From Pseudomonadota bacterium (GTDB lineage Bacteria > Pseudomonadota > Gammaproteobacteria > Burkholderiales > JAJZUU01): a stretch of 64,000 nt of DNA. How positions within the stretch are numbered: position 1 is the first letter of the stretch; every line of letters starts with the position of its first letter. This document shows positions 1 through 64,000 of the stretch, piece by piece. A program made the position numbers and the translations under genes. Location of the stretch: the NCBI GenBank assembly GCA_021848325.1, contig JAJZUU010000002.1, forward strand, positions 26,630 through 90,629, written 5' to 3'. The notes beneath the pieces are model-generated. The model was not told the origin of the DNA and ran no database searches. It was given only the letters and a program-made list of their open reading frames with translations.

Positions 1-2
1 GG

Positions 3-143
3 GAGCTGCTGGGGTCGACCCTGCCCGGGGTATACGGCAAGCTGGAGCGGCAGGGGGAGGTGGTGCACGTAGTGGCCGGGCGCCTGGCGGACCACAGCGA
101 GATGCTGGCGGGGCTCCCGGCCGGCTCGCGGGATTTTTGCTAA
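3..143 (+). CDS. 3' end of a gene cut by the window edge; the last 46 aa resemble the C-terminus of error-prone DNA polymerase DnaE2/ImuC
   Basis: Frame 3 is open from the window start to TAA at 141-143: ...GKLERQGEVVHVVAGRLADHSEMLAGLPAGSRDFC*. The GEVVHVVA...SRDF ending matches my memory of DnaE2 C-termini, but the fragment is too short for certainty. Confidence 0.4.
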   Translation, partial: ELLGSTLPGVYGKLERQGEVVHVVAGRLADHSEMLAGLPAGSRDFC

Positions 144-496
144 CGATTCCGCCGGCGGTCCGAATTGGCGGCGCGCGGCCGAGCGGCGGTGTCGCGCCGG
201 TCGGGCTGGTGCCGCCGATCCAGTTCGGGCGGAATGTTGTCCAGCAACCTTGTCAGGTAGTCGTCCGCCCGTCTCCTCAACAGGCCTTGTCCTTCCTCGG
301 TGGCCATCAGTTGTCGGATCTCCTCGGGTCCCGCGGAGGTCTTGTTGATCGCCTCCTGCCAGGCCAGCATGATGTATTTCTGGATCGTCATCCGGTCCGC
401 CGCGCTGCCCTGGAAATCGATCCCGTCATCGTGACCCTCGATCAGCGAGAACACGATGCCCTCCGGGCCGATGGTATAGTCGTATTCCAATTTCAT
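140..496 (-). CDS. hypothetical protein (118 aa)
   Basis: Track ORF 140..550 trimmed to the ATG at 496, which is preceded by GGAGGA (gaggaggaaatatataacATG). Begins MKLEYDYTIGPEG... No family recognised. Arg-rich C-terminal tail. Confidence 0.5.
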   Translation of the reverse strand: MKLEYDYTIGPEGIVFSLIEGHDDGIDFQGSAADRMTIQKYIMLAWQEAINKTSAGPEEIRQLMATEEGQGLLRRRADDYLTRLLDNIPPELDRRHQPDRRDTAARPRAANSDRRRNR

Positions 497-798
497 GTTA
501 TATATTTCCTCCTCATCCCCCGCACACCTGGCCGGGCAGTGCGTCATCATAACACCGGCGCTTGCCGACGAAAATGCCCGAGCCGCACGGGAACGCCCTC
601 TTTTCCCCGGACACGGGCCACCGCGGCGATTTGAACAAGCCCGCGAAATGTGGGATATTGCCCGGACGCGCCTGCAACCGGGCGCCGTCCTTCGTCTCGG
701 CCGGCTGCCGGAACCTACCCGCCGCCCCGGCCGGCAGGTCGCACGGACACATACCCCCGCCGCCCGCGTGCGGCGAGAATATTATTTGGAGCAACCAA

Positions 799-1626
799 AT
801 GGTTCGGCAACAGGAAACCCAAAACATGGCGCTGTTCTGCGATTTCGAGAACATCGCCCTGGGCGTGCGCGAGGTGAAATTCGCGAAATTCGACATCAAC
901 CGGGTGCTGGAGCGCCTGCTGCTCAAGGGCAGCATCGTGGTCAAGAAGGCCTACTGCGACTGGGAACGCTACAAGGAATTCAAGGCCCCCATGCACGAGG
1001 CCTCCTTCGAGCTGATCGAGATCCCCCATGTGCGCCAGTCCGGAAAGAATTCCGCCGACATCCGCATGGTGGTGGACGCCCTGGATCTCTGCTATACCAA
1101 GTCCCATGTGCACACCTTCGTCATCATCAGCGGGGATTCCGACTTCTCCCCCCTGGTAAGCAAGCTGCGGGAAAACAACAAGACGGTGATCGGGGTGGGG
1201 GTCAAAAAGTCCACCTCCGACCTGCTGATCGCCAATTGCGACGAATTCATCTTCTACGACGACCTGGTGCGTGAGGAAGAGGTCCAGAAGCGAGCCAGGA
1301 AGAAGCCCGCCGCCAAAACCGCCGCCGGTGCCAAGGCGGCGCCCAAGGAAGATGAGGAAAAAGAGGGCAAGAAACAGGAGGCCCTGGACCTGGTGCTCCA
1401 GACCGTAGAGGCCCTGCTGGCCGAGCGGGGCGAGGAGGAAAAGATCTGGGGCTCCATGGTCAAACAGGCGCTGAAGCGGCGCAAGCCCGGCTTCAACGAG
1501 ACCTACTACGGTTTCCGTTCCTTCAGCAAGCTGCTGGAGGAGGCCCAGGCACGCCACCTGCTGCAACTGGAGCACGACGAGAAATCGGGCGGCTACACCG
1601 TCGCGGTCGTCGCCCTGGAAGACTAG
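799..1626 (+). CDS. NYN (LabA/limkain-b1-like) nuclease-fold domain protein with C-terminal OST-HTH/LOTUS-like domain
   Basis: MALFCDFENIALG...KKAYCDW...FVIISGDSDFSPLV is the NYN pattern. A K/E/A-rich linker follows. C-terminus WGSMVKQALKRRKPGFNETYYGFRSFSKLLEEA is OST-HTH-like. GGAG lies 8 nt before ATG 799; alternative ATG at 826. Confidence 0.8.
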   Translation: MVRQQETQNMALFCDFENIALGVREVKFAKFDINRVLERLLLKGSIVVKKAYCDWERYKEFKAPMHEASFELIEIPHVRQSGKNSADIRMVVDALDLCYTKSHVHTFVIISGDSDFSPLVSKLRENNKTVIGVGVKKSTSDLLIANCDEFIFYDDLVREEEVQKRARKKPAAKTAAGAKAAPKEDEEKEGKKQEALDLVLQTVEALLAERGEEEKIWGSMVKQALKRRKPGFNETYYGFRSFSKLLEEAQARHLLQLEHDEKSGGYTVAVVALED

Positions 1627-1640
1627 CCATAAGTTTCGCT

Positions 1641-2792
1641 ATGTTCGACTTCGACACCCCTATCGACCGGCGCGGCAGCGCCAGCGTCAAATGGGACAAG
1701 TACCGGGGGCGCGACGTGATCCCGCTGTGGGTGGCGGACATGGACTTCCGCTCGCCGCCCGTGGTGCTGGAGGCGCTGCGGCGGCGGGTCGAACACGGTG
1801 TGTTCGGCTACACCCATGCCCCCGAGGAATTGACCCCGGCGATCCTCGCCCGGCTGCAGGCTGACTATCGCTGGCAGGTGGAGCCGGAATGGCTGGTGTG
1901 GCTGCCCGGCCTGGTGACCGGGCTCAACGTCGCCTGCCGGGCGGTGGGCGAAGACGGCGACCAGGTGCTCACCCCGGTGCCGGTGTATCCGCCCTTCCTG
2001 TCCGCCCCCAGGCACTCGCGCCGGGACCTGCTCACCGTCCCCCTGGGCCGGCGGGATGGGCGCTGGGAGCTCGACCTGGAGCGCCTGGAGGCCGCCGTCA
2101 CCCCGCGCACCCGCCTGCTGCTGCTGTGCAGCCCCCACAACCCGGTAGGGCGCGTGTTCGGCCGCGAAGAGCTGGCCGCGCTGGCGGACCTGTGCGCCCG
2201 CCACGACCTGGTCATCTGCTCCGACGAGATCCATGCCGACCTGGTGCTGGACCCGGACAAGGCCCACGTCCCCACCGCCGCCCTGGAGCCGGAGGTGGCC
2301 CGGCGCACCATTACCCTGATGGCGCCCAGCAAGACCTTCAACACCCCCGGCCTGGGATTTTCCTTCGCCGTGGTCCCGGACGGCGCCCTGCGCGGGCGTT
2401 TCCGCGCCGCCATGGCGGGCATCGTGCCCCAGGTGAACGCCCTGGGCTACACCGCGGCCCTGGCCGCCTACCGCGACGGCGGCCCCTGGCAGGCAGCCCT
2501 GCTCGCCGCCCTGCGGGCCAACCGGGATAGCGTGGAGCAGGCGGTCGCCGCCATGCCCGGTCTCGCCATGGACCATGTGGAGGCCACCTACCTGGCCTGG
2601 ATCGACACCCGCCCCGCGGGGCTCGAAGACCCGGTACAATTCTTCGAGCAGGCCGGCGTGGGCCTGTCCGACGGACGGGACTTCGCCGGACCCGGCTTCG
2701 TGCGCCTCAATTTCGGCTGCCCGCAAGCGACCCTGCGCGAGGCGCTGGGCAGAATGGGGCAGGCGCTGGAATTCCACGGGAATAAGGTTTAG
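1641..2792 (+). CDS. PatB/MalY-type PLP-dependent C-S lyase (class I/II aminotransferase fold)
   Basis: MFDFDTPIDRRGSASVKWDKY...WVADMDF N-terminus is typical of MalY/PatB. PLP-lysine context MAPSKTFNTPGLG. 383 aa. Confidence 0.85.
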   Translation: MFDFDTPIDRRGSASVKWDKYRGRDVIPLWVADMDFRSPPVVLEALRRRVEHGVFGYTHAPEELTPAILARLQADYRWQVEPEWLVWLPGLVTGLNVACRAVGEDGDQVLTPVPVYPPFLSAPRHSRRDLLTVPLGRRDGRWELDLERLEAAVTPRTRLLLLCSPHNPVGRVFGREELAALADLCARHDLVICSDEIHADLVLDPDKAHVPTAALEPEVARRTITLMAPSKTFNTPGLGFSFAVVPDGALRGRFRAAMAGIVPQVNALGYTAALAAYRDGGPWQAALLAALRANRDSVEQAVAAMPGLAMDHVEATYLAWIDTRPAGLEDPVQFFEQAGVGLSDGRDFAGPGFVRLNFGCPQATLREALGRMGQALEFHGNKV

Positions 2793-2813
2793 TTCAAAAG
2801 GAGAACTGTCGCC

Positions 2814-3182
2814 ATGACGCAAAGAAAGATCATCCCCATCGCCCCGGCGACCGACCCGGCAAGCGACGAGCTCAGCAAGTGCGCCGAAGCGGAACCCTAT
2901 GTCCTGATGGTGCTGGGCGACAGCATGCTGCCCGAGTTCGAGGAGGGCGAAATCATCATCATCGAGCCCGAAGGCTTGGCGCGGGACGGCGCCTTCGTCA
3001 TTGCCCTGCACAACGACGAACTCATCTTCCGGCAACTGGCCATCGAGGAGCGGCGCTGGTATCTCAGGCCGCTCAACCCCGGCTACCCCACCCTCGAAAT
3101 CCCCGGACCGGCCGCCATCAGGGGCGTGATCACCCAAAAGACGCGCCCGGGCAGGCGGCGCGCCACAAAATCCTATTTGTAG
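2814..3182 (+). CDS. stand-alone S24 (LexA/signal-peptidase-like) peptidase domain protein, no HTH
   Basis: LGDSMLPEF serine motif, followed by the beta-rich core GAFVIALHNDELIFRQL. No DNA-binding N-domain. The position of the LexA catalytic Lys (VKRL) reads FRQL. Confidence 0.7.
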   Translation: MTQRKIIPIAPATDPASDELSKCAEAEPYVLMVLGDSMLPEFEEGEIIIIEPEGLARDGAFVIALHNDELIFRQLAIEERRWYLRPLNPGYPTLEIPGPAAIRGVITQKTRPGRRRATKSYL

Positions 3183-3270
3183 CCCCCCCGGGGAACTTGC
3201 CAGCCCGCTTGTCATCCTGCACAATGCGCGCCTGTATGCCAAAGGCGTGCGTGGCCAAACAGGTGAAATC

Positions 3271-4635
3271 ATGCAGTACCCGGAAGCTGAAGAACTGGCG
3301 GCGGTGAGGGGGGCGGCGGCAAGCGCCCCGCGCGGGGATGCCTGGGACTGGGCCCTGCGGGGCGCCATTGTCGCGGGCCTGTTCGCGGTGGTCTACGCCA
3401 GCCTCGCCGGGCGGGCGCTCCAGCCGTTGCTGCACGACGCCGAAGCGCATCCCTGGGCCCATCTCATCGGGCGCCCCAGCCTGCTGTGGCTGTCCATGGG
3501 CAGTCTGCTCCTGGCGTTTCGCACCTCCCTGTGGTTTCTCTACCGCCCAGCGGCCGCGGCCGGGATGGCCGACGCCCCTTCCCTCACGGTGATCATCCCG
3601 GCGTACAACGAAGGGGCCATGGTGGAAAAGTCCATCGATTCCGTGGCCGCCGCCCACTATCCCCGGGAACGCCTGCAGATCTTCGTGGTGGACGACGGCA
3701 GCAAAGACGACACCTGGCAATACATCGAGCGTGCGGCGCAGCGCCACCCCGGCCTGGTCACCACGGTCCGGTTTGAGCGCAACCGGGGCAAGCGCGCAGC
3801 CCTGGCCGAGGGATTCCGCCGGGCGCGGGGCGAGGTAGTGGTGACCATCGACTCGGACAGCGTGATCGAACCGGGCACCCTGCTGGCGATGGCGGGTCCG
3901 TTCCGCGACGCCAAGGTGGGCGCGGTGGCCGGCAAGGTCGCCGTGTATAACCGCCACCAGGGAATCATCCCGCGCATGCTCCATGTGCGCTATATCCTGT
4001 CGTTCGATTTCCTGCGGGCGGCCCAGTCCACCTACGGTACCGTCTACTGCTGCCCCGGCGCCCTGGCGGCGTATCGCGCCTCGGTGGTGCGCCAGGTGCT
4101 GGACCAGTGGACCGCGCAGACCTTCCTGGGCGCGGCCTGCACCTACGGCGAAGACCGCTCCATGACCAATTTCATCCTGGCCCGGGGCTACGACACCGTC
4201 TATCAGAGGGACGCCGTGGTCCACACCATCGTCCCCCTGACCTACGCCAAGCTGTGCAAGATGTTCCTGCGCTGGGACCGCAGCTACGTGCGCGAGGAAG
4301 CGCGCTTCTTCGCCCGCGTCGTGTGGAAGCGTCCCCTCGGCCCGCTCCTGGTATCGCTGCTGGATGCCTTCGTCACCAACCTGCGCTACCCGGTGGCCTA
4401 CGCCACCCTGGTGCTGCTGGTCATGCTCACCCTGCACGACCCGATGACGGTCCTGCGGGTGCTCCTGGTCATCGGGCTCATGTCGTCGCTCAACATGCTC
4501 TACTACCTGCGCAGCGAGCGCTCCTGGGATTTTCTGTACGGCATCTTCTATGCCTACTACTCCGCCCTGACCATGTTCTGGATCTTCCCCTACGCCGTGC
4601 TCACGGTGCGCGCCCGCTCCTGGCTGACCCGGTAA
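3271..4635 (+). CDS. membrane-embedded family-2 glycosyltransferase, hyaluronan/chitin-synthase-like (processive GT2)
   Basis: VIIPAYNE, VVDDGSKDDT, TIDSDS, GEDRSMT and FLRWDRS motifs. Hydrophobic segments at both ends. The track ORF starts at GTG 3247; I prefer ATG 3271. Confidence 0.8.
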   Translation: MQYPEAEELAAVRGAAASAPRGDAWDWALRGAIVAGLFAVVYASLAGRALQPLLHDAEAHPWAHLIGRPSLLWLSMGSLLLAFRTSLWFLYRPAAAAGMADAPSLTVIIPAYNEGAMVEKSIDSVAAAHYPRERLQIFVVDDGSKDDTWQYIERAAQRHPGLVTTVRFERNRGKRAALAEGFRRARGEVVVTIDSDSVIEPGTLLAMAGPFRDAKVGAVAGKVAVYNRHQGIIPRMLHVRYILSFDFLRAAQSTYGTVYCCPGALAAYRASVVRQVLDQWTAQTFLGAACTYGEDRSMTNFILARGYDTVYQRDAVVHTIVPLTYAKLCKMFLRWDRSYVREEARFFARVVWKRPLGPLLVSLLDAFVTNLRYPVAYATLVLLVMLTLHDPMTVLRVLLVIGLMSSLNMLYYLRSERSWDFLYGIFYAYYSALTMFWIFPYAVLTVRARSWLTR

Positions 4636-4863
4636 TCGGGACAGTCGCCGGACAGGGCAGAAAAGCAGTTGGCCAGGAACGAAGCGACAAGGATAATGAT
4701 CTGATCTGGAAGAGACATCCGATTAGAGAACCGCTGAAAATTGCGGCCCACTTCGGCATGCAGGCATCTCCCGGGCGGCACGCCGGAGACAAGACGCCGA
4801 GGAGCTTTCCGCCTTCCTGGAACAAAAGGGGATGACGGTCCGCCCCGGCAGCGGAGACGGCCG

Positions 4864-6177
4864 TCAGCGCAGCAGCTGCAGCCATGCGGCGAGCCCCGCC
4901 AGGGTCGCCAGCAGGACCGGGACGGTCAGCACGATGCCGATGCGGAAATACTGGCCCCAGCCGATGCGCATGCCGCGCTGGGCCAGCACGTGCAGCCACA
5001 GCAGGGTGGCCAGGCTGCCGATGGGAGTGATCTTCGGCCCCAGGTCGCAGCCGATCACGTTGGCGTAGATCATCGCCTCCCGCACCAGGGGCGCGAGATG
5101 GGCGTCGTGGATGGCCAGGCTGCCCACCAGCACGGTGGGCATGTTGTTCATCACCGTGGACAACCCGGCGAACAGCAAGCCCGCGCCCAGGGTAGCGAAA
5201 TAGAAACCCTGCCCTTGCAGCCATTCCAGGACGCGGCTCAGCTCCGCGGTCAGGCCCTGGTTGCGCAGCCCGTACACCACCAGGTACATCCCCAGGGAAA
5301 ACACCACCACCTGCCACGGCGCTTCCCGGATCAGGGTCATGACCGGGATCACCGCCTTCGGCTGCCGGCGCAGCAGATGCTCCCGGCCGGCCGCCACCAT
5401 CAGGGCCAGGGCCGCCGCGCCGGCGACCGCCGAGGTGGGCAGTTGCAACGCCCGGGCGAAGAAATAACCGGCCAACAGCAGCACCAGCACCACCCAGCCG
5501 AACCAGAACACGAAGGGGTCGCGGATCGCCTTGGCCGGGTCCGCCAGGGCCGCGACCTCGAAGCGCCGGGGCAGGTCCTTGCGGAAGAACAGCCACAGGG
5601 TGGCCAGGGTCGCCGCCAGGGAGACGAAATTCACCACCCCCATCACCGCGGCGTACTCCCCGAAGGAGATGTCGAAGTAATTGGCGGTGACGATGTTGAC
5701 CAGATTGGACACCTTGAACGGCAGGCTGGTGGTGTCGGACACGAAGCCGGTGGCCATGATGAACGCCAGGATGGTGGGCGGCTTGAAGCGCAGGGCATGC
5801 AGCATCTCGAACACCAGGGGGGTGAGGATCAGCACCGCCCCGTCGTTGGCGAAAAACGCCGCCACCGCCGCCCCCAGCAGGACGATGAGCAGGAACAGGT
5901 AATGCCCCCAGCCCCGGCCCCAGCGGGCCACGTGCAGGGCGGCCCACTCGAAGAACCCCGCCGCATCCAGCACCAGGGAGATCAGGATCAGCGCCACCAG
6001 GGTGAAGGTGGCGTCCCACACGATGTGCCACACCACCGGCACGTCGGACAGCGCCACCACCCCCGCCAGCAGGGCCAGGGCGGCCCCGGCAAGGGCGCTC
6101 CAGCCGATACCCAGGCCCTTGGGCTGCCAGATCACCAGCACCAGGGTCGCCAGGAAGATGCCCAGTGCGGTCAGCAC
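4864..6177 (-). CDS. arsB: arsenite efflux permease, ArsB family
   Basis: 437-aa polytopic membrane protein ([22 protein letters not shown]...[15 protein letters not shown]). Last gene of an arsR-arsC-arsB array. GTG start. Confidence 0.85.
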
Positions 6178-6190
6178 GGCCGGCGCTCCG

Positions 6191-6601
6191 TCACGAAGCG
6201 AACCGGCGCTGCAACTCGGGCAGCAGGCGCGCCCGGATCTCGTCGCGCACCCTCACGAAGCTCTCCAGGGGTTCGCCGTGGGGATCGTGGAACGGCATAT
6301 GGATGGCGGGCACCGGCCGGGGAAACACGGGGCAGGTCTCCTTGGCGTTGTCGCACACCGTGACCACCAGATCGATCGGCTCGCGCATCACCGTTTCCAC
6401 GCTTTTCGGGCTGAGTCCCTCGGTGGGGATACCGGCCAGGCGCAGCGCCTCGATGGCGCCGTCAGCCACCTTGGGGCCGGGGCTGGTCCCCGCCGAGAGG
6501 GCGCGGATCCGGTCCCCCAGGTCGTGGTTGACCAGGGCCTGCGCCATCTGGCTGCGGCAGGAGTTTCCGGTGCAAAGTATCAGGACGGTTTTCGTATTCA
6601 T
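6191..6601 (-). CDS. arsC: arsenate reductase, LMW-PTP (thioredoxin-coupled) type
   Basis: [15 protein letters not shown]5R(S) P-loop. 136 aa. Sits between arsR and arsB. Confidence 0.9.
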
Positions 6602-6677
6602 GGGTCTCTTTCCTTCGGTTCAGGGCCGCATACGATACACCATATATACGTCTCGGCATATATATTGCGGGAAAAAT

Positions 6678-7025
6678 TTAGGCGCAGCACCGGCCGGGGC
6701 GATTGGCCATCCCCGACAGCTTCTCCTCATCCTGCCGATAGATAGACACGCCGGCAGTCCCCTGGGCCATCGCCTCCAGGACCTTCGCCGCCCAGGCGGC
6801 CAGCCGGGGGGCGATCCGGTAGAACACCCAGGTGCCCTCCTTGCGCACGCTCAGCACGCCCGCTTCCCGCATCACCGCGAGATGCCGGGACACCTTCGGC
6901 TGGGGCATGTCCAGGGCGAAAAACAGCTCGCACACGCACAACTCGCCTTCCCCCATGATGAGACGGAGGATGCGGCGCCGGGTCGGGTCCGACAGGACGT
7001 CGAAAAACATCTGTTCGCTTACCAT
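6678..7025 (-). CDS. arsR: ArsR/SmtB family metalloregulator
   Basis: LSDPTRRRILRLI...ELCVCEL...VSRHLAVMREAGV winged-helix with the CVC metal site. Trimmed to ATG 7025 (MVSEQMF...). Confidence 0.9.
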   Translation of the reverse strand: MVSEQMFFDVLSDPTRRRILRLIMGEGELCVCELFFALDMPQPKVSRHLAVMREAGVLSVRKEGTWVFYRIAPRLAAWAAKVLEAMAQGTAGVSIYRQDEEKLSGMANRPGRCCA

Positions 7026-7265
7026 CGCCGCAATTGTAGGGCCCAAGGCCTACCGAGTCAAAAGCGCAACATCCCCCGCGACGGGTGCCCGGGCCCATTG
7101 CTCAGGCGGTGCACTCCAGGACCCGGATGAGCTACACTACGGACAGGCGGCCACAAGACGCTGGTAGCCGGGCAAGCGGGGGCACGGCGAATGGGTTCGA
7201 AGCGGCACCGCCTCATCCCCCATCCCGGCAACTCTCTCGAAACCCCGATAAAGGAAAACCAAAAT

Positions 7266-7613
7266 ATGTACGCCGTTGACCGCTCTGTCGCCCTGATCAA
7301 GCCCAGGCAACCGTTTCTGGACTGGCTGATGATTCTCCCGGATTCGGAACTGGACCTCACCCTGGAACAGCTCCGAACCGATTGCACGGTCTTCCTGGTG
7401 CCGGAGTTCCTGGACCTTGAAGAGGCATTGGGCTTCATCGACCAGATCTACTCGCAGATATTCGAGATGGAACTCGCCTCGTGGTGGGAAGACGAAAGCC
7501 TGTGGCCGGAACACAGGACGGTCCAGTTGTTCTGGAAGTGGTTCGACGTGGAACTGCATTCCACGGTGGTGGACGCGGCCGGCGACCCGGAAGACGACGC
7601 CCCCCCCTACTGA
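7266..7613 (+). CDS. hypothetical acidic protein (115 aa)
   Basis: ATG 7266 preceded by AAGGAA. MYAVDRSVALIKPRQPFLDWL...WWEDESLWPEHRTVQLFWKWF. No family recognised. Confidence 0.55.
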   Translation: MYAVDRSVALIKPRQPFLDWLMILPDSELDLTLEQLRTDCTVFLVPEFLDLEEALGFIDQIYSQIFEMELASWWEDESLWPEHRTVQLFWKWFDVELHSTVVDAAGDPEDDAPPY

Positions 7614-7704
7614 CGGGGCCGCGCACGGCATGGCACGGGGCGCTTGGGGCCGATCGGTGCTCAGCGGCAGCTTGGCGGAGAGATTGAAAGCGGGGGCAAG
7701 GGGG

Positions 7705-8166
7705 GTGAACAAGCTTGCAATCCTGCTGCTGGTAGGCGCCGTGGCGATGCCGGGACAGGCCGGCGCGATGCCGACCACCTTCGGCCCGGTGGTCGGCAAT
7801 GCCCTGCTCTGCGTCGATGATATCGACCCGGCTTATTTCAGGCGCTATCTGACAGACTTCCTGCAGCCGCCTTACAAGACCGAGGGCGCGGCGTACTGGT
7901 TCAAGGCGGACACCACCCTGTTGGGGGTGAAGATATCCGACGTGTTCGTGAGCACCGAAAAAACTCGCTATGCCTTCATCGGCGCGGTGATGAAGGACAG
8001 CCTGGCGGCGGCCAGGGACAAGATACAGCAGTTCACCGGGGTCAGGTTCCAGCCGGAAGGCGATGATGCCACCCTGCGCTCCCCCGCCGGCACCTATCTA
8101 ATCTCCTACGGAAAGGACAGAAGCAAGATCTTCTGCGTCAAGCGCCGCGTCGACCGCTTTTATTAA
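7705..8166 (+). CDS. secreted hypothetical protein
   Basis: VNKLAILLLVGAVAMPGQAGA signal-peptide-like N-terminus starting from GTG 7705; in-frame ATG alternative at 7630. Rest of the protein unrecognised. Confidence 0.5.
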   Translation: MNKLAILLLVGAVAMPGQAGAMPTTFGPVVGNALLCVDDIDPAYFRRYLTDFLQPPYKTEGAAYWFKADTTLLGVKISDVFVSTEKTRYAFIGAVMKDSLAAARDKIQQFTGVRFQPEGDDATLRSPAGTYLISYGKDRSKIFCVKRRVDRFY

Positions 8167-8189
8167 GGTGGCCCTTAAATTCCTTGGTG

Positions 8190-8263
8190 CCGTCATTCCC
8201 GCGAAGGCGGGAATCTAGCCGTCTTACTTGGCTCCCGCCTGCGCGGGAGCGACGGAATGATGG
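8190..8263. repeat. REP-like palindromic unit with two GC hairpins
   Basis: attcccgc-gaag-gcgggaat (8195-8214) and ctcccgc-ctgc-gcgggag (8232-8249), bracketed by ccgtcattcc / ggaatgatgg. Same flavour as the cgtcattcccgc...gcgggaat repeats common in beta/gammaproteobacteria. Confidence 0.6.
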
Positions 8264-8545
8264 GGCCGGGTTAATAAGCGGGGGCGACTTCTCGCCACCT
8301 CGGGCAGCTTGGCGACCTGATGCCAGCCCCCGGGCAGGCGCAGCCACGCCATGCGTCGGCCATGCGCTCCATAGATATGACCAATCTGTAATTAACCTAA
8401 AAAATCCTTATGTTAGTATTGTGAGTCGTAGTTTTCTCCGTCATCCGCAGGCGCAACGGCCGCAATTGGCACCCCAGTCCTTCCGGAGCAACGGCCACGG
8501 TCGCTCGTACCCATTGCCCCCAGCCGGGCCGGCACAAGGACGACC

Positions 8546-10609
8546 ATGCAGAGAATCCCTTTTACAGTTGTCAGGATGGCTGCGCTGCTCGTCACGCTGG
8601 CGCTGATCCCCGCGTCCGTTTCCGCCCTCCGCGACACCCTGCGCCAATCGCAGGCCCGCTCCGCCGCCGCCGAGGATCGGGCCGCACGCCTGGCGCACAT
8701 CGCCGCCGCCCGTCAACGCAACGTAATCGGGGCGGTGCACGACGCGCTCAAGACGATCGCCGGACTCTCTTCCATCGCGCGTACCGATGCCGCGGATTGC
8801 AGTGCCTTTTTTTCCAGGCGGCTGGAGGGTTTTTCCGTCCCTGTCCGCAATCTGGGACTGGCGCGGCCCCAGGGGGAAGTCGCATGCAGCGCGCGCGCCT
8901 TTCCGGGCCCGCTTCCCAGGCAGTCGGTGGCGGCCGACGGCGCAACGCTGCTTGTCCCGGCCGGGCAGGCGGTTGCGGTTATCGTCAGCGTACGGATCGC
9001 CGACGACAACAACAACCTCCAGGGCGCTCTATTCGCCATCCTGGACCCGGCTCATATCACGCCGGGGCCGCCGCCGGGAACGGCGCTGACCCTGTTCGAC
9101 CGTTCCGGCCAGGTCGCCACCTACTCCCCCCAGCGCCGGGAATGGGCGAGGCAGGCGGCGGCGGGCAAGCTTTTGCTCCAGGGCATCGGCGGCGGCAAGA
9201 GTCGCTCCACCGCGAAGATGGCCGGACCGGACGGGGTGCGCCGCCGCTACGCCTTCGAGACCGTGGGGCCGGGGCTTTACCTGGCGGTGGGCACTCCAAC
9301 GGAACCGCTCTTTGCGCCAGCCAGGCGGCTTCCATACCTTCAAGCCGCCTGGCTGGCCGGCCTTGTCCTGGGATTTATCCTCCTGGCCGGCATCGGGGGA
9401 GACCGCTTTCTGGGCCGGCGGCTCCGGATGTCGGCGGCAACGGCAGCACGCGCGGCGCGCCGCGCGGCAAGCATGCTGTATCGCGTCTCGGCTCGGCCCT
9501 TGTCCTTTTTCCGCAGACGCCACCTCGCCGCCGAAAAAAAGAGGGGCAAAGACCAGACCAAGATGGAGTTGCGCAAGGCGAACGAGCGCCTGAAGCATTC
9601 CGTGGAACTGCTTGAGCGCCGCACCCGCGCGATGACCGCTCTCACCGAGATGGGCCAGCTTCTGCAGACCTGCACGAATACCGGCGAAATCGACGGGATC
9701 GTCGCCCGGTTCGCCCAGGAGATATTTTCCGCGAATGCCGGTGCCTTGTTCACGGTCGGCCGCGACGCTGTCGAGGCGGAAGCGGTATGGGGGCCCCTCG
9801 GCAGGCAGAAGACGGTATTTCTGCCGGACGAATGCTGGGCCCTGCGGCTCGGCCGGATGCACCGGGTGCAAGGCCCCGGCGCCGGCCCCCACTGCACCCA
9901 TGTCGTCGATGTCCCCGCAGGCGGCTATGCATGCATCCCCTTGGTGGCCCACGGAGAGATCACCGGCATTCTGCATCTGCAAAGCCGCTCCTCCCTGATG
10001 GGCATCGCCGGGGAAGAACAGAATCGGCAAGGGGAGCGACACCTCGTCCAGGCGTTTTCCGAAAGGGTCGCCCAGGTACTCGCCAACCTGCGCTTCCGTG
10101 AGACCCTGCGCGCCCAATCCATCCGCGATCCCCTCACCGGCCTGTACAATCGACGCTTCATGGAAGAAACGCTGGCCATCGAGGAGCGCCGGGCCGCGCG
10201 CAGCAATTCCTCCATCGGCATCATCATGCTGGACATCGACCATTTCAAGCGGATCAACGACGCCGCGGGGCATGACGCCGGCGACGCGGTACTGCGCAGA
10301 GTGGGCGACTTTCTCCATGAACAGGTGCGGGAGGGAGACATCCCCTGCCGCTACGGCGGGGAAGAGTTCACCGTCATCCTGCCCGGAGCCACCCCGGAAA
10401 CCACCCGGCAGCGGGCCGAAGCAATGCGGCGGTGCCTCGCCGAGACCCCGATGGAACACCAGGGCAAGTCACTGGCTCCGATCACCGCATCGTTCGGGGT
10501 GGCGTGCCTTCCCCTTCACGGCTCATCCTGGCAGGCCGTGCTCAAGGCAGCCGACGCGGCCCTCTACCGGGCGAAGCACGCCGGCCGCAACCGCGTGGCG
10601 GTGGCCTAA
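8546..10609 (+). CDS. sensor diguanylate cyclase: periplasmic-type N-domain, TM, coiled coil, GAF, GGDEF
   Basis: RYGGEEF active site with an RxxD I-site (REGD) five residues upstream. LDIDHFKRIND. GAF-like block before it. Two hydrophobic segments. Confidence 0.9.
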   Translation: MQRIPFTVVRMAALLVTLALIPASVSALRDTLRQSQARSAAAEDRAARLAHIAAARQRNVIGAVHDALKTIAGLSSIARTDAADCSAFFSRRLEGFSVPVRNLGLARPQGEVACSARAFPGPLPRQSVAADGATLLVPAGQAVAVIVSVRIADDNNNLQGALFAILDPAHITPGPPPGTALTLFDRSGQVATYSPQRREWARQAAAGKLLLQGIGGGKSRSTAKMAGPDGVRRRYAFETVGPGLYLAVGTPTEPLFAPARRLPYLQAAWLAGLVLGFILLAGIGGDRFLGRRLRMSAATAARAARRAASMLYRVSARPLSFFRRRHLAAEKKRGKDQTKMELRKANERLKHSVELLERRTRAMTALTEMGQLLQTCTNTGEIDGIVARFAQEIFSANAGALFTVGRDAVEAEAVWGPLGRQKTVFLPDECWALRLGRMHRVQGPGAGPHCTHVVDVPAGGYACIPLVAHGEITGILHLQSRSSLMGIAGEEQNRQGERHLVQAFSERVAQVLANLRFRETLRAQSIRDPLTGLYNRRFMEETLAIEERRAARSNSSIGIIMLDIDHFKRINDAAGHDAGDAVLRRVGDFLHEQVREGDIPCRYGGEEFTVILPGATPETTRQRAEAMRRCLAETPMEHQGKSLAPITASFGVACLPLHGSSWQAVLKAADAALYRAKHAGRNRVAVA

Positions 10610-10690
10610 GGAAACACCCGAGGGCATAGCGGGCACTTTACGGTTAACCCGCCACGTCCTCCTCTCCATCCTCCTGTGGTGTAGCATTTC

Positions 10691-10719
10691 GGGCGCAGCA
10701 ATGCGCCCTTCTTTTTTCC
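10691..10719 (+). terminator. intrinsic terminator after the diguanylate cyclase gene
   Basis: gggcgca-gcaa-tgcgccc followed by ttcttttttcc. Confidence 0.6.
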
Positions 10720-10891
10720 TCTTTAACCCACTGTGAACAAATTGCGATTTCCCGTGCATGCCAAAGGGATCGACTATAATGCAACTGCTGCGGCGGACGG
10801 GTACAGGGGATCCAGCGATCCTTTCCCGACAGGACGCGAATCGGCGGCCCCGCCCGGGCTTTCAGACCAATCCGGTCCTCGGAGGACATCG

Positions 10892-11356
10892 ATGATTTCA
10901 CTCACGGTCAACGGCAAGCAGGAACAAGTAGCGGCTAGCCCGGATACGCCGCTGTTATGGGTGCTGCGCGACATCCTCGGCCTTACCGGGACCAAATTCG
11001 GCTGCGGCATCGCCGCCTGCGGGGCGTGCACGGTGCACCTCGACGGGGAGCCCATCCGCTCCTGCGTGACCCCGGTTTCCGCGGCCGCCGGCAGAAGCGT
11101 CACCACCATCGAGGGGCTGTCGGGGGACAGCGGCCATCCCCTGCAGCAGGCCTGGATCGCCGAGCAGGTTCCCCAGTGCGGCTACTGCCAGTCGGGTCAG
11201 ATCATGGCCGCAGCCGGACTGCTGGCGAAAAATCCCGCCCCCAGCGACGCCGACATAGACGCGGCCATGTCCGGCATCATTTGCCGTTGCGGGACCTATC
11301 AGCGGGTGCGCGACGCCATTCACCGCGCCGTCAAGGCAAAACGGGGGGAGGTGTGA
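10892..11356 (+). CDS. [2Fe-2S]-binding small subunit of a molybdenum hydroxylase (IorA / aldehyde oxidoreductase type)
   Basis: [12 protein letters not shown] and QCGYCQSG...CRCGTY cluster motifs. GGAGGA precedes ATG 10892. The track ORF is over-extended 5'. Confidence 0.9.
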
Positions 11357-11357
11357 G

Positions 11358-13508
11358 ATGACCCAAACCATCGACCAAGGCCGGCGAACCTTCATCAAGG
11401 CCAGTGCCGCCGTCGGCGGCGGGCTGCTGATCGGATTTTACCTCCCCGCCGCGAGCCGGCTGGCCGAAGCGGCCGAATCCCCGGCCCCACTCCGCCCCAA
11501 CGCATGGATTCGCGTCGGCGAGGACGGCAAGATCACGGTGATCGTGGACAAGTCCGAGATGGGACAGGGCGTGATGACCGCCCTGCCGATGCTGGTGGCC
11601 GAGGAGATGGACGCGGCCTGGAACCAGGTCCGGGTGGAAACCGCCCCGGCCGCCAAGGCCTATATCAACCCCCTGCTGGGGATGCAGGCCACCGGCGGGA
11701 GCAGCAGCGTGCGCGGCTCCTGGGAACCGTTGCGCAAGGCCGGGGCCGCGGCCCGGGAGATGCTGGTGGCGGCCGCCGCGCAAACCTGGGGGGTCAAGGC
11801 GGACGCCTGCCGCGTGGCGAACGGCGAAGTGAGCCACCCGGCCAGCGGGCGGCGCCTGGGCTATGGGGAACTGACCGCCAGGGCGGCCACCCTGCCGGTC
11901 CCCAATGAGGTATTTCTGAAGGACCCCCAGGAGTTCAAGCTGATCGGCAAGCCCGTGCCGCGTCTGGACACGCCGCAGAAAGTGAACGGCAGCGCCGTGT
12001 TCGGGCTGGACGTGAAGGTCCCGGGCATGCTCACCGCCACCGTGGTGCGCTGCCCGGTGTTCGGCGGAAAGGCGGCCTCGTTCGATCCGAAGCAAGCCAA
12101 GCGGATAAGGGGCGTGCGCCATGTGCTGCAAATCGCCTCGGGGGTCGCCGTGGTGGCGGACGGCTTCTGGGCCGCCCAGCAGGGGGCCAAGGCCCTGCAA
12201 GTGCGCTGGGACGAGGGCGCACACGCCGGCCTTTCCAGCGCCGGCATCAGGGACAAATTCGCCACCCTGGCGCAAAGGCCGGGCGCCGTCGCCAGGAGCG
12301 CGGGCGATGCGGCCCGGGCCCTGCAGGGCGCGGCAAGAAAGATCGAGGCGGTGTACGAAGTGCCCTACCTGGCCCACGCCACCATGGAGCCCATGAACTG
12401 CACCGCCCACGTGCGCAAGAACGGCTGCGAGGTCTGGGTCCCCACCCAGGCGCAAGGCCGGGTGCAGCAGACGGTGGCGCAGGTGACCGGCCTGCCGGCG
12501 GAATCGGTCACGGTGCACACCACCTTCCTTGGAGGGGGATTCGGGCGCCGCTTCGAACAGGACTTCGTGGCCGAGGCGGCGCAGATCTCCAAGGCGCTGG
12601 GCGTCCCGGTGAAGGCGGTGTGGACCCGGGAAGACGACATGCAGCACGACTTCTACCGCCCCGCCACCTACAACGCCCTGAGCGCGGGCCTGGACGAAAA
12701 AGGGCTGCCGGTGGCCTGGAGCCACCGTATCGTCGGCCCCTCCATCATGTCCCGGGTGTTTCCCAACATGGTCAAGAACGGCATCGACCCCACTTCGGTG
12801 GAGGGGGCGGCCAACCTGCCCTATGCCATCCCCAACCTGCAAGTGGAATATACCATGCACGATCCGGGCGTGCCGGTGGGGTTCTGGCGCTCCGTGGGCA
12901 GTTCCCAGAACGCCTTTATCACCGAGTGCTTCCTGGACGAACTGGCGGCGGCCGGCGGCAAGGACCCGTTCCATCTGCGCCGCGAACTGTTACACGCCGC
13001 GCCGCGCCACAAGGCGGTGCTGGAATTGGCGGCGGCCAAGGCGGGCTGGGGCAAACCCCTGCCCAAAGGCCTCTATCGCGGCATCGCGGTGCACGAGTCC
13101 TTCACCAGTTTTGTCGCCCAGGTGGCGGAGGTGTCCGTCTCCGGCGAAGGCGAGGTCAAGGTGCACCGGGTGGTATGCGCCGTGGACTGCGGCATGGTGG
13201 TCAACCCGGACACGGTCAGGGCGCAGATGGAAAGCGCCATCGTCTACGGCCTGACCGCCGCGCTCAAGGGAGAGATCACGGTCATGGGCGGCCGCGTGCA
13301 GCAGAGCAACTTCAACGATTACCCGATGTTGCGGATGGACGAAATGCCCCGGGTGGAAGTCTACATCCGACCCGGCGCAGACACCCCGGGGGGCGTGGGC
13401 GAACCGGGCACGCCTCCCATCGCTCCGGCGGTGGCCAACGCGATATTCGCCGCCACCGGCAAGCGCATCCGCCGACTGCCGATCCGCGCCGAGGATCTCA
13501 AGGCATGA
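11358..13508 (+). CDS. molybdopterin-binding large subunit of the hydroxylase (IorB-like), Tat-exported
   Basis: Twin-arginine signal [16 protein letters not shown]. 716 aa aldehyde-oxidase/xanthine-dehydrogenase a/b-hammerhead type sequence. Starts 1 nt after the small-subunit gene ends. Confidence 0.9.
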
Positions 13509-14500
13509 GTGGCGGCGATGCGGACGCGGATGCGCTGCAAAACGCCCTCGCCTGGCTGGAGCATGGCCACCGGGTGGCCCTGGCCACCGTGGCCAAGACC
13601 TGGGGCTCCTCGCCCCGCCCTCCCGGCTCCATGCTGGCGATCCGCGCCGACGGCCGGCTGGCGGGCTCGGTTTCCGGCGGATGCGTGGAACAGGACCTGA
13701 TCGAGCGGGTGCGCGACCTGCCGCCCGGCCTGACCAAGCCCGGGGTGCTGGTCTATGGCGGCAGCCCGGACAACGTCCAACGCTTCGGCCTGCCCTGTGG
13801 CGGCACCCTGCAACTGGTGCTGGAACCGGGGCCCAAGGCGGACGGTTTGCGGCCCGTGCTGGAAGCGATCACCCGGCGCGAACTGATCGCACGCCGCCTG
13901 CACGTCGCAACCGGCCGGGTGGAACTGCACCCCGCCGCTCCCGCCGACGGACCGACCTTCGACGGTCAGACGCTGACCACGGTGCACGGCCCGCGGTGGC
14001 GGCTGCTCATCATCGGGGCCGGCCAGCCTTCCCGCTATCTGGCGCAGATGGCGCCGACCCTGGGCTACCGGGTCATGGTATGCGATCCCCGTAAAGAATA
14101 CGCCGGCGCCTGGGACATAGCGGGGACGGAACTGGTGACCACCATGCCGGACGATGCCGTCACGGCCTGCCGGCCGGATGCCCGATGCGCGGTGGTGGCC
14201 CTCACCCATGACCCGAAGCTGGACGATCTCGCCTTGCTGGAGGCGCTCAAATCGGAAGCCTTCTACGTGGGCGCCCTGGGCTCCCGGACCACCAACGCCA
14301 AGCGCCGCGCCCGCCTGCTGCTGTTCGACCTGGGGCCGGCCCAGCTCGCCCGCCTGCACGGCCCGGTAGGGCTACCCATCGGCAGCCGCACCCCGCCCGA
14401 AATCGCCGTCTCCATCCTGGCCGAGATGACCGCGGTGCGTTACGGCGTGTCGTTGCCGCAACGGCAGATGGTCGCCGAGGCGGCCGCGGCATGCCCTTGA
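13505..14500 (+). CDS. XdhC/CoxI family molybdoenzyme maturation protein
   Basis: [37 protein letters not shown] plus a Rossmann-like [15 protein letters not shown] overlap with the upstream stop. Only the last third of track ORF 12620..14500 is this gene. Confidence 0.85.
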
Positions 14501-15102
14501 TCTGCGGCATCCTGCTCGCCGCGGGCCGGGCCAGCCGTTTCGGCAGCCACAAACTGCTTTGCCCGCTGCCGGACGGCACCCCGATGGCGGCGGCCTGCGC
14601 CCGCAATCTGTTGCCCGGCGTGGACCGCGCCATCGCCGTGGTGCGGCCGGAAGACGAGCCCCTGGCCCGCCTGCTCCGGGCCGAGGGCATGGAAGTCGCG
14701 CCTTGCGCCACCGCCGCCGAAGGAATGGGGGCAAGCCTGGCCTGGGGCGTGGGCGCTGCCCCCCAGGCCGACGGCTGGCTCATCGTCCTGGCGGACATGC
14801 CGGCCATCCGCCCCGCCACCATGCAGGGGATCGCGCGGCTGCTGCGCCAGGGGGTCTGGGCCGCCGCGCCCGCCTACCGCGGCAGGAGAGGGCACCCCGT
14901 AGGCTTCGGCCAACCATTCCGGGAGGAACTGCTGCGGCTGAAAGGCGATATCGGCGCCCGTCCCCTGCTCGCCCGATATTCCCATCGGCTCCGGATACTG
15001 GACAGCGACGACCCGGGCATCCTGACCGACATCGACACCCCGCGGGACCTGCATGCCTTGGGGCATGCCATTTCGGCCGCAACGGCCGGGCACAAACCCT
15101 GA
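14491..15102 (+). CDS. MobA-like NTP transferase (molybdenum cofactor cytidylyl/guanylyl-transferase, MocA-like)
   Basis: GILLAAGRASRFG..KLL N-terminal motif. 10-nt overlap with the XdhC gene. Confidence 0.8.
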   Translation: MPLICGILLAAGRASRFGSHKLLCPLPDGTPMAAACARNLLPGVDRAIAVVRPEDEPLARLLRAEGMEVAPCATAAEGMGASLAWGVGAAPQADGWLIVLADMPAIRPATMQGIARLLRQGVWAAAPAYRGRRGHPVGFGQPFREELLRLKGDIGARPLLARYSHRLRILDSDDPGILTDIDTPRDLHALGHAISAATAGHKP

Positions 15103-15334
15103 ACGAAACCGCCGCTCACCGTTCCCGCACCCATGCCATCGGCTTGCAAAACCGGCCGCCGTCCCTATATACCTGTATATTCGCGTAATTTGCTCGCTGT
15201 TCTTCATTGCAAGAATGTCGGGTAGCCTATAGAATATTCGGCTATGTCGCACTTCGGCCAGCCCCCGTCGCCACGACTGCTGCGTGAAGGGTATCCGCCG
15301 ACCCTCCTCGGCGGCTTCTCAAGTCCGGAAGCAG

Positions 15335-16540
15335 ATGAAACACCATAAAGCCAGCCTGAATACTGTCTCGAAACGAACCCCGGCGGACGGCGCTTACAAG
15401 ATTCCCGCGCTGAGCGCGCTGTCCGAGATGACGGCCAGCCTGAGCAGCGACAACGACGTCGAGGACCTGCTGAGCCGCTTCCTCAGCACCATGATCCGAT
15501 TGGCCGGGGCCGATGCCGGCGCGGTGCGGGTGATCACGGCGGACGGATCGCACCTGCGGCTGGTGGGCGCCCTGGGGCTGCCGCCGGAGGTGGTGGAAAA
15601 GGAACAATACGTCGCCCTCGGCTGCGGCATCTGCGGCAAGGCGACCCGCGAGCATTCCATCGAATCCAGCAGCGACGAGATATGCCGGGAAAACACCGCG
15701 CTGGGCTATTTCGGCGACCGCTGCAAGAACGTGGTGGCGGTGCCGTTGCGCCACAAGGGCAAGGTCATGGGGGTCTACAACCTGTTCATGGCCTCCGGCC
15801 GCAAGGTCCCGGAAGACGTGTCGCTGCTGTTCTCTTCCATCAGCGAGCACCTGGGCATGGCGCTGGAAAATGCCCGGCTCACCCGGGAAAACATGCGCAT
15901 CACCCTGATGAATGAGCGCCAGATGCTGGCCAACGAGATCCACGACTCCCTGGCGCAGACCCTGGCCTACATGAAAATGCGGGTCGCCATGCTGCGGGAG
16001 GCGTTGAACGCGGACGACCAGACCCTCTCCACCAAATACCTCAACGACGTGGACGACGCCGTGGAATCCGCCTATTCCGGACTGCGCGAACTGATCGGAC
16101 AATTCCGCTACCGCATGGACCCGCGCGGCCTGCTGCCGGCGCTGGAGGACATCATGCGCAGCTTTTGCGACACGTCCGGCGGCACCATCGACTTCACGAA
16201 TTGCACTCAGGACATGAACCTCACCCCCGATCAGGAGGTGCAGGTGTTCCACATCGTGCAGGAAGCCCTGGCAAACATCAGCAAACATGCCCATGCGCGG
16301 CACGTCAAATTGATCATGGAGGTGCAGGACGGCAGATACGTCATCACCATCGACGACGACGGCATCGGCCTGCCGACCGACAACCGCCGGCCGGGGGGCT
16401 TGCACTTCGGCATGAACATCATGCGCGAACGGGCCCAGCGCATCGGCGGCGAGATCACCATCGCCAGCCGGATCGGGGAAGGCACCCGGGTGCGGCTCAT
16501 GTTCCCGGCGGGCAACGGCCGCAGGGAAGGCAGGGCATGA
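15335..16540 (+). CDS. soluble GAF-domain sensor histidine kinase (HisKA_3/NarX-type)
   Basis: No hydrophobic segment. GAF block with GCGICGKA. H-box ANEIHDSLAQTL. C-terminal HATPase (GLPTDNRRPGGLHFGMNIMRERA). Confidence 0.85.
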   Translation: MKHHKASLNTVSKRTPADGAYKIPALSALSEMTASLSSDNDVEDLLSRFLSTMIRLAGADAGAVRVITADGSHLRLVGALGLPPEVVEKEQYVALGCGICGKATREHSIESSSDEICRENTALGYFGDRCKNVVAVPLRHKGKVMGVYNLFMASGRKVPEDVSLLFSSISEHLGMALENARLTRENMRITLMNERQMLANEIHDSLAQTLAYMKMRVAMLREALNADDQTLSTKYLNDVDDAVESAYSGLRELIGQFRYRMDPRGLLPALEDIMRSFCDTSGGTIDFTNCTQDMNLTPDQEVQVFHIVQEALANISKHAHARHVKLIMEVQDGRYVITIDDDGIGLPTDNRRPGGLHFGMNIMRERAQRIGGEITIASRIGEGTRVRLMFPAGNGRREGRA

Positions 16541-17214
16541 AAGATCCGATCCGCGTCGTATTGATCGACGATCACACCCTGTTCCGCATGGGCCTCGCGG
16601 AACTGCTGGAGCGGCGCGGGGCGATCCAGGTGGTGGGGATATCGGGCAACGGCGAGGATGCGCACCAACTGCTGCAGGACAAGCAACCGGACGTGCTCAT
16701 CGTCGACCTGCACATGCCGCCCCTCAACGGTATCTCCCTGGTCAGCCAGTTGCGGGAGGAGGGGTTTACCATCCCCATCCTGGTGCTCACGGTAAGCAAT
16801 GCCGAGGAGGATCTGGCCAACGCCCTGCGCGCCGGTGCCCAGGGTTACCTGCTCAAGGACATCGAACCGGACGAGATGGTGGACGCCATCCGGCGCGCGG
16901 CCCGCGGCGAAACCGTGGTGGCCTCGGCCATGACCATGAAGCTGGTCAAGCTGCTGGAAGGCAAACAGGACACCTCGGAATCCCTGCTCAATTCCCTCAC
17001 CCAGCGCGAACGCGAGATACTCACTCACCTGGCCCACGGCGAGAGCAACAAGACCATCGCCCGTGCGCTGGAGATCAGTCACGACACGGTCAAGCTGCAT
17101 GTGCGGCATATCCTTTCCAAACTGAACCTGACTTCGCGCGTAGAGGCCGCGGTATTTGCCGTAGAGCACAAGATCGGCCTGGCGCGCAATTCCTCTTCGG
17201 GAAACCCCGGCTAG
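16537..17214 (+). CDS. NarL/FixJ-family response regulator (REC + LuxR HTH)
   Basis: VLIDDH...LIVDLHMPPLNG receiver. LTQREREILTHLAHGESNKTIARAL HTH. ATGA overlap with the kinase gene. Confidence 0.9.
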   Translation: MKDPIRVVLIDDHTLFRMGLAELLERRGAIQVVGISGNGEDAHQLLQDKQPDVLIVDLHMPPLNGISLVSQLREEGFTIPILVLTVSNAEEDLANALRAGAQGYLLKDIEPDEMVDAIRRAARGETVVASAMTMKLVKLLEGKQDTSESLLNSLTQREREILTHLAHGESNKTIARALEISHDTVKLHVRHILSKLNLTSRVEAAVFAVEHKIGLARNSSSGNPG

Positions 17215-17378
17215 GAGCCTGTCGGACTTGAAGAATCGTAGCGAAAATTCGGCTGGGCGCGGGCAGATTTTGCCGGTTTTGCAGGTCAATAGTCGTTCTA
17301 TTGACCAAAAAAGCGGTGAAATATGCACCGGCCAGACGGATTTGCAGCCGATTTCCTTTAAGTCCGACAGGCTCCTAG
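17211..17378. mobile_element. MITE-like inverted-repeat element (168 bp)
   Basis: 23-bp terminal inverted repeats, ctaggagcctgtcggacttgaag (17211-17233) and ctttaagtccgacaggctcctag (17356-17378), with 1 mismatch. Internal 9-bp hairpin ggtcaatag-tcgtt-ctattgacc (17284-17306). The left repeat overlaps the TAG stop of the response regulator. TA lies on both flanks. Confidence 0.55.
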
Positions 17379-17427
17379 GCAGCGCCCGAAACGTCTTAAT
17401 CACCTCTGCATGGATGGCTTAACAAGT

Positions 17428-18858
17428 ATGGATTTCTTTCCCATTTTCCTGGACATCAACGGCAAGAACTGCCTGGTCGTGGGCGGCGGCGAGGTGGCTG
17501 CACGCAAGGTCCGCATGCTGCAGAGATCCGGCGCCAAGGTCACCGTCGTGGCGCCTGAACTGGGCCAGGCCCTTGAGATTCAGGCACGCCAGGGCGCGGT
17601 CACCCATCAGCGCGCCGTGTTCAGTCCGGAACAACTGGCAGACGCCGTACTGGTAATCGCCGCAACCAACGATGCAGCGGTCAACCGCCAGGTATCCGAG
17701 ACGGCCAAACGGCAGCGCATTCCGGTCAACGTGGTGGACAGTCCCGCCCTGTGCTCCTTCATCATGCCCTCGGTGATCGACCGCTCCCCGCTGCTGGTCG
17801 CGGTCTCCACCAGCGGCGCGTCCCCGGTGCTGGCGCGGCTGCTGCGGGCGCGGCTGGAGTCCCTCATTCCCGCCGCCTACGGCCAGTTGGCTTCCCTTGC
17901 GGCGAATTTCCGCGACCAGGTGAAAAAGCGCATCTCCCGGCCGGAAAACCGCCGCATTTTCTGGGAGAAGGTGTTCCAGGGGCATGTCGCCGAAATGGTG
18001 TTCGCCGGCAGGGAAAAGGCGGCCCAGCGCGCGCTGCAGGAGCTCCTGGACAGCCAGCAGGGCGACGCACCGACGCGCGGCGAGGTCTACCTGGTGGGCG
18101 CCGGGCCGGGCAACCCGGACCTGCTCACCTTCCGCGCCCTGCGTCTGATGCAGCAAGCGGACGTGGTGGTGTACGACCACCTCGTCGCCCCCACCATCCT
18201 GGACATGGCGCGCCGGGACGCCGACCGCATCTATGTGGGTAAGGAGCGCAACAACCATGCCCTGCCCCAGGAGGCGATCAACGACCTGCTGGTACGGCTG
18301 GCCAAGGAAGGCAAGCGGGTGCTGCGCCTGAAAGGGGGAGACCCCTTCATCTTCGGGCGCGGCGGGGAGGAAATCGAAACCCTGGCCGCCCATGGGGTCG
18401 CGTTCCAGGTGGTGCCCGGCATCACCGCGGCGTCCGGGGTCGCCTCCTACGCGGGGATTCCCCTGACCCATCGCGACTATGCCCAGTCCTGCGTGTTCGT
18501 CACCGGACACCTGAAGGACGGCAGCATGAACCTGGACTGGGAAGCGCTGGCCCGGCCCCGCCAAACCATCGTCATCTACATGGGGCTGCTGGGACTGCCG
18601 GTGCTGTGCTCCCAATTGACGGCTCACGGGCTGCCCGCAGATACCCCTGCCGCCATCGTGCAGCAAGGCACCACCCATCGGCAGCGGGTGCTCACCGGGA
18701 CCCTGGCGACACTTCCGGCGATCACCGCCAGCGCCAATCTGACGCCGCCTACCCTGATCATCGTAGGGGATGTGGTGCGCCTGCACGAGAAGCTGGAATG
18801 GTTCGAGCCGGAGGGCGCCGTCGCCGCCGACATGCCCCCCGGGGCAGAGAAGGTGTAG
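17428..18858 (+). CDS. cysG: siroheme synthase (multifunctional CysG)
   Basis: [24 protein letters not shown]-binding N-domain. [18 protein letters not shown] and [19 protein letters not shown] motifs. Confidence 0.9.
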
Positions 18859-18865
18859 GGCGCGG

Positions 18866-20350
18866 CTAAAGGGCGTGGGGCGAGGCGTAGATCCCCGGGC
18901 GGAAGAGGTCCTTGCCGGACTTCGAGAACGCCGAGGCATAGGGGTCGATGGTGGCCTCCAGTTCCTCGCACCAGGACGGATGGCTGTAGCTCATGTCCTT
19001 GAAAAACCACATGCCGCGGGGTGATTGGCAGGCCGCCGACAGCATGTGGATCTGCTCCCCCGCCTCCGGGCCGACGATGCAGCCCCCCAGCAGTTGTCCG
19101 GTCTCGGCATCGTGCACCACCTCGATGAAACCCTCGTAATCGTGGTGCGCACGGGCCTTGCCGGAACCGCCGAAACTGGAGCGGGCCACGTCCGCGTCGA
19201 ATCCCGCCTCCTCGGCCTGGTCTTCGGTGAGCCCCACCGCGGCGATCTCCAGGGCGGAGTGGATAACGAACGGCACCTTGAAGTAGTTGATGGTCATCTG
19301 GTTGCCGTTGACCGCGTTGGCGGCGGCCACTTTGGCGTCGTGCAGGGCCGCATTCGCGGTCATCGGCCCGGCCTTCACGTCGCCGATGGCGTAGATGCCG
19401 GGGACGCTGGTCTCCAGATATTCCGAGGTCTGGATGAAGCCTTCCCGGGTCAGCACGACCCCCGCCTCCTCCAAGCCCAGACCGGCGGTGTAGGGACGTC
19501 TGCCGACCGCCACCAGCACCCGCTCGAAGCTCGCCCGGCTGCCGTCCGTGAAGGTCGCTTCCACCGAGCCGCCGTCCACCCGGCAACGCTCCACCGACAT
19601 GCCCTTGCTCACCTCGATGCCGATGCGCTTGAATTTCCTTTCCAGCAGGCCGCTGGCCCGCTCCGGGATGCGCGGCTGATCCAGCAGGCGCTCCCCCGCT
19701 TCCACGATGCGCACCTTGGCGCCGAACTGGTGCAGGAGGAACCCCAGTTCCACGCCGATGGCACCGCCGCCCACGCACAGCACGGAGGCCGGCAGATCCT
19801 CCAGCTTGAACATGAAATCCCGGGAATTGATAATCATCCGCCCGTCCGTCGGGCATCCCGGCAATTCCTTCGGCTCCGCGCCGGTGGCGACGATGATGCG
19901 CGACGCGTACAGTTCCACCGGACTTGAAAGTTCGTCCCCGGCCGCGCCGGCCCCCGACGGCGTGTCGGGATCGGGCGGGCAGGGCTGTACCCGGATGCGG
20001 CGCGCGTCGAGCAAGCGGGCCTCGCCGCGGATCAGATGCACCCCAAGGCGCTTCAGCCACACCCGGAAGTTGTCGCGGATGCCCCCGACCACTTCGTCCT
20101 TGTGCGCCATGGCGGCCCGGAAGTCGCCGTGCACCCGCCCCACCAGGCCGAGTCCCTGAAGTTCGTTGACATCCTCGATAAGCGAGGCCAAATGCAGCAG
20201 AGTCTTTTTCGGGATGCATCCCTGGTTCAAACAGGTGCCGCCGGCCAAGCCCCTTTCCACCAGGGCGACCCGCGCCCCGAGGTGGGCTGCCGTGATCGCG
20301 GCCTTATATCCGCCGGGACCGCTGCCAACGATTGCGACGTCGAACTTCAT
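18866..20350 (-). CDS. dihydrolipoyl-dehydrogenase-like pyridine nucleotide-disulfide oxidoreductase, last gene of the dsr transcription unit
   Basis: MKFDVAIVGSGPGGY FAD motif. Redox-active GGTCLNQGCIPKK. Second Rossmann VGGGAIGVELG. C-terminal SHPSWCEELE dimerisation/His-Glu region. Trimmed to ATG 20350, 26 nt after dsrR. Confidence 0.85.
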   Translation of the reverse strand: MKFDVAIVGSGPGGYKAAITAAHLGARVALVERGLAGGTCLNQGCIPKKTLLHLASLIEDVNELQGLGLVGRVHGDFRAAMAHKDEVVGGIRDNFRVWLKRLGVHLIRGEARLLDARRIRVQPCPPDPDTPSGAGAAGDELSSPVELYASRIIVATGAEPKELPGCPTDGRMIINSRDFMFKLEDLPASVLCVGGGAIGVELGFLLHQFGAKVRIVEAGERLLDQPRIPERASGLLERKFKRIGIEVSKGMSVERCRVDGGSVEATFTDGSRASFERVLVAVGRRPYTAGLGLEEAGVVLTREGFIQTSEYLETSVPGIYAIGDVKAGPMTANAALHDAKVAAANAVNGNQMTINYFKVPFVIHSALEIAAVGLTEDQAEEAGFDADVARSSFGGSGKARAHHDYEGFIEVVHDAETGQLLGGCIVGPEAGEQIHMLSAACQSPRGMWFFKDMSYSHPSWCEELEATIDPYASAFSKSGKDLFRPGIYASPHAL

Positions 20351-20376
20351 GACTTCATGAGGCCCCCATGGCGCTG

Positions 20377-20730
20377 CTACGTGCTGCAGCCTCCGCCGGA
20401 ACAGCCACTGCAGCCCCCACCCGACAGTTCCGGGCCGCATCCGGTATCATTCGGGTTGATGAAAATGAAGTTGAACTGCCCGGGCTCCAACTCCACGAAA
20501 TCGAGGGTCACGCCTTCCAGCAAATCCTCGCTGTGGGGCGACACCAGCACAATCACCCCCTCGGACATCACCTGGAGATCCCCCTCCCGCTCCTCGTCGA
20601 ATCCCATCGCGTAGGCCACCGATCCGTCGGGCTCGCGCTTGGCCGCAATGCGCAACCCGGACCCTTCGGCACCGCTCTGTATGGCCGCTTCGCGGATCTG
20701 TCTGGCTGCCTGGGCAGTTACGTTGACCAT
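20377..20730 (-). CDS. dsrR: IscA/HesB-like protein DsrR, with an unusual Cys/Gly-rich C-terminal tail
   Basis: MVNVTAQAARQIREA...LRIAAK...FIFINPN is the IscA fold pattern. Position directly after dsrN. Tail is TGCGPELSGGGCSGCSGGGCST. Confidence 0.75.
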   Translation of the reverse strand: MVNVTAQAARQIREAAIQSGAEGSGLRIAAKREPDGSVAYAMGFDEEREGDLQVMSEGVIVLVSPHSEDLLEGVTLDFVELEPGQFNFIFINPNDTGCGPELSGGGCSGCSGGGCST

Positions 20731-20765
20731 CTGTCTCTCCTCGCTCTTCGTGTAAACGCCGCCGG

Positions 20766-22175
20766 CTACGGTTTCGCCAGTCGCGCCATTCGGGCCGCAT
20801 CACCCGCAGTCGCCGCCCTGTCCCGCACGAAGGCCACGAACCGGCCGGCCCAATCATAGCCGCCCACGCTGCGCAGGTGGGTGTAGGATGCGAGCAGGTT
20901 CTTGTACACGATACCGTCGTGCCGGCCGTCGATGCCGTGCCCGCGCACCACCTCATAGGCGAATTCCACGCCCTCCGGCAGATTTTCCAGGCTCGAATAA
21001 TGAAACTCGTGGGCGCGCCACTCGGTGCGGCCACCCTGCCAGGGGCTTCTGCCGGTTTCCTTCAAGCGCACGTAGCCGCGCCCCACAGGCTTCTCGTGCA
21101 TCACCACGTCGCCCGGGATGATGCCGACCATATCGCGGGTCTGGCCATGCCAGGTCATGGTGCGGGCGAGATACATCAGCCCTCCGCACTCCGCGTAAAC
21201 CGGAAGCCCTGCCTCCACCGCGCTGCGTATCTCGCCCCGCAACGAAACGTTCGCCTCCAGTTCCGCCATGAAAAGCTCCGGGAAGCCGCCGCCGATGACC
21301 AACCCGTCCACCTCGGGCAGGTGCGGGTCCGTCAGCGCATCCACGGGCACCAGCTCCGCGCCGGCCGCCCGCAGCGCGTCGATATCGTCCGCGTAGTAGA
21401 AGCCGAACGCCTTGTCGCGCACCAGCCCGATGCGCACCCTTTGCCCCGGCCTGGAATTTGCCACCGCCGCTGCCCGGTTCCAGGCCAGCGGCGGCGCCGC
21501 CTCCGCGGCCTGCAACAGTTTGTCCAGGTCCACCTGCGCGCCCACCAGCGCTCCGAACTCCGCCACCTGGCGCGTCGCCACCTCGGACTCGTTGCTGGGC
21601 ATGAGGCCCAGATGCCGCTCCACGATGCGCAGCCGGGGATCATAGTGGACGGCTCCCAACACCGGAACGTCCGTGTAATGCTCGATTACCGCACGCAGCT
21701 TGCCCTCGTGGCGCGATCCCCCGAGGTTGTTGAGGATCACCCCGGCAATGCAAATATTGCGATCGAAGGCCTGATAACCCAGGATCAGCGGGGCGATGCC
21801 GCGGGTCATTCCGCGCGCGTCTATCACCAGGACTACCGGTGCCCCCAGCAATTCTGCCAGCGCCGCGTTGCTGCTGCTGCCGTCCAGTTCCAGCCCGTCG
21901 TACAGCCCCTTGTTGCCTTCCACCAGGCTAACGTCCGCCGACTCCGCGTAGCGGCCGAACAGGTCCCGGATCGCTTCCCGCTCCATCAGGTAGAAATCCA
22001 GATTCCGGCAGGGCCGCCCGCTGGCCAGCGTCAGCCACATGGGATCGATGTAGTCCGGCCCCTTTTTGAAAGGCTGCACTACCCGGCCGCGCGCCCTGAG
22101 CGCCGCGCACAGCCCGATGCTGATGGTGGTCTTACCGGATGACTTATGAGCTGCGGAAATAAGAAAACGTGACAT
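20766..22175 (-). CDS. dsrN: cobyrinic acid a,c-diamide synthase homolog DsrN (siroheme amidase)
   Basis: SAAHKSSGKTTISIGL P-loop. CobB/CbiA body. C-terminal glutamine amidotransferase YAECGGLMYL. Located within the dsr cluster. Confidence 0.85.
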   Translation of the reverse strand: MSRFLISAAHKSSGKTTISIGLCAALRARGRVVQPFKKGPDYIDPMWLTLASGRPCRNLDFYLMEREAIRDLFGRYAESADVSLVEGNKGLYDGLELDGSSSNAALAELLGAPVVLVIDARGMTRGIAPLILGYQAFDRNICIAGVILNNLGGSRHEGKLRAVIEHYTDVPVLGAVHYDPRLRIVERHLGLMPSNESEVATRQVAEFGALVGAQVDLDKLLQAAEAAPPLAWNRAAAVANSRPGQRVRIGLVRDKAFGFYYADDIDALRAAGAELVPVDALTDPHLPEVDGLVIGGGFPELFMAELEANVSLRGEIRSAVEAGLPVYAECGGLMYLARTMTWHGQTRDMVGIIPGDVVMHEKPVGRGYVRLKETGRSPWQGGRTEWRAHEFHYSSLENLPEGVEFAYEVVRGHGIDGRHDGIVYKNLLASYTHLRSVGGYDWAGRFVAFVRDRAATAGDAARMARLAKP

Positions 22176-22226
22176 GCGGAAGTGAGAAGAGAAAGGGAGG
22201 TCGGGGGACGGGCCGACAGGCGCCCC

Positions 22227-23228
22227 TCAGGCGGCGTCGAGACGCCCGGCGGCGCGCTTGTTCCAGAGTCGGGACGCGAGTTCCTGCGCCGCATCGATGG
22301 AGGTCGCCTTCCCCAGCGCCTTCAACGCAATCGCCGCGGTGCCGATAACGGCTGCGGTACCGTATTCATCCTCGCCCGCACCGTTCCACAGCGCCTTCAG
22401 GCGGCTCACATCCATGGTTTCGTCCTTGAGATGCCGCGGGCCGCCGAACATTGCCGGCCATTCCTCGTTCTCCAGGACGCCGTTATGCACGCTCTGGACC
22501 AGGCAAGGCGCGTCGGGATTGCGCTCGATCTCGCCGCCCTCCCCTTTCAGTACCGCCATGTGGGGCTGTTTGAGAAGCAGCCCGGTTTCCTGGTGGAGAT
22601 TGCGATAGCCCGGATGGAATATCCCTTGCAGCATTACGGGTGCCCCGAACGGATTGATCATCCGTGCCAGGGTATGTACCGGCGAGCGCAGGCCCAGCAA
22701 CGGCCGTAGTTCCATGATTTCGCTAAGCAGGGGACTGATGTTGCCCAGGCTGATGTAGGCAAATCCCCGTTCCGTGATGCGCGTCGCAGCCTCCTCCAGC
22801 GAGCGGCACTCCTTGATGCCCAGTGCCGCCAGCGCTTCCGGGGTATATACCCGGCCGTCCTTGCGCCCCCCGCTACCGTGCATGAGTACGGGAATGCCCG
22901 CATCCGCAAGAAGCAGGGCGGACAGCAGGAACCACGGCAACTGCCGCTTCTTTCCGGCGTAGGTGGACCAGTCCAGCCGAACCTCCGGGCAGTGGGCCGG
23001 TCGCTTGAGGAATTCCCGGGTCGCCAGCACGAACCCTGCCAACTCCTCCGGCGTCTCTTCCTTCACCCGCATCAACATCAGGAAGGCACCCAATTGAATT
23101 GGCTGCACCTGCTGCGCCAGAATCATCTTCATGGCATCGTAGGCCTCGGCTTGAGTCAGCGCGCGAGCGCCCTGCTTGCCCTTTCCGAGGATGCGGATGT
23201 ATTGCGCGAACGGATGTTCTTCAGCCAC
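22227..23228 (-). CDS. glycosyltransferase family 3 / TrpD2-like (anthranilate phosphoribosyltransferase fold) protein inserted between dsrP and dsrN
   Basis: N-terminal helical domain LTQAEAYDAMKMILAQQVQPIQLGAFLMLMRVKEETPEELAGF. Core aligns by eye with TrpD (VLMHGSGGR...GFAYISL...LGLRSPVHTLARMINP). The PRPP-binding GTGGD position reads YAGKK. GTG start. Confidence 0.7.
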   Translation of the reverse strand: MAEEHPFAQYIRILGKGKQGARALTQAEAYDAMKMILAQQVQPIQLGAFLMLMRVKEETPEELAGFVLATREFLKRPAHCPEVRLDWSTYAGKKRQLPWFLLSALLLADAGIPVLMHGSGGRKDGRVYTPEALAALGIKECRSLEEAATRITERGFAYISLGNISPLLSEIMELRPLLGLRSPVHTLARMINPFGAPVMLQGIFHPGYRNLHQETGLLLKQPHMAVLKGEGGEIERNPDAPCLVQSVHNGVLENEEWPAMFGGPRHLKDETMDVSRLKALWNGAGEDEYGTAAVIGTAAIALKALGKATSIDAAQELASRLWNKRAAGRLDAA

Positions 23229-23250
23229 GGGACGCTATCTCGTTACGTTA

Positions 23251-24480
23251 TCAAGCCGGCTTAGCCACCGCCTTGGCGCCGTGGTGCACATCCACCACAT
23301 CGTCCCCAAGGCTGTCCGGCAAGAGCCGCAGGACCTTGATCGCGAACACCACGATGAGCCCGGCGATAGCCACACCCCCCAGGCCAAGGAACACCTCCGG
23401 CACGCTGGCATGATAGCTGTGGATGACTCCATCGTAGAAGCTGCTGGACTGCTGCATTCCGGGGAACAGGTCCAGCGGCCACGCCTGCCCTCCGACGATG
23501 GTGACGTACATCTGCGCCAAGCCGCCCAGGATCACCAGCACCGACGCGAGGGCGATGGATCGCCGGGACTTGCCCGCGCTAGGATGAAACAGGATCACCA
23601 GCGGCAGCACACTGCCCAGCAAAATCTGCCCGATCCAGAACACCTGGGTGTTGACCCCGCCATCCACCAGGATAAAGTGCTCGGCCGCACGGTGCTCCGC
23701 ATAATACAGATTGGTCATATGGTACACCGCCACGAAATACAGCACTGCCGCCACAAATACCGCCAACAGGCCCTTGAGCCGCAGCAGCACGCCGTCGCCG
23801 AGGGGGCGGCCGGTCCAGCCGTAGGCCGCCATGAGCACCAGAATATAGATCGCGAGCCCGTAGGAGAACGACATGATGATGAACATCGGCGCAAACAGCG
23901 CCGAGTCGTACAACGCCCGCGCCACCAGAAAGCCGAAGATGGAGCCGGTACCGGTGGTAAGCAACAGACGCCAGATAAAAGCCGCCACGCCGGCCGCCTT
24001 GGTATAGGGCTTCATGCGCTGTTCCATCTGGGCCCACAGGTAAATCGCCACGAGGCCCACAAAGCCGCTGTAGAGAAACACGTTCCAGGCAAAAACCGAC
24101 CTGAAATTATAGTGCGTCATCGCCACAATTACCCGATCGGCGCGCCCCAGGTCCAGCATCAGAACGGTCAGCCCGCCCGCCAGCAAGGCGACGGACAGCA
24201 CCCCGGAAAGCGGCGCCAGCGGCTTGTACATGGACTTGCCGAACACCGATCCGATGGAAGCCACGTTAAGCGCTCCGGAGGCGGCCACAATGAGAAACAC
24301 CGCGAACACATGAGGTATTCCCCACACCACCTGATTGGTCATGCCGGTAACGTGATGGCCATTCGTCTCCATGTAATGGGCGGCGAGCAGCCCCAACAGG
24401 GTAAACAGCGCCAGCCCGGCCAGCAGCACATAATACCCGACGCTTTTTCCCTCTATTTCCCTAAAAACCATATTTTTCAT
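23251..24480 (-). CDS. dsrP: DsrP, NrfD/PsrC-like integral membrane quinone-interacting subunit
   Basis: About 10 hydrophobic helices. NrfD-like MKNMVFREIEGKSVGYYVLLAGL. Follows dsrO. Confidence 0.85.
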   Translation of the reverse strand: MKNMVFREIEGKSVGYYVLLAGLALFTLLGLLAAHYMETNGHHVTGMTNQVVWGIPHVFAVFLIVAASGALNVASIGSVFGKSMYKPLAPLSGVLSVALLAGGLTVLMLDLGRADRVIVAMTHYNFRSVFAWNVFLYSGFVGLVAIYLWAQMEQRMKPYTKAAGVAAFIWRLLLTTGTGSIFGFLVARALYDSALFAPMFIIMSFSYGLAIYILVLMAAYGWTGRPLGDGVLLRLKGLLAVFVAAVLYFVAVYHMTNLYYAEHRAAEHFILVDGGVNTQVFWIGQILLGSVLPLVILFHPSAGKSRRSIALASVLVILGGLAQMYVTIVGGQAWPLDLFPGMQQSSSFYDGVIHSYHASVPEVFLGLGGVAIAGLIVVFAIKVLRLLPDSLGDDVVDVHHGAKAVAKPA

Positions 24481-24484
24481 CGTC

Positions 24485-25219
24485 TCAGACCCCCTGGTAG
24501 CGCACACCGGTGTCCAGCCCCAGGTCGGCCCGGACTTGCTTCGTGGTGTATTCGGCTATCCGCTTGGAAATGTCGCTGTTCGGATCGTTCAGGTCACCGA
24601 AGATGATGGCTTCGTGTCCGGCGGCCGCGCAGGCATCCACACACGCCGGCTTCAACCCCGCATCGACACGCTCCACGCACATCGTGCACGCCTCCACCGT
24701 ACCGATGCCCCGCGGCCGTCCCGGCTTTTGGTCGGTAACCGGGTGCGCCACAAATGAGCGCGCCTTGTACGGGCAGGCCATCATGCAGTAGCGGCAGCCG
24801 ATGCAAATGTGACGGTCCACCAGTACGATGCCGTCGGCACGTTTGAACGACGCGCCGGTCGGGCATACGTCCGTGCACGGCGGGTTACCGCAGTGCTGGC
24901 ACATCATCGGCAAGGACATCACCCGCCCGCTGTGCGTGTCCTTGAGATCCATCTTCCGGATCCACTGCGAGTCGTCCGGTCCGGTCCCACCGGACAATCC
25001 ATTCTCCTTGTTGCACGCGGTCACACAGTCGCTGCAACCGCTATGGCACTGGTTCGCGTCAATCAGCATGCCCCACCGCACCTTGCTCGATACGGGCTGA
25101 TCATCGGGCTTCCCGTGCGCCAGGTCGATCAGCGTCACCCCGGGCGCTATGGCCAAACCCGCCATCGCCGCGGTGCCCCATCCCAAAAACTGCCTCCGGC
25201 TTGTGTTCACCTCGCTCAT
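24485..25219 (-). CDS. dsrO: DsrO, Tat-exported 4x[4Fe-4S] ferredoxin-like subunit
   Basis: SRRQFLGWG twin-arginine signal. Several CxxCxxCxxxCP clusters. ATGA overlap with the dsrJ stop. Confidence 0.85.
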   Translation of the reverse strand: MSEVNTSRRQFLGWGTAAMAGLAIAPGVTLIDLAHGKPDDQPVSSKVRWGMLIDANQCHSGCSDCVTACNKENGLSGGTGPDDSQWIRKMDLKDTHSGRVMSLPMMCQHCGNPPCTDVCPTGASFKRADGIVLVDRHICIGCRYCMMACPYKARSFVAHPVTDQKPGRPRGIGTVEACTMCVERVDAGLKPACVDACAAAGHEAIIFGDLNDPNSDISKRIAEYTTKQVRADLGLDTGVRYQGV

Positions 25220-25776
25220 CTGCTCTCTCCGCCAGGATTCTTGTTGGCTGTGGCTGCTAGGCCGTTGCGCATGTGCTGTTGCATGGAGAGGGCCAACCCT
25301 TGGTCCGCACTCGCCGGCCCCGCCTTCGCCCCGGACGGCACGATTGGATGAAACACCGCGCCCGCCGTAGCCTCCGGCTTGCTTGAGTGGCACTCGAAGC
25401 AGTCCACCTTCACCGCCGCGTAACTGTGGCAGGCCTGGCAGAAGTTTTCCTTGGTACCCAGGACGCTGTTGTTTTTACGGCTGGCATGACAGTCGATGCA
25501 GTTTGTGAGGCTGTACCGCTTGGTGCGGATCCCTTCATGCACGGTTTCGTCACGGTGACGCAACAGTACATCCATGTGGTGCTTGCGCATGTACTCCGTA
25601 TCCGCCACGCACTTGCCGGGATTCGCGATCTCCGGATGCGGCAGCGGTACCCGCGAGGTCTCCTGTTCGCCCCCCGAGGCGGTCGCCGTCAACGCGACCG
25701 CCAGCAGGGAGGCCCCCAATATGGCGAAGCCCCACAGGCTCCCCCTCTTGACAAGGCCGCGTCTCACGTCACTCAC
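25216..25776 (-). CDS. dsrJ: DsrJ, periplasmic triheme cytochrome c
   Basis: Three CxxCH motifs (CIDCH, CQACH, CFECH). Hydrophobic N-terminus. GTG start in GTGAGTGA overlapping the dsrL stop; alternative GTG at 25767. Confidence 0.8.
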   Translation of the reverse strand: MSDVRRGLVKRGSLWGFAILGASLLAVALTATASGGEQETSRVPLPHPEIANPGKCVADTEYMRKHHMDVLLRHRDETVHEGIRTKRYSLTNCIDCHASRKNNSVLGTKENFCQACHSYAAVKVDCFECHSSKPEATAGAVFHPIVPSGAKAGPASADQGLALSMQQHMRNGLAATANKNPGGESR

Positions 25777-27718
25777 CCATACCCATTTGAATGTAGCCGG
25801 TCGGACAGACATCGGCGCAGATGTGGCAGCCGATGCACAAGTCATACTCGGTATACACGTAGCGCCCCATGGTGGATTGCGACTTCGGGGTCTTCTTCAC
25901 GGCGGTCTGCGGGCAGTAGATCACGCAGTTGTCGCACTCGAAGCACAGGCCGCAGCTCATGCAGCGCTTGGCCTCGGCCACCACTTCCTGCTCCGACAAG
26001 GCTTCAAGCCGCTCCTCGAAGTTGCCCAGAGCCTGTTCCGCGGTGAGCTGCACCATGTTCCGCTGGTGGCGCGGGGTAAACGTGAAGTGCCCCAGGAACA
26101 GGTCCGTGGACGGGATGATGTACTTGTCCGAGCGATTCTCGAAGTTGTGCAGGCCCACGTTGCTCGAGTCGGTGCCGCGAATCGGCTCCTGCGGCGCGAC
26201 GAACTCGGTACCGCGTTCCGCCATCTGGCGCACCAAATCGAAATAATGCACGTCGATCTTGGGGCGACGCTCCAGTTCTTCACCCTGCAGGAAGCGCTCG
26301 ATCCCTTCGGCCGCAATGGCGCCATGCCCGATGGCGGTGGTCAGCAGGTGCGGACGCAGCACGTCGCCGCCCACGAAAACACCCTTCTTGCCGGGAACCT
26401 GGTAATTCTTGTCGGCGCTCATCAGGCCCTGGCCGTTGTCGAACTCCTCCAACCCGGTGAAGTCCACCGCCTGACCGATGGCCGCCACGACCAGATCGGC
26501 CTCGATGTCGAATTCCGTGCCTTCCTTCACCACCTGTTTGCCGCCAACCGTTTCCAGTTCGGCCACGCGCAGGGCGGTCGCGCGACCGTCCGGCCCTACC
26601 ACCACGCTCACCGGGGTCACTCCGCCGCGAATTTCGATGCCCTCCGCCAGCGCCTCATCGATTTCGTGTTTGTTGGCATTCATCTTGTCGATGGTGGCGC
26701 GGGAGATCAGGACCACCTCTGCCCCTTGCCGTGCCGAGACGCTCGCCACGTCGTGGGCCATCGCCCCCTGGATCACGAATTCGGGACGATCCTTCTCGTG
26801 CACCTGGGTGATCGCACCCAGGCGGCGTGCCACCGTTGCCACGTCAATGGAGGTGTCGCCACCGCCGATGACCACCACCCGATTGCCGACATGGCGCAGA
26901 CGCCCGTCATTGAAGGCGCGCAGGAACGCCATCGCGGTCACGCAGTTGGGGGCCTCCGCACCGGGCACCGGCAACGGGCGGCCGCCCTGGGCGCCCAGGC
27001 CCATGAACACCGCGTCGTAGTCCTTCTTCAACTGCTCCATGCCAATGTCGCGCCCGATCCGCACGCCCAGCTTGGCCTCGACCCCGAGGTCCAGGATGCG
27101 CTGGATTTCTGCATCGAGCACCTCGCGCGGGGTACGAAAGCCCGGGATGCCGTAACGCATCATGCCGCCCAGCTTCTCGTGTTCGTCGAAGATGGTGCAG
27201 GAGTGGCCCTTCAGGGCAAGCTGATAGGCGCAGGACAGACCGGCCGGCCCGCCGCCCACGATGGCGACCTTCTTGCCTGTCTGTTTCTCCGGCTTGGCGA
27301 AGGCAAGCTTGTTCTGGATAGCGTACTCGCCGATGAAGTGCTCCACCGAGTTGATGCCCACCTTGTCTTCCACCTGGTTACGGTTACAGCCGCTTTCGCA
27401 CGGCGCCGGGCACACCCGACCCATCACGGACGGAAAAGGATTGGCCTCGGTCAGACGGCGGAAGGCGTACTCCTGCCAGGTCATGCCCGCCTTGGGCTTG
27501 TCGACGCCCCGCACGATGTCCAGGTAGCCGCGAATGTCCTCCCCTGCCGGGCAGCTCCCTTGGCAAGGCGGGGTGCTCAGCACATACTCGGGGCACTTGT
27601 GGGTATAACTGGCCTGGAAGATCTTTTTCTGCCAGGGAAGAGGTGCGTCATCACCATCCTTATACCGGCGGAAGGTCAGGTCGGTAGGCTTTTTCATTTC
27701 GTCTGACGTAACGGACAT
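25769..27718 (-). CDS. dsrL: DsrL, GltD-like NAD(P)H:acceptor oxidoreductase with C-terminal ferredoxin domain
   Basis: VAIVGGGPAGLSCAY. N-terminal Cys cluster CQGSCPAGE...CPAPCESGC. C-terminal CMSCGLCFECDNC and CIGCHICADVC. GGAG lies 8 nt before ATG 27718. Confidence 0.9.
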   Translation of the reverse strand: MSVTSDEMKKPTDLTFRRYKDGDDAPLPWQKKIFQASYTHKCPEYVLSTPPCQGSCPAGEDIRGYLDIVRGVDKPKAGMTWQEYAFRRLTEANPFPSVMGRVCPAPCESGCNRNQVEDKVGINSVEHFIGEYAIQNKLAFAKPEKQTGKKVAIVGGGPAGLSCAYQLALKGHSCTIFDEHEKLGGMMRYGIPGFRTPREVLDAEIQRILDLGVEAKLGVRIGRDIGMEQLKKDYDAVFMGLGAQGGRPLPVPGAEAPNCVTAMAFLRAFNDGRLRHVGNRVVVIGGGDTSIDVATVARRLGAITQVHEKDRPEFVIQGAMAHDVASVSARQGAEVVLISRATIDKMNANKHEIDEALAEGIEIRGGVTPVSVVVGPDGRATALRVAELETVGGKQVVKEGTEFDIEADLVVAAIGQAVDFTGLEEFDNGQGLMSADKNYQVPGKKGVFVGGDVLRPHLLTTAIGHGAIAAEGIERFLQGEELERRPKIDVHYFDLVRQMAERGTEFVAPQEPIRGTDSSNVGLHNFENRSDKYIIPSTDLFLGHFTFTPRHQRNMVQLTAEQALGNFEERLEALSEQEVVAEAKRCMSCGLCFECDNCVIYCPQTAVKKTPKSQSTMGRYVYTEYDLCIGCHICADVCPTGYIQMGMGE

Positions 27719-27798
27719 CTCTATCACTCCTTCGAAGCTGAATCTCTAAATTCGGATCGCGCCCTTGGCGCCCTCGTTCACATCACCAGTTATTGTGA

Positions 27799-29331
27799 TT
27801 ATTCCTTCGTTCCCAGTTGGATTGCCGTGCTCACCAACTGATGCACGCCGCCGTTCATGCTGGTGTCGAAACCGTAAAACGGCAGCACCTTGTTGAACTG
27901 CGCCTTACAGATGGCGCAAATGGACGCGAAGAAATTAACCCCATGATCGTCCACCACCTGCTTCAGCGCCTCCATCCGGGGCAGCGCGCCCTTGACGCGG
28001 ATTTCCAGCAGATCGTCGGTCAACAGCCCGCCGCCGCCGCCGCAGCAGAACGTGCTTTCGCAGATGGTGTCCTGCGGCATGTCGTGGAAATGATTGGCTA
28101 CCGACTTGATAATCGACCGCGGAATAACGAACTGCCCGCCGGGCATGTCGCCCATGCGCGAGGCCCGCGCCACGTTGCAGGAATCGTGGAAGGTGATGAC
28201 CCGGTGATCATTGGCCTCCTTGTCCAGATTGAGCGCGCCCCGCTGAATGAGGTCGTAGGTGAACTCGCAAATGTGCTGCGGAACCGGGTGGCGCGGATCG
28301 AGTTGCTGCTGCAGCGCCTTCGCGAACGGATCCTCACCGCCGAGGCCAACCCCGGTCAGGGTGTTCCAGAAACTGTAGGCCACCCGCCAGGCATGGCCGC
28401 ACTCGCCCACCACGATGCGCTTCGCGCCGAGGTCGAGCGCCGCCTGGCGAATACGCATGGCGGCCTTGCGCATTTGCTCATAGTTGCCGATAAACAATCC
28501 GAAGTTCCCCGCCTCGGAAGCGTGAGAACTCAGGGTCCAACTGATACCCGCCTGGTGGAACACCTTGGCGTACCCGATCAGGCTGTCCACATGGGGCTCG
28601 GAAAAGAAATCCGCGGACGGGGTAATCAACAGCACCTCCGCCCCCTTCATGTCGATGGGCAGCCTGACGTCGACCCCGGTCTCGTCCTTGATGTCCTCTT
28701 CCAGCCCGAGCATGGTGTCTTCCAGGGCGGGACCGGGCAGGCCGAGGTTGTTGCCGATTTTGTGCAGCTTGCCAAGAATCTCGCCGGTGTACTTCACCCC
28801 CAGGCCGACGCTGTCCATGATCTCCCGGGCCGCCATCGTGACCTCGGCGGTGTCGATGCCGTAGGGGCAGAACACCGAGCAACGACGGCACTCCGAGCAT
28901 TGGTTGAAGTAGCTGTACCAGTCGTCCAGCACGTCCCGCGTCAGGTCGACGGCCCCCACCAGCTTGGGGAAATACTTGCCAGCAAAGGTGAAATAGCGCC
29001 GATACACCTTCCGCACCAATTCCTGGCGCGCGACCGGCATATTCTTCGGGTCCGCCGTCCCTATGAAATAATGACATTTGTCGGTGCAGGCGCCACAGTG
29101 CACGCACGCGTCCATGTACACCCTGAACGACCGGTATTTGTCCAGCAATTCGCCCATGCGGGTGATGGCCTTCGCCTGCCAGTCATCCACCAATTGGCCC
29201 GGAAATCCCAGCGCTTCCTGAATCGGCGCCGCGGCGACGTATGGCTTGCTACCAGCCATTTCGTCCGGGCGCAGGGCGGGAATAACCGGATATTCCCTAA
29301 ACTTTGGTACTTCGAATTCCGCTGCAGCCAC
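27799..29331 (-). CDS. dsrK: DsrK, HdrD-like catalytic Fe-S subunit (CCG domains)
   Basis: CVHCGACTDKC and CSECRRCSVFC. CCG-type FCCGGGGGLL. AAGGAG lies 5 nt before GTG 29331. Confidence 0.9.
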   Translation of the reverse strand: MAAAEFEVPKFREYPVIPALRPDEMAGSKPYVAAAPIQEALGFPGQLVDDWQAKAITRMGELLDKYRSFRVYMDACVHCGACTDKCHYFIGTADPKNMPVARQELVRKVYRRYFTFAGKYFPKLVGAVDLTRDVLDDWYSYFNQCSECRRCSVFCPYGIDTAEVTMAAREIMDSVGLGVKYTGEILGKLHKIGNNLGLPGPALEDTMLGLEEDIKDETGVDVRLPIDMKGAEVLLITPSADFFSEPHVDSLIGYAKVFHQAGISWTLSSHASEAGNFGLFIGNYEQMRKAAMRIRQAALDLGAKRIVVGECGHAWRVAYSFWNTLTGVGLGGEDPFAKALQQQLDPRHPVPQHICEFTYDLIQRGALNLDKEANDHRVITFHDSCNVARASRMGDMPGGQFVIPRSIIKSVANHFHDMPQDTICESTFCCGGGGGLLTDDLLEIRVKGALPRMEALKQVVDDHGVNFFASICAICKAQFNKVLPFYGFDTSMNGGVHQLVSTAIQLGTKE

Positions 29332-29343
29332 GATCACTCCTTA

Positions 29344-30072
29344 TCATTTTTCAAGTTCGGCCGCCCAGGGCGCCAGGTGCCGCACTTCGCGCGGGTTATC
29401 CACCTGGTTGCGCGACGGGCTGAAGAACAGCCCCGGTGCGTGCAGGAGCTTGCTGATCGGGAAAATCGCCATCAGCGCCGCCACCAGGAACAGGTGCACC
29501 AGCAAGACGGGATCGGCGGGCAACGGCTGCCAATCGAAGTACATCAGCCCGAGAATGAACGCCTTCACGTCCACGATATCGGTGTGCGCCACAAATTTTA
29601 TCGTCAGCCCGCTCAGGCCGATTCCAATCAGCAGGAGCAGAATGAGGTGATCGGAGACGGTGGAGATGTACTTGATGCGCTCCACGAACAGGCGGCGCGC
29701 CCACAACCCCGCGAGACCCGCCACCATGGCGAACCCGGCATATTTGCCAAAGGGCTGGACGAGCACCACCCATCCCCACACGGGTTCCGTAAAATAGCGC
29801 AGGTGGCGCATCAGCACCAGCAGCAGGGAAAAATGAAACAGCCATCCGAAAATCCAAATCCACTTGTTGGACTTGAATAGGCTCTCGAAGAAAACCACTT
29901 CCCGGCCCAACCGATACACGACACCTGTCGTTGTGGTCGGCGCGGGCGTGGTCGGAATCTTGAGCGGTGCCGGCGTGCGGCTGTACAGATATATCTTGTA
30001 AGCCAACCCACCGATCAGCATCGCGCTCGCCGCATAGAAGATGCAGGCGTAAAAAATCGTTACGAATGACAT
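29344..30072 (-). CDS. dsrM: DsrM, NarI-like diheme cytochrome b membrane subunit
   Basis: Five hydrophobic helices. 242 aa. Follows dsrC and precedes dsrK. Confidence 0.9.
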   Translation of the reverse strand: MSFVTIFYACIFYAASAMLIGGLAYKIYLYSRTPAPLKIPTTPAPTTTTGVVYRLGREVVFFESLFKSNKWIWIFGWLFHFSLLLVLMRHLRYFTEPVWGWVVLVQPFGKYAGFAMVAGLAGLWARRLFVERIKYISTVSDHLILLLLIGIGLSGLTIKFVAHTDIVDVKAFILGLMYFDWQPLPADPVLLVHLFLVAALMAIFPISKLLHAPGLFFSPSRNQVDNPREVRHLAPWAAELEK

Positions 30073-30214
30073 GCAGTAACCCTCAGGCTCGAGTTAACGC
30101 GAACGCGCGGGGCCGCGGGAGCTACTGGCGCGCAGGCCGCTCGTCCCGAACCGAACTCGGACGGCGTCTGTGCGCCGCCCGCTCCGGTCTCTCCTCCACC
30201 CCTTTTTTTCTTGC

Positions 30215-30547
30215 TTAGATACAGCCGGTCGGCTTGGGCAAACCGGCGATTTTGCACGCCTGCTTTGCCGGACCATACGGGAACAGCTCATACAGATACT
30301 TGCTGCTGCCCTTCTCCGGCCCCAACTTCTTGCCGATGGCCTTGGTCAGCACGCGCACCGCGGGAGCGATCTGATAGTCGTTGTAGTACTCGCGCAGGAA
30401 GTTGATCACTTCCCAGTGGTTGTCGCTCAGATCGACCTTCTCTTCGGCCGCGAGGTATTTCGCAACATCCTCGTTCCATTCGCTGAGGTTGATCAGATAT
30501 CCCTCTTCGTCGGTCTCGTAGGTCTTACCGTTCAGTTCAAAACTCAT
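30215..30547 (-). CDS. dsrC: DsrC, bona fide form with both redox-active cysteines
   Basis: C-terminus ...AKQACKIAGLPKPTGCI has CysB-X10-CysA with CysA penultimate. 110 aa. Confidence 0.95.
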   Translation of the reverse strand: MSFELNGKTYETDEEGYLINLSEWNEDVAKYLAAEEKVDLSDNHWEVINFLREYYNDYQIAPAVRVLTKAIGKKLGPEKGSSKYLYELFPYGPAKQACKIAGLPKPTGCI

Positions 30548-30577
30548 AACCTTATCTCCTTCAAAAATAGCTGCAAA

Positions 30578-30877
30578 CTACAGCCAGGATTGAGCGTTGT
30601 TGTGCTCCGCCACCAAGTCCACAAAACCGCCGTAGTCGACCAGTTTAACACCCTCGATCACGGCATCCTGCATGCCTCGCGCCTCCAGATCGGGCCACAG
30701 CGCATACACGCTCCGGTCCTTCAGCGCCTCCTTGATTTTGCCTTCGGCGATATTTCCCTTGGTCGCCCCGTACACGCCGTCCTCGATCAGCAGAACAGCC
30801 GAACCCTTTCCGCTCATCCGCAGGCAGCTGTCCAGCGTGTTCCGCTCGGACGGAGATTTGTTAACGATATGCAGCAT
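30578..30877 (-). CDS. dsrH: DsrH sulfur-relay subunit
   Basis: MLHIVNKSP...LDSCLRM (conserved Cys). 99 aa. Follows dsrF. Confidence 0.9.
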   Translation of the reverse strand: MLHIVNKSPSERNTLDSCLRMSGKGSAVLLIEDGVYGATKGNIAEGKIKEALKDRSVYALWPDLEARGMQDAVIEGVKLVDYGGFVDLVAEHNNAQSWL

Positions 30878-30890
30878 CTCGCCCTCTCCC

Positions 30891-31298
30891 TCAGAAGCTT
30901 ATTACAACGTCTTGCTCGGTCATCAGAGCGGCCATCTCCGCGGAAGTCAGCACCTCCACCGGGACAATCAGGTTGTCCACTGTCAGGTTTCTGGCTTCCA
31001 GGGATTCCTTTTCCACGTAGAGCTTTTCGATATCGTACCCCTCCAGGGCGCGATATGTCGGCGAGAAATTCTTCACGTCGATCGCCTTGGTATGCTGCCC
31101 TTTCACCAGTTGGTAGATACCGTCGTCGAGGAACACCAAGCTCACGTCCTGATCAAAGGCGGCGCTGATCAGCACCACCTCCAGACCTTCAAGCGCATAG
31201 ATCGTACCGTAGGGGGCCTTCCGGTTGACGAACATGAACTTCTTGATCACCCCGGACATCTCTTCGTCCAATTCCACCCCCCCTGTCGTTTCAGTCAT
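30891..31298 (-). CDS. dsrF: DsrF sulfur-relay subunit
   Basis: DsrE/F-fold sequence KKFMFVNRKAPYGTIYALEGLEV. GGAGG lies 4 nt before ATG 31298; the track ORF starts at an upstream TTG. Confidence 0.9.
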   Translation of the reverse strand: MTETTGGVELDEEMSGVIKKFMFVNRKAPYGTIYALEGLEVVLISAAFDQDVSLVFLDDGIYQLVKGQHTKAIDVKNFSPTYRALEGYDIEKLYVEKESLEARNLTVDNLIVPVEVLTSAEMAALMTEQDVVISF

Positions 31299-31312
31299 GA
31301 AGCCTCCGCAAT

Positions 31313-31672
31313 TCAATCACCAAAGACCACCAGACGGTCGGTCTGGATCCCTGCTTCCACCAACTGCCCCAGACCGGAGATCCTGAAGCCCGGCGCGAGA
31401 TTTTCGTCCCTGATGCCGCGTCTCAAGGCTGCCGCCACGCACACCACCAGGTCGACGCCATGATCTTCCGCAAGCTTGGACCAGCGGTTGACAATATGCC
31501 GGTCGTCCTGGGGCGGTTCGGTCAGCTTGGTGGCGTTATTCACACCGTCGTGGTAGAAAAACACCCGCGGAACCCCATACCCCTTTTCCAGCGCCGCCTT
31601 GATAAACAGATACGCCGTGTCGGTCGCCTGGTGCGTATAGGGCCCCTCGCTTACCATGATTCCAAATTTCAT
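31313..31672 (-). CDS. dsrE: DsrE sulfur-relay subunit (active-site Cys present)
   Basis: MKFGIMVSEGPYTHQA...DLVVCVAAALRRG. 119 aa. Confidence 0.9.
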   Translation of the reverse strand: MKFGIMVSEGPYTHQATDTAYLFIKAALEKGYGVPRVFFYHDGVNNATKLTEPPQDDRHIVNRWSKLAEDHGVDLVVCVAAALRRGIRDENLAPGFRISGLGQLVEAGIQTDRLVVFGD

Positions 31673-31764
31673 ACCTGTACACCCTGATATCTAATATACA
31701 AATATCGCCCACCTGCAGCCAAGGCAACACTACCCCGGCCGCGGGGGGCGGCCGTACCACCCTG

Positions 31765-32835
31765 TCAGAACCGCACGTGGGCGGAGGCGTTGAGACTCGC
31801 CCTGGAACCGCGCCAGTCGTCGATCATGTACTTGACGAACGGCAATCCGGTCTTCTCGAAGAAGCGCGGCCAGCCGATGCGATCGATCCAGTCGGAGGTC
31901 CGCTCCCACGGATGAGCGTCTTCCTTGTAAGCGTGAAGGATCTTCTTCACGACTTCCGCCACCTCCGGCCAGCGCGGCGGATTGTTCGGAATTCCGGCCG
32001 CAACCATCTTGTGGAAGGTGGGTTTGCCACGGGCGTTGGCGTTCTTGCCGCCGACCCAAATCGCAAACTTGGAATGCTCCGGATCGTTGATTTGCATCGG
32101 CGGGCAGGGAGGATAGCAAGCGCCGCAGCAGATGCATTTCTTCTCGTCCACTTCCAGGGACGGTTTGCCGTTCACCAGTGCCGGGCGGATCGCAGCCACC
32201 GGGCAGCGGGCCACCACGGTAGGACGTTCGCACGCATTGGCCACCAGATCGTGGTTGATCTTGGGCGGTTTGGTGTGCTGGATAACAATCGCGATATCGC
32301 CCTGGCCGCCGCAGTTGATCTCGCAGCAGGAGGTAGTGATCTTGACCCGGTGCGGCATCTCTTCGTTGATGAACTCGTGATGCAACTCGTCCATCAGCGC
32401 CTTAACCGCGCCGGAGGCATCGGTACCCGGGATGTCGCAGTGCAGCCAGCCCTGGGTGTGGGCGATCATGGAAACCGAGTTTCCGGTCCCCCCGACGGGG
32501 AAGCCGCTGTTGGTCAGCTCGGCCACCAGCGGGGCGACCTTCTTCTCGTCGCTAACCATGTACTCGATGTTGCTGCGGGTGGTAAAGCGAACGTGCCCCT
32601 CGGCAAACTTGTCCGCGATATCGCACAGTTTGCGGATGGTATAGAGATCCATCTGCCGCTGGGTACCCGCCTTCACCGTCCAGATCTGGTCGCCGTTATG
32701 GGCTACGTGATGCAGCACGCCGGGGCGGGGGCGATCGTGGTACTTCCAGTTACCATAATTCTTCTTCATCAGGGGATGAAGATACTGCACATGGTCTGGC
32801 ACACCACTCTCAATGGGTTGACGCATTTCAGCCAT
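31765..32835 (-). CDS. dsrB: dissimilatory sulfite reductase beta subunit (oxidative type)
   Basis: 356 aa. Siroheme/Fe-S Cys motifs TTSCCEINCGG and KCICCGACYPPC. Follows dsrA. Confidence 0.95.
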   Translation of the reverse strand: MAEMRQPIESGVPDHVQYLHPLMKKNYGNWKYHDRPRPGVLHHVAHNGDQIWTVKAGTQRQMDLYTIRKLCDIADKFAEGHVRFTTRSNIEYMVSDEKKVAPLVAELTNSGFPVGGTGNSVSMIAHTQGWLHCDIPGTDASGAVKALMDELHHEFINEEMPHRVKITTSCCEINCGGQGDIAIVIQHTKPPKINHDLVANACERPTVVARCPVAAIRPALVNGKPSLEVDEKKCICCGACYPPCPPMQINDPEHSKFAIWVGGKNANARGKPTFHKMVAAGIPNNPPRWPEVAEVVKKILHAYKEDAHPWERTSDWIDRIGWPRFFEKTGLPFVKYMIDDWRGSRASLNASAHVRF

Positions 32836-32892
32836 TATTTCTCTCCAAACTGTCTGTTTGCAAATCCGACCTTATCAAGCCCAACCGCGCAA

Positions 32893-34176
32893 TCAGGCCG
32901 CGCTCGCTTGCTTTTGCTTGATCTTGGCGACTTCCTCATCCCAGCCGTCCATGCGGACGTACGGGTTGGTCCTGGGGTAGTTGACCATGTTGGGATCGAT
33001 ATCGAGGCCAATCCCCTCCAGGAAGTTGACCAGGCCGATGCGTTCGATCATCTCCCCGGTACGCTCGTGCTCCAGCGCGTTTTCCGCGAAGAAGTCGATC
33101 ATGTTGCCAGCCAACTCCACCAGCGCCTCGAAGTCCTCTTCGGTTTCGAGTTTCATGAACGGAACCACCATGGTGCCCATCAGGTCACCGATCTTCAGGG
33201 TGCGCTTGCCGCCTACCAAAACGCTCACGCCCTTGTCTGTGCCCGTCGCGAGGGCACCGGTCATGACATTGATGCAGTGCATGCAGCGCACGCAGTTGGA
33301 ATTATCGACTTCCACCGAATGGGTGTCGCTCACCGCCACGGCGGAGATGCGCTCGCCCTTGGCCACTTTGGCGCTTTCCTTGAGGGTGATGGCCTTGGTC
33401 GGGCAGCGGCTGATGACGTTGTTCACCAAGTCATCCATGCCGTGCTTGGCATACCATTTCCGGGCCAGACCTTCGTCCACCCGCATGTTGTCGCGCCAGG
33501 TGCCGATCACCGCCATGTCTGCGCGCTGGATGGAATTCACACAGTCGTTGGGGCAGCCGGAAAACTTGAACTTGAATTTATACGGCAGGGCCGGACGGTG
33601 CATATCGTCCAGGAAGTTGTTGACCACCATGCGCAACGCCTTGCCTTCGTCGTAGCAAGACTGTTCGCAACGGGCCGCGCCGACACAGGACATGGAGGTG
33701 CGCACCGCGGGGCCGGCGCCGCCCATGTCGAAGCCCAATTCGTTGAGCTCATCGAAGGCAGGCTGAACGTTGTCGCTGCTGATCCCTTGGAACATGATGT
33801 CGCCGCTCTGGCCGTGGAAAGCGATCAGACCGGAACCGTGCCGTTCCCAGATGTCGCAGAACTTGCGCAGGATGTCCGTGTTGTAGTGCATCCCGGCGGG
33901 CGGCATGATCCGCAAGGTGTGAAACTCGGAGGATTCCGGAAACATGCTGGCCACTTCCGAGAAGCGCGGAATCACGCCGCCGCCGTACCCAAACACGCCA
34001 ACCGTCCCGCCCTTCCAGTAGCCCTTGCGGGTCTGGTAGGAATGCTCAAGCTGGCCGAGCAGATCAACCATCATGTCGTTGTCTTGCGCCAGACGCTTGA
34101 GGCCGGTTACAAAGCTGGGCCACGGACCGCTTTCCAATTGGTCGAGATTGGGGGTCTCGTGCATTTTCTTCGCCAT
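32893..34176 (-). CDS. dsrA: dissimilatory sulfite reductase alpha subunit (oxidative type)
   Basis: MAKKMHETPNLDQLESGPWPSFV...FKFKFSGCPNDC...CVRCMHC. GAGGAG precedes ATG 34176. Confidence 0.95.
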   Translation of the reverse strand: MAKKMHETPNLDQLESGPWPSFVTGLKRLAQDNDMMVDLLGQLEHSYQTRKGYWKGGTVGVFGYGGGVIPRFSEVASMFPESSEFHTLRIMPPAGMHYNTDILRKFCDIWERHGSGLIAFHGQSGDIMFQGISSDNVQPAFDELNELGFDMGGAGPAVRTSMSCVGAARCEQSCYDEGKALRMVVNNFLDDMHRPALPYKFKFKFSGCPNDCVNSIQRADMAVIGTWRDNMRVDEGLARKWYAKHGMDDLVNNVISRCPTKAITLKESAKVAKGERISAVAVSDTHSVEVDNSNCVRCMHCINVMTGALATGTDKGVSVLVGGKRTLKIGDLMGTMVVPFMKLETEEDFEALVELAGNMIDFFAENALEHERTGEMIERIGLVNFLEGIGLDIDPNMVNYPRTNPYVRMDGWDEEVAKIKQKQASAA

Positions 34177-34617
34177 AGGTATCACTCCTCAAGATTTTAA
34201 CAGTTACTCACTCAAGGCCAGCGGAACAATCCGAAGCCTATTGGTTTCACCACCCGGATCACGGAATCGATGCAGCACCGGACGCTCTTCAGCGAAAATT
34301 ATTAACCCGCTACGCCTAACGGCATAGCGGGCTTTGTTCGCAGGACACGCCCAGAATGTCTTCATCCGCAGCAGTTGGCCCAATGTTACAAGGGCGTCGA
34401 AGTGGGCGCTATCCTTCCGGTTGGGTGGTACGATACTACCCACAAGGAGTATATGGCCGTATCCCACTTCGGTAACCGGCATTTCGTCCGCGCTAAGTAT
34501 AATAGTATAGTTTAGGGTGCCGATTCCGCTGTAAGAATGAAGTTTTATTTTAATTGCGTCTTGATCGGCAACCCGGCGATCCCATATAGTTCCCCAGAAA
34601 ACCCATGGAGGCGCAGC

Positions 34618-34839
34618 ATGGAGCAAATCACCAAGCTCGATAAATTCATTGTGCCGTTCGGCGGTCGCGAAATCGAATTGCAGCAGGTCGACTACGCGAC
34701 GGGGGGCATGAGCTTGCTCCGCATCCGCATCCGTGAGCACAAGAGGTTTACCATCTTCGAGCTCGACCCCGATAGCGCCGAACACTGGGGAGATGCGATG
34801 GTGGCGTGGGCGCGGCAACAGAAGGCGTTATCCGCCTGA
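34618..34839 (+). CDS. small hypothetical protein (73 aa), first gene of the unit divergent from dsrA
   Basis: GGAGG lies 6 nt before ATG 34618. MEQITKLDKFIVPFGGREIELQQVDYATGGMSLLRIRIREHKRFTIFELDPDSAEHWGDAMVAWARQQ. No family recognised. Confidence 0.55.
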   Translation: MEQITKLDKFIVPFGGREIELQQVDYATGGMSLLRIRIREHKRFTIFELDPDSAEHWGDAMVAWARQQKALSA

Positions 34840-34860
34840 CCGCCGCAGACTAATGTCTTG

Positions 34861-35496
34861 ATGGAGACAGGTTTGGAAGACACACAGGACAAGATCGAAT
34901 CCTCCGTTGTGGATATCGTGTTCGACATTGAGGGCAAGGCCATCCCGGAAGACAATAGCTCGGCGCTCTGGCGCGAGGTGTTGCGCCATCTGCCCTGGCT
35001 CGAACAGGAGAAACACGCCGGCATCCACCCCCTTCAGGCGGCGCCGTCCGACTATGGTATGCTTCTGCTCACGCGGCGCACCAAGCTGGTGCTGCGGGTG
35101 GCGCAGGCGCACGTGGCGGCGGCGATGGAACTGACCGGCCGCCAATTGGATATCGGGGACAACGTACTTCGGGTGGGCAGCGGGAAGGTGCGTCCGCTGC
35201 CGGTTTTCGGGACGATCTACGCGCATTTTGTGGACATGGGCAGCGCCGACGAGACGCAGTTCGCGCGCCATCTCGCGCGGCGCCTGGAGGAAATGAAGAT
35301 CCAGACCAAGTTCATCTGCGGCAAGCGGCAAGCGCTGCATACGGACCAGGGCGTCGTCTCCGGCTTCAGCCTTATGCTATACGATCTGACGCCCGCACAG
35401 TCCATCCTGCTCCAGGAGATCGGTCTGGGCGCCAATCGCAAACTAGGTTGCGGCATCTTCATCCCCCACAAGTCGATCGCGGCCATCATGGCATGA
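34861..35496 (+). CDS. Cas6/Cmx6-like RAMP-family protein (orphan, no CRISPR context)
   Basis: 212 aa. C-proximal GLGANRKLGCG matches the Cas6 glycine-rich loop GhGxxxxxGhG, followed by IFIPHK. I recall this family being annotated as type I-MYXAN Cas6/Cmx6. I am confident this is a real gene; the family assignment is less sure. Confidence 0.5.
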   Translation: METGLEDTQDKIESSVVDIVFDIEGKAIPEDNSSALWREVLRHLPWLEQEKHAGIHPLQAAPSDYGMLLLTRRTKLVLRVAQAHVAAAMELTGRQLDIGDNVLRVGSGKVRPLPVFGTIYAHFVDMGSADETQFARHLARRLEEMKIQTKFICGKRQALHTDQGVVSGFSLMLYDLTPAQSILLQEIGLGANRKLGCGIFIPHKSIAAIMA

Positions 35497-35507
35497 GGGT
35501 ACCCGGC

Positions 35508-35550
35508 CCGGCCATCGGAATCGTTCCGGCGGCCGGTTAGATTTTATTTT
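35508..35550 (+). terminator. intrinsic terminator after the Cas6-like gene
   Basis: ccggccatcggaa-tcg-ttccggcggccgg (13-bp stem with a 2-nt internal mismatch), followed by ttagattttatttt. Confidence 0.55.
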
Positions 35551-35585
35551 GTCAACAACCCCAGCAATTATGAAAGGAGAAAAAA

Positions 35586-35915
35586 ATGGGATATGTAATT
35601 GGCGGCGTGGAACTGGAGACCGACGGTGACGGCTATCTGCTGGAACCCAACTTCAGCGACGAAGCGGTTGAGGTCATCGCTGCGGCCGAAGGCATCAAAC
35701 TGACCGACGGCCACTGGGAAGTGGTCAATTACATGCGCGACGAGTACAAGGAGCAAGGCCATACGCCCAACTTCCGCAACATGCTCAAGGGCTTCTCGGC
35801 CAGCCATCCCGGCGTCGACAGCAAGTATCTCTATGACCTGTTCCCCACGGGGCCGGCCAAACAGGCCGCCAAGGTGGCCGGCCTGCCGCAGCCCTACGGC
35901 AAGGGCGGCTACTGA
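35586..35915 (+). CDS. DsrC/TusE-family paralog lacking both conserved cysteines
   Basis: Aligns along its length with the DsrC at 30215-30547 (GHWEVVNYMRDEY / NHWEVINFLREYY; YLYDLFPTGPAKQAAKVAGLPQP / YLYELFPYGPAKQACKIAGLPKP). It ends PYGKGGY and contains no Cys at all. AAAGGAGA precedes the ATG. Confidence 0.85.
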   Translation: MGYVIGGVELETDGDGYLLEPNFSDEAVEVIAAAEGIKLTDGHWEVVNYMRDEYKEQGHTPNFRNMLKGFSASHPGVDSKYLYDLFPTGPAKQAAKVAGLPQPYGKGGY

Positions 35916-36028
35916 GCCCGACGTCGTCTGCGTTGCAAGAGAAGCAAGCCGCCGTGCCGCGGCCCCGGGTTTCCGGGGACCGGGCAGGGCGGGCGCCCAC
36001 CGGCAAATTTCGCCCCTGATCCGACAAC

Positions 36029-36889
36029 ATGAAGTACACGACTATTGTAGAGCCCCGGGAACTGGCGCGCCATCTCGACGACCCGCTGTGGGTCGTGTTC
36101 GACTGCAGGTTCACCCTCACCGACGCCCAGGCCGGGCGCAACGCCTACCGGCGCGCCCACATTCCGGGTGCGCGCTACGCCCATCTGGACGAAGACCTGG
36201 CCAGTGAGGTGACCGCAAACTCCGGCCGCCACCCCTTGCCCGATCCCGCGGCGCTGGCGGAAAGGCTGGGGCGCTGGGGGGTGGACGAAACGAAGCAGGT
36301 GGTGGTCTACGACGACAGTTTCGGCGCCATGGCAGGACGTATGTGGTGGCTGCTGCGTTGGCTGGGCCACGACGCGGTCGCTTTGCTTGACGGCGGCCTG
36401 CCCAAATGGATGCGGGAGGGCGGCGCCATGAGTGCCGAGCTTCCCGCGATCCTGCCCACGGCCTTCCGGGCGCGCCCGGACGATACCATGTGGGTGGACA
36501 GCGGCCGCGTCGAGCAGGCACTGCAAAACGGCGGCATCATCATAGACGCCCGTGCCGAGGAGCGTTTCGTAGGCGATATCGAACCCCTGGACCGGATCGC
36601 CGGGCATATTCCCGGCGCGGTGAACCTTCCGTTCGAGGACAACCTGAACCTGGGCGGCGGATTCCTGCCGCCGGAGGAACTGCGCGAACTCTATGCGGGG
36701 GCGACGCGCGGGAAAGCGCCCCGCGAAGTCATCCATATGTGCGGCTCCGGAGTGACTGCCTGCCATAACTTGCTGGCCATGGAAATGGCGGGGCTGCGCG
36801 GCGCCAAGCTGTACCCCGGCTCCTGGAGCGAGTGGATCACGGTGGAAACCCGTCCGGTAGCCGTTGGAGAGGAAAAAGCATGCGAATAA
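36029..36889 (+). CDS. tandem-rhodanese sulfurtransferase (SseA / 3-mercaptopyruvate or thiosulfate sulfurtransferase type)
   Basis: Two rhodanese domains. Active-site loop HMCGSGVTA. AHIPGARY in the N-domain. Confidence 0.85.
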   Translation: MKYTTIVEPRELARHLDDPLWVVFDCRFTLTDAQAGRNAYRRAHIPGARYAHLDEDLASEVTANSGRHPLPDPAALAERLGRWGVDETKQVVVYDDSFGAMAGRMWWLLRWLGHDAVALLDGGLPKWMREGGAMSAELPAILPTAFRARPDDTMWVDSGRVEQALQNGGIIIDARAEERFVGDIEPLDRIAGHIPGAVNLPFEDNLNLGGGFLPPEELRELYAGATRGKAPREVIHMCGSGVTACHNLLAMEMAGLRGAKLYPGSWSEWITVETRPVAVGEEKACE

Positions 36890-37452
36890 AGAGCCATTGG
36901 CACAAGGCGGACAAGCAGAAGAGCGTCCAGGAAGTCGCCGGCGCCATGGCGTTCATCATTTGGCGCCTGGCTCAGAATTCGCTCAAACACATGCGCGGCG
37001 ACAAGTTCGAGATCGAGGCCGGACCGCGCTACTTTGCAGTGGTAGCCGAATTCCTGATATTCCTCATCCAGATCGCGGACCGCATCGCCTATGAGCGGCT
37101 GGACGAAACCATGCGCGCCGAATTCACCACCGCCCTCGCGCTGCGGGTCGCCGAAACCCTGGACGAAAATCTGGTGGACTTGGGGGGCGGCGCGGATGGG
37201 CAAAACTACCGCCAGCAGTTCATTTCCCTGCTGAACGAGCGCGCCGCGGACTATGCCAACTTCGCCTATACCGAAGCAGGGCCCGACTACGCCTTCCTGC
37301 GCTACCTGGGCACCTGCGTGATGGAGTTCATGGGGGAACAGGACAAGCCGTGGATCATGGACCAGATCATCGAAATCGAGACCCCGGACGCGGTGGCCAC
37401 GGTCCGGAAGGGCATGCGCGACTTGTTCGAGACACCGCCTGGCGCCCAATAA
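36880..37452 (+). CDS. hypothetical protein (190 aa)
   Basis: GGAGAGGAAAAAGC-ATG. 10-nt overlap with the rhodanese stop. Predicted helical. No family recognised. Confidence 0.6.
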   Translation: MRIKSHWHKADKQKSVQEVAGAMAFIIWRLAQNSLKHMRGDKFEIEAGPRYFAVVAEFLIFLIQIADRIAYERLDETMRAEFTTALALRVAETLDENLVDLGGGADGQNYRQQFISLLNERAADYANFAYTEAGPDYAFLRYLGTCVMEFMGEQDKPWIMDQIIEIETPDAVATVRKGMRDLFETPPGAQ

Positions 37453-37472
37453 CCCATCGAAAGCCCGGAAAT

Positions 37473-38408
37473 ATGACCACCGATGCCAAGGCAGCGCAGA
37501 GCCCTTTCCAACTTGATAACGAGGCCGCTTTCCGCGACTGGCGGGAGCGAAAACTGGCAGACTATCCCACCGGTATCGAAGAGATGATCGTGGAAGTGGA
37601 CGACCCCCGCGCCCTGACGGAACAGGAGCACGAGGCCATCCGCCGCTGTTGCGCCAAGGCCAACATGGCGATCTATGCGAGCCGCTGCGACGGCGATCCG
37701 GACAAGGACATCCCCCGCCTGCTGGCGGCCCAGTTTGGTCTGGTCCATCTGGATTCCAACATGCTGGCGGACGACGACGGCATCACCAGCCTCACCGTTT
37801 CCGGGCAGGGGGAGCGCGCAGACTACATCCCCTACACCAACCGCCCTATCAGGTGGCATACCGATGGCTATTACAATCCCCCGGACCGCCAGATCCGCGG
37901 CATGGTGCTGCACTGCGTCTCCCCGGCCGCGGACGGCGGGGAAAACGCCCTGATGGATCACGAAATGGCCTACCTGCTGATGCGCGATGCCAGCCCCGAT
38001 TGGGTACGGGCGCTGATGGAAACGGACGCCATGACCATCCCGGCACGCGCGGACGAAAACGGCGTGGCCCGCCCGGCGGAAAGCGGCCCGGTGTTTTCCG
38101 TCCATCCCGCCACGGGCGACCTGCACATGCGCTATACCGCCCGTACCCGCAGCATCGTTTGGAAGGACGACGCAGTTATCCGGGAAGCGGCGGCCTTCCT
38201 CCAAACGCTTCTAAACACGCCCTCGCTCTACGTCTACCGGGCCACCCTCGCCCCCGGCATGGGCCTGATTTGCAATAACGTGCTGCACGACCGCACCGGC
38301 TTCAGCGACGATGCGAACCACCGCCGCCTGCTCTATCGGGCGCGCTACTACGACCGCATCATAGGCACCGGCGTGCTCGAGAATGCCATCCCGACGGCCG
38401 GCTCTTGA
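37473..38408 (+). CDS. TauD/TfdA-family Fe(II)/2-oxoglutarate dioxygenase-like protein
   Basis: RWHTDGYY (HxD iron ligands) and distal NNVLHDRTGF His. 311 aa. Confidence 0.7.
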   Translation: MTTDAKAAQSPFQLDNEAAFRDWRERKLADYPTGIEEMIVEVDDPRALTEQEHEAIRRCCAKANMAIYASRCDGDPDKDIPRLLAAQFGLVHLDSNMLADDDGITSLTVSGQGERADYIPYTNRPIRWHTDGYYNPPDRQIRGMVLHCVSPAADGGENALMDHEMAYLLMRDASPDWVRALMETDAMTIPARADENGVARPAESGPVFSVHPATGDLHMRYTARTRSIVWKDDAVIREAAAFLQTLLNTPSLYVYRATLAPGMGLICNNVLHDRTGFSDDANHRRLLYRARYYDRIIGTGVLENAIPTAGS

Positions 38409-38443
38409 CCGGCTGCATCACCGGGATTAAGGTGTAGCCCATC

Positions 38444-38989
38444 ATGGCCCCAAAACTGATCGATCCCGCCCCGGATTTCGGCGACCCGCTGGGGCTGCTT
38501 GCCGCCTGCCACAGCCGAATCGAGGCACAATGCGCCACCCTGCTGCGGCTGCCCGGACACCTAACGGCGAACGGCTGCGACCCGCAGGCAAGACAGGCTG
38601 CGGAAAAGGTCCTCAGGTACTTCACCAGCGCCGGACCGCACCACCACGAAGACGAGGAGCAGGACCTGTTCCCGTTGCTGAAGTCCACCGCGCGGGCGGA
38701 GGGCGCCACTGACATGCTGGCGCTGCTGGGCACGCTCAAGGCCGAGCACCGGGACATGGAGGCCGCATGGGCGGCCCTTTCCCCTTTCCTGCAAAGGCTC
38801 GCCCAGGGCGAGCAGGTAGAACCCGGCCGGCTGCCCGTCGATCCCTTCGTCGCCCTGTACCGCTCCCACATGGCCCGGGAAGATGTCGTCCTCCTCCCTT
38901 ATGCGCACCGCGCCCTGTCCCCCGGCCAACTGGAGTCGCTGGGGCGCGGCATGGCCCGGCGCCGACATGTCGATACCGGCACACTCTAA
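38444..38989 (+). CDS. hemerythrin (HHE cation-binding) domain protein
   Basis: LLAACHSRIE...HHHEDEEQDLFPLL...LKAEHRDME...HMAREDVVLLP, a repeated H/E/D ligand pattern. Confidence 0.75.
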   Translation: MAPKLIDPAPDFGDPLGLLAACHSRIEAQCATLLRLPGHLTANGCDPQARQAAEKVLRYFTSAGPHHHEDEEQDLFPLLKSTARAEGATDMLALLGTLKAEHRDMEAAWAALSPFLQRLAQGEQVEPGRLPVDPFVALYRSHMAREDVVLLPYAHRALSPGQLESLGRGMARRRHVDTGTL

Positions 38990-39220
38990 GGCGTCGAGAA
39001 ACAATAGCTTGGACATTTGCCGTGACTGCTTTGCGCACAGGCCACGAAGCAAGACGCGCCGTTGTGTCATTCACAACAAGCGGCTTGCGACACCGGCCTG
39101 TGCGCAAATCAGCCGCGGCCCGGAGGGTTGCGGCGAATCCGCGCGTCTGCGGCGTTGCGAGCCTTGCATCCATCGCGGATTCGCCGCAACAAATGTCCAA
39201 CTTATTATTTCTCGACGCCT
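38989..39220. mobile_element. nested-hairpin MITE-like element (232 bp)
   Basis: 31-nt terminal inverted repeats (38989-39019 vs 39190-39220, 3 mismatches). Inside are two perfect stems: 13 bp (39031-39043 / 39095-39107) and 17 bp (39127-39143 / 39174-39190). TAA lies on both flanks, and the left TAA is the hemerythrin stop. Confidence 0.6.
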
Positions 39221-39231
39221 AAGGTGCAGCC

Positions 39232-39717
39232 GTGAAGTACGCTCTCCTCGCCGTGCTGTTCCTCGCCAGCCTGTCCGCCCCGGCATTCGAAATCGATACC
39301 TTCAGAAGTGGCATGAACAAGGCCGAGGTAAAGAAATTGCTCGCCGACTGGAAATTCGACCAGGTGCAGGAGTTTTCCGGGGACACCATGATTGCCTACG
39401 ACTTCCCGGAAAAAACCACCGGCCGCCAGTTCACCTTCAGCTTCTGCAACGACAGGCTGGTGTCCTTTGAACAGGAGATGAAGCCTTCCGTGAAGAATTT
39501 CATCGTGATATCCAGCAATTACAACAGGACGTACGGACAGCCGCTGAAGGTGGAGGCGGCGAGCAACGTGACCAACCTGGGGGAGAAAAACCAGCTCGCC
39601 CTCTATTGGCGCAAGGGCACCGAACTGGTCGGCCTCAAGTATGTATTGCTGCCGCCCCACGAGCAACTCCTCGCGGTCTACGAGACGCCAAACACCTGCT
39701 GGCAGATCCCGCGCTGA
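39232..39717 (+). CDS. secreted hypothetical protein, visibly lower GC than its neighbours
   Basis: GTG start. MKYALLAVLFLASLSAPAFE signal peptide. K/N/F-rich composition unlike the local norm. Chosen over antisense ORF 39205..39843. Confidence 0.55.
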   Translation: MKYALLAVLFLASLSAPAFEIDTFRSGMNKAEVKKLLADWKFDQVQEFSGDTMIAYDFPEKTTGRQFTFSFCNDRLVSFEQEMKPSVKNFIVISSNYNRTYGQPLKVEAASNVTNLGEKNQLALYWRKGTELVGLKYVLLPPHEQLLAVYETPNTCWQIPR

Positions 39718-40317
39718 TTGCGTCTCTAGTACGACAACCCATAAGTTTCTACCAGCCCCGGCGCGCATTGGAACCCGAGATATGGCCCCGGACCAAAGAA
39801 GGAAAATACACGGCCACAGGCTTGCCCGCGTGGGCGCCGTCAAAGACTTGACATTGCCCAGGCGGGCCCCTCACGGTGGTGGGGCATGCCGCCCAACCCA
39901 ACCCCAATCCGCCCCCCCCCTGAGCCAGGATGAGTTGCTCAGGCTGGACACTTTCTCCACTCCCTCGCCTGCGGCCGCGGGGCCTGGACCGACTGCCGGC
40001 GCCAATCAACGATTTGTGCCGGCGACGCGCGCCGGTCTCGTCGCCCGGGAAACAACAGTTGTACGATGCTCTGCCCTGGGCCGTCGAGGCGCTACATGCC
40101 TACGTCGGGGAGGTGAACTAAAAACGGGGACGGAATTCTGAGCCCCCCCAATTTGCAATACTGGATGGTTGCGCAGGAATCGCTCAAGGGCTGCGGCAAG
40201 CTTACGAGGCGGGAAAACGGGGAGCCGGTGCCGTACGGATTGCAGGGCAAGGAATATGTTTTATCCCGTTGATAGAGAACAACGTTTGGTTTCCAGACCT
40301 CGGTACCAGGCCACTTT

Positions 40318-41379
40318 TCAAGGCGCTCGCTGGAACGCCCACCCGACATTGAGCGAGTAAAAAGTCTGCGCTCCGACACCGCCCGCCGGGGTGGTAAATT
40401 CCTCGCTGCGCCGGACCCGGGTGAGCGAAAAATTCAGTTGTTTGTATCGCAGCGCCAACCCTACAGTCAGATCGTAAACTGTATTGCGGCGATCGACGCT
40501 CGGGCTGTCGCGGAACAGGGTGCCATCGAGAAAAATGTTGCGCACCACCAGGCGATAATCGCCGCCCGCGAACAGATACCATTCGAAACCGGAGGGCTTC
40601 CCGCCGTCGGCAGCGCACCGAATGCTTTGCAGCATGGCGCCCCCCGGCTCGACGGTGTCCGGACCAAAGCCCGTCATGTTGTGTCCCGCGCGCACGATGC
40701 CGCCCACCCGTGCCAGGGTCATGACCGTGCCCACGGTGACGCCTGCGTGAGGAACTACCTGGATGTTGCCCCCGCCAAACCGGCGCTTCTGCAGATAGGC
40801 GACTAGGAATGCCGGTTCGTTGGGAATCTGGTTCGCCCAGCCCCGTGGCTGCGGTGCCCCGACAAGCGCATGCCATTTGGATTGCACCTGCTCTCCCAGG
40901 GCCGCCGGCCCCACCATGCCGACATCGAGTTCCACCGTGTCCAGCCGATCGGCCTTGACGCGCTGGGCGACGCCGCCGAGATAAAGCCACGCGGCCCATG
41001 GGCGGTCATAGGGCTGATTTTCCGCGATACGGATATTGCGGGGGGTGTACATGTTTTGCCCCACGAACAGGCCGACGCTGGTTCCCGGCCCGGCGTCGGT
41101 AAGCCAGTGGAGAAGCCGGTTCGAGGGCGGTTCTAACAGCTTCCCCACGGACTCAAGCACCTTGCCAACGCCAAACTTAATCCCATTGGTGTAGTAGCGA
41201 TCTGTGCCGGCCAGCATGTCATTTTCTACAAAAAGCTGAATCTGGCCATCCTCGTCTTTGGGCGCGGCCTCAGGGGCGCCATCGGCGAGTGCGCTCGGTG
41301 CGAGAGCGAGCAGCAGCGCTGCGACGATGAGTCGTCGCAGGTCCGGTATAGCCGTCTTCTTGTGTGAATGCGCCGTCAT
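40318..41379 (-). CDS. lipid A 3-O-deacylase LpxR-family outer membrane protein (DUF2219)
   Basis: Signal peptide LLLALAPSALA. FVENDMLAGTDRYYTNGIKF...NMYTP...YDRPWAAWLY pattern as I remember for LpxR. Confidence 0.7.
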   Translation of the reverse strand: MTAHSHKKTAIPDLRRLIVAALLLALAPSALADGAPEAAPKDEDGQIQLFVENDMLAGTDRYYTNGIKFGVGKVLESVGKLLEPPSNRLLHWLTDAGPGTSVGLFVGQNMYTPRNIRIAENQPYDRPWAAWLYLGGVAQRVKADRLDTVELDVGMVGPAALGEQVQSKWHALVGAPQPRGWANQIPNEPAFLVAYLQKRRFGGGNIQVVPHAGVTVGTVMTLARVGGIVRAGHNMTGFGPDTVEPGGAMLQSIRCAADGGKPSGFEWYLFAGGDYRLVVRNIFLDGTLFRDSPSVDRRNTVYDLTVGLALRYKQLNFSLTRVRRSEEFTTPAGGVGAQTFYSLNVGWAFQRAP

Positions 41380-41480
41380 CTGCCTAGCGTGCCCCCGGTT
41401 GTTGATTATAGCGGGCGCAGCTTCCCTATAGAGAGGACACAATCGGCCAGTGGTGTTTGCGCAGGAAACAGATTATCCGG

Positions 41481-41705
41481 CTATCCCGCAAGGGGAAAAG
41501 CAGCCACGAAAGTTTCCTCCTTGAACGACTCGGTGGCGAAGCTCAGCGCGGCAAGCGCGTCCTCCCGGAGAATGTACGGGTAGGACGCAAGAATATCTTC
41601 CATCGTCCACCCATCCGAAAACCGCTCGAGAATTATTTCAACCGAAATCCGGGTACCCTTGATGATGGGCTTGCCAACCAGCACCGTCGGATGGGTGCGA
41701 CACAA
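41481..41705 (-). CDS. DUF433-family small protein (antitoxin-like), orphan
   Basis: HPTVLVGKPIIKGTRISVEIILERFSDGWTMEDILASYPYILREDALAAL matches the DUF433 pattern (GKPxIxGTRIxV...ILxxYPxLxxEDIxAAL). Start inferred as TTG 41705. No partner toxin gene downstream. Confidence 0.5.
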   Translation of the reverse strand: MCRTHPTVLVGKPIIKGTRISVEIILERFSDGWTMEDILASYPYILREDALAALSFATESFKEETFVAAFPLAG

Positions 41706-41727
41706 ACTGACGCGCGCCCATAGGCGA

Positions 41728-42156
41728 TCACGCGGCTTGCTTGATGTAGTCCTGCCAGTAGCGCTCCCACTGACCGTTGGCGCGGTTGAGGCGTAGGGCC
41801 AGCATATGTTCAGCGTGCTCCAGGGACCACCAGGCACCGGGGCGCTTCAGCCGCTGTTGGACAACATAGCGATGGGCGCTTTCGATCTCTCCGGAGCCAA
41901 TGGGTAATCCTTGCTCGAGCGCACCTCGATAGTCCAGTTGATGGTGGCGATTGGAGAGATAGCGGTGGCACACCCGCACAGGAGCCTCCTCGTCTGGGAT
42001 GTTGGCAGGCTCCAGGTGGGACGCGAACGAAGCCAACACCGCTTCCAACTCATTGGTCTTAAGCCGTTCCTTCTGTTCGCCCAGCCACCCCTTAGGCTGC
42101 GGCGAACACGTCGCTGCCGCGGCAGCCAAGTACTCGCAAGCATGGTAGAAGTCCAT
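41728..42156 (-). pseudogene. C-terminal remnant of an ISKra4-family transposase
   Basis: ...HACEYL...LPIGSGEIESAHRYVVQQRLKRPGAWWSLEHAEHMLALRLNRANGQWERYW. Only 142 aa remain of an expected ~450. No upstream continuation in any frame. Confidence 0.6.
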
Positions 42157-42320
42157 GAGATAAGTACCTTTATCTGCGTCAGGGAGAGATTAAGTGCAGA
42201 TAGCCTTGCATGGCCGATTTTTCAGGCACTTCCTAAAGTTTCCGTGAGGCGGCCCGGACCCGCAGGCATAAAAACGCTTCCCCCGTCTTGGCCCACCAGA
42301 TGTTATCGAGGCACAATTTT

Positions 42321-42368
42321 TTGCAATTTTTACCGGGTATCAGTAATATAAACGTATAGGCGTTTATA
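42321..42368 (+). promoter_or_regulatory. putative sigma70 promoter with palindromic operator for the RHH antitoxin gene
   Basis: TTGCAA (42321) -17 nt- TAATAT (42344). Perfect palindrome tataaacg-N6-cgtttata at 42347-42368 overlaps the -10/+1 region. Confidence 0.4.
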
Positions 42369-42393
42369 CGCTTTTTCGTTGATTGGAGGCATT

Positions 42394-42672
42394 ATGGAAG
42401 ACTCAATTCGTTGGACGATCAAGGTTTCCAGGGGGACGGATATTTCGCTCCGTTCTTACCTTGCCCAGCACGGCATGAAAAAGGGCGACTTATCGAAATT
42501 CGTCGAGGAAGCGGTACGCTGGCGCGTGCTCGATAAGACTGTAGCGGAAGTTCGGGAGCGCAATGCCAACGTTCCGGATGAAGAGATCGAGGCTGCAATC
42601 GACGAGGCGCTTGCCGCTGTAAGGGCAGAACGGCCAGCAGAAATGCCCGCAAAACGGCTACGCAAAAAATAG
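42394..42672 (+). CDS. ribbon-helix-helix antitoxin (VapB-like)
   Basis: GGAGG precedes ATG 42394. MEDSIRWTIKVSRGTDISLRSYLAQHGMKKGDLSKFVEEAVRW is an RHH beta-strand plus two helices. A PIN-type N-terminus follows 6 nt later. Confidence 0.6.
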   Translation: MEDSIRWTIKVSRGTDISLRSYLAQHGMKKGDLSKFVEEAVRWRVLDKTVAEVRERNANVPDEEIEAAIDEALAAVRAERPAEMPAKRLRKK

Positions 42673-42678
42673 CCGAAC

Positions 42679-42750
42679 ATGCGTGTTGTGCTTGATACGA
42701 ATATCCTGATCAGCGCGCTGATACGCCCGAAGTCGGTAGCGCGCCAATTT
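42679..42750 (+). pseudogene. 5' fragment of a PIN-domain (VapC) toxin gene
   Basis: MRVVLDTNILISALIRPKS is a canonical PIN N-terminus (DTN acidic residue). The frame then runs into a terminator hairpin and tRNA-Val, so the remaining ~110 aa of a PIN domain are absent. Confidence 0.5.
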
Positions 42751-42759
42751 AGAAACAAA

Positions 42760-42787
42760 AATGGCCTAGGTGTTAACCTAAGCCATT
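42760..42787. terminator. bidirectional hairpin terminator at the tRNA-Val 3' side
   Basis: aatggcctaggt-gtta-acctaagccatt (12-bp stem, 1 mismatch), with T-runs on both strands (gttttattt on plus, tttttgtttct on minus). Confidence 0.5.
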
Positions 42788-42795
42788 GTTTTATT

Positions 42796-42870
42796 TGGTG
42801 GGCGGTGCAAGGTTCGAACTTGCGACCCCTGCCGTGTGAAGGCAGTGCTCTACCACTGAGCTAACCGCCC
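42796..42870 (-). tRNA. tRNA-Val (anticodon CAC)
   Basis: GGGCGGTTAGCTCAGTGGTAGAGCACTGCCTTCACACGGCAGGGGTCGCAAGTTCGAACCTTGCACCGCCCACCA. Perfect 7-bp acceptor stem, TTCGAAC T-loop, anticodon loop TTCACAC. Confidence 0.9.
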
Positions 42871-43029
42871 GAAAGGGAGGCTGCAATTAAACCATACTAT
42901 GGTTCCCGCGGTCAATTTCGGCCAGAGCGGCGCGCGCGGGATAGCCGCCGGGCGCGCACCTGCTGGATGCCTGTCGCGAGGGGGCGAGTTGGCGTAAAAT
43001 GGCGCCTTCCCTTCAAGCGAAGCAAAGAA

Positions 43030-44421
43030 ATGATCCGTACCCGTTTTGCCCCCAGCCCGACCGGCTATCTGCACATCGGAGGCGCACGCACCGCCCTTTT
43101 TTCCTGGGCCTTCGCCCGCCAGAACGGGGGGGTCTTCGTGCTGCGCATCGAGGACACCGATCTGGAGCGCTCGACCCCGGAGTCGGTGCAGGCCATTCTC
43201 GACAGCATGGACTGGCTCGGGCTCGATTACGACGAGGGGCCGTTTTACCAGATGCAGCGCATGGATCGCTACCGCGAGGTGATCCGGCAGTTGCTGGACG
43301 AGGGCAAGGCCTATTATTGCTACGCCAGCAAGGAGGAACTGGATGCCCTGCGCGAAGAACAGCGTGCCAGAGGTCTGAAACCCCGCTACGACGGGCGCTG
43401 GCGTGACTCCAAGGCGACCCCGCCCGCGGGCGTGAAGCCGGTGGTGCGTTTCAAGAACCCCCTGGACGGAACGGTGCTGATCGACGACCTGATCAAGGGC
43501 CGGGTAGTGGTGCAAAACGGCGAACTGGACGACCTGATCATCGCCCGCGCGGACGGGACGCCCACCTACAATTTCTGCGTGGTGGTGGACGACTGGGACA
43601 TGAAGATCACCCATGTCATTCGGGGCGACGACCACCTCAACAACACCCCGCGCCAGATCAATATTCTGAAGGCGCTGGGGGCGCCCATCCCCCAGTACGC
43701 CCACGTACCCATGATCCTCGGCCACGACGGGGAACGGCTTTCCAAACGCCATGGCGCGGTGAGCGTGCTGCAGTACCGGGACGACGGCTACCTGCCGCAA
43801 GCGTTGCTCAACTACCTGGCGCGCCTGGGCTGGGCCCACGGCGACGAAGAGGTGTTCGATCTGCGGCAATTCGTGGAGTGGTTCAACTGGAACGGGGTCA
43901 GCAAGTCCGCGGCCAAGTTCAACCCGGAGAAGCTGGTTTGGCTGAATCAGCAATACCTCAAGGCAGCGGACGATCAACATCTTGCCGAACTGACAAGGCA
44001 TTTCCTGGCGGCGGACTGCTGCGACTGGGACCGCGGGCCTGACTTGAAGAGGGTTGTGGCCCTGCTGAAGGAGCGCGTCACCACCCTCGAGGAACTGGCG
44101 GACGCGGCCGTGTATTTCTATCGCCCCCTCGATCCGCACGAGGATATCAAGCAGCAATACTTCACCCCGGAGGTCAAGCCCGCCCTCTCGGAGGCGGCGC
44201 AGAGGCTGCTGGAAGTGGAATGGGACAGGCACGAGATCAGCCAGGCGCTCAAGGCGGTGGCGGCGGCGCACAAGCTCAAGCTGGGCCAGGTGGCGATGCC
44301 GTTGCGGGTAATGATCACAGGGGAGACGCAAACCCCGCCCATCGATGCCACGATCGAGTTGATCGGCCGAGAGGAGGTGCTGCGCAGGATGCGGCATCAC
44401 CTGTCCCACTTCCCGGGCTAG
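43030..44421 (+). CDS. gltX: glutamate--tRNA ligase
   Basis: [24 protein letters not shown] (HIGH motif). RLSKRHG (KMSKS-like). Trimmed from track start 42967. Confidence 0.95.
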
Positions 44422-44439
44422 AATTTTGCCGCGGCGTTC

Positions 44440-44468
44440 TTTACAAGCGCCGTAGCGGTCAGTATAAT
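44440..44468 (+). promoter_or_regulatory. sigma70-type promoter for tRNA-Ala
   Basis: TTTACA -17 nt- TATAAT. The -10 box ends 12 nt before the tRNA 5' end. Confidence 0.55.
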
Positions 44469-44480
44469 TTGCTGCTTTTC

Positions 44481-44556
<76 letters not shown>

Positions 44557-44591
44557 AATTCTTCGCGGCCAGACCCGGGACGTAAGACGAG

Positions 44592-44783
44592 ATGCATCGC
44601 ATAGGCGTCGTTTTTGTGTGGGTCGGCATCATCAGTTCAGCGATCGGTCTGGTGGTCGGGTTCGCTGATCTGTCCGGCGGCGATGGCGACAAGATCGGGT
44701 TTTGGCTGAACTTGGTTCCGGTGGGATTTGTGTTCTTGCTGATGGGCACGGCAATGTCCCAACTGTCCAGCAGGAAGGACTGA
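44592..44783 (+). CDS. possible small two-helix membrane protein (63 aa)
   Basis: MHRIGVVFVWVGIISSAIGLVVGF...LNLVPVGFVFLLMGTAM gives two hydrophobic spans. Weak SD. Sits between tRNA genes. Support comes only from the ORF and its hydrophobicity. Confidence 0.35.
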   Translation: MHRIGVVFVWVGIISSAIGLVVGFADLSGGDGDKIGFWLNLVPVGFVFLLMGTAMSQLSSRKD

Positions 44784-44919
44784 GAGGTTGTGAAGAAACC
44801 GTCGCGAGCGGCCGGAGTGCGAGGCGCGAACGATGCGAACGACGAGACCTATCCAACGGATAGGCGAGGAGTGAGCAACGAAGCAATCCGGTCGCGCAGC
44901 AGGTTTATTCACAACCTCT
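44783..44919. repeat. 137-bp inverted-repeat / long-hairpin element
   Basis: agaggttgtgaagaaacc (44783-44800) vs ggtttattcacaacctct (44902-44919), 17/18 complementary. Central 7-bp hairpin cctatcc-aac-ggatagg (44848-44864). Starts at the TGA of the small ORF. Confidence 0.5.
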
Positions 44920-44921
44920 GA

Positions 44922-44950
44922 TTGCAGGTTTGGCCCACGGCCTATATAAT
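44922..44950 (+). promoter_or_regulatory. candidate sigma70 promoter upstream of tRNA-Glu
   Basis: TTGCAG -17 nt- TATAAT. It lies 69 nt before the tRNA, so the assignment is tentative. Confidence 0.35.
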
Positions 44951-45018
44951 AGCGGGCTTTTGGTTGCGGCATAATACGGCCTCCGGGCGGTGTTGGCGCA
45001 CAGAGTAAAGAAGATTAG

Positions 45019-45094
45019 GTCCCCATCGTCTAGAGGCCTAGGACATCGCCCTTTCACGGCGGTAACAGGGGTTCGAATCCCCTTGGGGACGCCA
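45019..45094 (+). tRNA. tRNA-Glu (anticodon TTC)
   Basis: GTCCCCATCGTCTAGAGGCCTAGGACATCGCCCTTTCACGGCGGTAACAGGGGTTCGAATCCCCTTGGGGACGCCA. Near-identical to my memory of E. coli tRNA-Glu. Confidence 0.95.
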
Positions 45095-45104
45095 AATAAA
45101 TCGA

Positions 45105-45138
45105 GGGGTTGTGAGAACATCACAATCCCTTTTTCTTT
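45105..45138 (+). terminator. intrinsic terminator after tRNA-Glu
   Basis: ggggttgtga-gaaca-tcacaatccc (one G:U pair), followed by tttttcttt. Confidence 0.6.
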
Positions 45139-45312
45139 CCGTAACTCGCGCCTTGGGCATCGGACTGTCGGCACGTTAGCCGTCGCTCGCGCGACCGCCC
45201 TGTGGAACTCACGGTGCGAGATTGGCGCACCAAAACCCATTCCCGGGTTTTCAGGGTCAGATTAATCCGCCGTTGTCCACTCAGACGGCCAAACATGCGA
45301 GGCCATCAATCA

Positions 45313-45576
45313 ATGCAGATTTTTGTGGGTAACCTAGCGCCAGACGTCGAAGAATCCGACCTGCTGGCGTTGTTTCAGGCGTTCGGGCAAGTAAAGTCGG
45401 TGCAGATCGCGAGAGAGTTGTTCAGCGGTACGTCGAAGGGCTTCGGCTTTGTCGAGATGCCCGGCAAGGCGCACTCCATGGCGGCGATTTCCGGGTTGAA
45501 CGGAAAGGATCTTAAAGGAAAGCCGCTCAAGGTGAACGAATCCCGGCCCAAAACTTTTGTCAGGCGCCGGAGGTAA
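45313..45576 (+). CDS. RRM-type (RNP-1) glycine-free small RNA-binding protein
   Basis: MQIFVGNL (RNP-2) and KGFGFVEM (RNP-1). 87 aa with a basic tail. Confidence 0.85.
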   Translation: MQIFVGNLAPDVEESDLLALFQAFGQVKSVQIARELFSGTSKGFGFVEMPGKAHSMAAISGLNGKDLKGKPLKVNESRPKTFVRRRR

Positions 45577-45649
45577 CCCGAGCGCGACCTGACCCTAACC
45601 CACGGCAACCGTGAGTAGGGGTGGATCGAAAATCTCTAAGTCATTCCTC

Positions 45650-45734
45650 GCGGATATGGTGGAATTGGTAGACACGCTGTCTTGAGGGGGCAGTGCCGAA
45701 AGGCGTGTGAGTTCGAGTCTCACTATCCGCACCA
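45650..45734 (+). tRNA. tRNA-Leu (anticodon GAG), long variable arm
   Basis: GCGGATATGGTGGAATTGGTAGACACGCTGTCTTGAGGGGGCAGTGCCGAAAGGCGTGTGAGTTCGAGTCTCACTATCCGCACCA. Acceptor GCGGATA/TATCCGC. Anticodon loop TTGAGGG. Confidence 0.9.
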
Positions 45735-45741
45735 AATCGTT

Positions 45742-45774
45742 AAGGGCCTTGCCGGCTGCGCCGGCAGGGCCCTT
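45742..45774. terminator. shared convergent hairpin terminator (tRNA-Leu / recA)
   Basis: aagggccttgccgg-ctgcg-ccggcagggccctt, a 14-bp stem with one mismatch, lying between the convergent tRNA-Leu and recA. Confidence 0.5.
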
Positions 45775-45788
45775 TCCGTTCCGGCGCC

Positions 45789-46810
45789 CTACGCCTCCAC
45801 GTGGGCGGCACCGGCGGCCATGGCCGCAACTCCCGCGTTGGCCCGGATCTTGGCCTCGATCTCGGCGGCCACGTCCGCATGCTCCTTGAGATACTCCCTG
45901 GCATTGTCCCTGCCCTGGCCGATCTTTTCGCCCTTGTAGCTGAACCAGGCACCGGATTTCTCGACCAGTTTGTGCTGGACGCCCAGTTCGATGATCTCCC
46001 CCTCCCGGGAAATGCCCTCGCCGTAGAGGATGTCGAACTCCGCCTGCTTGAAGGGGGGAGAGACCTTGTTTTTGACCACCTTGACCCGGGTCTCGCTGCC
46101 GATCACTTCCTCGCCCTTCTTGATCGAGCCGGTGCGGCGGATGTCCAGGCGCACCGAGGCGTAGAACTTGAGGGCGTTGCCGCCGGTGGTGGTTTCCGGG
46201 TTGCCGAACATGACGCCGATCTTCATGCGTATCTGGTTGATAAAGATCACCAGGGTGTTGGAGCGCTTGATGTTGGCGGTGAGCTTGCGCAGGGCCTGGG
46301 ACATGAGGCGCGCCTGCAGGCCCATGTGGGAGTCGCCCATCTCGCCCTCGATCTCCGCCTTGGGGGTGAGGGCCGCCACCGAGTCGACCACCACGATATC
46401 CACCGAGCCGGAGCGCACCAGCATGTCCGCGATCTCCAGCGCCTGCTCGCCGGTGTCCGGCTGGGAGATCAGCAGTTCCGGGACGTTGACCCCGAGTTTC
46501 TGGGCATACTGGGGGTCCAGGGCGTGCTCCGCGTCGATGAAGGCGGCGGTGCCGCCCAGCTTCTGCATTTCGGCGATCACCTGCAGGGTGAGGGTGGTCT
46601 TGCCGGAAGACTCCGGCCCGTAGATCTCCACGACGCGCCCGCGCGGCAGGCCGCCCACCCCGAGGGCGATATCCAGTCCCAGGGAGCCGGTGGACACCAC
46701 CTGTATGTCCGCCACCACCTCGCTGTCGCCCAGGCGCATGATGGAGCCCTTGCCGAACTGTTTCTCTATCTGTGAAAGCGCGGCGGCCAGCGCCTTGCTC
46801 TTGTTCTCAT
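45789..46810 (-). CDS. recA: recombinase RecA
   Basis: [28 protein letters not shown]...[10 protein letters not shown] (Walker A). Full-length 340 aa. Trimmed from track start 47042. Confidence 0.97.
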
Positions 46811-46894
46811 CCATAAATCGATCCCTTCCGAATAAGCTGCTGATTATGGCATAGTTGGCGCCGGTAATGAAACGGAGCGCGGACCGCGCCGGGA

Positions 46895-47410
46895 TCAGGC
46901 CATGCCCGTGAAGACGGACAGCATCTTCAGGATGCCGGCAAGGGCCGCCTCCACCGCTTGTGCCCGCACCTGGCGGCGGTCCCCCGCAAAATGGCGGGTC
47001 TCGCTGCGGGCGCTGCCGTCTTCCATGGCCCATCCCAGGCACACGGTCCCTACCGGCTTGGTGGGAGTAGCCCCGCCCGGCCCGGCGATGCCGCTGATGG
47101 CCACGGCGATCTGGGCACGGCTGTGCTTGAGGGCGCCCGCCGCCATCTCCTGCACCGTCTGCTCGCTCACCGCCCCATGTTGTTCCAGCGTCCGGGGAGA
47201 AACGCCCAACATCTCCTGCTTGGCCAGGTTGGTGTAGGTGATAAAGCCCCGGTCGAACCAGTGGGAGCTGCCGGGCACCGCGGTCACTACCTCCCCCACC
47301 CAGCCGCCGGTGCAGGATTCGGCGGTGGCCAGCATCAGCCCCGCCTCCTTCAGTCTCGCCCCCACCTGCTGCGCCAGGGGGTAGAGCTGCTCGTTTTCCG
47401 ATTCAGTCAT
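46895..47410 (-). CDS. pncC: nicotinamide-nucleotide amidohydrolase PncC / CinA C-terminal domain protein
   Basis: [11 protein letters not shown]...ISGIAGPGG motifs. ATGA overlap with the pgpA stop. Confidence 0.85.
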
Positions 47411-47907
47411 CGCAGCCACAATAGTCCGTGAATGATAGCCAAGGTATAGCCCGCCGCCAGCAGGTCGTCCAGCATCACCCCGAAGCCGCCCTTGAGACGG
47501 CGCTCCAGGTAGCGGATGGGAAACGGCTTCCAGATGTCCAGCAGCCGGAACAGCAGGAAGGCGGCGCCGAACCACGGGGCCGTCTGGGGGATCCACAACA
47601 GCACCAGCATGAAGGCGACGATCTCGTCCCACACGATCCCGCCGTAGTCGTCCACCCCCAGCGCCTCCCCGGTCTTGCCGCACCAGCGCACGCCGACGGC
47701 GAACGCGGCCAGCAGCACCAAGGTAAAGGCCCCCCGGCCGAGCCACGGGGCCAGCAGCCAGTAGGGCAGGAAGGCGGCCAGGGTGCCCGCCGTCCCCGGC
47801 GCCTTCGGGCTTAAGCCGCTGCCGAAGCCGAACGCCATGAAGTGCGCCGGACGGCTCAGGACAAAGCGCCAGGACGGCCGCACCTGGGGTTCGGCGCCGC
47901 TACCCAT
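47407..47907 (-). CDS. pgpA: phosphatidylglycerophosphatase A
   Basis: FGFGSGLSPKAPGTAGTL...IVWDEIVAF...DIWKPFPI. Confidence 0.85.
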   Translation of the reverse strand: MGSGAEPQVRPSWRFVLSRPAHFMAFGFGSGLSPKAPGTAGTLAAFLPYWLLAPWLGRGAFTLVLLAAFAVGVRWCGKTGEALGVDDYGGIVWDEIVAFMLVLLWIPQTAPWFGAAFLLFRLLDIWKPFPIRYLERRLKGGFGVMLDDLLAAGYTLAIIHGLLWLR

Positions 47908-47915
47908 GGGCCGGC

Positions 47916-48941
47916 CTAATCCCGGGCATCCTCGCCGCCGTCCGGCGGTCCCGGGGGCGAAACCGGGCGCGGGCGGGACAGATCGGGGCCGAAGTGGTCA
48001 AACCCCTTGGTCTGCGACTCCACGAGGCGGCCGTTTTCGTCCAGCACCCGCAGGCCGCCACCCTGCCCGGTCCGGCCCACGGCGGTGAGCGGCAGGCCGG
48101 TGGCGCGGCCGATGGTTTCTATCTCTGCGCGCCGGGCGGGAGGGGCGGTAAAACACAATTCATAGTCGTCGCCGCCGGCCAGCAGGCAGTCCCGCGCCAC
48201 CGGCTGGTGCAGATGAGCGCGCAGCACCGGGGAGGCCGGCAGCTTGGCGAACGCCAGTTCGGCGCCCAGCCCGGAACATTCCAGGATGTGCCCCAGGTCG
48301 GCCAGCAGGCCGTCTGAGATGTCGATGGCACTGGTCGCCAGTCCGCGCAGCCGTTCCCCCAGTTCCACCCGCGGGGTGGGGGTGTGCAGCGCGGGCAGGC
48401 AGGCGGCCACCTCGTGGGGCTGCAGGGTCACGCGGTGCTGCAGGTGGGCCAGCGCCAGGGCCGCGTCCCCGATGTGGCCGGACAGCCAGACCTCGTCGCC
48501 GGCCCGGGCGCCGGAACGGCGCAGGGCCTGCCCCGCCGGCACCTCGCCCATGATCTGCACGCAGATGACGAGCGGACCGCGGGTGGTGTCGCCCCCCACC
48601 AGGTCGACCCCATATTCCCGGGCGATGCCGAAAAAGCCCTCGGCAAAGGCCGCAAGCCAGGCCTCGTCCGCTTCCGGCAAGGCCAGGGAGAGGGTCGCCC
48701 AGCGCGGGCTGGCGCCCATGGCGGCCAGGTCGGACAGGTTCACCGCCAGGGCCTTGTAGCCCAACTGGAAGGGATCGGCGTCCGGGAAGAAGTGATGGCC
48801 CGCCAGCAACATGTCGGTGGACACCGCCAATTCCATGCCGGGGGCGACTTGGATCAGGGCTGCGTCATCGCCCACACCGAGCACCGCCCCGGGGGCGGGG
48901 CGGGTGAAAAAACGCCGGATCAGGTCGAATTCTGAGGCCAT
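47916..48941 (-). CDS. thiL: thiamine-monophosphate kinase
   Basis: [12 protein letters not shown]...GDDAALI...[15 protein letters not shown]-synthase-like fold motifs. Confidence 0.9.
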
Positions 48942-49078
48942 GAGCTAAATCTAACACAGATGGCGAGGGGCCGCTGGATGATCCACGGAAGGCGCCTATC
49001 CCGGGGCGGGAAGGCGCAGAGTTGGTTTACAGAGATAGCACCGCGGACTCCCGCCCTCTGCACGACCATGCCTCGGGT

Positions 49079-49579
49079 CTAATCTCTTTGCCGGCCCGGC
49101 TCCCCCTGACTGGCCTTGATCTCCACCGCGCGCACCTTGACGGCGAGCTTGTCCAGCACGCCGTTCACGTATTTGTAGCCATCCGTGCCGCCGTATTGCT
49201 TGGCCAGTTCCACCGCCTCGTTGATCACCACGCGGTAGGGGACCTCCGGGTGGTGGACCAGTTCGAACGCGGCGAGCCGCAGAATGGAATGCTCGATCGG
49301 ACTGAGTTCCTCCGCCCCCCGGTCCAGATGGGGGGCGAGCTGCCGGTCCAGGGCCTCGACCTGCTCGATGGTGCCGTGCAGCAAGGCGTTGAAATGGGCC
49401 GGGTCCGCCTCCGGAAACATCTCCTCGTCGCGCAATTGCTGTTCGATGGTGGCCACCGGATAGCCGGTGAGGCGCCACTGGTACAGGCCCATGAGCGCCA
49501 ACTCCCGCGACTTGCGCCGGCTTTTCTTGGGCCGCGCCCCGCGTCGGGGCGATTCATCGTTGCCCTTGCCGCCGCTCAT
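49079..49579 (-). CDS. nusB: transcription antitermination factor NusB
   Basis: [12 protein letters not shown]...ILRLAAFEL...[11 protein letters not shown]...VNGVLDK. ATGA overlap with ribH. Confidence 0.9.
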
Positions 49580-50043
49580 AGGCGCTTCAGCAGGTTGGCC
49601 ATCTCGATCGCCACCAGCGCCGCGTCCCGCCCCTTCTCGCTCATGCGTGCCAGGGCCTGCTCGTCGTTGTCGGTGGTGAGGATGGCGTTGGCCACCGCCA
49701 CCCCGGTGAGCAACTGCACCTGGGTGATGCCGCCGGCGGATTCGTTGGAGACCACCTCGAAATGGTAGGTGTCGCCGCGGATCACCGCACCAAGGGCGAT
49801 CAGGGCGTCGAATTTGCCGCTCTGCGCCATGGCCTTCAGGGTCAGCGGGACTTCCAGCGCGCCGGGGACGGTGGCCAAGGTGATGTCCGCCTCGGCCACC
49901 CCGTGCCTGATCAGGGCTGCCGTGCATGATCCCAGCAGCCCTTCCCCCACGTCCACGTTGAAGCGGCTCATGACGATGCCGATCTTCAGCCCGGCGCCGC
50001 TCAGGTCCGGTTCCAGCTCGCTAATGTTGTCATACTTGGCCAT
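49576..50043 (-). CDS. ribH: 6,7-dimethyl-8-ribityllumazine synthase
   Basis: [10 protein letters not shown]...VPGALEVP...[12 protein letters not shown]. Confidence 0.95.
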
Positions 50044-50070
50044 CTGATCCTATTCCTCCGCTATGTTCAG

Positions 50071-51180
50071 TCAGTCCTGCCGTTCCTGGTCGGGCAGCAG
50101 ATAGCCGGTGACCTCCAGATCGAAACCGGCCATGCTGGGCATCTTACGCGGCACGGCCAGCAGGCGCATCTTCCTTACGTTGAGGTCCTTCAGTATCTGC
50201 GCGCCGATGCCGTAGTTGCGCAGGTCCACCTTGGAAGTAACCCGGAGCGCGCCGTCCCCGGCCTTGACCCGCTCCAGCAACTCCATGGCGGTCTCCGGAC
50301 GGTGGAGGAACAACACCACCCCGCTGTCCGCCTTGGCGATCTCCTCCATGGCCCGCTGCACGCCCCAGGAGTGAGGCCCGCTTCCGATGTCCAGCAGGTC
50401 CATCACCGACAGCGGCTCGTGCACGCGCACCAGGGTCTCCGCGTCCGCCGCGGGCTGCCCCTTGACCAGGGCCAGGTGGGTCTCCTGGGCGATCTTGTCC
50501 AGGTAGGCGATCAACTGGAACTCGCCCCACACCGTGCGCACCGGCCGCTCGGCCGCCCGCGCCACCAGGGTCTCGGTCTGGTTGCGGTAGTGGATCAGGT
50601 CGGCGATGGTCCCGATCTTGAGCTGGTGCTCCTTGGCGAACTCCAGCAGGTCTGGCAGGCGCGCCATGCTGCCGTCGTCCTTGAGGATTTCGCAAATCAC
50701 CGCCGCCGGCACCAGCCCGGCCAGATGCGCCAGGTCGCAACCGGCCTCGGTATGCCCGGCCCGCACCAGCACCCCGCCGTTTTGCGCCTGCAGGGGAAAG
50801 ATATGCCCCGGCTGCACGATGTCCTCCGGCTTGGCGTCCCGCTTCACCGCCGCCTGCACGGTGCGCGCCCGGTCGGCGGCGGAGATCCCCGTGGTCACCC
50901 CCTCGGCGGCCTCGATGGAGAGGGTGAAGTTGGTGCCCAGGGGCGAGCGGTTGGCGCTCACCATCAGGGGCAGGTCCAACTGGCGGCAGCGGTCTTCGGT
51001 CAGGGTCAGGCAGATCAGGCCGCGCCCGTGCTTGGCCATGAAATTGACGTGCTCGGGGGTGACGAATTCGGCGGCCAGCACCAGGTCCCCCTCGTTTTCC
51101 CGGTCTTCCTCGTCCACCAGGATGACCATCTTGCCGTTCCTGATGTCCGCGATGATGTCTTCTGTCGAGCTTACTGTCAT
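50071..51180 (-). CDS. ribBA: bifunctional 3,4-dihydroxy-2-butanone-4-phosphate synthase / GTP cyclohydrolase II-like
   Basis: VDEEDRENEGDL...RAGHTEA in the DHBP synthase half, plus a C-terminal RibA-like half. 369 aa. Confidence 0.93.
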   Translation of the reverse strand: MTVSSTEDIIADIRNGKMVILVDEEDRENEGDLVLAAEFVTPEHVNFMAKHGRGLICLTLTEDRCRQLDLPLMVSANRSPLGTNFTLSIEAAEGVTTGISAADRARTVQAAVKRDAKPEDIVQPGHIFPLQAQNGGVLVRAGHTEAGCDLAHLAGLVPAAVICEILKDDGSMARLPDLLEFAKEHQLKIGTIADLIHYRNQTETLVARAAERPVRTVWGEFQLIAYLDKIAQETHLALVKGQPAADAETLVRVHEPLSVMDLLDIGSGPHSWGVQRAMEEIAKADSGVVLFLHRPETAMELLERVKAGDGALRVTSKVDLRNYGIGAQILKDLNVRKMRLLAVPRKMPSMAGFDLEVTGYLLPDQERQD

Positions 51181-51217
51181 GGTATCCGGCTTCTTTAAAA
51201 TCGTGAGAAGGGGCGAT

Positions 51218-51823
51218 CTAGTCCTTGTCGCTCTGTTCGTAAAAGGCCGCCAGGCGCTCCACGTAGCGCGCCAGCAGGTCCACCTCCAGATTGACCCTGC
51301 CTCCCTGTTGCAAATGCTTGAAGGTGGTCACCTGCAGGGTGTGGGGGATCAGGTTGATGGCGAGTTCGTCGCCCGCCACCCGATTCACCGTGAGGCTCAC
51401 CCCGTTGACGGTAATCGAGCCCTTGGCGGCGACGTACTTGCTCAGGGCATGGGGCGCCTGGATCTCCAGCAGGTGAGATTCGCCCACCGGGGCAAACCGG
51501 ACCACCTCCCCCACCCCATCCACATGGCCGCTGACCAGGTGCCCTCCGAGCCGGTCGCTGAGGCGCATGGCCTTTTCCAGGTTCACTTCGCCCACCGCGT
51601 CCAGGCCGTGGGTGCAATTGAGGGTCTCCCGGGAAACCTCCGCCGTGAATGTGGTTTCCGAAAGCGCCACCGCCGTCAGGCAGACGCCGTTGACCGCGAT
51701 GCTGTCGCCCACAGCCACGTCGCTCAGGTCCAGCCCACCGGCATGGATATTCAGACGCAGCCCCTGCTCCAGCGGGTCCGTTCTGGTGATTCTGCCCATT
51801 GCCTGAATGATTCCGGTAAACAT
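51218..51823 (-). CDS. ribE: riboflavin synthase alpha chain
   Basis: MFTGIIQAMG...GDSIAVNGVCLTA, with an internal repeat GSITVNGVSLTV. Confidence 0.9.
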   Translation of the reverse strand: MFTGIIQAMGRITRTDPLEQGLRLNIHAGGLDLSDVAVGDSIAVNGVCLTAVALSETTFTAEVSRETLNCTHGLDAVGEVNLEKAMRLSDRLGGHLVSGHVDGVGEVVRFAPVGESHLLEIQAPHALSKYVAAKGSITVNGVSLTVNRVAGDELAINLIPHTLQVTTFKHLQQGGRVNLEVDLLARYVERLAAFYEQSDKD

Positions 51824-51842
51824 GCTTTCCCTTGTCCCCACA

Positions 51843-52017
51843 ATAATCCTAAAAAACTTAGTTCATCCGCAGATTACACAGATTTACGCAGATATGTCAG
51901 GAGCTTGCCTCGATGACAGATGTTACCCAGAAGGTGAATCGGATTTTCCATGTAACCATCTGTTTATGCGTTGTTTAATCTGCGTGAATCTGCGCAATCT
52001 GCGGATTTTAGGATAAT
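51843..52017. repeat. 175-bp inverted-repeat element filling the ribD-ribE spacer; each arm carries three ATCTGCG/CGCAGAT units
   Basis: Left arm: ataatcctaaaa...ccGCAGATTacaCAGATTtacGCAGAT. Right arm: ATCTGCgtgaATCTGCgcaATCTGCggattttaggataat. The centre is also self-complementary (acagatgttac / gtaaccatctgt). Confidence 0.55.
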
Positions 52018-52027
52018 CGGTTCGCCC

Positions 52028-53116
52028 TCAGGCGTCGACCCAGGCCCGCAGCCGGATGTCCCGCCCCACCATGGTCACGTCCCGCAGCCGCAGCTCCCGG
52101 CGCTGGCTCATCCCTGTCAGCTCGGGCAAGGCGAACAGGCCGCGGGCCCGGTCCCCCAGTAGCACCGGCGCGGTGTACATTACCAACTCGTCCACCAGGC
52201 CCGCCTGCAGCAGGGCGCCATTGAGGGTGCAGCCCGCCTCCACCATGACCTCGTTGATCTCGCGCGTGGCCAGTTCCCGCAGCAGCCCTTGCAGGTCCAC
52301 CCGGCCCGCGCCGTCCGGCAGCAGCAGCACCTCCGCCCCCGCGTCCTCCAGCCGTACCACCCGCTCCAGGCTGTCCGTCGCTCCCACCACCAGGGTGCCG
52401 CCGCCGGCCAGGATCTTGGCCGCGGGCGGGGTGCGCAGCCCGCTGTCCAGCACGATCCTGAGGGGCTGGCGCCTGGTCTCCACCTCCCGCACGTCCATCC
52501 GCGGGTCGTCGGCCAGCACCGTGCCGATCCCGGTCAGGATCGCGCAGGAGCGGGCGCGCAGCCGGTGCACGTCGCGCCGGGCCGCCTCGCCGGTGATCCA
52601 GAAGCTGGTGCCGTTGGCCAGCGCGGTCTTGCCGTCCAGGCTGCTGGCGGTCTTCACCCTGAGCCACGGACGCCCCCGGGTCATGCGCGCCGCAAAACCG
52701 ATGTTCAGTTCCCGCGCCTGCTCCGCCAGCAGCCCGGATTGCACCCGGATGCCCGCCTGCTCAAGCTTGCGCAGCCCCTGCCCGGCGACCTGGGGATTGG
52801 GGTCCCGCATGGCCGCCACCACCCGGCCCACCCCTGCCGCGATCAGCGCCTCGGCGCAGGGCGGGGTGCGTCCGTGATGGCTGCACGGCTCGAGGGTAAC
52901 GTAGGCGGTGGCGCCCCGGGCCCGGCAACCGGCAGCGGCCAGGGCGTGGACCTCGGCATGGGGCTGGCCGGCCCGTTGGTGCCAGCCCTCCCCCACCACC
53001 TCCCCGTCCCCCACGATCACGCAGCCGACCCGCGGGTTGGGGCTGGTGGTCCACAGCCCGCGTTCGGCCAGGCGCAGGGCGCGCGCCATATACTGGTGGT
53101 CGGCGGCGGAAAACAT
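52028..53116 (-). CDS. ribD: bifunctional riboflavin biosynthesis deaminase/reductase RibD
   Basis: HAEVHAL...TLEPCSHHGRTPPC deaminase zinc motif, plus a C-terminal reductase half. Confidence 0.9.
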   Translation of the reverse strand: MFSAADHQYMARALRLAERGLWTTSPNPRVGCVIVGDGEVVGEGWHQRAGQPHAEVHALAAAGCRARGATAYVTLEPCSHHGRTPPCAEALIAAGVGRVVAAMRDPNPQVAGQGLRKLEQAGIRVQSGLLAEQARELNIGFAARMTRGRPWLRVKTASSLDGKTALANGTSFWITGEAARRDVHRLRARSCAILTGIGTVLADDPRMDVREVETRRQPLRIVLDSGLRTPPAAKILAGGGTLVVGATDSLERVVRLEDAGAEVLLLPDGAGRVDLQGLLRELATREINEVMVEAGCTLNGALLQAGLVDELVMYTAPVLLGDRARGLFALPELTGMSQRRELRLRDVTMVGRDIRLRAWVDA

Positions 53117-53574
53117 CAGGAGGTCTGTTCCCCCAGGTCGCGGATCGCATCCCGGAAGTCGTTCACATCCTCGAAGCTGCGGTACACCGAGGCGAAGCGG
53201 ATATAGGCCACCTTGTCCAGCCGGTATAATTCCTCCATCACCATCTCGCCGATCTGGCGCGAGGACAGCTCCCGCTCGCCCAGGCCCAGCACCTTCTGCA
53301 GGATGCGGTCGATGGCCTCCTCCACCCTCTCGGTGGGGACCGGGCGCTTGTGCAGGGCGCGCATGAAGCTCACCCGCACCTTGTCGCGCTCGAATTCCTC
53401 GCGGGTTCCGTTTTGCTTGACCACCTGCGGCATGCGCAGTTCCGCCGTCTCGTAGGTAGTGAAGCGCTTGCTGCAGGCGGCGCAGCGGCGGCGACGGCGG
53501 ATGCTCTCGCCATCTTCGCTGACCCGGGAATCGATCACCTGGGTGTCAGGGGCGCCGCAAAAGGGGCATTTCAT
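53116..53574 (-). CDS. nrdR: transcriptional repressor NrdR
   Basis: [17 protein letters not shown]...RRRRCAAC zinc ribbon plus ATP-cone. Trimmed to ATG 53574. Confidence 0.95.
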
Positions 53575-53637
53575 GGCTTCAAGCGGGGGCGAGCGCGAGG
53601 CGCGGAACACACCTCACCGGCCGTCTCCATCCCTCCT

Positions 53638-54888
53638 TTATTTGCCGTATACCGGAAACTTCGCGCACATGGCCTTGCCCTCCCGGGCCACCCGGGCGAT
53701 CACCCCTTCGTCGGCGGGGGCGTCCAGCACGTCGGCGATCAGATTGGCCAGGTGCTCCGCCTCGATCTCCTTGAAGCCGCGGGTAGTCATGGCCGGGGTG
53801 CCGATGCGGATGCCGCTGGTGACGAAGGGCTTTTGCGGGTCGTTGGGGATGGCGTTCTTGTTGACCGTGATGTGGGCGCGCCCGAGGGCCGCTTCCGCGT
53901 CCTTGCCGGTGATGCCCTTGGCCCGCAGGTCCACCAGGAACAGATGGGAGTCGGTGCGTCCGGAAACGATGCGCACCCCGCGCTCCTGCAGCACCTTGGC
54001 CATCACCCGGGCGTTGTCGATCACCTGCTCCTGGTACACCTTGAATTCGTGGCCGGCCGCCTCCTTCAGGGCCACCGCCTTGGCGGCGATGACATGCATC
54101 AGGGGGCCGCCCTGGGTGCCGGGGAAGATGGTGGAGTTCAGGACCTTTTCGTGTTCCGCCCTGGCCAGGATGATGCCGCCCCGCGGTCCGCGCAACGTCT
54201 TGTGGGTGGTGCTGGTCACGAAATCGGCGATACCCACCGGGCTGGGGTACATGCCGGCGGCGATCAGCCCGGCGTAATGGGCCATGTCCACGAACAGGTA
54301 GGCGCCCACCTGATCGGCGATGTGGCGGAAGCGCTTCCAGTCGATCACCAGGGAATAGGCGGAGGCGCCGGCCACGATCATCTTCGGCTTGTGCTCCCGG
54401 GCCAGGCGCTCCACCTCGTCGTAATCGATCTCCTCGGTCTCGGGGTGCAGTCCGTAGCCCACCGCATGGAACAGCTTGCCGCTGAAGTTGACGTGGGAGC
54501 CGTGGGTCAGGTGGCCGCCGTGGGCCAGGGACATGCCCAGGATGGTGTCCCCCGGGGCCAGCACCGACAGATACACCGCGGCGTTGGCCTGGGACCCGGA
54601 GTGGGGCTGGACATTGGCGTAGTCGGCCTTGAACAGGGCCTTGGCGCGGTCGATGGCCAGCTGTTCCGCGACGTCCACCCACTCGCAGCCGCCGTAGTAG
54701 CGCTTGCCCGGATAGCCCTCGGCGTACTTGTTGGTCAGCACCGAGCCCTGGGCCTCCATCACCGCCGGGCTGGTGTAGTTCTCCGAGGCGATCAGCTCGA
54801 TGTGGTCTTCCTGACGCTGCCGCTCGCCCTCGATGGCCCGCCACAGTTCGGGGTCGACGCTGGCGATGGTCTGTTTTGCGCTGAACAT
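53638..54888 (-). CDS. glyA: serine hydroxymethyltransferase
   Basis: [12 protein letters not shown]...[12 protein letters not shown] (PLP Lys). 416 aa. Confidence 0.97.
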
Positions 54889-55150
54889 ATAACGCCCTTC
54901 CGCAAGCTAGGATAGGAAAGGGGGGGATTTTACCACGCAACGGGATGAATACAGAATCAAACTTGTCCCGGGGGCCGTGCACCTTCCCGTCCCGGGCGGA
55001 ACCCCGTCCATTCCGTAGCGAAAATCGCATTCCTTTGACATGCCATCACCCTAAACGCATCCGGATATGGCCGCCCCGGTTGCGGACTAACCGCCCGGAT
55101 GGGCCGCGATCTTGGGGCCGGACAGGCCCCGCCAGCGAGGCGCTGATGGT

Positions 55151-56491
55151 CTATTCGCCGGCCACGGTCATGCGCTCGATCAGGATCGAGCCGCACTGCT
55201 TCGAATTGTGGATCACCACGTCGTTGCCCACGGCGGCAATGCCCTGGAACATCTCCCTGAGGTTGCCGGCGATGGTGATCTCCTCCACCGGATACTGGAT
55301 CTCGCCGTGCTCCACCCAGAACCCCGCCACTCCCCGGGAATAGTCACCGGTGACCGGATTCACCCCATGGCCCAGCAATTCGGTCACCAGCAGCCCCCGG
55401 TCCATCAGCTTGAGCAACTCCTCGAAGCCCCGGCCGGTGCTCTGCATGATCAGGTTGTGGTTGCCCCCGGCATTGCCGGTGGACACCATGCTCAGCTTGC
55501 GCGCAGAATAGCTGCCCAGAAAATAGCCCTGCACCACCCCACCGCTCACCACGTCGCGGGCATGGGTGGCGACCCCTTCGTTGTCGAACGGCGCACTGCC
55601 GAGGCCCTTCGGAATGTGGGGCAGCTCCTTGATCTCCACCAGGGGGGCGAATACCTGGGTGCCCAGGCTGTCCAGCAGGAAAGAGGACTTGCGGTACAGG
55701 CTGCTGCCGCTCACTGCGGAGACGAAATGGGCCAGCAGGCCGGACGCGAGCGACGCCTCGAACAACACCGGCACCTGCATGGTCTTGAGCCTGCGGGCGT
55801 CCAGGCGGCGCACGGCGCGCTGGCCCGCAAGGCCGCCGACGCTGCGGGCGCTTTCCAGGCCCGCCGCATCCCGCGCCACCGTGTACCAGTAGTCGCGCTG
55901 CATCCCCTGGGCCGATTCGGCAATCACCGCGCAACTGATGCTGTGGCGGGAGGCCGGGTATCCCGCCAGAAAACCCAGACTGTTGCCGTATACGAACAGG
56001 GACTCCTGGGTATTCACCGTGGCCCCCTCGGAATTGGTGATGCGCGGGTCCACCTCGAAGGCGGCCGCCTCGCACGCCTTGGCCTGGTCTACGGCCTGCT
56101 CGATGGACTGGTTCCAGGGGTGATACAGGTCCAGCTCCGGGATATCGCGGGCCAGCAAGGCCTCGTCGGCAAGTCCGGCGCATTCGTCGCCGGCGGTGTA
56201 CCCCGCTATGCTGAGGGCGGCCTTGACGGTGGCGCGGATCGCCTCGGGGCCGAAATCAGAGGTGCTGGCGTGGCCGCGCTGCTGGCCGATATAGACGGTG
56301 ACGCCGAGACCCTTGTCGCGGTTGTACTCGATGGTCTCCACCTCGCCGCGACGCACCGTCACGCCCTGGCCGAAGCCCTCCGAGACCTCCGCTTCGCAAG
56401 CGGTCGCGCCTTGCCGCACGGCCTGATCCAGGATATCCCGGGTAATCTGTTTCAATGTTTCAATGGAATAGGAGAAGCTGGAATCCGACAC
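55151..56491 (-). CDS. pmbA: metalloprotease PmbA (TldE)
   Basis: PmbA/TldD family sequence along 446 aa, ending ...GSILIERMTVAGE. Start taken as GTG 56491 after GAGG; the track ORF is over-extended to 56836. Confidence 0.85.
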   Translation of the reverse strand: MSDSSFSYSIETLKQITRDILDQAVRQGATACEAEVSEGFGQGVTVRRGEVETIEYNRDKGLGVTVYIGQQRGHASTSDFGPEAIRATVKAALSIAGYTAGDECAGLADEALLARDIPELDLYHPWNQSIEQAVDQAKACEAAAFEVDPRITNSEGATVNTQESLFVYGNSLGFLAGYPASRHSISCAVIAESAQGMQRDYWYTVARDAAGLESARSVGGLAGQRAVRRLDARRLKTMQVPVLFEASLASGLLAHFVSAVSGSSLYRKSSFLLDSLGTQVFAPLVEIKELPHIPKGLGSAPFDNEGVATHARDVVSGGVVQGYFLGSYSARKLSMVSTGNAGGNHNLIMQSTGRGFEELLKLMDRGLLVTELLGHGVNPVTGDYSRGVAGFWVEHGEIQYPVEEITIAGNLREMFQGIAAVGNDVVIHNSKQCGSILIERMTVAGE

Positions 56492-56594
56492 GGGCACCTC
56501 GGAAATCGTCTGTGAGTATTGGCGCGCGCGGCCGATGCTGAACGCCCGCCAAAAAGCGATTATGATAGCAATTTTTTCAGGATGTTGCGCAACC

Positions 56595-57113
56595 ATGCAG
56601 GACGAAACGCCGATCAGCAAGACCAAGCGCAAGGAGGCCATGCACGCGCTGCAGGAGTTGGGCAGCGCCCTGGTGGCGCTCAGCGAAGACCGCCTCGCCC
56701 GGCTGGATCTGCCGGAACCATTGCGGGGAGCGGTGCAGGAGGCCAAACGGCTCACCCGGCACGAGGCGCGGCGCCGCCAACTGCAGTATATCGGCAAGCT
56801 GATGCGCACCGTCGACGCCACGCCGATCCAGGCCAAGCTGGACGAATGGAACGGGGTATCGAAAGAGGAAACGGTGCGGCTGCACCTGATCGAGCACTGG
56901 CGCGACCGCCTGCTGGAACGCGAATCCGCGCTGGAGGAGTTACTGGCCCGCTACCCCCGGGCCGATGTGCAGCACCTGCGCAACCTGATCCGCAACGCGC
57001 AAAAGGAGCGGCTTGCCGACAGGCCGCCCAAGAGCGGCCGGCTCCTGTTCAAGGCGTTGCGCGAAACCATTTCCCGGGAAGGGGAATCAGGCACGAAAGA
57101 GAGCGGGGTTTAG
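56595..57113 (+). CDS. YjgA/DUF615 ribosome-associated protein (DarP-like)
   Basis: SKTKRKEAMHALQELG..L..L...L..L.LPE.L..A. pattern and a divergent position from pmbA, as in enterobacteria. Start at ATG 56595. Confidence 0.75.
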   Translation: MQDETPISKTKRKEAMHALQELGSALVALSEDRLARLDLPEPLRGAVQEAKRLTRHEARRRQLQYIGKLMRTVDATPIQAKLDEWNGVSKEETVRLHLIEHWRDRLLERESALEELLARYPRADVQHLRNLIRNAQKERLADRPPKSGRLLFKALRETISREGESGTKESGV

Positions 57114-57269
57114 GAAGCTGTCGGAAGCAGGCGACTCGCGCGCTGCATGGCGATTCCTCTCGCCGGAAGACAGGGCCGGCGCCGTGGTCACCGGCAAGTT
57201 GTTCGGCGGCCGCATTCACGGTACGATATCCGGTCATTTAGCGATCCCGCCACCGAGGGCGTTACCGAC

Positions 57270-57854
57270 ATGAACCAACAGAGCACCGCCGCCAAGCAGA
57301 CGGGAGAGGCCATCGTGGGGCTGGTCACGATTAGCGATCGGGCCTCCCGGGGCGTGTACCAGGACCGGGGCATCCCGGCCCTTATGGAATGGCTGGAACG
57401 GGCGCTCTCCACCCCGTGGCGCGCAGTGACCAGGGTGATCCCGGATGAACGACCGCTGATCGAAGCGACCCTGGCGGAACTGGTGGACCGGGACGGCTGC
57501 TGCCTGGTCCTGACCACCGGCGGCACCGGCCCCGCGCCCCGGGACGTTACGCCGGACGCCACTCTGGCGGTGGCCGACCGGGTGCTGGACGGCTTCGGCG
57601 AACAGATGCGGGCGGTGAGCCTGAAATACGTGCCCACGGCGATCCTTTCCCGCCAGGTGGGCGTCATCCGCAAGCGGGCCTTGATCCTGAACCTGCCGGG
57701 ACAACCCAAGGCCATCAAGGAAACCCTGGATGGCGTTTTTGCGGCGGTGCCGTACTGCATCGACTTGATCGGAGGCCCCTGCATCCAGACCGACGAGTCG
57801 GTGGTCGAGGCATTCCGGCCCAAGTCGGCGCAACACCCGCAGCAGCGGGGATAG
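57270..57854 (+). CDS. mog: molybdopterin adenylyltransferase MogA
   Basis: VTISDRASRGVYQDRGIP...LVLTTGGTGPAPRDVTPDAT...NLPGQPKA. Confidence 0.85.
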   Translation: MNQQSTAAKQTGEAIVGLVTISDRASRGVYQDRGIPALMEWLERALSTPWRAVTRVIPDERPLIEATLAELVDRDGCCLVLTTGGTGPAPRDVTPDATLAVADRVLDGFGEQMRAVSLKYVPTAILSRQVGVIRKRALILNLPGQPKAIKETLDGVFAAVPYCIDLIGGPCIQTDESVVEAFRPKSAQHPQQRG

Positions 57855-57952
57855 GAGCCGGGCATCCCCCCGTGTCGGTGCGGCCGCAAGCCGGATACCG
57901 CAGCATTCGGGCGAGGACATGACCGGAGGCCTTTCGGATGGGGGGAGGCATA

Positions 57953-59599
57953 GTGTTCGAACTCGGAGGCCTCATCAGGGCGTTGTTGCGCAGGAAGGCG
58001 GGCGGCCCGGTCGCCAATCTGAAATCGGTCACGGTGTGGGCCCAGGATCTGCCGGAGAACGACCTTCAGGAGGCCCAGGAGGCCATCGTGGCCGCCATGG
58101 TTTCCATCAACGGAAACCGCTCCACCCCGCTGATCGACCGCATCCAGGTGCTCATGTACCTGGACGAGAAGGCTGCAGGACTTCAGGACAGCCTGTACCG
58201 GGACTATCTGGCCCACGGCACCGAGCCGAACGCGCCGGAGAGCCTCTATCCGCCCACCATAACTTCCTTCTGGGAGGCATTGGCCGCGGGCTATCACCGG
58301 TGCATCCGCGAATTCGCGCAAAATGCCGCCGGCCGCAGGGTCAGGCAGAAGCTCCCGTTCCTGACCGCACGCGCCATGCGTTGTTACGCCATGCAGGCCA
58401 AATGGTGCCACATGCGCTACCTGCCGGTGGAAAGCCGGGTCTGGCGTCGCCTGCACCGCCTCTACCTGCTCGCGGAAAGGCAGGGGTTCGCCCGCACGCC
58501 GCTGCGCCTGTACCCCCACGCGAACCGGGAGACCACTTGCGCCGCCGAATACCTCCAGCCCCTCCTGTTAAGCCTGGCCAACCCGGACAGCCTGCTGCCG
58601 GCCGAGATCGAAATGGCCGACCTGTGGCTGGACAGTTGGAGCCAATACCTGACCCTGGAGACGGAGTTCAGGCCGCAGCGGCAACTCTACGCGGTGAACC
58701 TGGCGGACGGCAAGCCGGGGAAACGGCTGCGGCGCAACATGCTGGGCGAGAAGTACCGTTACTGGAGCGTCCATCCCCTGCTGGAGCGGGTCGCCTCCAT
58801 CACGGAGAGCCTGAAGAACGGCGAGCTTCCCGCGCGCCTCGGGCTGGGTGAGGACTGCCGTCTGCCCGGCTGCCTCGATCTGATTGAATTGGTGACGGCG
58901 CGCTGGACCGGCCAGGGCGGGGCGCGCCGTCACGAGCGGAGGGAAAGAGCCGACTCGGTTCAGGTCACGCTGGGCCTTCGCGCAGTGCTGGAACAACTGC
59001 AGCCGGGCCGCAAGCCCGGGGCGCCGAGGCCCGTCCCGCCCCCCGACGAGCACCCGGCCATGGACTATCGTCTGGACGACATCCTCGCCCCCGTTCCGTC
59101 CCCCGGTGAGGGCGCGGCGGCGGACCCTGAAGAACTGTTCGAGGACGCCTTGCCCCCGTGGACCATGGAAAATGAAAGCGTGAGCGGTTACGCCGTGGCC
59201 TTCGACCAGGGTGGCGGGCGCAGCCCCGGCATCGGCACGCTGATCGGCCTGCGGCCCGACCGCAAAACCCTCGCCGTGGGCGTCGTGCGCCGCATGAACA
59301 GGGACCTCTCCGGCAGGGTGCGGCTAGGCATCGAGACCCTGGCCCTGTCCCCGATAGCGGTGAAATTGCATCCGCCGCCCAGCACGCGGGGGAATGCGCC
59401 GCTGGATGCGCTGTATCTCCCCGGGCTGCCGGACTGTCAAGTGGCGCGAAGCCTGTTGATACCAAGCAAAGCCTACGCCCGGGAACGCGTCATGGAACTG
59501 AAGGCGCAAGGCAAAAGCTACACGATCCGCTTCCAACAGGTGCCCGAACAGACCGAGGACTACGCCCGCGTCCAATTCGAGGTGCTGGCGAAACACTGA
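57953..59599 (+). CDS. uncharacterised ~550-aa protein, paralog A; C-terminal PilZ-like module
   Basis: GGAGG-4nt-GTG 57953 gives MFELGG..., parallel to MFEF/MFNF in paralogs B and C. Shared blocks LPFLTARAMRCYAMQAKW, ELPARLGLGEDCRLPGCLDL, RRHERRER and WTMENESVSGYAV. Confidence 0.7.
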   Translation: MFELGGLIRALLRRKAGGPVANLKSVTVWAQDLPENDLQEAQEAIVAAMVSINGNRSTPLIDRIQVLMYLDEKAAGLQDSLYRDYLAHGTEPNAPESLYPPTITSFWEALAAGYHRCIREFAQNAAGRRVRQKLPFLTARAMRCYAMQAKWCHMRYLPVESRVWRRLHRLYLLAERQGFARTPLRLYPHANRETTCAAEYLQPLLLSLANPDSLLPAEIEMADLWLDSWSQYLTLETEFRPQRQLYAVNLADGKPGKRLRRNMLGEKYRYWSVHPLLERVASITESLKNGELPARLGLGEDCRLPGCLDLIELVTARWTGQGGARRHERRERADSVQVTLGLRAVLEQLQPGRKPGAPRPVPPPDEHPAMDYRLDDILAPVPSPGEGAAADPEELFEDALPPWTMENESVSGYAVAFDQGGGRSPGIGTLIGLRPDRKTLAVGVVRRMNRDLSGRVRLGIETLALSPIAVKLHPPPSTRGNAPLDALYLPGLPDCQVARSLLIPSKAYARERVMELKAQGKSYTIRFQQVPEQTEDYARVQFEVLAKH

Positions 59600-59690
59600 T
59601 CCGTGCAGGCCCGCGATGGCCTGGCGGCATGATTCGGGCGCGGGCTGCCGGAGCCGACGGCGCTGGCGCGAATGCCCGATGTGCCCCGCC

Positions 59691-61373
59691 TCAACCGGTC
59701 CGATCGCGGGCCGGCTCCTCCAGCGCGACCTGCAGCCAGTCGTCGCCTTTCAACAGGATTTCCGTCAGGCGGACGGCATGGGGTTTTCCGCCTCCCACCA
59801 TGTCAAAAACCCGGCCCGCGGCGTATTCCGCAGCCTCCATAATCAGGCTGCAGGGGCCGTTGCCGGCCTCCGCCGGCACGTATATGCCCAGCGCGGTGTG
59901 GACCGTCCCGGCCTCGTCCGCCCCCTTCGTGGCGTATGTGGGGGCATGCCCCTCCCGTGCACGCAGCGTGACCGCGAGCGCCCTGTGGGCCAATATCTCC
60001 ATGCCCACATAGCGCAGGTTGGCCGCCTGCTGGGCAAGGCGGCGAACCACAGCGACCTGCCATGAGCTTTTGCGCTCGGGTTTCAGGCCGACCAGCCTGC
60101 CCAGCCGCAGCCAATCATCCTGCGTCCTGTCGACGGTCGCCCCGTAACCGCCCAGGCTCTCGTTTTCCATCACCCAACGTTCCCGCGGGATTTCCTGCGG
60201 GATGGGTTTCCCCGGAAGTTTCCGCTTGTCCTGGGTGCGCTTGGTGACGAAGCCGTAAAGGTGAACATCGACCATTTCCTCGTAGCTGAGCCCATCCCCC
60301 TCCTCTTCAGCCGAGTCGTTATCCGCCTTGATCTGGCTGAACACGTCGCGCACGCCCTGGACCACCTCCAGCATCTGGACTGCCCGTCTTCGTTCGTGCC
60401 GGCGCCGCACGCGGGGGACCGTCGGCGCCCATTGCCGGGCGACCTCCTCCAGCAGATCGAGACATGCGGGCAGCCTGCAATCCTCCCCAAGCCCCAGCCT
60501 GGCGGGAATCTCCCCGGCCCGCAGCGCGCCCCGCATTTGCTCGATTAGGGCAATCAGCCCGTGAGTGCCCCAATAGCGGCACTTGTCGCCATCCACCGGC
60601 CGGCGCACCCTGCGCGCGCCGCGCGCCGCGCCCAAGTCGACGTAAAAACCGTGCCGCCCGGGGTCGTAGCGCCGCTCGAACTCCAGCGTCCGGGACCAGG
60701 AACAGAGCCAGCCGGACACCGTTTCCATCTGCCGGGGAAACAGGCTGCCGCTATGGAGGAAGTCCAGCATCAAGGCCTGCGCGTACTGCTCGGCGCAACT
60801 CGTATCGCGGCCGTCCGAATCCGGGTAAAGCGCGGTGGCTACACGCTCGAAACCGCTGAATTCCGCGAAACGATACAGGTTGTGCAGCCGCTTCCAGGAT
60901 TTTTCATCGACCCGCTCAAAGCGGAAATAGCGCCACTTGAACCCCATGGCGAAATAGTGCATGGCCCTGGCGGTGACGAGCGGCAGCACCGGCTTGGCCG
61001 CCGCCGCGGCGGGCCGGGCCACGTAGTCCATGAGGAAGGCGTGATAACCCCGGGTGAATTCCCAATAGTAGGCGTAGACCATGTTCCACAGGCGGCTTTC
61101 CATTGCCCTGGGCATGCGGGGATTGAGCAGGTACTGCCGGCACAGGGCCTCTTGCGTGCGCCGGGAGTGCTGGTCCAGGTGCATCAGGGCCTCCAGGCGC
61201 TCCGCGCTCAGGGGCCCATCCTGCTGATTGAACCGGGCGACGCTTTCCACCACCCGGTCGTGGGAGGCGTGCAGGTCCCCGGCCGGGAGTTCGCTCAGCC
61301 AGCGGGTGGCGGCATCCAGACCGGAAAGAGGATCTGCCGATTTCTTCCGGCCGAACGGCAGGAATTCAAACAT
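59691..61373 (-). CDS. uncharacterised 560-aa protein, paralog B; C-terminal PilZ-like module
   Basis: MFEFLPFGRKK... LPLVTARAMHYFAMGFKW, EIPARLGLGEDCRLPACLDL, RRRHERRR and WVMENESLGGYGA. Trimmed from track start 61529. Confidence 0.75.
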   Translation of the reverse strand: MFEFLPFGRKKSADPLSGLDAATRWLSELPAGDLHASHDRVVESVARFNQQDGPLSAERLEALMHLDQHSRRTQEALCRQYLLNPRMPRAMESRLWNMVYAYYWEFTRGYHAFLMDYVARPAAAAAKPVLPLVTARAMHYFAMGFKWRYFRFERVDEKSWKRLHNLYRFAEFSGFERVATALYPDSDGRDTSCAEQYAQALMLDFLHSGSLFPRQMETVSGWLCSWSRTLEFERRYDPGRHGFYVDLGAARGARRVRRPVDGDKCRYWGTHGLIALIEQMRGALRAGEIPARLGLGEDCRLPACLDLLEEVARQWAPTVPRVRRRHERRRAVQMLEVVQGVRDVFSQIKADNDSAEEEGDGLSYEEMVDVHLYGFVTKRTQDKRKLPGKPIPQEIPRERWVMENESLGGYGATVDRTQDDWLRLGRLVGLKPERKSSWQVAVVRRLAQQAANLRYVGMEILAHRALAVTLRAREGHAPTYATKGADEAGTVHTALGIYVPAEAGNGPCSLIMEAAEYAAGRVFDMVGGGKPHAVRLTEILLKGDDWLQVALEEPARDRTG

Positions 61374-61578
61374 GGGGACACCCCCGACCGAATCATCATA
61401 CCGCCCGATGATCGGCGCCCGCTCGCTAAAAACTGCGCGGAAAGCGGGGGGAGCGCCGAAGGCATTTATTACAATTCGGTAATGCGCGCAGGTGCGGGAA
61501 TTATAGGCACAGAAGGCATTACTTCGCAAAAACCCGTCGGTTTGAGGCCGATGTCATACCGCGGGCGCGAGGCGCGCC

Positions 61579-63261
61579 CTAACCATGCCGGAGAGGATGG
61601 ACGTCCACAAAGCTCACGCGCTGAAAATCCTGCCCCGCCTCCAGCAACTGGTCCAGCTTGATCAGGCGCTTGTCCCCGCGGATCGGCATCTCGAAGGCCT
61701 TGCCGGCAACGAAGTTGCCCGACCCCACGAGCAGCGAATCGGTTTCCCCGCAGCCGGCTATCGGCTTCAGCAAGAGGGCGCAAACGTGGTCCTGGGCCTG
61801 GGCATCGGATAAATTCTCCGGGATGGATATCTCCCTGGCGAGCGGCCACAGCCGCACCGCTAGCGGGTCCTTGGCCAAGATCTCAATCCCCACGTATACC
61901 CGGTGCTCCCTATCCCGGCTGAGGCGGCGCACCAGCCCGACGCTCCATTGAGTCCCGCCCTCCGGCCGGAGTGCCAGAATGGTTCCGATGCCGACCCAGT
62001 CTTCGTCGAGTTGAGGAATAACCGCCCCGTAGCCGCACTCGCTCACATTTTCCATCACCCAGCTCTCGATCTGGCCCTTCCCGTCGGCTTGGGCCTCCTG
62101 GGCCGCTGCCGCGGCCTTCAGCATCCGGGTCTTGGCGGTAACGAAACCGTAGATCTTCATATCCACCGCTTCCCGGTAGAGAAGTTCCTCCTCGTCCGCG
62201 GCGACGAGACCTTGCTTCTCCGCCGCAATGGTCCGCTGGATCTGACGCGTCCCGTGGATCACGTCCAGCCGGGTCACGATCCGCTTGCGCGCGTGCCTGC
62301 GCTGGGACGGGGAGGGCGCCCAGTATCGCTCCAAATGGCCGATGACCTCCATGACCTCCCTCGGCGCGAAGCCGCCGAGGTCGACCTCGTCCGGCAGCGC
62401 CCCCGCCTTGACCAGGGCCGCCAGCGCCTGGAGCTTGCGCGCCGTCGGCGCGGCGGCGAAGAAACGCATGGCGGGATTGATCGGCATGCCCTTGAGCAGA
62501 CGTGCCGGCGGTTTCCTTGCCGACAGGTCGATATAGAACATGCTGTCCGCCTCGGGCCTCTCGGTCAGGCTCACCCCCCCTGCGCAATGGCCCGACAGCC
62601 GGTCGGCAAGCTCGATCTGGTCCGGCAACAGCTTGTCGGGCGCGGCGACGTTGAGCAGCAGCGCCCTTGCGAACTCCAGCAGGACGTTGCTGTAGCCTTT
62701 CTGCTCTCCATAGGGGGCAACCACCCCGAGGGTAAAGAGATGCGCTTCCGAGAACCGGTACAGCTTGGCAAGCCTTTCCCATATCCGCTCGTCCTTGGGC
62801 CGGTAGCGCATGCACAGCCATTTATCCTGCTCGGCCAGCGCCCGCACCGCGCGCACGGTGAGAAGCGGAAGTTCTTCCCGGATCGCGGCGGCATCGTCGG
62901 GGCTTGCTTCCGCCGCCTCGATACAATCGAAGTAGGCCTCTCCCAATTGGCGGAAGGACTCGAAAATGCGCAGCCACAGGCGGTTTTCCCGGGATCTGTC
63001 CATGCGCGGCGTTTCCAGGTATTGCGACACCAAGGCATGTTGCAACGGCTGTACCGCCTCGCCCAGCAGCTTGAACAGCTTGACCCGGTCGCTCAGCCTG
63101 TAGCCTTCCGTGTTGCGCACGAAAGCCAGCCATGAGTTCAGTTCGTGAAGCCCCTTGAGAGGGTCGTCCAAGGGGAGTTCGCCGAGCAGCTTCTTGGCCT
63201 CGCGCAGATCGCCCAGAGGGTGATCAATCCCTTTTTGCAATATTCTTCTGAAGTTGAACAT
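61579..63261 (-). CDS. uncharacterised 560-aa protein, paralog C; C-terminal PilZ-like module
   Basis: MFNFRRILQKG... LPLLTVRAVRALAEQDKW, QRRHARKR and WVMENVSECGYGA. Trimmed from track start 63339. Confidence 0.75.
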   Translation of the reverse strand: MFNFRRILQKGIDHPLGDLREAKKLLGELPLDDPLKGLHELNSWLAFVRNTEGYRLSDRVKLFKLLGEAVQPLQHALVSQYLETPRMDRSRENRLWLRIFESFRQLGEAYFDCIEAAEASPDDAAAIREELPLLTVRAVRALAEQDKWLCMRYRPKDERIWERLAKLYRFSEAHLFTLGVVAPYGEQKGYSNVLLEFARALLLNVAAPDKLLPDQIELADRLSGHCAGGVSLTERPEADSMFYIDLSARKPPARLLKGMPINPAMRFFAAAPTARKLQALAALVKAGALPDEVDLGGFAPREVMEVIGHLERYWAPSPSQRRHARKRIVTRLDVIHGTRQIQRTIAAEKQGLVAADEEELLYREAVDMKIYGFVTAKTRMLKAAAAAQEAQADGKGQIESWVMENVSECGYGAVIPQLDEDWVGIGTILALRPEGGTQWSVGLVRRLSRDREHRVYVGIEILAKDPLAVRLWPLAREISIPENLSDAQAQDHVCALLLKPIAGCGETDSLLVGSGNFVAGKAFEMPIRGDKRLIKLDQLLEAGQDFQRVSFVDVHPLRHG

Positions 63262-63734
63262 CAATGCCCCACGTAGCCTTTGCGCCGACGCCGCCGCGCC
63301 GGCCCGATTCGGACCGGAATGCACCACCTTCCTTCTCAAGCCGATTTTCCCTCAAAATCCATCCGGCTCCAACCCCGCTCGTCGGGTGCGCGATACCGTT
63401 TATCCGACCGCCAGGGCGGCCAGCCCGGATGCGGCCTCCCGGTATGCGCCTGCGCTTCCCGCGCCGGATAACCCGATACACCGATACTATCCCCGGCCCA
63501 AGGAAAATCCTCGCACCGGGCAGCAGCCGCGCAGATTACCAAGATTTCATCTTGCCGAGAAACCCGCGCCAGTCATAAACCGTCCGTCGGTTACCCGGTG
63601 CCACCCGTCGGCCGGGGCGTTGACACCCCGGCGCCGTTACGGTTTGATAGGCACGAATCCGCAGCGGCACAGCGAGGCTGCTTTGACCCGCTTGCCTTCC
63701 CGGATGCAGAGCAATCGACCACAAGGAGCGAATT

Positions 63735-64000
63735 ATGTTTAACAAGAGCAAGACCCTGTTGGGCGCAGGCGCAATATTGCTGCTGACCGGCACGGGCATA
63801 CTGCATGCAGCCGACACCAACACCACCAGCGTGCCCACTACCGACACGACCGCCGCTAGCGGCACCGGCACGCCAACCACGGGCACCACCGCCAGCAACG
63901 GCCCGCTGGATCAGGCCATCAACAGCGTCGGCAAGAATCTGGACCGGAAAGAGGACAACGCCGGCCTGAAAAACGCCGAGGAACGCCTGGAACGGAACCA
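63735..64000 (+). CDS. 5' part of a secreted T/G/A-rich protein (runs off the window)
   Basis: AAGGAG lies 7 nt before ATG 63735. MFNKSKTLLGAGAILLLTGTGILHAADTNTTSVPTTDTTAASGTGTPTTGTT... Open to the window end. Not in the ORF track because no stop is reached. Confidence 0.55.
   Translation, partial: MFNKSKTLLGAGAILLLTGTGILHAADTNTTSVPTTDTTAASGTGTPTTGTTASNGPLDQAINSVGKNLDRKEDNAGLKNAEERLERN

Follow-up and report, generated by a model that had tools for sequence, protein, structure and literature searches.

A TrpD2-like gene between dsrP and dsrN and its association with siroheme biosynthesis genes

Introduction

All sulfite reductases and the assimilatory nitrite reductases use siroheme as their cofactor, and the pathway to it is regarded as complete, with SirA, SirB and SirC or CysG making siroheme and DsrN its amide. 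In a 64,000-nucleotide stretch of DNA from a Pseudomonadota bacterium of the order Burkholderiales (the window), a gene that we call gene X lies between dsrP and dsrN, which raises the question of what a protein with the fold of a phosphoribosyltransferase does at this position. Here, we describe the gene and its family, examine what became of its ancestral active site, survey its genomic neighbours, and weigh the roles that these suggest.

The dsr locus of the window

The dsr genes run in the order dsrA, B, E, F, H, C, M, K, L, J, O, dsrP, X and dsrN, followed by a dsrR-like gene, and the entire cluster lies on the same strand as gene X. The features are:

32893-34185, minus strand: dsrA, first gene of the dsr order
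30578-30877, minus strand: dsrH, within the dsr cluster
23251-24507, minus strand: dsrP, NrfD-type membrane subunit, upstream neighbour of gene X (Pfam NrfD, 172 bits; synteny)
23229-23250, minus strand: 22-nt spacer from dsrP stop to X start (consensus scan)
22227-23228, minus strand: gene X, TrpD2-like, member of NCBIfam NF006564 (PRK09071) (open reading frame and translation; NF006564, 412.8 bits; AF2 pLDDT 91.5)
22176-22226, minus strand: 51-nt spacer from X stop to dsrN start (consensus scan)
20766-22175, minus strand: dsrN, CobB/CbiA-type glutamine amidotransferase (siroheme amidase), downstream of X and proposed to act together with it (Pfam and NCBIfam matches)
20377-20730, minus strand: dsrR-like gene of the IscA/HesB family (Pfam Fe-S_biosyn, TIGR00049)
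17410-18858, plus strand: full-length cysG (siroheme synthase), at the cluster end (Pfam NAD_binding_7, Sirohm_synth_M, CysG_dimeriser, TP_methylase)

A preliminary description of this DNA had placed a 333-aa open reading frame between dsrP and dsrN, on their strand and with spacers of 22 and 51 nt, all of which holds exactly; the strand itself (minus) was not given there. Gene X, with a GTG start and a TGA stop, is a genuine gene: it has more than 5,500 homologues at E ≤ 1e-10, about 330-340 aa long and with a common start region ‘M..EHPF’, and its GC3 of 0.77 is similar to that of its neighbours. Recent insertion was considered and rejected, given a GC content of 0.633 vs 0.61-0.66 in the neighbours and co-divergence with them (see “Distribution among dsr clusters”). 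Neither spacer showed a promoter-like or terminator-like site in a consensus scan, and within the window gene X is probably co-transcribed with dsrP and dsrN.

Fold and family assignment

Two domains were identified in X:

23010-23204, minus strand: N-terminal helical-bundle domain, Glycos_trans_3N, aa 9-73 (Pfam PF02885, 65.4 bits)
22269-22925, minus strand: C-terminal alpha/beta domain, Glycos_transf_3, aa 102-320 (Pfam PF00591, 28.7 bits, barely over the cut-off of 27; Foldseek)

Foldseek aligned the AF2 model (pTM 0.91) with TrpD and YbiB structures at TM 0.78-0.85. The values were 0.78-0.83 for TrpD and, for Escherichia coli YbiB, whose two-domain TrpD-like fold X resembles at TMt 0.84-0.85, TMq 0.79 and TMt 0.85 (4muo_A) and 0.81 and 0.84 (8bfr). 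The two-domain TrpD-type layout proposed earlier is thus borne out by both Pfam domains, the AF2 model and Foldseek. With TM values of about 0.8 to both, the fold does not separate TrpD from TrpD2, and because it fits the two alike, the class of X is taken from profile scores and motifs alone.

Against NF006564, X scored 412.8 bits (cut-off 257), with residues 3-326 covering positions 9-330 of the 335-position model, and relatives in cysG, tus and fusion contexts passed the same cut-off (396, 411, 380, 336 and 283 bits). The YbiB model NF006005 gave 161.1 bits, below its cut-off of 185 and over residues 6-252 only, and the trpD model TIGR01245 gave 82.7 bits, far below its cut-off of 199. In the reverse direction, the X-family profile reached 96 bits with YbiB chains, the best among solved structures, and 74 bits with TrpD chains, while E. 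coli YbiB scored 132 bits on the X-family model, so that X and YbiB each fall below the other’s cut-off (161 < 185; 132 < 257). YbiB also sits on a very long branch in our tree. X therefore belongs to NF006564/PRK09071 (‘glycosyl transferase family protein’), a family of 352 representative clusters at E ≤ 1e-30, and is, as judged from sequence, nearer YbiB (TrpD2) than TrpD.

Loss of the PRPP site

Two loops of X stand where TrpD binds its phosphoribosyl donor:

22944-22964, minus strand: T89-Y-A-G-K-K-R95, replacing the TrpD GTGGD PRPP loop (profile alignments to TrpD and YbiB chains; conservation in 84 sequences)
22512-22544, minus strand: G229-E-G-G-E-I-E-R-N-P-D239, opposite the Mg/PRPP-binding ‘G..DE’ loop of TrpD (alignment and conservation)

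In the profile alignment with Thermus thermophilus TrpD, T89-Y90-A91-G92-K93 lies opposite GTGGD; the preliminary description had rightly taken GTGGD to be gone, but its reading of the site as YAGKK was off by one residue. Across 84 family members, Y90, G92, K93 and R95 of the first loop and G229, G231, G232, E233, E235 and P238 of the second are at least 98% conserved. Elsewhere in the cleft, KHGN has become MHGS, the Ser/Thr-rich diphosphate loop GRKDGRVYT, and the DE metal site E233-I-E235. Compared with TrpD (TIGR01245; PDB 1o17, 1zvw, 4hkm), X thus shares the fold and both Pfam domains and retains a cleft His (KHGN to MHG), an Arg (R164 of SsTrpD, R181 of X) and the N-P turn, but lacks the GTGGD loop, the Lys of KHGN, the Ser/Thr diphosphate loop and the Asp of the DE pair. 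An absent PRPP-binding motif is a trait of TrpD2 proteins (PMC9835598), and X displays it: YbiB, which has also lost the motif, carries a similar S-Y-x-G replacement, reading S-Y-N-G-A-R-K opposite T89-R95 (S-Y-N-G-A against T-Y-A-G-K). Profile scores and the lost motif together support the earlier view of X as TrpD2/YbiB-like and no anthranilate phosphoribosyltransferase.

What replaced the site overlaps partly with YbiB, in which R92 and R123 are the groove arginines (PMC10123104). R126 of X, at least 98% conserved, aligns with R123, and K94, an arginine in most relatives, aligns with R92 between the invariant K93 and R95. Of 47 positions invariant in the X family, 23 are common to YbiB, including R126, R181 (YbiB R178) and H205 (YbiB H204), whereas H5, F7, D86, W87, K93, R95, W99, H212, E235 and W257 are invariants specific to X. 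The invariant His and Glu residues of the family are H5, H117, H205, H212, E233 and E235, and within the N-terminal domain a loop L14-G15-K16-G17-x-x-G20-x-R22 is conserved. The 84 sequences contain no family-wide invariant cysteine, and a residue comparison found none worth naming as specific to dsr-linked X.

Could X nonetheless be a working anthranilate phosphoribosyltransferase, as a back-up for trpD, or a class-II nucleoside phosphorylase, placed in the dsr operon by chance? The shared fold and JGI automatic names for its relatives, which include ‘anthranilate phosphoribosyltransferase’, are all that speak for this. The replaced GTGGD, KHGN and diphosphate-loop motifs, the TIGR01245 score and the lack of trp genes in the neighbourhood of X speak against TrpD activity. 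At 333 aa, X is shorter than class-II nucleoside phosphorylases, which have about 440 aa, and a Pfam search at E ≤ 0.01 found no PYNP_C domain in X. We consider this explanation very improbable. The idea of a phosphoribosyl- or nucleoside-based tailoring of the cofactor likewise finds no support, since the PRPP-binding residues are lost.

Distribution among dsr clusters

The loci of both surveys were collected by matching exact peptide patterns taken from the query, which makes the samples biased; many of the loci are also phylogenetically related and do not count as independent events. Within these bounds, 37 of 66 informative X-centred loci, drawn from Alpha-, Beta- and Gammaproteobacteria, show the order dsrP-X-dsrN, with median gaps of 56 and 28 nt, and of 72 informative loci 43 have dsrN beside X. 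Correlating identity to the window was uninformative owing to the narrow range (X vs DsrN, rho -0.19; X vs DsrP, -0.11), and full pairwise Mantel tests were used in its place. Distances of X correlate with those of DsrN (r = 0.78), DsrP (0.74) and DsrO (0.81), about as closely as the dsr genes do among themselves (0.79-0.83). This co-divergence and the recurrence of dsrP-X-dsrN across three classes rule out a sporadic insertion in a single strain.

X is, however, no fixed component of Dsr. Among 67 rDsr clusters with the closest DsrN, X is missing between dsrP and dsrN in 66, and Dsr therefore works without X at that position there.

Siroheme genes, modules and fusions

The steadiest partners of X are siroheme genes. 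Besides dsrN, cysG adjoins X in 13 of 27 non-dsr loci. Full-length cysG lies 11-133 nt (often 11-34 nt) downstream of X at eleven alphaproteobacterial loci, and it follows X in the betaproteobacterial rDsr loci L089, L105 (with a 4-nt overlap) and L123. Eight further loci contain X-dsrN-SUMT-CbiX modules, in which CbiX is a SirB-type chelatase, and at one locus devoid of dsr genes SUMT and CbiX flank X. Moreover, X is fused to uroporphyrinogen-III methyltransferase (SUMT) in at least 33 protein clusters. Fusion P0242 scores 380 bits for PRK09071 and 316 for SUMT, and P0300 scores 336 and 301; the P0242-like fusions, 565-613 aa long, form 32 clusters, with Gallionella and Ferrovum among the sources. 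Between the fused SUMT half and the SUMT domain of full-length CysG in related Gallionellaceae, identity is 75-79%, which suggests that the fusion may have arisen from an X-cysG pair by loss of the CysG N-domain.

A role in siroheme or siroamide supply, as first conjectured, gains from the dsrN and cysG adjacency, the modules and the fusions, but its tie to Dsr in particular does not stand. Because dsr-linked X has no residue signature of its own, because cysG adjoins X in dsr-free loci, and because X is absent from its position after dsrP in 66 of the 67 clusters, the link is to siroheme synthesis generally rather than to Dsr.

Other genomic contexts

Heterotrophic gammaproteobacteria carry X at the end of an operon, yccA-tusD-tusC-tusB-tusE-X, with gaps of 9-28 nt from tusD to X in Oceanicoccus, Spongiibacteraceae and relatives, and no siroheme genes were found within 7-10 kb of these gammaproteobacterial loci. 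The tusDCBE-X arrangement is a second association, for which a role in siroheme synthesis does not account. (In Pseudomonas aeruginosa, tusDCBE-X at PA2605-PA2611 is presumably near cysG, and has no part in the argument.) The operon would be explained if X were a partner of the DsrC/TusE sulfur relay that docks, regulates or accepts sulfur, and stood in dsr clusters owing to DsrEFH-DsrC instead of DsrN; in L089 and L105 a DsrC-family gene immediately precedes X, which fits this as well. Yet within dsr clusters X is always beside dsrN or cysG and never beside dsrEFH or dsrC, the DsrC-like protein of L089 and L105 lacks the C-terminal cysteines, the X family has no invariant cysteine, and the SUMT fusions are left unexplained, all of which makes a relay partner improbable.

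The sulfur and tRNA theme of the heterotroph neighbours (tusDCBE, trmA, ArsR-type regulators, PDO-rhodanese fusions and TauE) also bears on a broader alternative. X may be a generic YbiB-like TrpD2 protein whose basic groove accommodates nucleic acid or an acidic protein tail, with a regulatory or protective task (sulfite or persulfide stress, tRNA), the siroheme neighbours reflecting inherited gene order. YbiB is the closest characterised relative, and the groove arginines are common to both (R123 as R126, R92 against K/R94). In addition, fusion of PRK09071 to a LysR-type helix-turn-helix (HTH) places the domain in a DNA-binding regulator. This fusion adjoins TonB-receptor, Peripla_BP_2 and FecCD uptake genes, a context which suggests that the PRK09071 domain can act as a small-ligand sensor; since the HTH supplies DNA binding, X is more likely the effector domain. 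E. coli ybiB, for its part, lies with ybiA and in dinG-ybiB, and no dinG, ybiA or LexA context was found for X; a helicase gene adjoins X neither in the window nor among the 25 commonest Pfam families near non-dsr X loci. X, whose neighbours are siroheme and dsr genes, falls under the YbiB model cut-off, and with a median pI of 6.3 the family is not generally basic, though YbiB itself has a pI of 6.4. Above all, shared ancestry with YbiB accounts neither for the SUMT fusions nor for the tight linkage with cysG, dsrN and cbiX that separate lineages show, and we regard a generic YbiB-like function as unlikely. More distant family members occur in unrelated contexts; the surroundings of two of them, with polysaccharide export genes and a SulP transporter, were uninformative.

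Proposed role of X

The best explanation for these associations, to which we assign a probability of roughly 45%, is that X is an accessory protein of the siroheme branch, an escort or scaffold for a tetrapyrrole. The small-ligand sensing suggested by the LysR fusion and the co-induction with rDsr genes in Ruegeria also speak for it. That X binds some tetrapyrrole of the siroheme pathway, in whatever capacity, we hold to be slightly better than an even bet. Invariant Lys, Arg, His and Glu residues would have remodelled the old PRPP/anthranilate cleft, which may now bind a polyanionic intermediate with eight carboxylates, namely precorrin-2, sirohydrochlorin or siroheme. X could then pass the tetrapyrrole between the methyltransferase or CysG, the chelatase, DsrN and the apo-enzyme. 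In the window, X would help to provide DsrAB with siro(haem)amide, alongside DsrN, the IscA-like DsrR and the cysG of the cluster. A functional analogy may be drawn with CobE, reportedly (Deery et al. 2012) the hydrogenobyrinic-acid carrier of aerobic cobalamin synthesis: CobE is a non-catalytic holder of a labile tetrapyrrole that hands over to a CobB-type amidase, and DsrN is a CobB homologue, although CobE is unrelated to X as a protein.

We know of no TrpD-fold protein that binds a tetrapyrrole. Counted against an escort or scaffold, too, are the tusDCBE-X operon, the unrelated contexts of distant members, the 66 of 67 clusters lacking X at that position between dsrP and dsrN, the survey bias and the ligands of YbiB, which are nucleic acids and an acidic peptide (PMC10123104).

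In a catalytic version, PRK09071 would be a missing siroheme-biosynthesis component on a phosphoribosyltransferase fold, likeliest a non-homologous precorrin-2 dehydrogenase that replaces SirC or the CysG N-domain, or an enzyme of another tetrapyrrole step. The X-dsrN-SUMT-CbiX modules contain every siroamide enzyme except SirC, X being their sole gene without an assigned step, and their flanks (≤10 kb per side examined) contain no CysG-N-like domain. Furthermore, X is N-terminal in X~SUMT, where CysG has its dehydrogenase/chelatase domain, the SUMT identity to Gallionellaceae CysG suggests loss of that N-domain, and several His and Glu residues are invariant in the family, which also has a G-x-G-x-x-G-like loop. 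Against this, X is equally often beside full-length CysG with a dehydrogenase/chelatase domain of its own, the window included, and two modules have a separate NAD_binding_2 dehydrogenase. For the module and fusion genomes the analysis covered the locus flanks, and a SirC may be encoded elsewhere. With the CysG N-domain, Met8p and SirC (precorrin-2 dehydrogenase and ferrochelatase), X shares position and no kinship of sequence or fold, and to our knowledge no member of the TrpD fold is a redox enzyme, which also counts against catalysis. We therefore consider an enzymatic role doubtful.

If true, the siroheme pathway would gain a new player, either an escort of a labile and highly charged intermediate or an alternative enzyme, and one branch of the TrpD2 family, whose founding member is YbiB, would have its first lead to a physiological function.

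Expression and earlier records

Literature searches on dsr and on siroheme/TrpD contexts found no study dedicated to gene X. The earlier statement that neither role suggested for it has been described for Dsr holds to that extent, but the gene is listed in the supplement of a preprint on Ruegeria. There, the orthologue in Ruegeria SZCCDBA067, gene 02161, is entered in a supplementary table under ‘Unknown / anthranilate phosphoribosyltransferase-like’, co-induced with rDsr genes; dsrP and dsrN are among the genes with which it is induced when thiosulfate is present under micro-oxic conditions (10.1101/2024.06.14.599071). The dsr co-expression of X is accordingly known from Ruegeria, a different organism from that of the window. 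Large-scale dsr synteny surveys have overlooked a conserved, co-regulated gene, and base editing is available for a Ruegeria strain that has the order dsrP-X-dsrN.

Genomic context of X

The TrpD2-like gene between dsrP and dsrN (X) is a real gene, a 333-aa open reading frame with a GTG start and a TGA stop, whose third-position GC (0.77) and overall GC (0.633) are both similar to those of its neighbours. Like X, the entire oxidative dsr (rDsr) cluster of the window lies on the minus strand, in the order dsrA, B, E, F, H, C, M, K, L, J, O, P, X, dsrN and dsrR-like. The 22-nt and 51-nt spacers around X, as first described, agree with the coordinates, and a consensus scan of both revealed no promoter-like or terminator-like sites.

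Features in and around the dsr cluster of the window
15284-16540, plus: GAF-HisKA_3 sensor kinase, beside cysG
about 16540-17214, plus: LuxR/NarL-type response regulator, beside cysG
17410-18858, plus, opposite to the dsr cluster: full-length cysG, at the cluster end
18866-20440, minus: lipoamide-dehydrogenase-like flavoprotein (Pyr_redox_2 and Pyr_redox_dim), between the dsrR-like gene and cysG
20377-20730, minus: dsrR-like, IscA-family gene, after dsrN
20766-22175, minus: dsrN, downstream neighbour of X
22227-23228, minus: X
23251-24507, minus: dsrP, upstream neighbour of X
32893-34185, minus: dsrA, start of the dsr cluster
34537-36889, plus, divergent from dsrA: DUF6967 (100 aa), Cas6-family protein, second DsrC-family gene and double-rhodanese protein

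The flavoprotein scores 382 bits with TIGR01350, under the cut-off of 409, and translation probably begins at the internal 'MKFDVAIVGSG' at about 20350. This gene recurs after dsrN or dsrR at L001, L010, L091, L094, L108, L143 and L148 (L numbers denote the gene loci compared) and is a further, unlisted accessory of betaproteobacterial rDsr clusters. In L171 and in Sulfuriferula (L001), too, the sensor kinase and response regulator adjoin the dsr cluster, and the pair may be a dedicated dsr regulator. The Cas6-family protein (PF09559, 198 bits) is oddly placed by the dsr promoter region.

A TrpD2-like subfamily without the PRPP site

X belongs to NCBIfam NF006564 (PRK09071, 'glycosyl transferase family protein'; 412.8 bits, cut-off 257), which carries no assigned function, and falls under the NCBIfam cut-offs for YbiB (161 < 185) and trpD (82.7 < 199); conversely, E. 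coli YbiB scores 132 bits with PRK09071, short of that cut-off. The family comprises 352 representative clusters at E<=1e-30 (50% clustering). In Pfam, the helical Glycos_trans_3N domain of X scores 65 bits and the alpha/beta Glycos_transf_3 domain 28.7 bits, barely over its cut-off of 27. A confident AlphaFold2 model (pLDDT 91.5, pTM 0.91) superposes on TrpD with TM 0.78-0.83 and on YbiB with TMt 0.84-0.85, so that fold alone cannot choose between them; judged by sequence profiles, unlike the fold, the question is settled, a 58-sequence X-family profile giving YbiB chains 96 bits versus 74 bits for TrpD chains.

On profile alignment, the GTGGD PRPP loop of TrpD becomes T89-Y-A-G-K93 in X, KHGN becomes MHGS, the Ser/Thr-rich diphosphate loop becomes GRKDGRVYT, and the DE metal pair becomes E233-I-E235. 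The PRPP motif defines TrpD and is absent from TrpD2 proteins (PMC9835598). The preliminary description of X as a TrpD2/YbiB-type protein that is not an anthranilate phosphoribosyltransferase, with its GTGGD lost, is borne out by the NF006564 membership, the failed trpD model and these motifs, the canonical site not being retained. The trpD score and the altered active-site motifs rule out TrpD, and the lack of a PYNP_C domain, with the length of 333 aa, rules out a class-II nucleoside phosphorylase.

Over 84 sequences of the family, conservation reaches 98% or more at 47 positions, 23 of which carry the same residue in YbiB. These include R126 of X, aligned with YbiB R123, one of two groove arginines with demonstrated binding to the acidic tail of ObgE and reported conservation in TrpD2 (PMC10123104); the second, R92, aligns with K/R94 of X. 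A YbiB-like nucleic-acid role is one rival reading of X, to be set beside the invariant residues peculiar to the family (H5, F7, D86, W87, K93, R95, W99, H212, E235 and W257), which, together with profile scores and motif changes, make X a separate, unstudied TrpD2-like subfamily.

Residence in, and independence from, dsr clusters

Scanning with X as query, one genome per species, gave 80 loci (48-69% identity), onto which, with four others, the window dsr proteins were mapped. This survey and the DsrN-centred one rest on exact query peptide patterns and are biased samples, so that the fractions describe the samples and not nature: among 66 informative loci with at least 1.5 kb on either side of X, dsrP-X-dsrN occurs in 37 (median gaps 56 and 28 nt), X adjoins cysG without dsr genes in 13, dsrP-X stands alone in one, X precedes a DsrN-like fusion in one, and 14 have other neighbours. 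The dsrP-X-dsrN order is found in Rhodomicrobium, Rhodospirillales, Thalassospiraceae, Rhodobacteraceae, Hyphomicrobiales, Beijerinckiaceae, Sulfuriferula, one betaproteobacterial MAG and several gammaproteobacterial MAGs. At 27 loci with all four proteins, pairwise distances of X correlate with those of DsrN, DsrP and DsrO (Mantel r 0.78, 0.74 and 0.81 in that order, p=0.001), about equal to the values among dsr proteins themselves (0.79-0.83), and X and DsrN diverge at the same rate (mean distance 0.41 for each). X is thus a long-standing resident of these clusters, and the 37 loci and the co-divergence rule out a sporadic insertion confined to this strain.

In Ruegeria strain SZCCDBA067, which has the same gene order, the X orthologue (02161) carries the entry 'Unknown, anthranilate phosphoribosyltransferase-like protein' and shares the induction of dsrP and dsrN in micro-oxic thiosulfate conditions; the main text of the preprint omits it, giving the cluster as 'dsrABEFHCMKLJOP-dsrN' (10.1101/2024.06.14.599071). 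The gene goes unmentioned in two large dsr studies (PMC10504309, PMC8477390). The earlier view that neither a cofactor role nor a nucleic-acid role had been described for Dsr needs qualifying by this listing and co-induction, and stands in that the literature searched contained no link of X to siroheme.

Two side observations concern cluster composition. The alphaproteobacterial contig CAWHIT010000003.1 carries two dsr clusters about 127 kb apart (L016 and L021), each with dsrP-X-dsrN, and no dsrL was detected in one of them. Tandem dsrL pairs (two adjacent matches, 56-59% identity) occur in the Rhodospirillales-type rDsr clusters L027, L029, L035, L040, L046, L047 and L061.

X is not a fixed Dsr component. 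A reverse survey of metagenome contigs with the window DsrN gave 80 loci (DsrN 62-72% identity), 67 of which extend far enough upstream. In this pattern-based sample, dsrN comes directly after dsrP in 66 of those 67, including L124, where the genes overlap, and only L101 has dsrP-X-dsrN. X lies further downstream in five loci, as dsrN-X-cysG (L123), dsrN-(DsrC-like)-X-cysG (L105), dsrN-(SQR-like)-(DsrC-like)-X-cysG (L089), or elsewhere after dsrN (L093, L165). In a neighbour-joining tree, X of non-dsr loci is scattered among X of dsr loci, and a search for residues marking off dsr-linked X gave none worth naming, so that one and the same protein is used in both settings.

Siroheme genes as recurrent partners

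Siroheme is the constant theme of X neighbourhoods. The dsrN product, a siroheme amidase, is encoded next after X in 43/72 informative loci, and siroheme synthase is by far the commonest neighbour in dsr-less loci, where Pfam scans of 99 flanking ORFs gave TP_methylase 15, CysG_dimeriser 12 and NAD_binding_7 10 times. In Rhodoblastus and related Alphaproteobacteria, eleven loci have a full-length cysG beginning 11-133 nt past X; the gene also lies downstream of X in betaproteobacterial L123, L105 and L089, with a 4-nt overlap between the two in L105. Eight alphaproteobacterial rDsr loci read dsrP-X-dsrN-SUMT-CbiX, with a methyltransferase-only uroporphyrinogen-III methyltransferase (SUMT; CobA/SirA) and a two-domain CbiX, i.e. 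a SirB-type chelatase; in L078, SUMT and CbiX stand on either side of X without dsr genes. In L046 (13983-14840) and L026 (6628-7473) the X-dsrN-SUMT-CbiX module ends, after CbiX, in an NAD_binding_2 gene (3-hydroxyisobutyrate/6-phosphogluconate-dehydrogenase-like), another candidate for the precorrin-2 dehydrogenase that such modules lack.

Fusion and tight adjacency in separate lineages are a classical sign of proteins in one pathway. Single ORFs of 666-768 aa join the CbiA and GATase_3 amidase to TP_methylase (DsrN~SUMT; L052, L061, L066, L074 and L082), and in L082, which has no dsrP, this ORF (11242-13242) follows X, with a PDO-rhodanese fusion upstream. Fusions of X to SUMT make up the protein clusters P0242 and P0300. 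P0242 (588 aa) comes from Gallionella and has ten members, drawn from independent NCBI, ENA and Logan assemblies; P0300 (584 aa) is represented on five contigs. Their PRK09071 domains score 380 and 336 bits (cut-off 257) and their SUMT domains 316 and 301 bits (cut-off 198), respectively. A P0242 search recovered full-length fusions in 32 clusters; they measure 565-613 aa at 47-100% identity, and their named sources include Gallionella and Ferrovum. The SUMT half shows 75-79% identity to the corresponding domain of ordinary CysG in related Gallionellaceae, so the fusion appears to derive from an X-cysG pair in which CysG lost its N-terminal dehydrogenase/chelatase domain.

Proposed role of X

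X is a TrpD2-like subfamily with a new and well-supported pathway association, the siroheme branch, and we infer that it acts on or with a tetrapyrrole of that branch. Siroheme-branch intermediates are labile and carry eight carboxylates, TrpD2 proteins have basic grooves that bind polyanions, and the X family has invariant Lys, Arg, His and Glu in and around the former active-site cleft, which together favour binding or escort. X would bind the tetrapyrrole in its rebuilt cleft and escort it between SUMT/CysG, chelatase, DsrN and apo-DsrAB. We hold this reading, including a general siroheme-branch role, tentatively, at a probability of about 0.45. The siroheme-cofactor link first proposed is supported by neighbours and fusions, and its restriction to Dsr is not, X also occurring in non-dsr settings.

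The main rival makes X a catalyst in the siroheme branch. X-dsrN-SirA-SirB modules lack only SirC, and no CysG-N-like domain was detectable in the examined flanks of these or the fusion loci; against catalysis, X very often lies beside intact CysG, as in the window. Another rival links X to DsrC/TusE-type relay proteins. Heterotrophic gammaproteobacteria (Oceanicoccus sagamiensis, Spongiibacteraceae and others; L166 6589-9023, L167-L170, L073 and L075) have a yccA-like(Bax1-I)-tusD-tusC-tusB-tusE-X operon, with X last (gaps 9-28 nt), trmA close by and no siroheme genes within 7-10 kb, which the siroheme hypothesis does not explain. Moreover, a DsrC-family protein ending '...LRTKGEH', without either C-terminal cysteine, is encoded directly before X-cysG in L105 (7485-7841) and L089 (8865-9221). 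The remaining recurrent neighbours suggest a general connection with sulfur metabolism: PDO-rhodanese fusions, ArsR-type regulators, TauE, ApbC and a SulP transporter.

Finally, in L175 (6001-7485; P0378, also P0375) a LysR-type HTH is fused to PRK09071 (283 bits), which takes the position normally occupied by the effector domain; adjoining genes encode a TonB-dependent receptor, a PiuC-like oxygenase, Peripla_BP_2 and FecCD, an arrangement that fits a domain recognising a small ligand.

Follow-up and report, generated by a model that had tools for sequence, protein, structure and literature searches.

Two questions are raised by the locus described here: which signals in the spacer upstream of dsrA direct expression of the reverse-Dsr genes, and whether a hairpin in the dsrA leader is a target of the Cas6-family protein encoded on the other side of that spacer. 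To our knowledge, the regulation of reverse-Dsr genes in chemolithotrophic sulfur oxidisers is almost unknown. Analysis of the whole stretch of 64 kb containing the locus (hereafter, the window) and of related loci yields a map of the region with two probable promoters, a conserved array of sequence boxes and a leader hairpin.

Gene content of the divergent locus

The dsrA gene (32893..34176, minus strand; TIGR02064, 540 bits) is the first of the dsrABEFHCMKLJOP cluster, and its ATG at 34176 is preceded by a GAGGAG Shine-Dalgarno sequence (34185..34190). Across a 441-bp spacer, and in the opposite orientation, lie genes encoding a small DUF6967 protein of 73 aa (34618..34839; PF22295, E = 1.5e-31), a stand-alone Cas6/Cmx6 homologue (34858..35496), a DsrC/TusE-like paralogue (35586..35915; PF04358) that ends in ...LPQPYGKGGY and has neither of the C-terminal cysteines, and a rhodanese. 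Nearly all of 80 genome loci, and many metagenome loci, keep this order, dsrBA on the minus strand being followed by DUF6967-Cas6-DsrC-like-rhodanese on the plus strand. In Thiobacillus, Sulfuricella, Sulfuriferula and Hydrogenophilales-type genomes alike, dsr is accompanied by genes for DUF6967, for a Cas6/Cmx6 standing alone and for a DsrC without the cysteines; no description of this pairing was found in the searchable literature, nor anything relevant on Cmx6, DUF6967 or Cas6 together with dsr, which leaves the dsr operon and these three partners as a conserved gene set without a known description.

The GC content of the spacer is 0.48-0.55, compared to 0.58-0.66 in its flanks, in agreement with the original prediction, made from the window sequence, that it is GC-poorer than its surroundings. 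The same prediction had identified the spacer as a divergent dsrA control region, an assignment supported by the data presented below, and all the features it described were located where it had placed them. It had also held that no minus-strand gene lies upstream of the leader hairpin, and the neighbour there is indeed DUF6967, on the plus strand. A mechanical minus-strand open reading frame of 204 aa (34818..34204) runs antisense to DUF6967.

No classical DNA-binding regulator is encoded by the nearby genes. The AF2 model of the DUF6967 protein (pLDDT 92) is built of four strands plus a helix (ββββα), and its top matches by TM-score are PUR repeats, at a weak level of similarity (TM 0.64-0.69, E 0.2-0.5). 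The neighbour originally described as Cas6-like proved to be a true member of the Cas6/Cmx6 family, with matches over the cutoff both for PF09559 (E = 1.9e-58, 198 bits vs a cutoff of 26.7) and for TIGR02807 (153 bits vs 98.85). It shares only 23-27% identity with CRISPR-linked Cmx6. The C-terminal G-rich RNA-binding loop GxGxxRxLGCGxF is common to dsr-linked and CRISPR-linked proteins, with GLGxxRxLGCGIF invariant between members of the two groups, and Y121 and H123 of the dsr-linked group correspond to K and R in the pair of CRISPR-linked sequences compared. Neither the window nor any of the dsr loci contains another cas gene, the cmx6 homologue standing alone in each, and the window has no CRISPR array.

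Probable divergent promoters and a conserved box array

On the plus strand, aAGTATAatAGTATAg (34495..34510) contains a perfect TATAAT (34498-34503). This is probably the -10 of the DUF6967-cas6-dsrC-like-rhodanese operon; of 67 related spacers, 58 have a TATAAT-like hexamer at the equivalent site with the same orientation, beyond the boxes described below and pointing away from dsrA. The original prediction had read this AGTATA repeat both as a -10 box and as a tandem operator; conservation argues for the -10 role, whereas the operator idea gained no support beyond it. An alternative promoter-like TTGATC-18-TATAGT, identified by consensus match only, is located just before DUF6967 (34561..34590, plus strand).

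The probable -10 of dsrA is TAACAT (34383..34388, minus strand). Among unique related spacers, 63-65 of 67 carry a TAnnAT hexamer 20-21 nt after a GAATGATRG box; T1, A2, A5 and T6 are fixed in it and positions 3-4 vary freely, as in a -10. The form of this box in the window, GGAAGGATAG (34409..34418, minus strand), overlaps the -35 region; with 20-21 nt between the end of GAATGATRG and the -10, a weak TRGnnA at 17-18 nt is the only candidate -35. The TAACAT promoter was not called by a consensus promoter scan; a promoter-like site was detected farther upstream on the same strand (34523..34496), including TATACT (34501..34496). Transcription of dsrA from this TATACT, if used, would make the box array itself RNA, whereas initiation from TAACAT would place the start near 34376.

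The box array spans 34423..34467 and consists, on the minus strand, of a G-box (34467..34457), TACTCC (34451..34446), GGGTAGTAT (34441..34433) and CCACCC (34428..34423). Its consensus is TAYYCC-N4-GGGTA ... YACCC-N4-5-GAATGATRG-N20-21-TAnnAT, and a core of ~110 nt is alignable across clades. Of 118 Cas6-linked regions upstream of dsrA, 86 contain the array core; of 34 with neither gene seen upstream, 2 contain it (L118 and L161, with a short upstream stretch). The array is retained in loci devoid of Cas6 (L182 and L183).

A second hairpin of 8 bp had been proposed at 34423-34441, a stretch that falls within the array. It is present, with 8 pairs on the plus strand, one of them G.U, and with one pair being an A.C mismatch on the minus strand; however, it gives no RNA structure signal (z = +0.13 for the minus and -1.55 for the plus strand in a 71-nt context). 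An alignment of 19 Thiobacillus-type sequences has invariant boxes, and the spacers between them vary without compensation, with a covariation term of -0.14 and one two-sided change. Single-sequence folds from Thiobacillus had hinted at the whole array as one long RNA hairpin, a candidate that was rejected when the alignment showed no spacer compensation. In several clades folding of the core favours the dsrA-sense strand (42 of 64 cases, mean -2.7 kcal/mol), and in Hydrogenophilales-type loci it favours the antisense strand. A short Thiobacillus hairpin between GAATGATGG and TACGAT, with weak covariation and many G.U pairs, suits RNA over DNA. As judged from sequence, the box array, second hairpin included, is most likely operator and promoter DNA.

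A stable hairpin in the presumed dsrA leader

The 11-bp stem of the original prediction (cccgctatgcc-gtta-ggcgtagcggg on the minus strand, 34306-34331) is present and is extended by two further pairs, A-U and G.U, to a 13-bp stem with two G.U pairs and a GUUA loop (34333..34304, minus strand; dG ~ -25 kcal/mol), hereafter hairpin 1, with AAUAAUUUUC directly 3' of it. On its 3' side the stem ends 128 nt before the dsrA ATG, matching the predicted distance of about 130 nt. Because the conserved -10-like TAACAT sits upstream, hairpin 1 is probably within the dsrA 5'-UTR, at ~+44..+73. In a 56-nt context the minus strand folds with -29.1 kcal/mol (z = -6.23), a value equalled by 0 of 200 shuffles, and the plus strand with -22.5 kcal/mol (z = -3.47); the hairpin is thus less stable outside the dsrA-sense strand because its two G.U pairs turn into A.C mismatches. 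Stems of at least 11 bp (G.U allowed) appear in ~5% of mononucleotide shuffles of the spacer, and the whole window contains only ~26 of them, mostly G.U-rich and intragenic.

Conservation or covariation of the stem in related dsr loci, the check that had been proposed, was not observed: hairpin 1 occurs in this species alone and is missing from every relative outside it. When aligned with relatives, it falls inside a ~30-nt lineage-specific insertion in the variable part of the leader. The spacers of the closest other relatives, of ~220 nt, have no space for it, and that of the relative P0002 from SRR26421363, whose Cas6 is 73% identical, has 602 nt. Among same-species contigs from ~10 samples the stem is identical except for a single natural variant (34305 T>C, in L170), which converts a G.U into a G-C and strengthens the pair, although this identity is weak evidence because the contigs are ~99.6-99.8% identical overall. 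A related locus (L001) carries unrelated palindromes of 15-17 bp at the same relative place, repeated within its own spacer, and leader hairpins followed by U-rich tracts, some with compensatory changes, are found in related clades, none of them homologous to hairpin 1.

Two further origins of hairpin 1 were considered and rejected. A high-copy repeat is contradicted by its single occurrence in the 64 kb, and for a compensatory-diverged copy of the conserved TACCCC/GGGGTA hairpin the positions differ and the likeness is anecdotal. The sequence TACTGCC-AAT-GGCGTA stands at the second box pair of some Sulfuricella loci, and strict enumeration of such units was uninformative.

The tail that follows hairpin 1 is U-rich and interrupted (AAUAAUUUUCGC, 34292..34303, minus strand), reading UUAAUAAUUUUC 3' of the stem. 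The intrinsic-terminator architecture ascribed to hairpin 1 gives mixed scores: with the 11-bp stem definition the terminator d-score is weak to borderline at +6.2, vs +6.5 for two tRNA terminators in the same window, but the U-tract is interrupted and the 13-bp definition brings the score to -24.6. No promoter-like site was found between hairpin 1 and dsrA and no conserved leader peptide in the dsrA leader; the folds offered no antiterminator alternative, nor was any upstream segment complementary to the 5' arm seen by eye. A mechanical uORF of 53 codons starts at 34365 and runs through the stem. Leader-peptide attenuation through this frame was discarded, as it has no ribosome-binding site and its variants give no coding signal. 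The likeliest role of hairpin 1, as a leader element, is attenuation or stabilisation of the dsr mRNA.

Resemblance of hairpin 1 to type I-MYXAN CRISPR repeats

Stem-loops of this size had been pointed out as the kind of substrate recognised by Cas6 proteins, a remark that gains substance from the apical 14 nt of hairpin 1, AUGCCGUUAGGCGU (34312..34325, minus strand). They are identical to the type I-MYXAN repeat hairpin of Nostoc MS1 and Leptospira, a cognate Cas6/Cmx6 substrate, including the U.G wobble and the GUUA loop. Genuine I-MYXAN repeats have the form GAUGCC-GUWA/AUUA-GGCGUU, and others keep the same stem and differ in the loop alone. The only Rfam match in the region, on the dsrA-sense strand, is that of hairpin 1 to CRISPR-DR33 (RF01343), with 16 bits (E = 3.7) vs a gathering threshold of 39 bits; across the whole window, Rfam 15 produced this sub-threshold match and four tRNAs located elsewhere. 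DR33-type arrays adjoin genuine cas6/cmx6 genes of complete type I-MYXAN systems.

With a model of our own derived from genuine repeats (R1), hairpin 1 is the best match of the window (15.8 bits, E = 0.18), a local one covering repeat positions 16-29 of 36. The chance of the best R1 match landing in the 441-bp spacer is ~1e-3, and chance R1 matches reach 17.8 bits in 1.5 Mb. In 2.4 Mb of control DNA, the motif ATGCC-N4-GGCGT was met only ~5 times. No spacer match was obtained with R1 in 81 other loci, and the other dsr-cas6 loci, over 100 in number, are without a repeat-like hairpin of this kind. Hairpin 1 lacks the conserved flanks of the repeat, AACCUUUG and UGAGCAC, and no tandem copies or array of it exist in the 64 kb. 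The match to the CRISPR repeat hairpin is suggestive by its position, at ~1e-3, and not proven.

Proposed mechanism and alternative explanations

The explanation that we favour, with a probability of about one half, is that of back-to-back divergent promoters with operator boxes, plus a cis-acting leader hairpin serving as a weak attenuator or as a docking or stabilising stem-loop. A plus-strand promoter with its -10 at TATAAT would express DUF6967-cas6/cmx6-dsrC-like-rhodanese, and a minus-strand promoter with its -10 at TAACAT (34388..34383) and GGAAGGATAG at a fixed distance before it would express dsrA. The boxes TACTCC-N4-GGGTA, CCACCC and the G-box would be operator DNA for a regulator encoded by the divergent operon, with the cysteine-less DsrC-like protein or DUF6967 as the best candidates. 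A dsrA start at ~34376 would give a 5'-UTR of ~200 nt. Hairpin 1 would be a cis-acting RNA element acquired in this lineage alone; most likely it would reduce read-through into dsrA as a weak intrinsic terminator (attenuator), the alternative being a stabilising or protein-docking stem-loop.

It is also conceivable, though in our judgement unlikely, that hairpin 1 is a solitary CRISPR-repeat-like target of the adjacent Cas6/Cmx6, perhaps cut at its 3' base, and that dsr is controlled post-transcriptionally by a Cas6 domesticated as an mRNA regulator, through processing, stabilisation or a roadblock on the dsr mRNA. The exact apical match, the rarity of its motif, the best R1 match and the sole regional Rfam match, to a repeat whose arrays adjoin cas6/cmx6, are consistent with such a role, as are the RNA-binding loop retained by the protein and the coincidence of the dsrA-sense strand with that on which the repeat hairpin is stable. 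However, the Rfam score stays at 16 of the 39 bits, with the hairpin core alone matching and the flanks absent, chance matches rise as high as 17.8 bits, the 6-bp repeat stem is buried in one of 13 bp, the protein is distant from CRISPR-linked Cmx6, and the hairpin is lacking from the other dsr-cas6 loci even though the protein is conserved in all of them. Equally doubtful is the proposal that a Cas6/Cmx6 endoribonuclease has been domesticated outside CRISPR as a fixed member of the reverse-Dsr gene set and may act on one leader hairpin in this lineage or, in a broader version, that the dsr-linked Cas6 family may recognise dsr leader hairpins generally, this species being the closest to the ancestral repeat. 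If hairpin 1 is a Cas6 target, the locus would clearly exemplify the recruitment of a CRISPR nuclease to the control of a core energy-metabolism operon, with dsr expression coupled to an RNA-processing or RNA-binding step; if it is not, hairpin 1 would be an ordinary lineage-specific leader element.

Because hairpin 1 is missing from all relatives, it could instead be a neutral lineage-specific insertion, such as the remnant of a palindromic mobile or repetitive element, with its resemblance to terminators and CRISPR repeats being incidental. The ~30-nt insertion, specific to the window and set in a variable leader, fits this explanation, and so do the unrelated palindromes of L001. We nonetheless hold it to be improbable: one copy per 64 kb is not the abundance of a high-copy element, the strand asymmetry favours the mRNA strand, and the stem is unchanged across ~10 samples but for one strengthening change, the latter being weak evidence among contigs so similar. 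Very unlikely, in our view, is that the conserved core, second hairpin included, forms a transcribed riboswitch-like leader in which the variable hairpins, hairpin 1 among them, serve as expression platforms. The layout here, a ~110-nt conserved block and, after it, hairpins that vary between lineages and carry U-rich tracts, is typical of such leaders, and the better folding of the dsrA-sense core in 42 of 64 cases, the Thiobacillus spacer hairpin and the promoter-like site at 34523..34496 agree with it. On the other hand, no cis-regulatory RNA family of Rfam matches, the boxes are conserved in sequence rather than in pairing, the core of the window has no folding signal, the antisense strand folds better in Hydrogenophilales-type loci, and the variation in TAnnAT is exactly that of a -10.

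Comparison with known systems

Hairpin 1 resembles the intrinsic terminators and attenuators of leaders in being a GC-rich stem-loop with a U-rich stretch, set between the probable promoter and the operon's first gene, and differs from them in its interrupted U-tract, in having no antiterminator, leader peptide or known regulator, and in its lack of conservation beyond the species. It differs from type I-MYXAN repeats (RF01343) in being single, without spacers, array or repeat flanks, in scoring under the family threshold and in having the 6-bp repeat stem enclosed in a longer one, whereas it shares with them the 14-nt core, the orientation relative to the stable strand and a Cas6/Cmx6-family gene, which here lies 530 bp away.

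Allochromatium vinosum is not known to have a divergent DUF6967-Cas6 unit. The dsr promoter region of that organism is similar to the one described here in belonging to an rDsr operon in which the promoter before dsrA is regulated and a member of the DsrC family is a candidate DNA binder; its DsrC is reported to bind DNA upstream of dsrA (Grimm et al. 2010). With respect to divergent regulator-target pairs, the operon facing dsrA differs in having no classical transcription factor, the candidates being the DsrC-like protein, DUF6967 with its PUR-repeat-like fold and the Cas6 homologue. The arrangement as a whole resembles that of divergent promoter regions with shared operators, two outward-facing -10s ~115 bp apart enclosing conserved inverted-repeat boxes whose distances from the -10 of dsrA are fixed.

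Gene neighbourhood of the dsrA spacer

The reverse-type dsr cluster lies on the minus strand of the window, with dsrA (34176..32893), dsrB (32835..31765) and, after dsrB, dsrEFHC, dsrMK, dsrL and dsrJOP, which were assigned by reading translations and not by gene-by-gene profiles. Divergent from dsrA, the plus strand encodes a 73-aa DUF6967 protein (34618-34839), a Cas6/Cmx6-family protein (34858-35496; PF09559, E = 1.9e-58; TIGR02807, 153 bits, cutoff 98.85), a DsrC/TusE-like protein (35586-35915) in which both C-terminal cysteines are absent, and a tandem rhodanese (36029-36889). Besides the Cas6/Cmx6 homologue, no further cas genes and no CRISPR array were found in the 64-kb window.

The AlphaFold2 model of DUF6967 (pLDDT 92) comprises four strands and a C-terminal helix, and its top Foldseek matches by TM-score were PUR repeats (TMq 0.64-0.69, probability up to 0.98, with weak E values of 0.2-0.5), which bind purine-rich single-stranded nucleic acid. 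DsrC contains a helix-turn-helix-like motif, and that of Allochromatium reportedly binds dsr promoter DNA. With the possibly PUR-like DUF6967, the Cas6 homologue and, if it is counted, the DsrC-like protein, as many as three nucleic-acid-binding proteins may be encoded in the divergent operon. The DsrC-like paralogue ends in ...LPQPYGKGGY, with both conserved cysteines missing, unlike the product of the cluster dsrC (30215-30547), which ends in ...CKIAGLPKPTGCI; as it would be unable to carry a persulfide, the paralogue is a candidate regulator.

Further along the plus strand, an unannotated ORF follows the rhodanese gene at 36880-37452 (206 aa in the ORF scan, from a GTG at 36832), for which Pfam and NCBIfam gave no match; it is called as a 190-aa gene in L081 and L082, and likewise in contigs of the same species and among relatives in L178 and L182. 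A TauD-family dioxygenase gene (37350-38408) is also found downstream of the rhodanese. A short ORF resembling the C-terminal part of a transposase (41728-42156) and a small one of antitoxin-type appearance (42379-42672), both judged by eye, adjoin four clustered tRNA genes (42799-45731) whose terminator hairpins are clean.

A conserved box array in the dsrA-DUF6967 spacer

A profile of Cas6 homologues recovered 80 genome loci, with 579 stretches confirmed by tblastn overall in the genome collection. The 80 loci belong to Sulfuricella, Sulfurimicrobium, Thiobacillus, Sulfuriferula, Hydrogenophilales and unclassified Betaproteobacteria, and nearly all carry dsrBA on one strand and DUF6967-Cas6-DsrC-like-rhodanese on the opposite strand. 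Another 80 loci came from a DsrA-based metagenome scan; the nearest shares 83% DsrA identity, and roughly half have the divergent unit. The only closer sequences were same-species contigs, about 99.6-99.8% identical.

An iterated nucleotide profile over dsrA upstream regions detected a core block of ~110 nt in 86 of the 118 regions carrying Cas6, and in just two of 34 in which neither gene was seen upstream, both on contigs that cover only a short part of the upstream region. In dsrA orientation, the core consists of a G-rich box, TAYYCC-N4-GGGTA, YACCC, N4-5, GAATGATRG, N20-21 and TAnnAT, represented on the minus strand of the window by GTGGGATACGG (G-rich box; 34467..34457), TACTCC (34451..34446), GGGTAGTAT (34441..34433), CCACCC (34428..34423), GGAAGGATAG (the form of GAATGATRG; 34418..34409) and TAACAT (34388..34383). 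In the TAnnAT hexamer, T1, A2, A5 and T6 are kept and positions 3-4 vary in a -10-like pattern; in 63-65 of 67 unique spacers it is separated from GAATGATRG by a constant interval. On the far side of the boxes, a TATAAT-like hexamer oriented toward DUF6967 occurs at the equivalent place in 58 of the 67, including the perfect TATAAT of the window (34498-34503), which is probably a real -10, as originally suggested. The boxes are thus flanked by two probable -10 elements that face outward, supporting the proposed divergent control region.

All the sequence features of the original prediction, namely the lower GC content of the spacer (falling to 0.48-0.55), the stem at 34306-34331, the hairpin at 34423-34441, the AGTATA duplication and the TATAAT, were confirmed, and their interpretation is supported in part. 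The hairpin at 34423-34441 has ordinary stability (z = +0.13 and -1.55 on the two strands), and in 19 Thiobacillus-type sequences the boxes are invariant and the intervening spacers vary freely without compensation (covariation term -0.14, one two-sided change). We read this hairpin as DNA of the operator type, not as a stem in RNA, and the box array as promoter and operator DNA. That the core is instead a transcribed RNA is a minor alternative, favoured by several clades in which it folds better on the dsrA-sense strand and by a Thiobacillus hairpin between GAATGATGG and TACGAT with weak covariation and many G.U pairs. The latter, a 4-5-bp hairpin (UGAUG-CGGC-CAUCA, e.g. in L065; variants UGACG/CGUCA and UGGCG/CGCCA), occupies the presumed promoter spacer, and a DNA-only reading leaves this unexplained.

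Two variant loci, L182 (697-1830) and L183 (707-1844), lack Cas6, and in them DUF6967 is followed directly by a DsrC-like gene and by TusA. Both retain the whole box array, plus a GAATGATGG-N20-TAGCAT module upstream of dsrA.

A species-specific hairpin in the probable dsrA leader

The stem at 34306-34331 gains two pairs to become a 13-bp stem (34333..34304, minus strand; hairpin 1) that is closed by a GUUA loop and has AAUAAUUUUC after it. A 56-nt context has a folding energy of -29.1 kcal/mol (z = -6.23; none of 200 shuffles equally good), and the complementary strand one of -22.5 kcal/mol (z = -3.47), weaker because two G.U pairs turn into A.C mismatches. Only a handful of comparable hairpins (few G.U pairs, extragenic) exist in the 64-kb window, and those with U-rich tails all lie 3' of tRNA genes. 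The predicted fold allows pairing between GCGAA, which closely precedes hairpin 1, and UUCGC, just past the U-rich tail (34290-34345, minus strand), giving an outer 5-bp helix around hairpin and tail.

With TAACAT as the -10, dsrA would be transcribed from near 34376, placing hairpin 1 at about +44..+73 of a ~200-nt leader; a promoter scan found no promoter-like site between hairpin 1 and dsrA. Our own implementation of a d'Aubenton-Carafa-type terminator score gave +6.2 for the 11-bp stem with tail UUAAUAAUUUU, near the +6.5 of two tRNA terminators in the window, and -24.6 for the 13-bp stem, so that hairpin 1 is a plausible but weak terminator. No alternative antiterminator pairing was found in predicted folds of the leader. 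A 204-aa minus-strand ORF (34204-34818) runs antisense across DUF6967 and the entire spacer, and its last 53 codons (ATG at 34365; 34204-34365) would form a uORF across hairpin 1 that ends 28 nt before dsrA. The uORF lacks a ribosome-binding site, its three within-species variants (two non-synonymous and one synonymous) do not point to coding constraint, and both frames are probably spurious.

Neither hairpin 1 nor an alignable counterpart is present in any other spacer compared, and the multiple alignment puts the hairpin downstream of the core block, in an insertion that only the window has. The single informative variant within the species, 34305 T>C in the contig L170, converts the outer G.U pair to G-C. 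On these alignments, hairpin 1 is confined to one species. The original placing of a terminator-like hairpin in the dsrA leader is probably correct. At the same relative place as hairpin 1, the 747-nt spacer of L001 between dsrA and DUF6967 is enlarged by duplicated segments with 15-17-bp perfect palindromes, TAGCAGCCTGTCGGACTTAACAGTCCGACAGGCTGCTA and TAGGAGTTTGTCGGGGCTAAGTCCGACAAACTCCTA, resembling miniature repeat elements.

Sulfuricella-type dsrA leaders (L004-L020, L056, L074) contain, in their last ~70 nt, GAGAUGGCUGG, a hairpin and then GGACGUUAC-U8-GGAG. The hairpin has a few compensatory pairs, the inner stem changing between GCCGG/CCGGC, GCCAG/CUGGC and GCUGAUUUA/UAAAUCAGC, and the U8 run stands right before the Shine-Dalgarno sequence; by comparison of these leaders, the region is a conserved leader element. 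As other clades have leader hairpins of their own, structured dsrA leaders are common in the group despite differing sequences.

Resemblance of hairpin 1 to CRISPR repeats

Hairpin 1 might also be a repeat-like target of the neighbouring stand-alone Cas6/Cmx6 homologue, which retains the glycine-rich loop, and we consider this unlikely. The sole Rfam match in the region, CRISPR-DR33 over hairpin 1 on the dsrA-sense strand, is far below threshold (16 bits, E = 3.7). Eight real repeats were used to build a covariance model, whose top match in the entire window fell at 34325..34312 (15.8 bits, E = 0.18, or about 1e-3 when scaled to the 441-bp spacer), although chance matches reached 17.8 bits in 1.5 Mb. 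In control sequence totalling 2.4 Mb, the bare ATGCC-N4-GGCGT turns up only about five times, but the match is limited to the hairpin core and the repeat flanks are missing. Moreover, no other dsr-cas6 locus compared has such a hairpin, and the window homologue shares only 23-27% identity with CRISPR-linked Cmx6.

Among sulfur-oxidising Betaproteobacteria, dsrAB has a stand-alone Cas6/Cmx6 homologue as its fixed neighbour (L001-L080, and many loci of L083-L183), and we found no description of this arrangement in the searchable literature. The dsr-linked genes come with no other cas gene or array. DR33-type arrays, present on three of six plasmids with a cmx6 homologue (two of the three, from Synechocystis 6714 and Cylindrospermopsis, were inspected), adjoin genuine cas6/cmx6 of complete type I-MYXAN systems. 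Repeats of this type read ...GAUGCC-GUAA/AUUA/GUUA-GGCGUU-GAKCAC, and in Nostoc MS1 and Leptospira they include AUGCCGUUAGGCGU without any difference, down to the U.G wobble. Only this likeness of hairpin 1 to the cognate Cas6 substrate is out of the ordinary.
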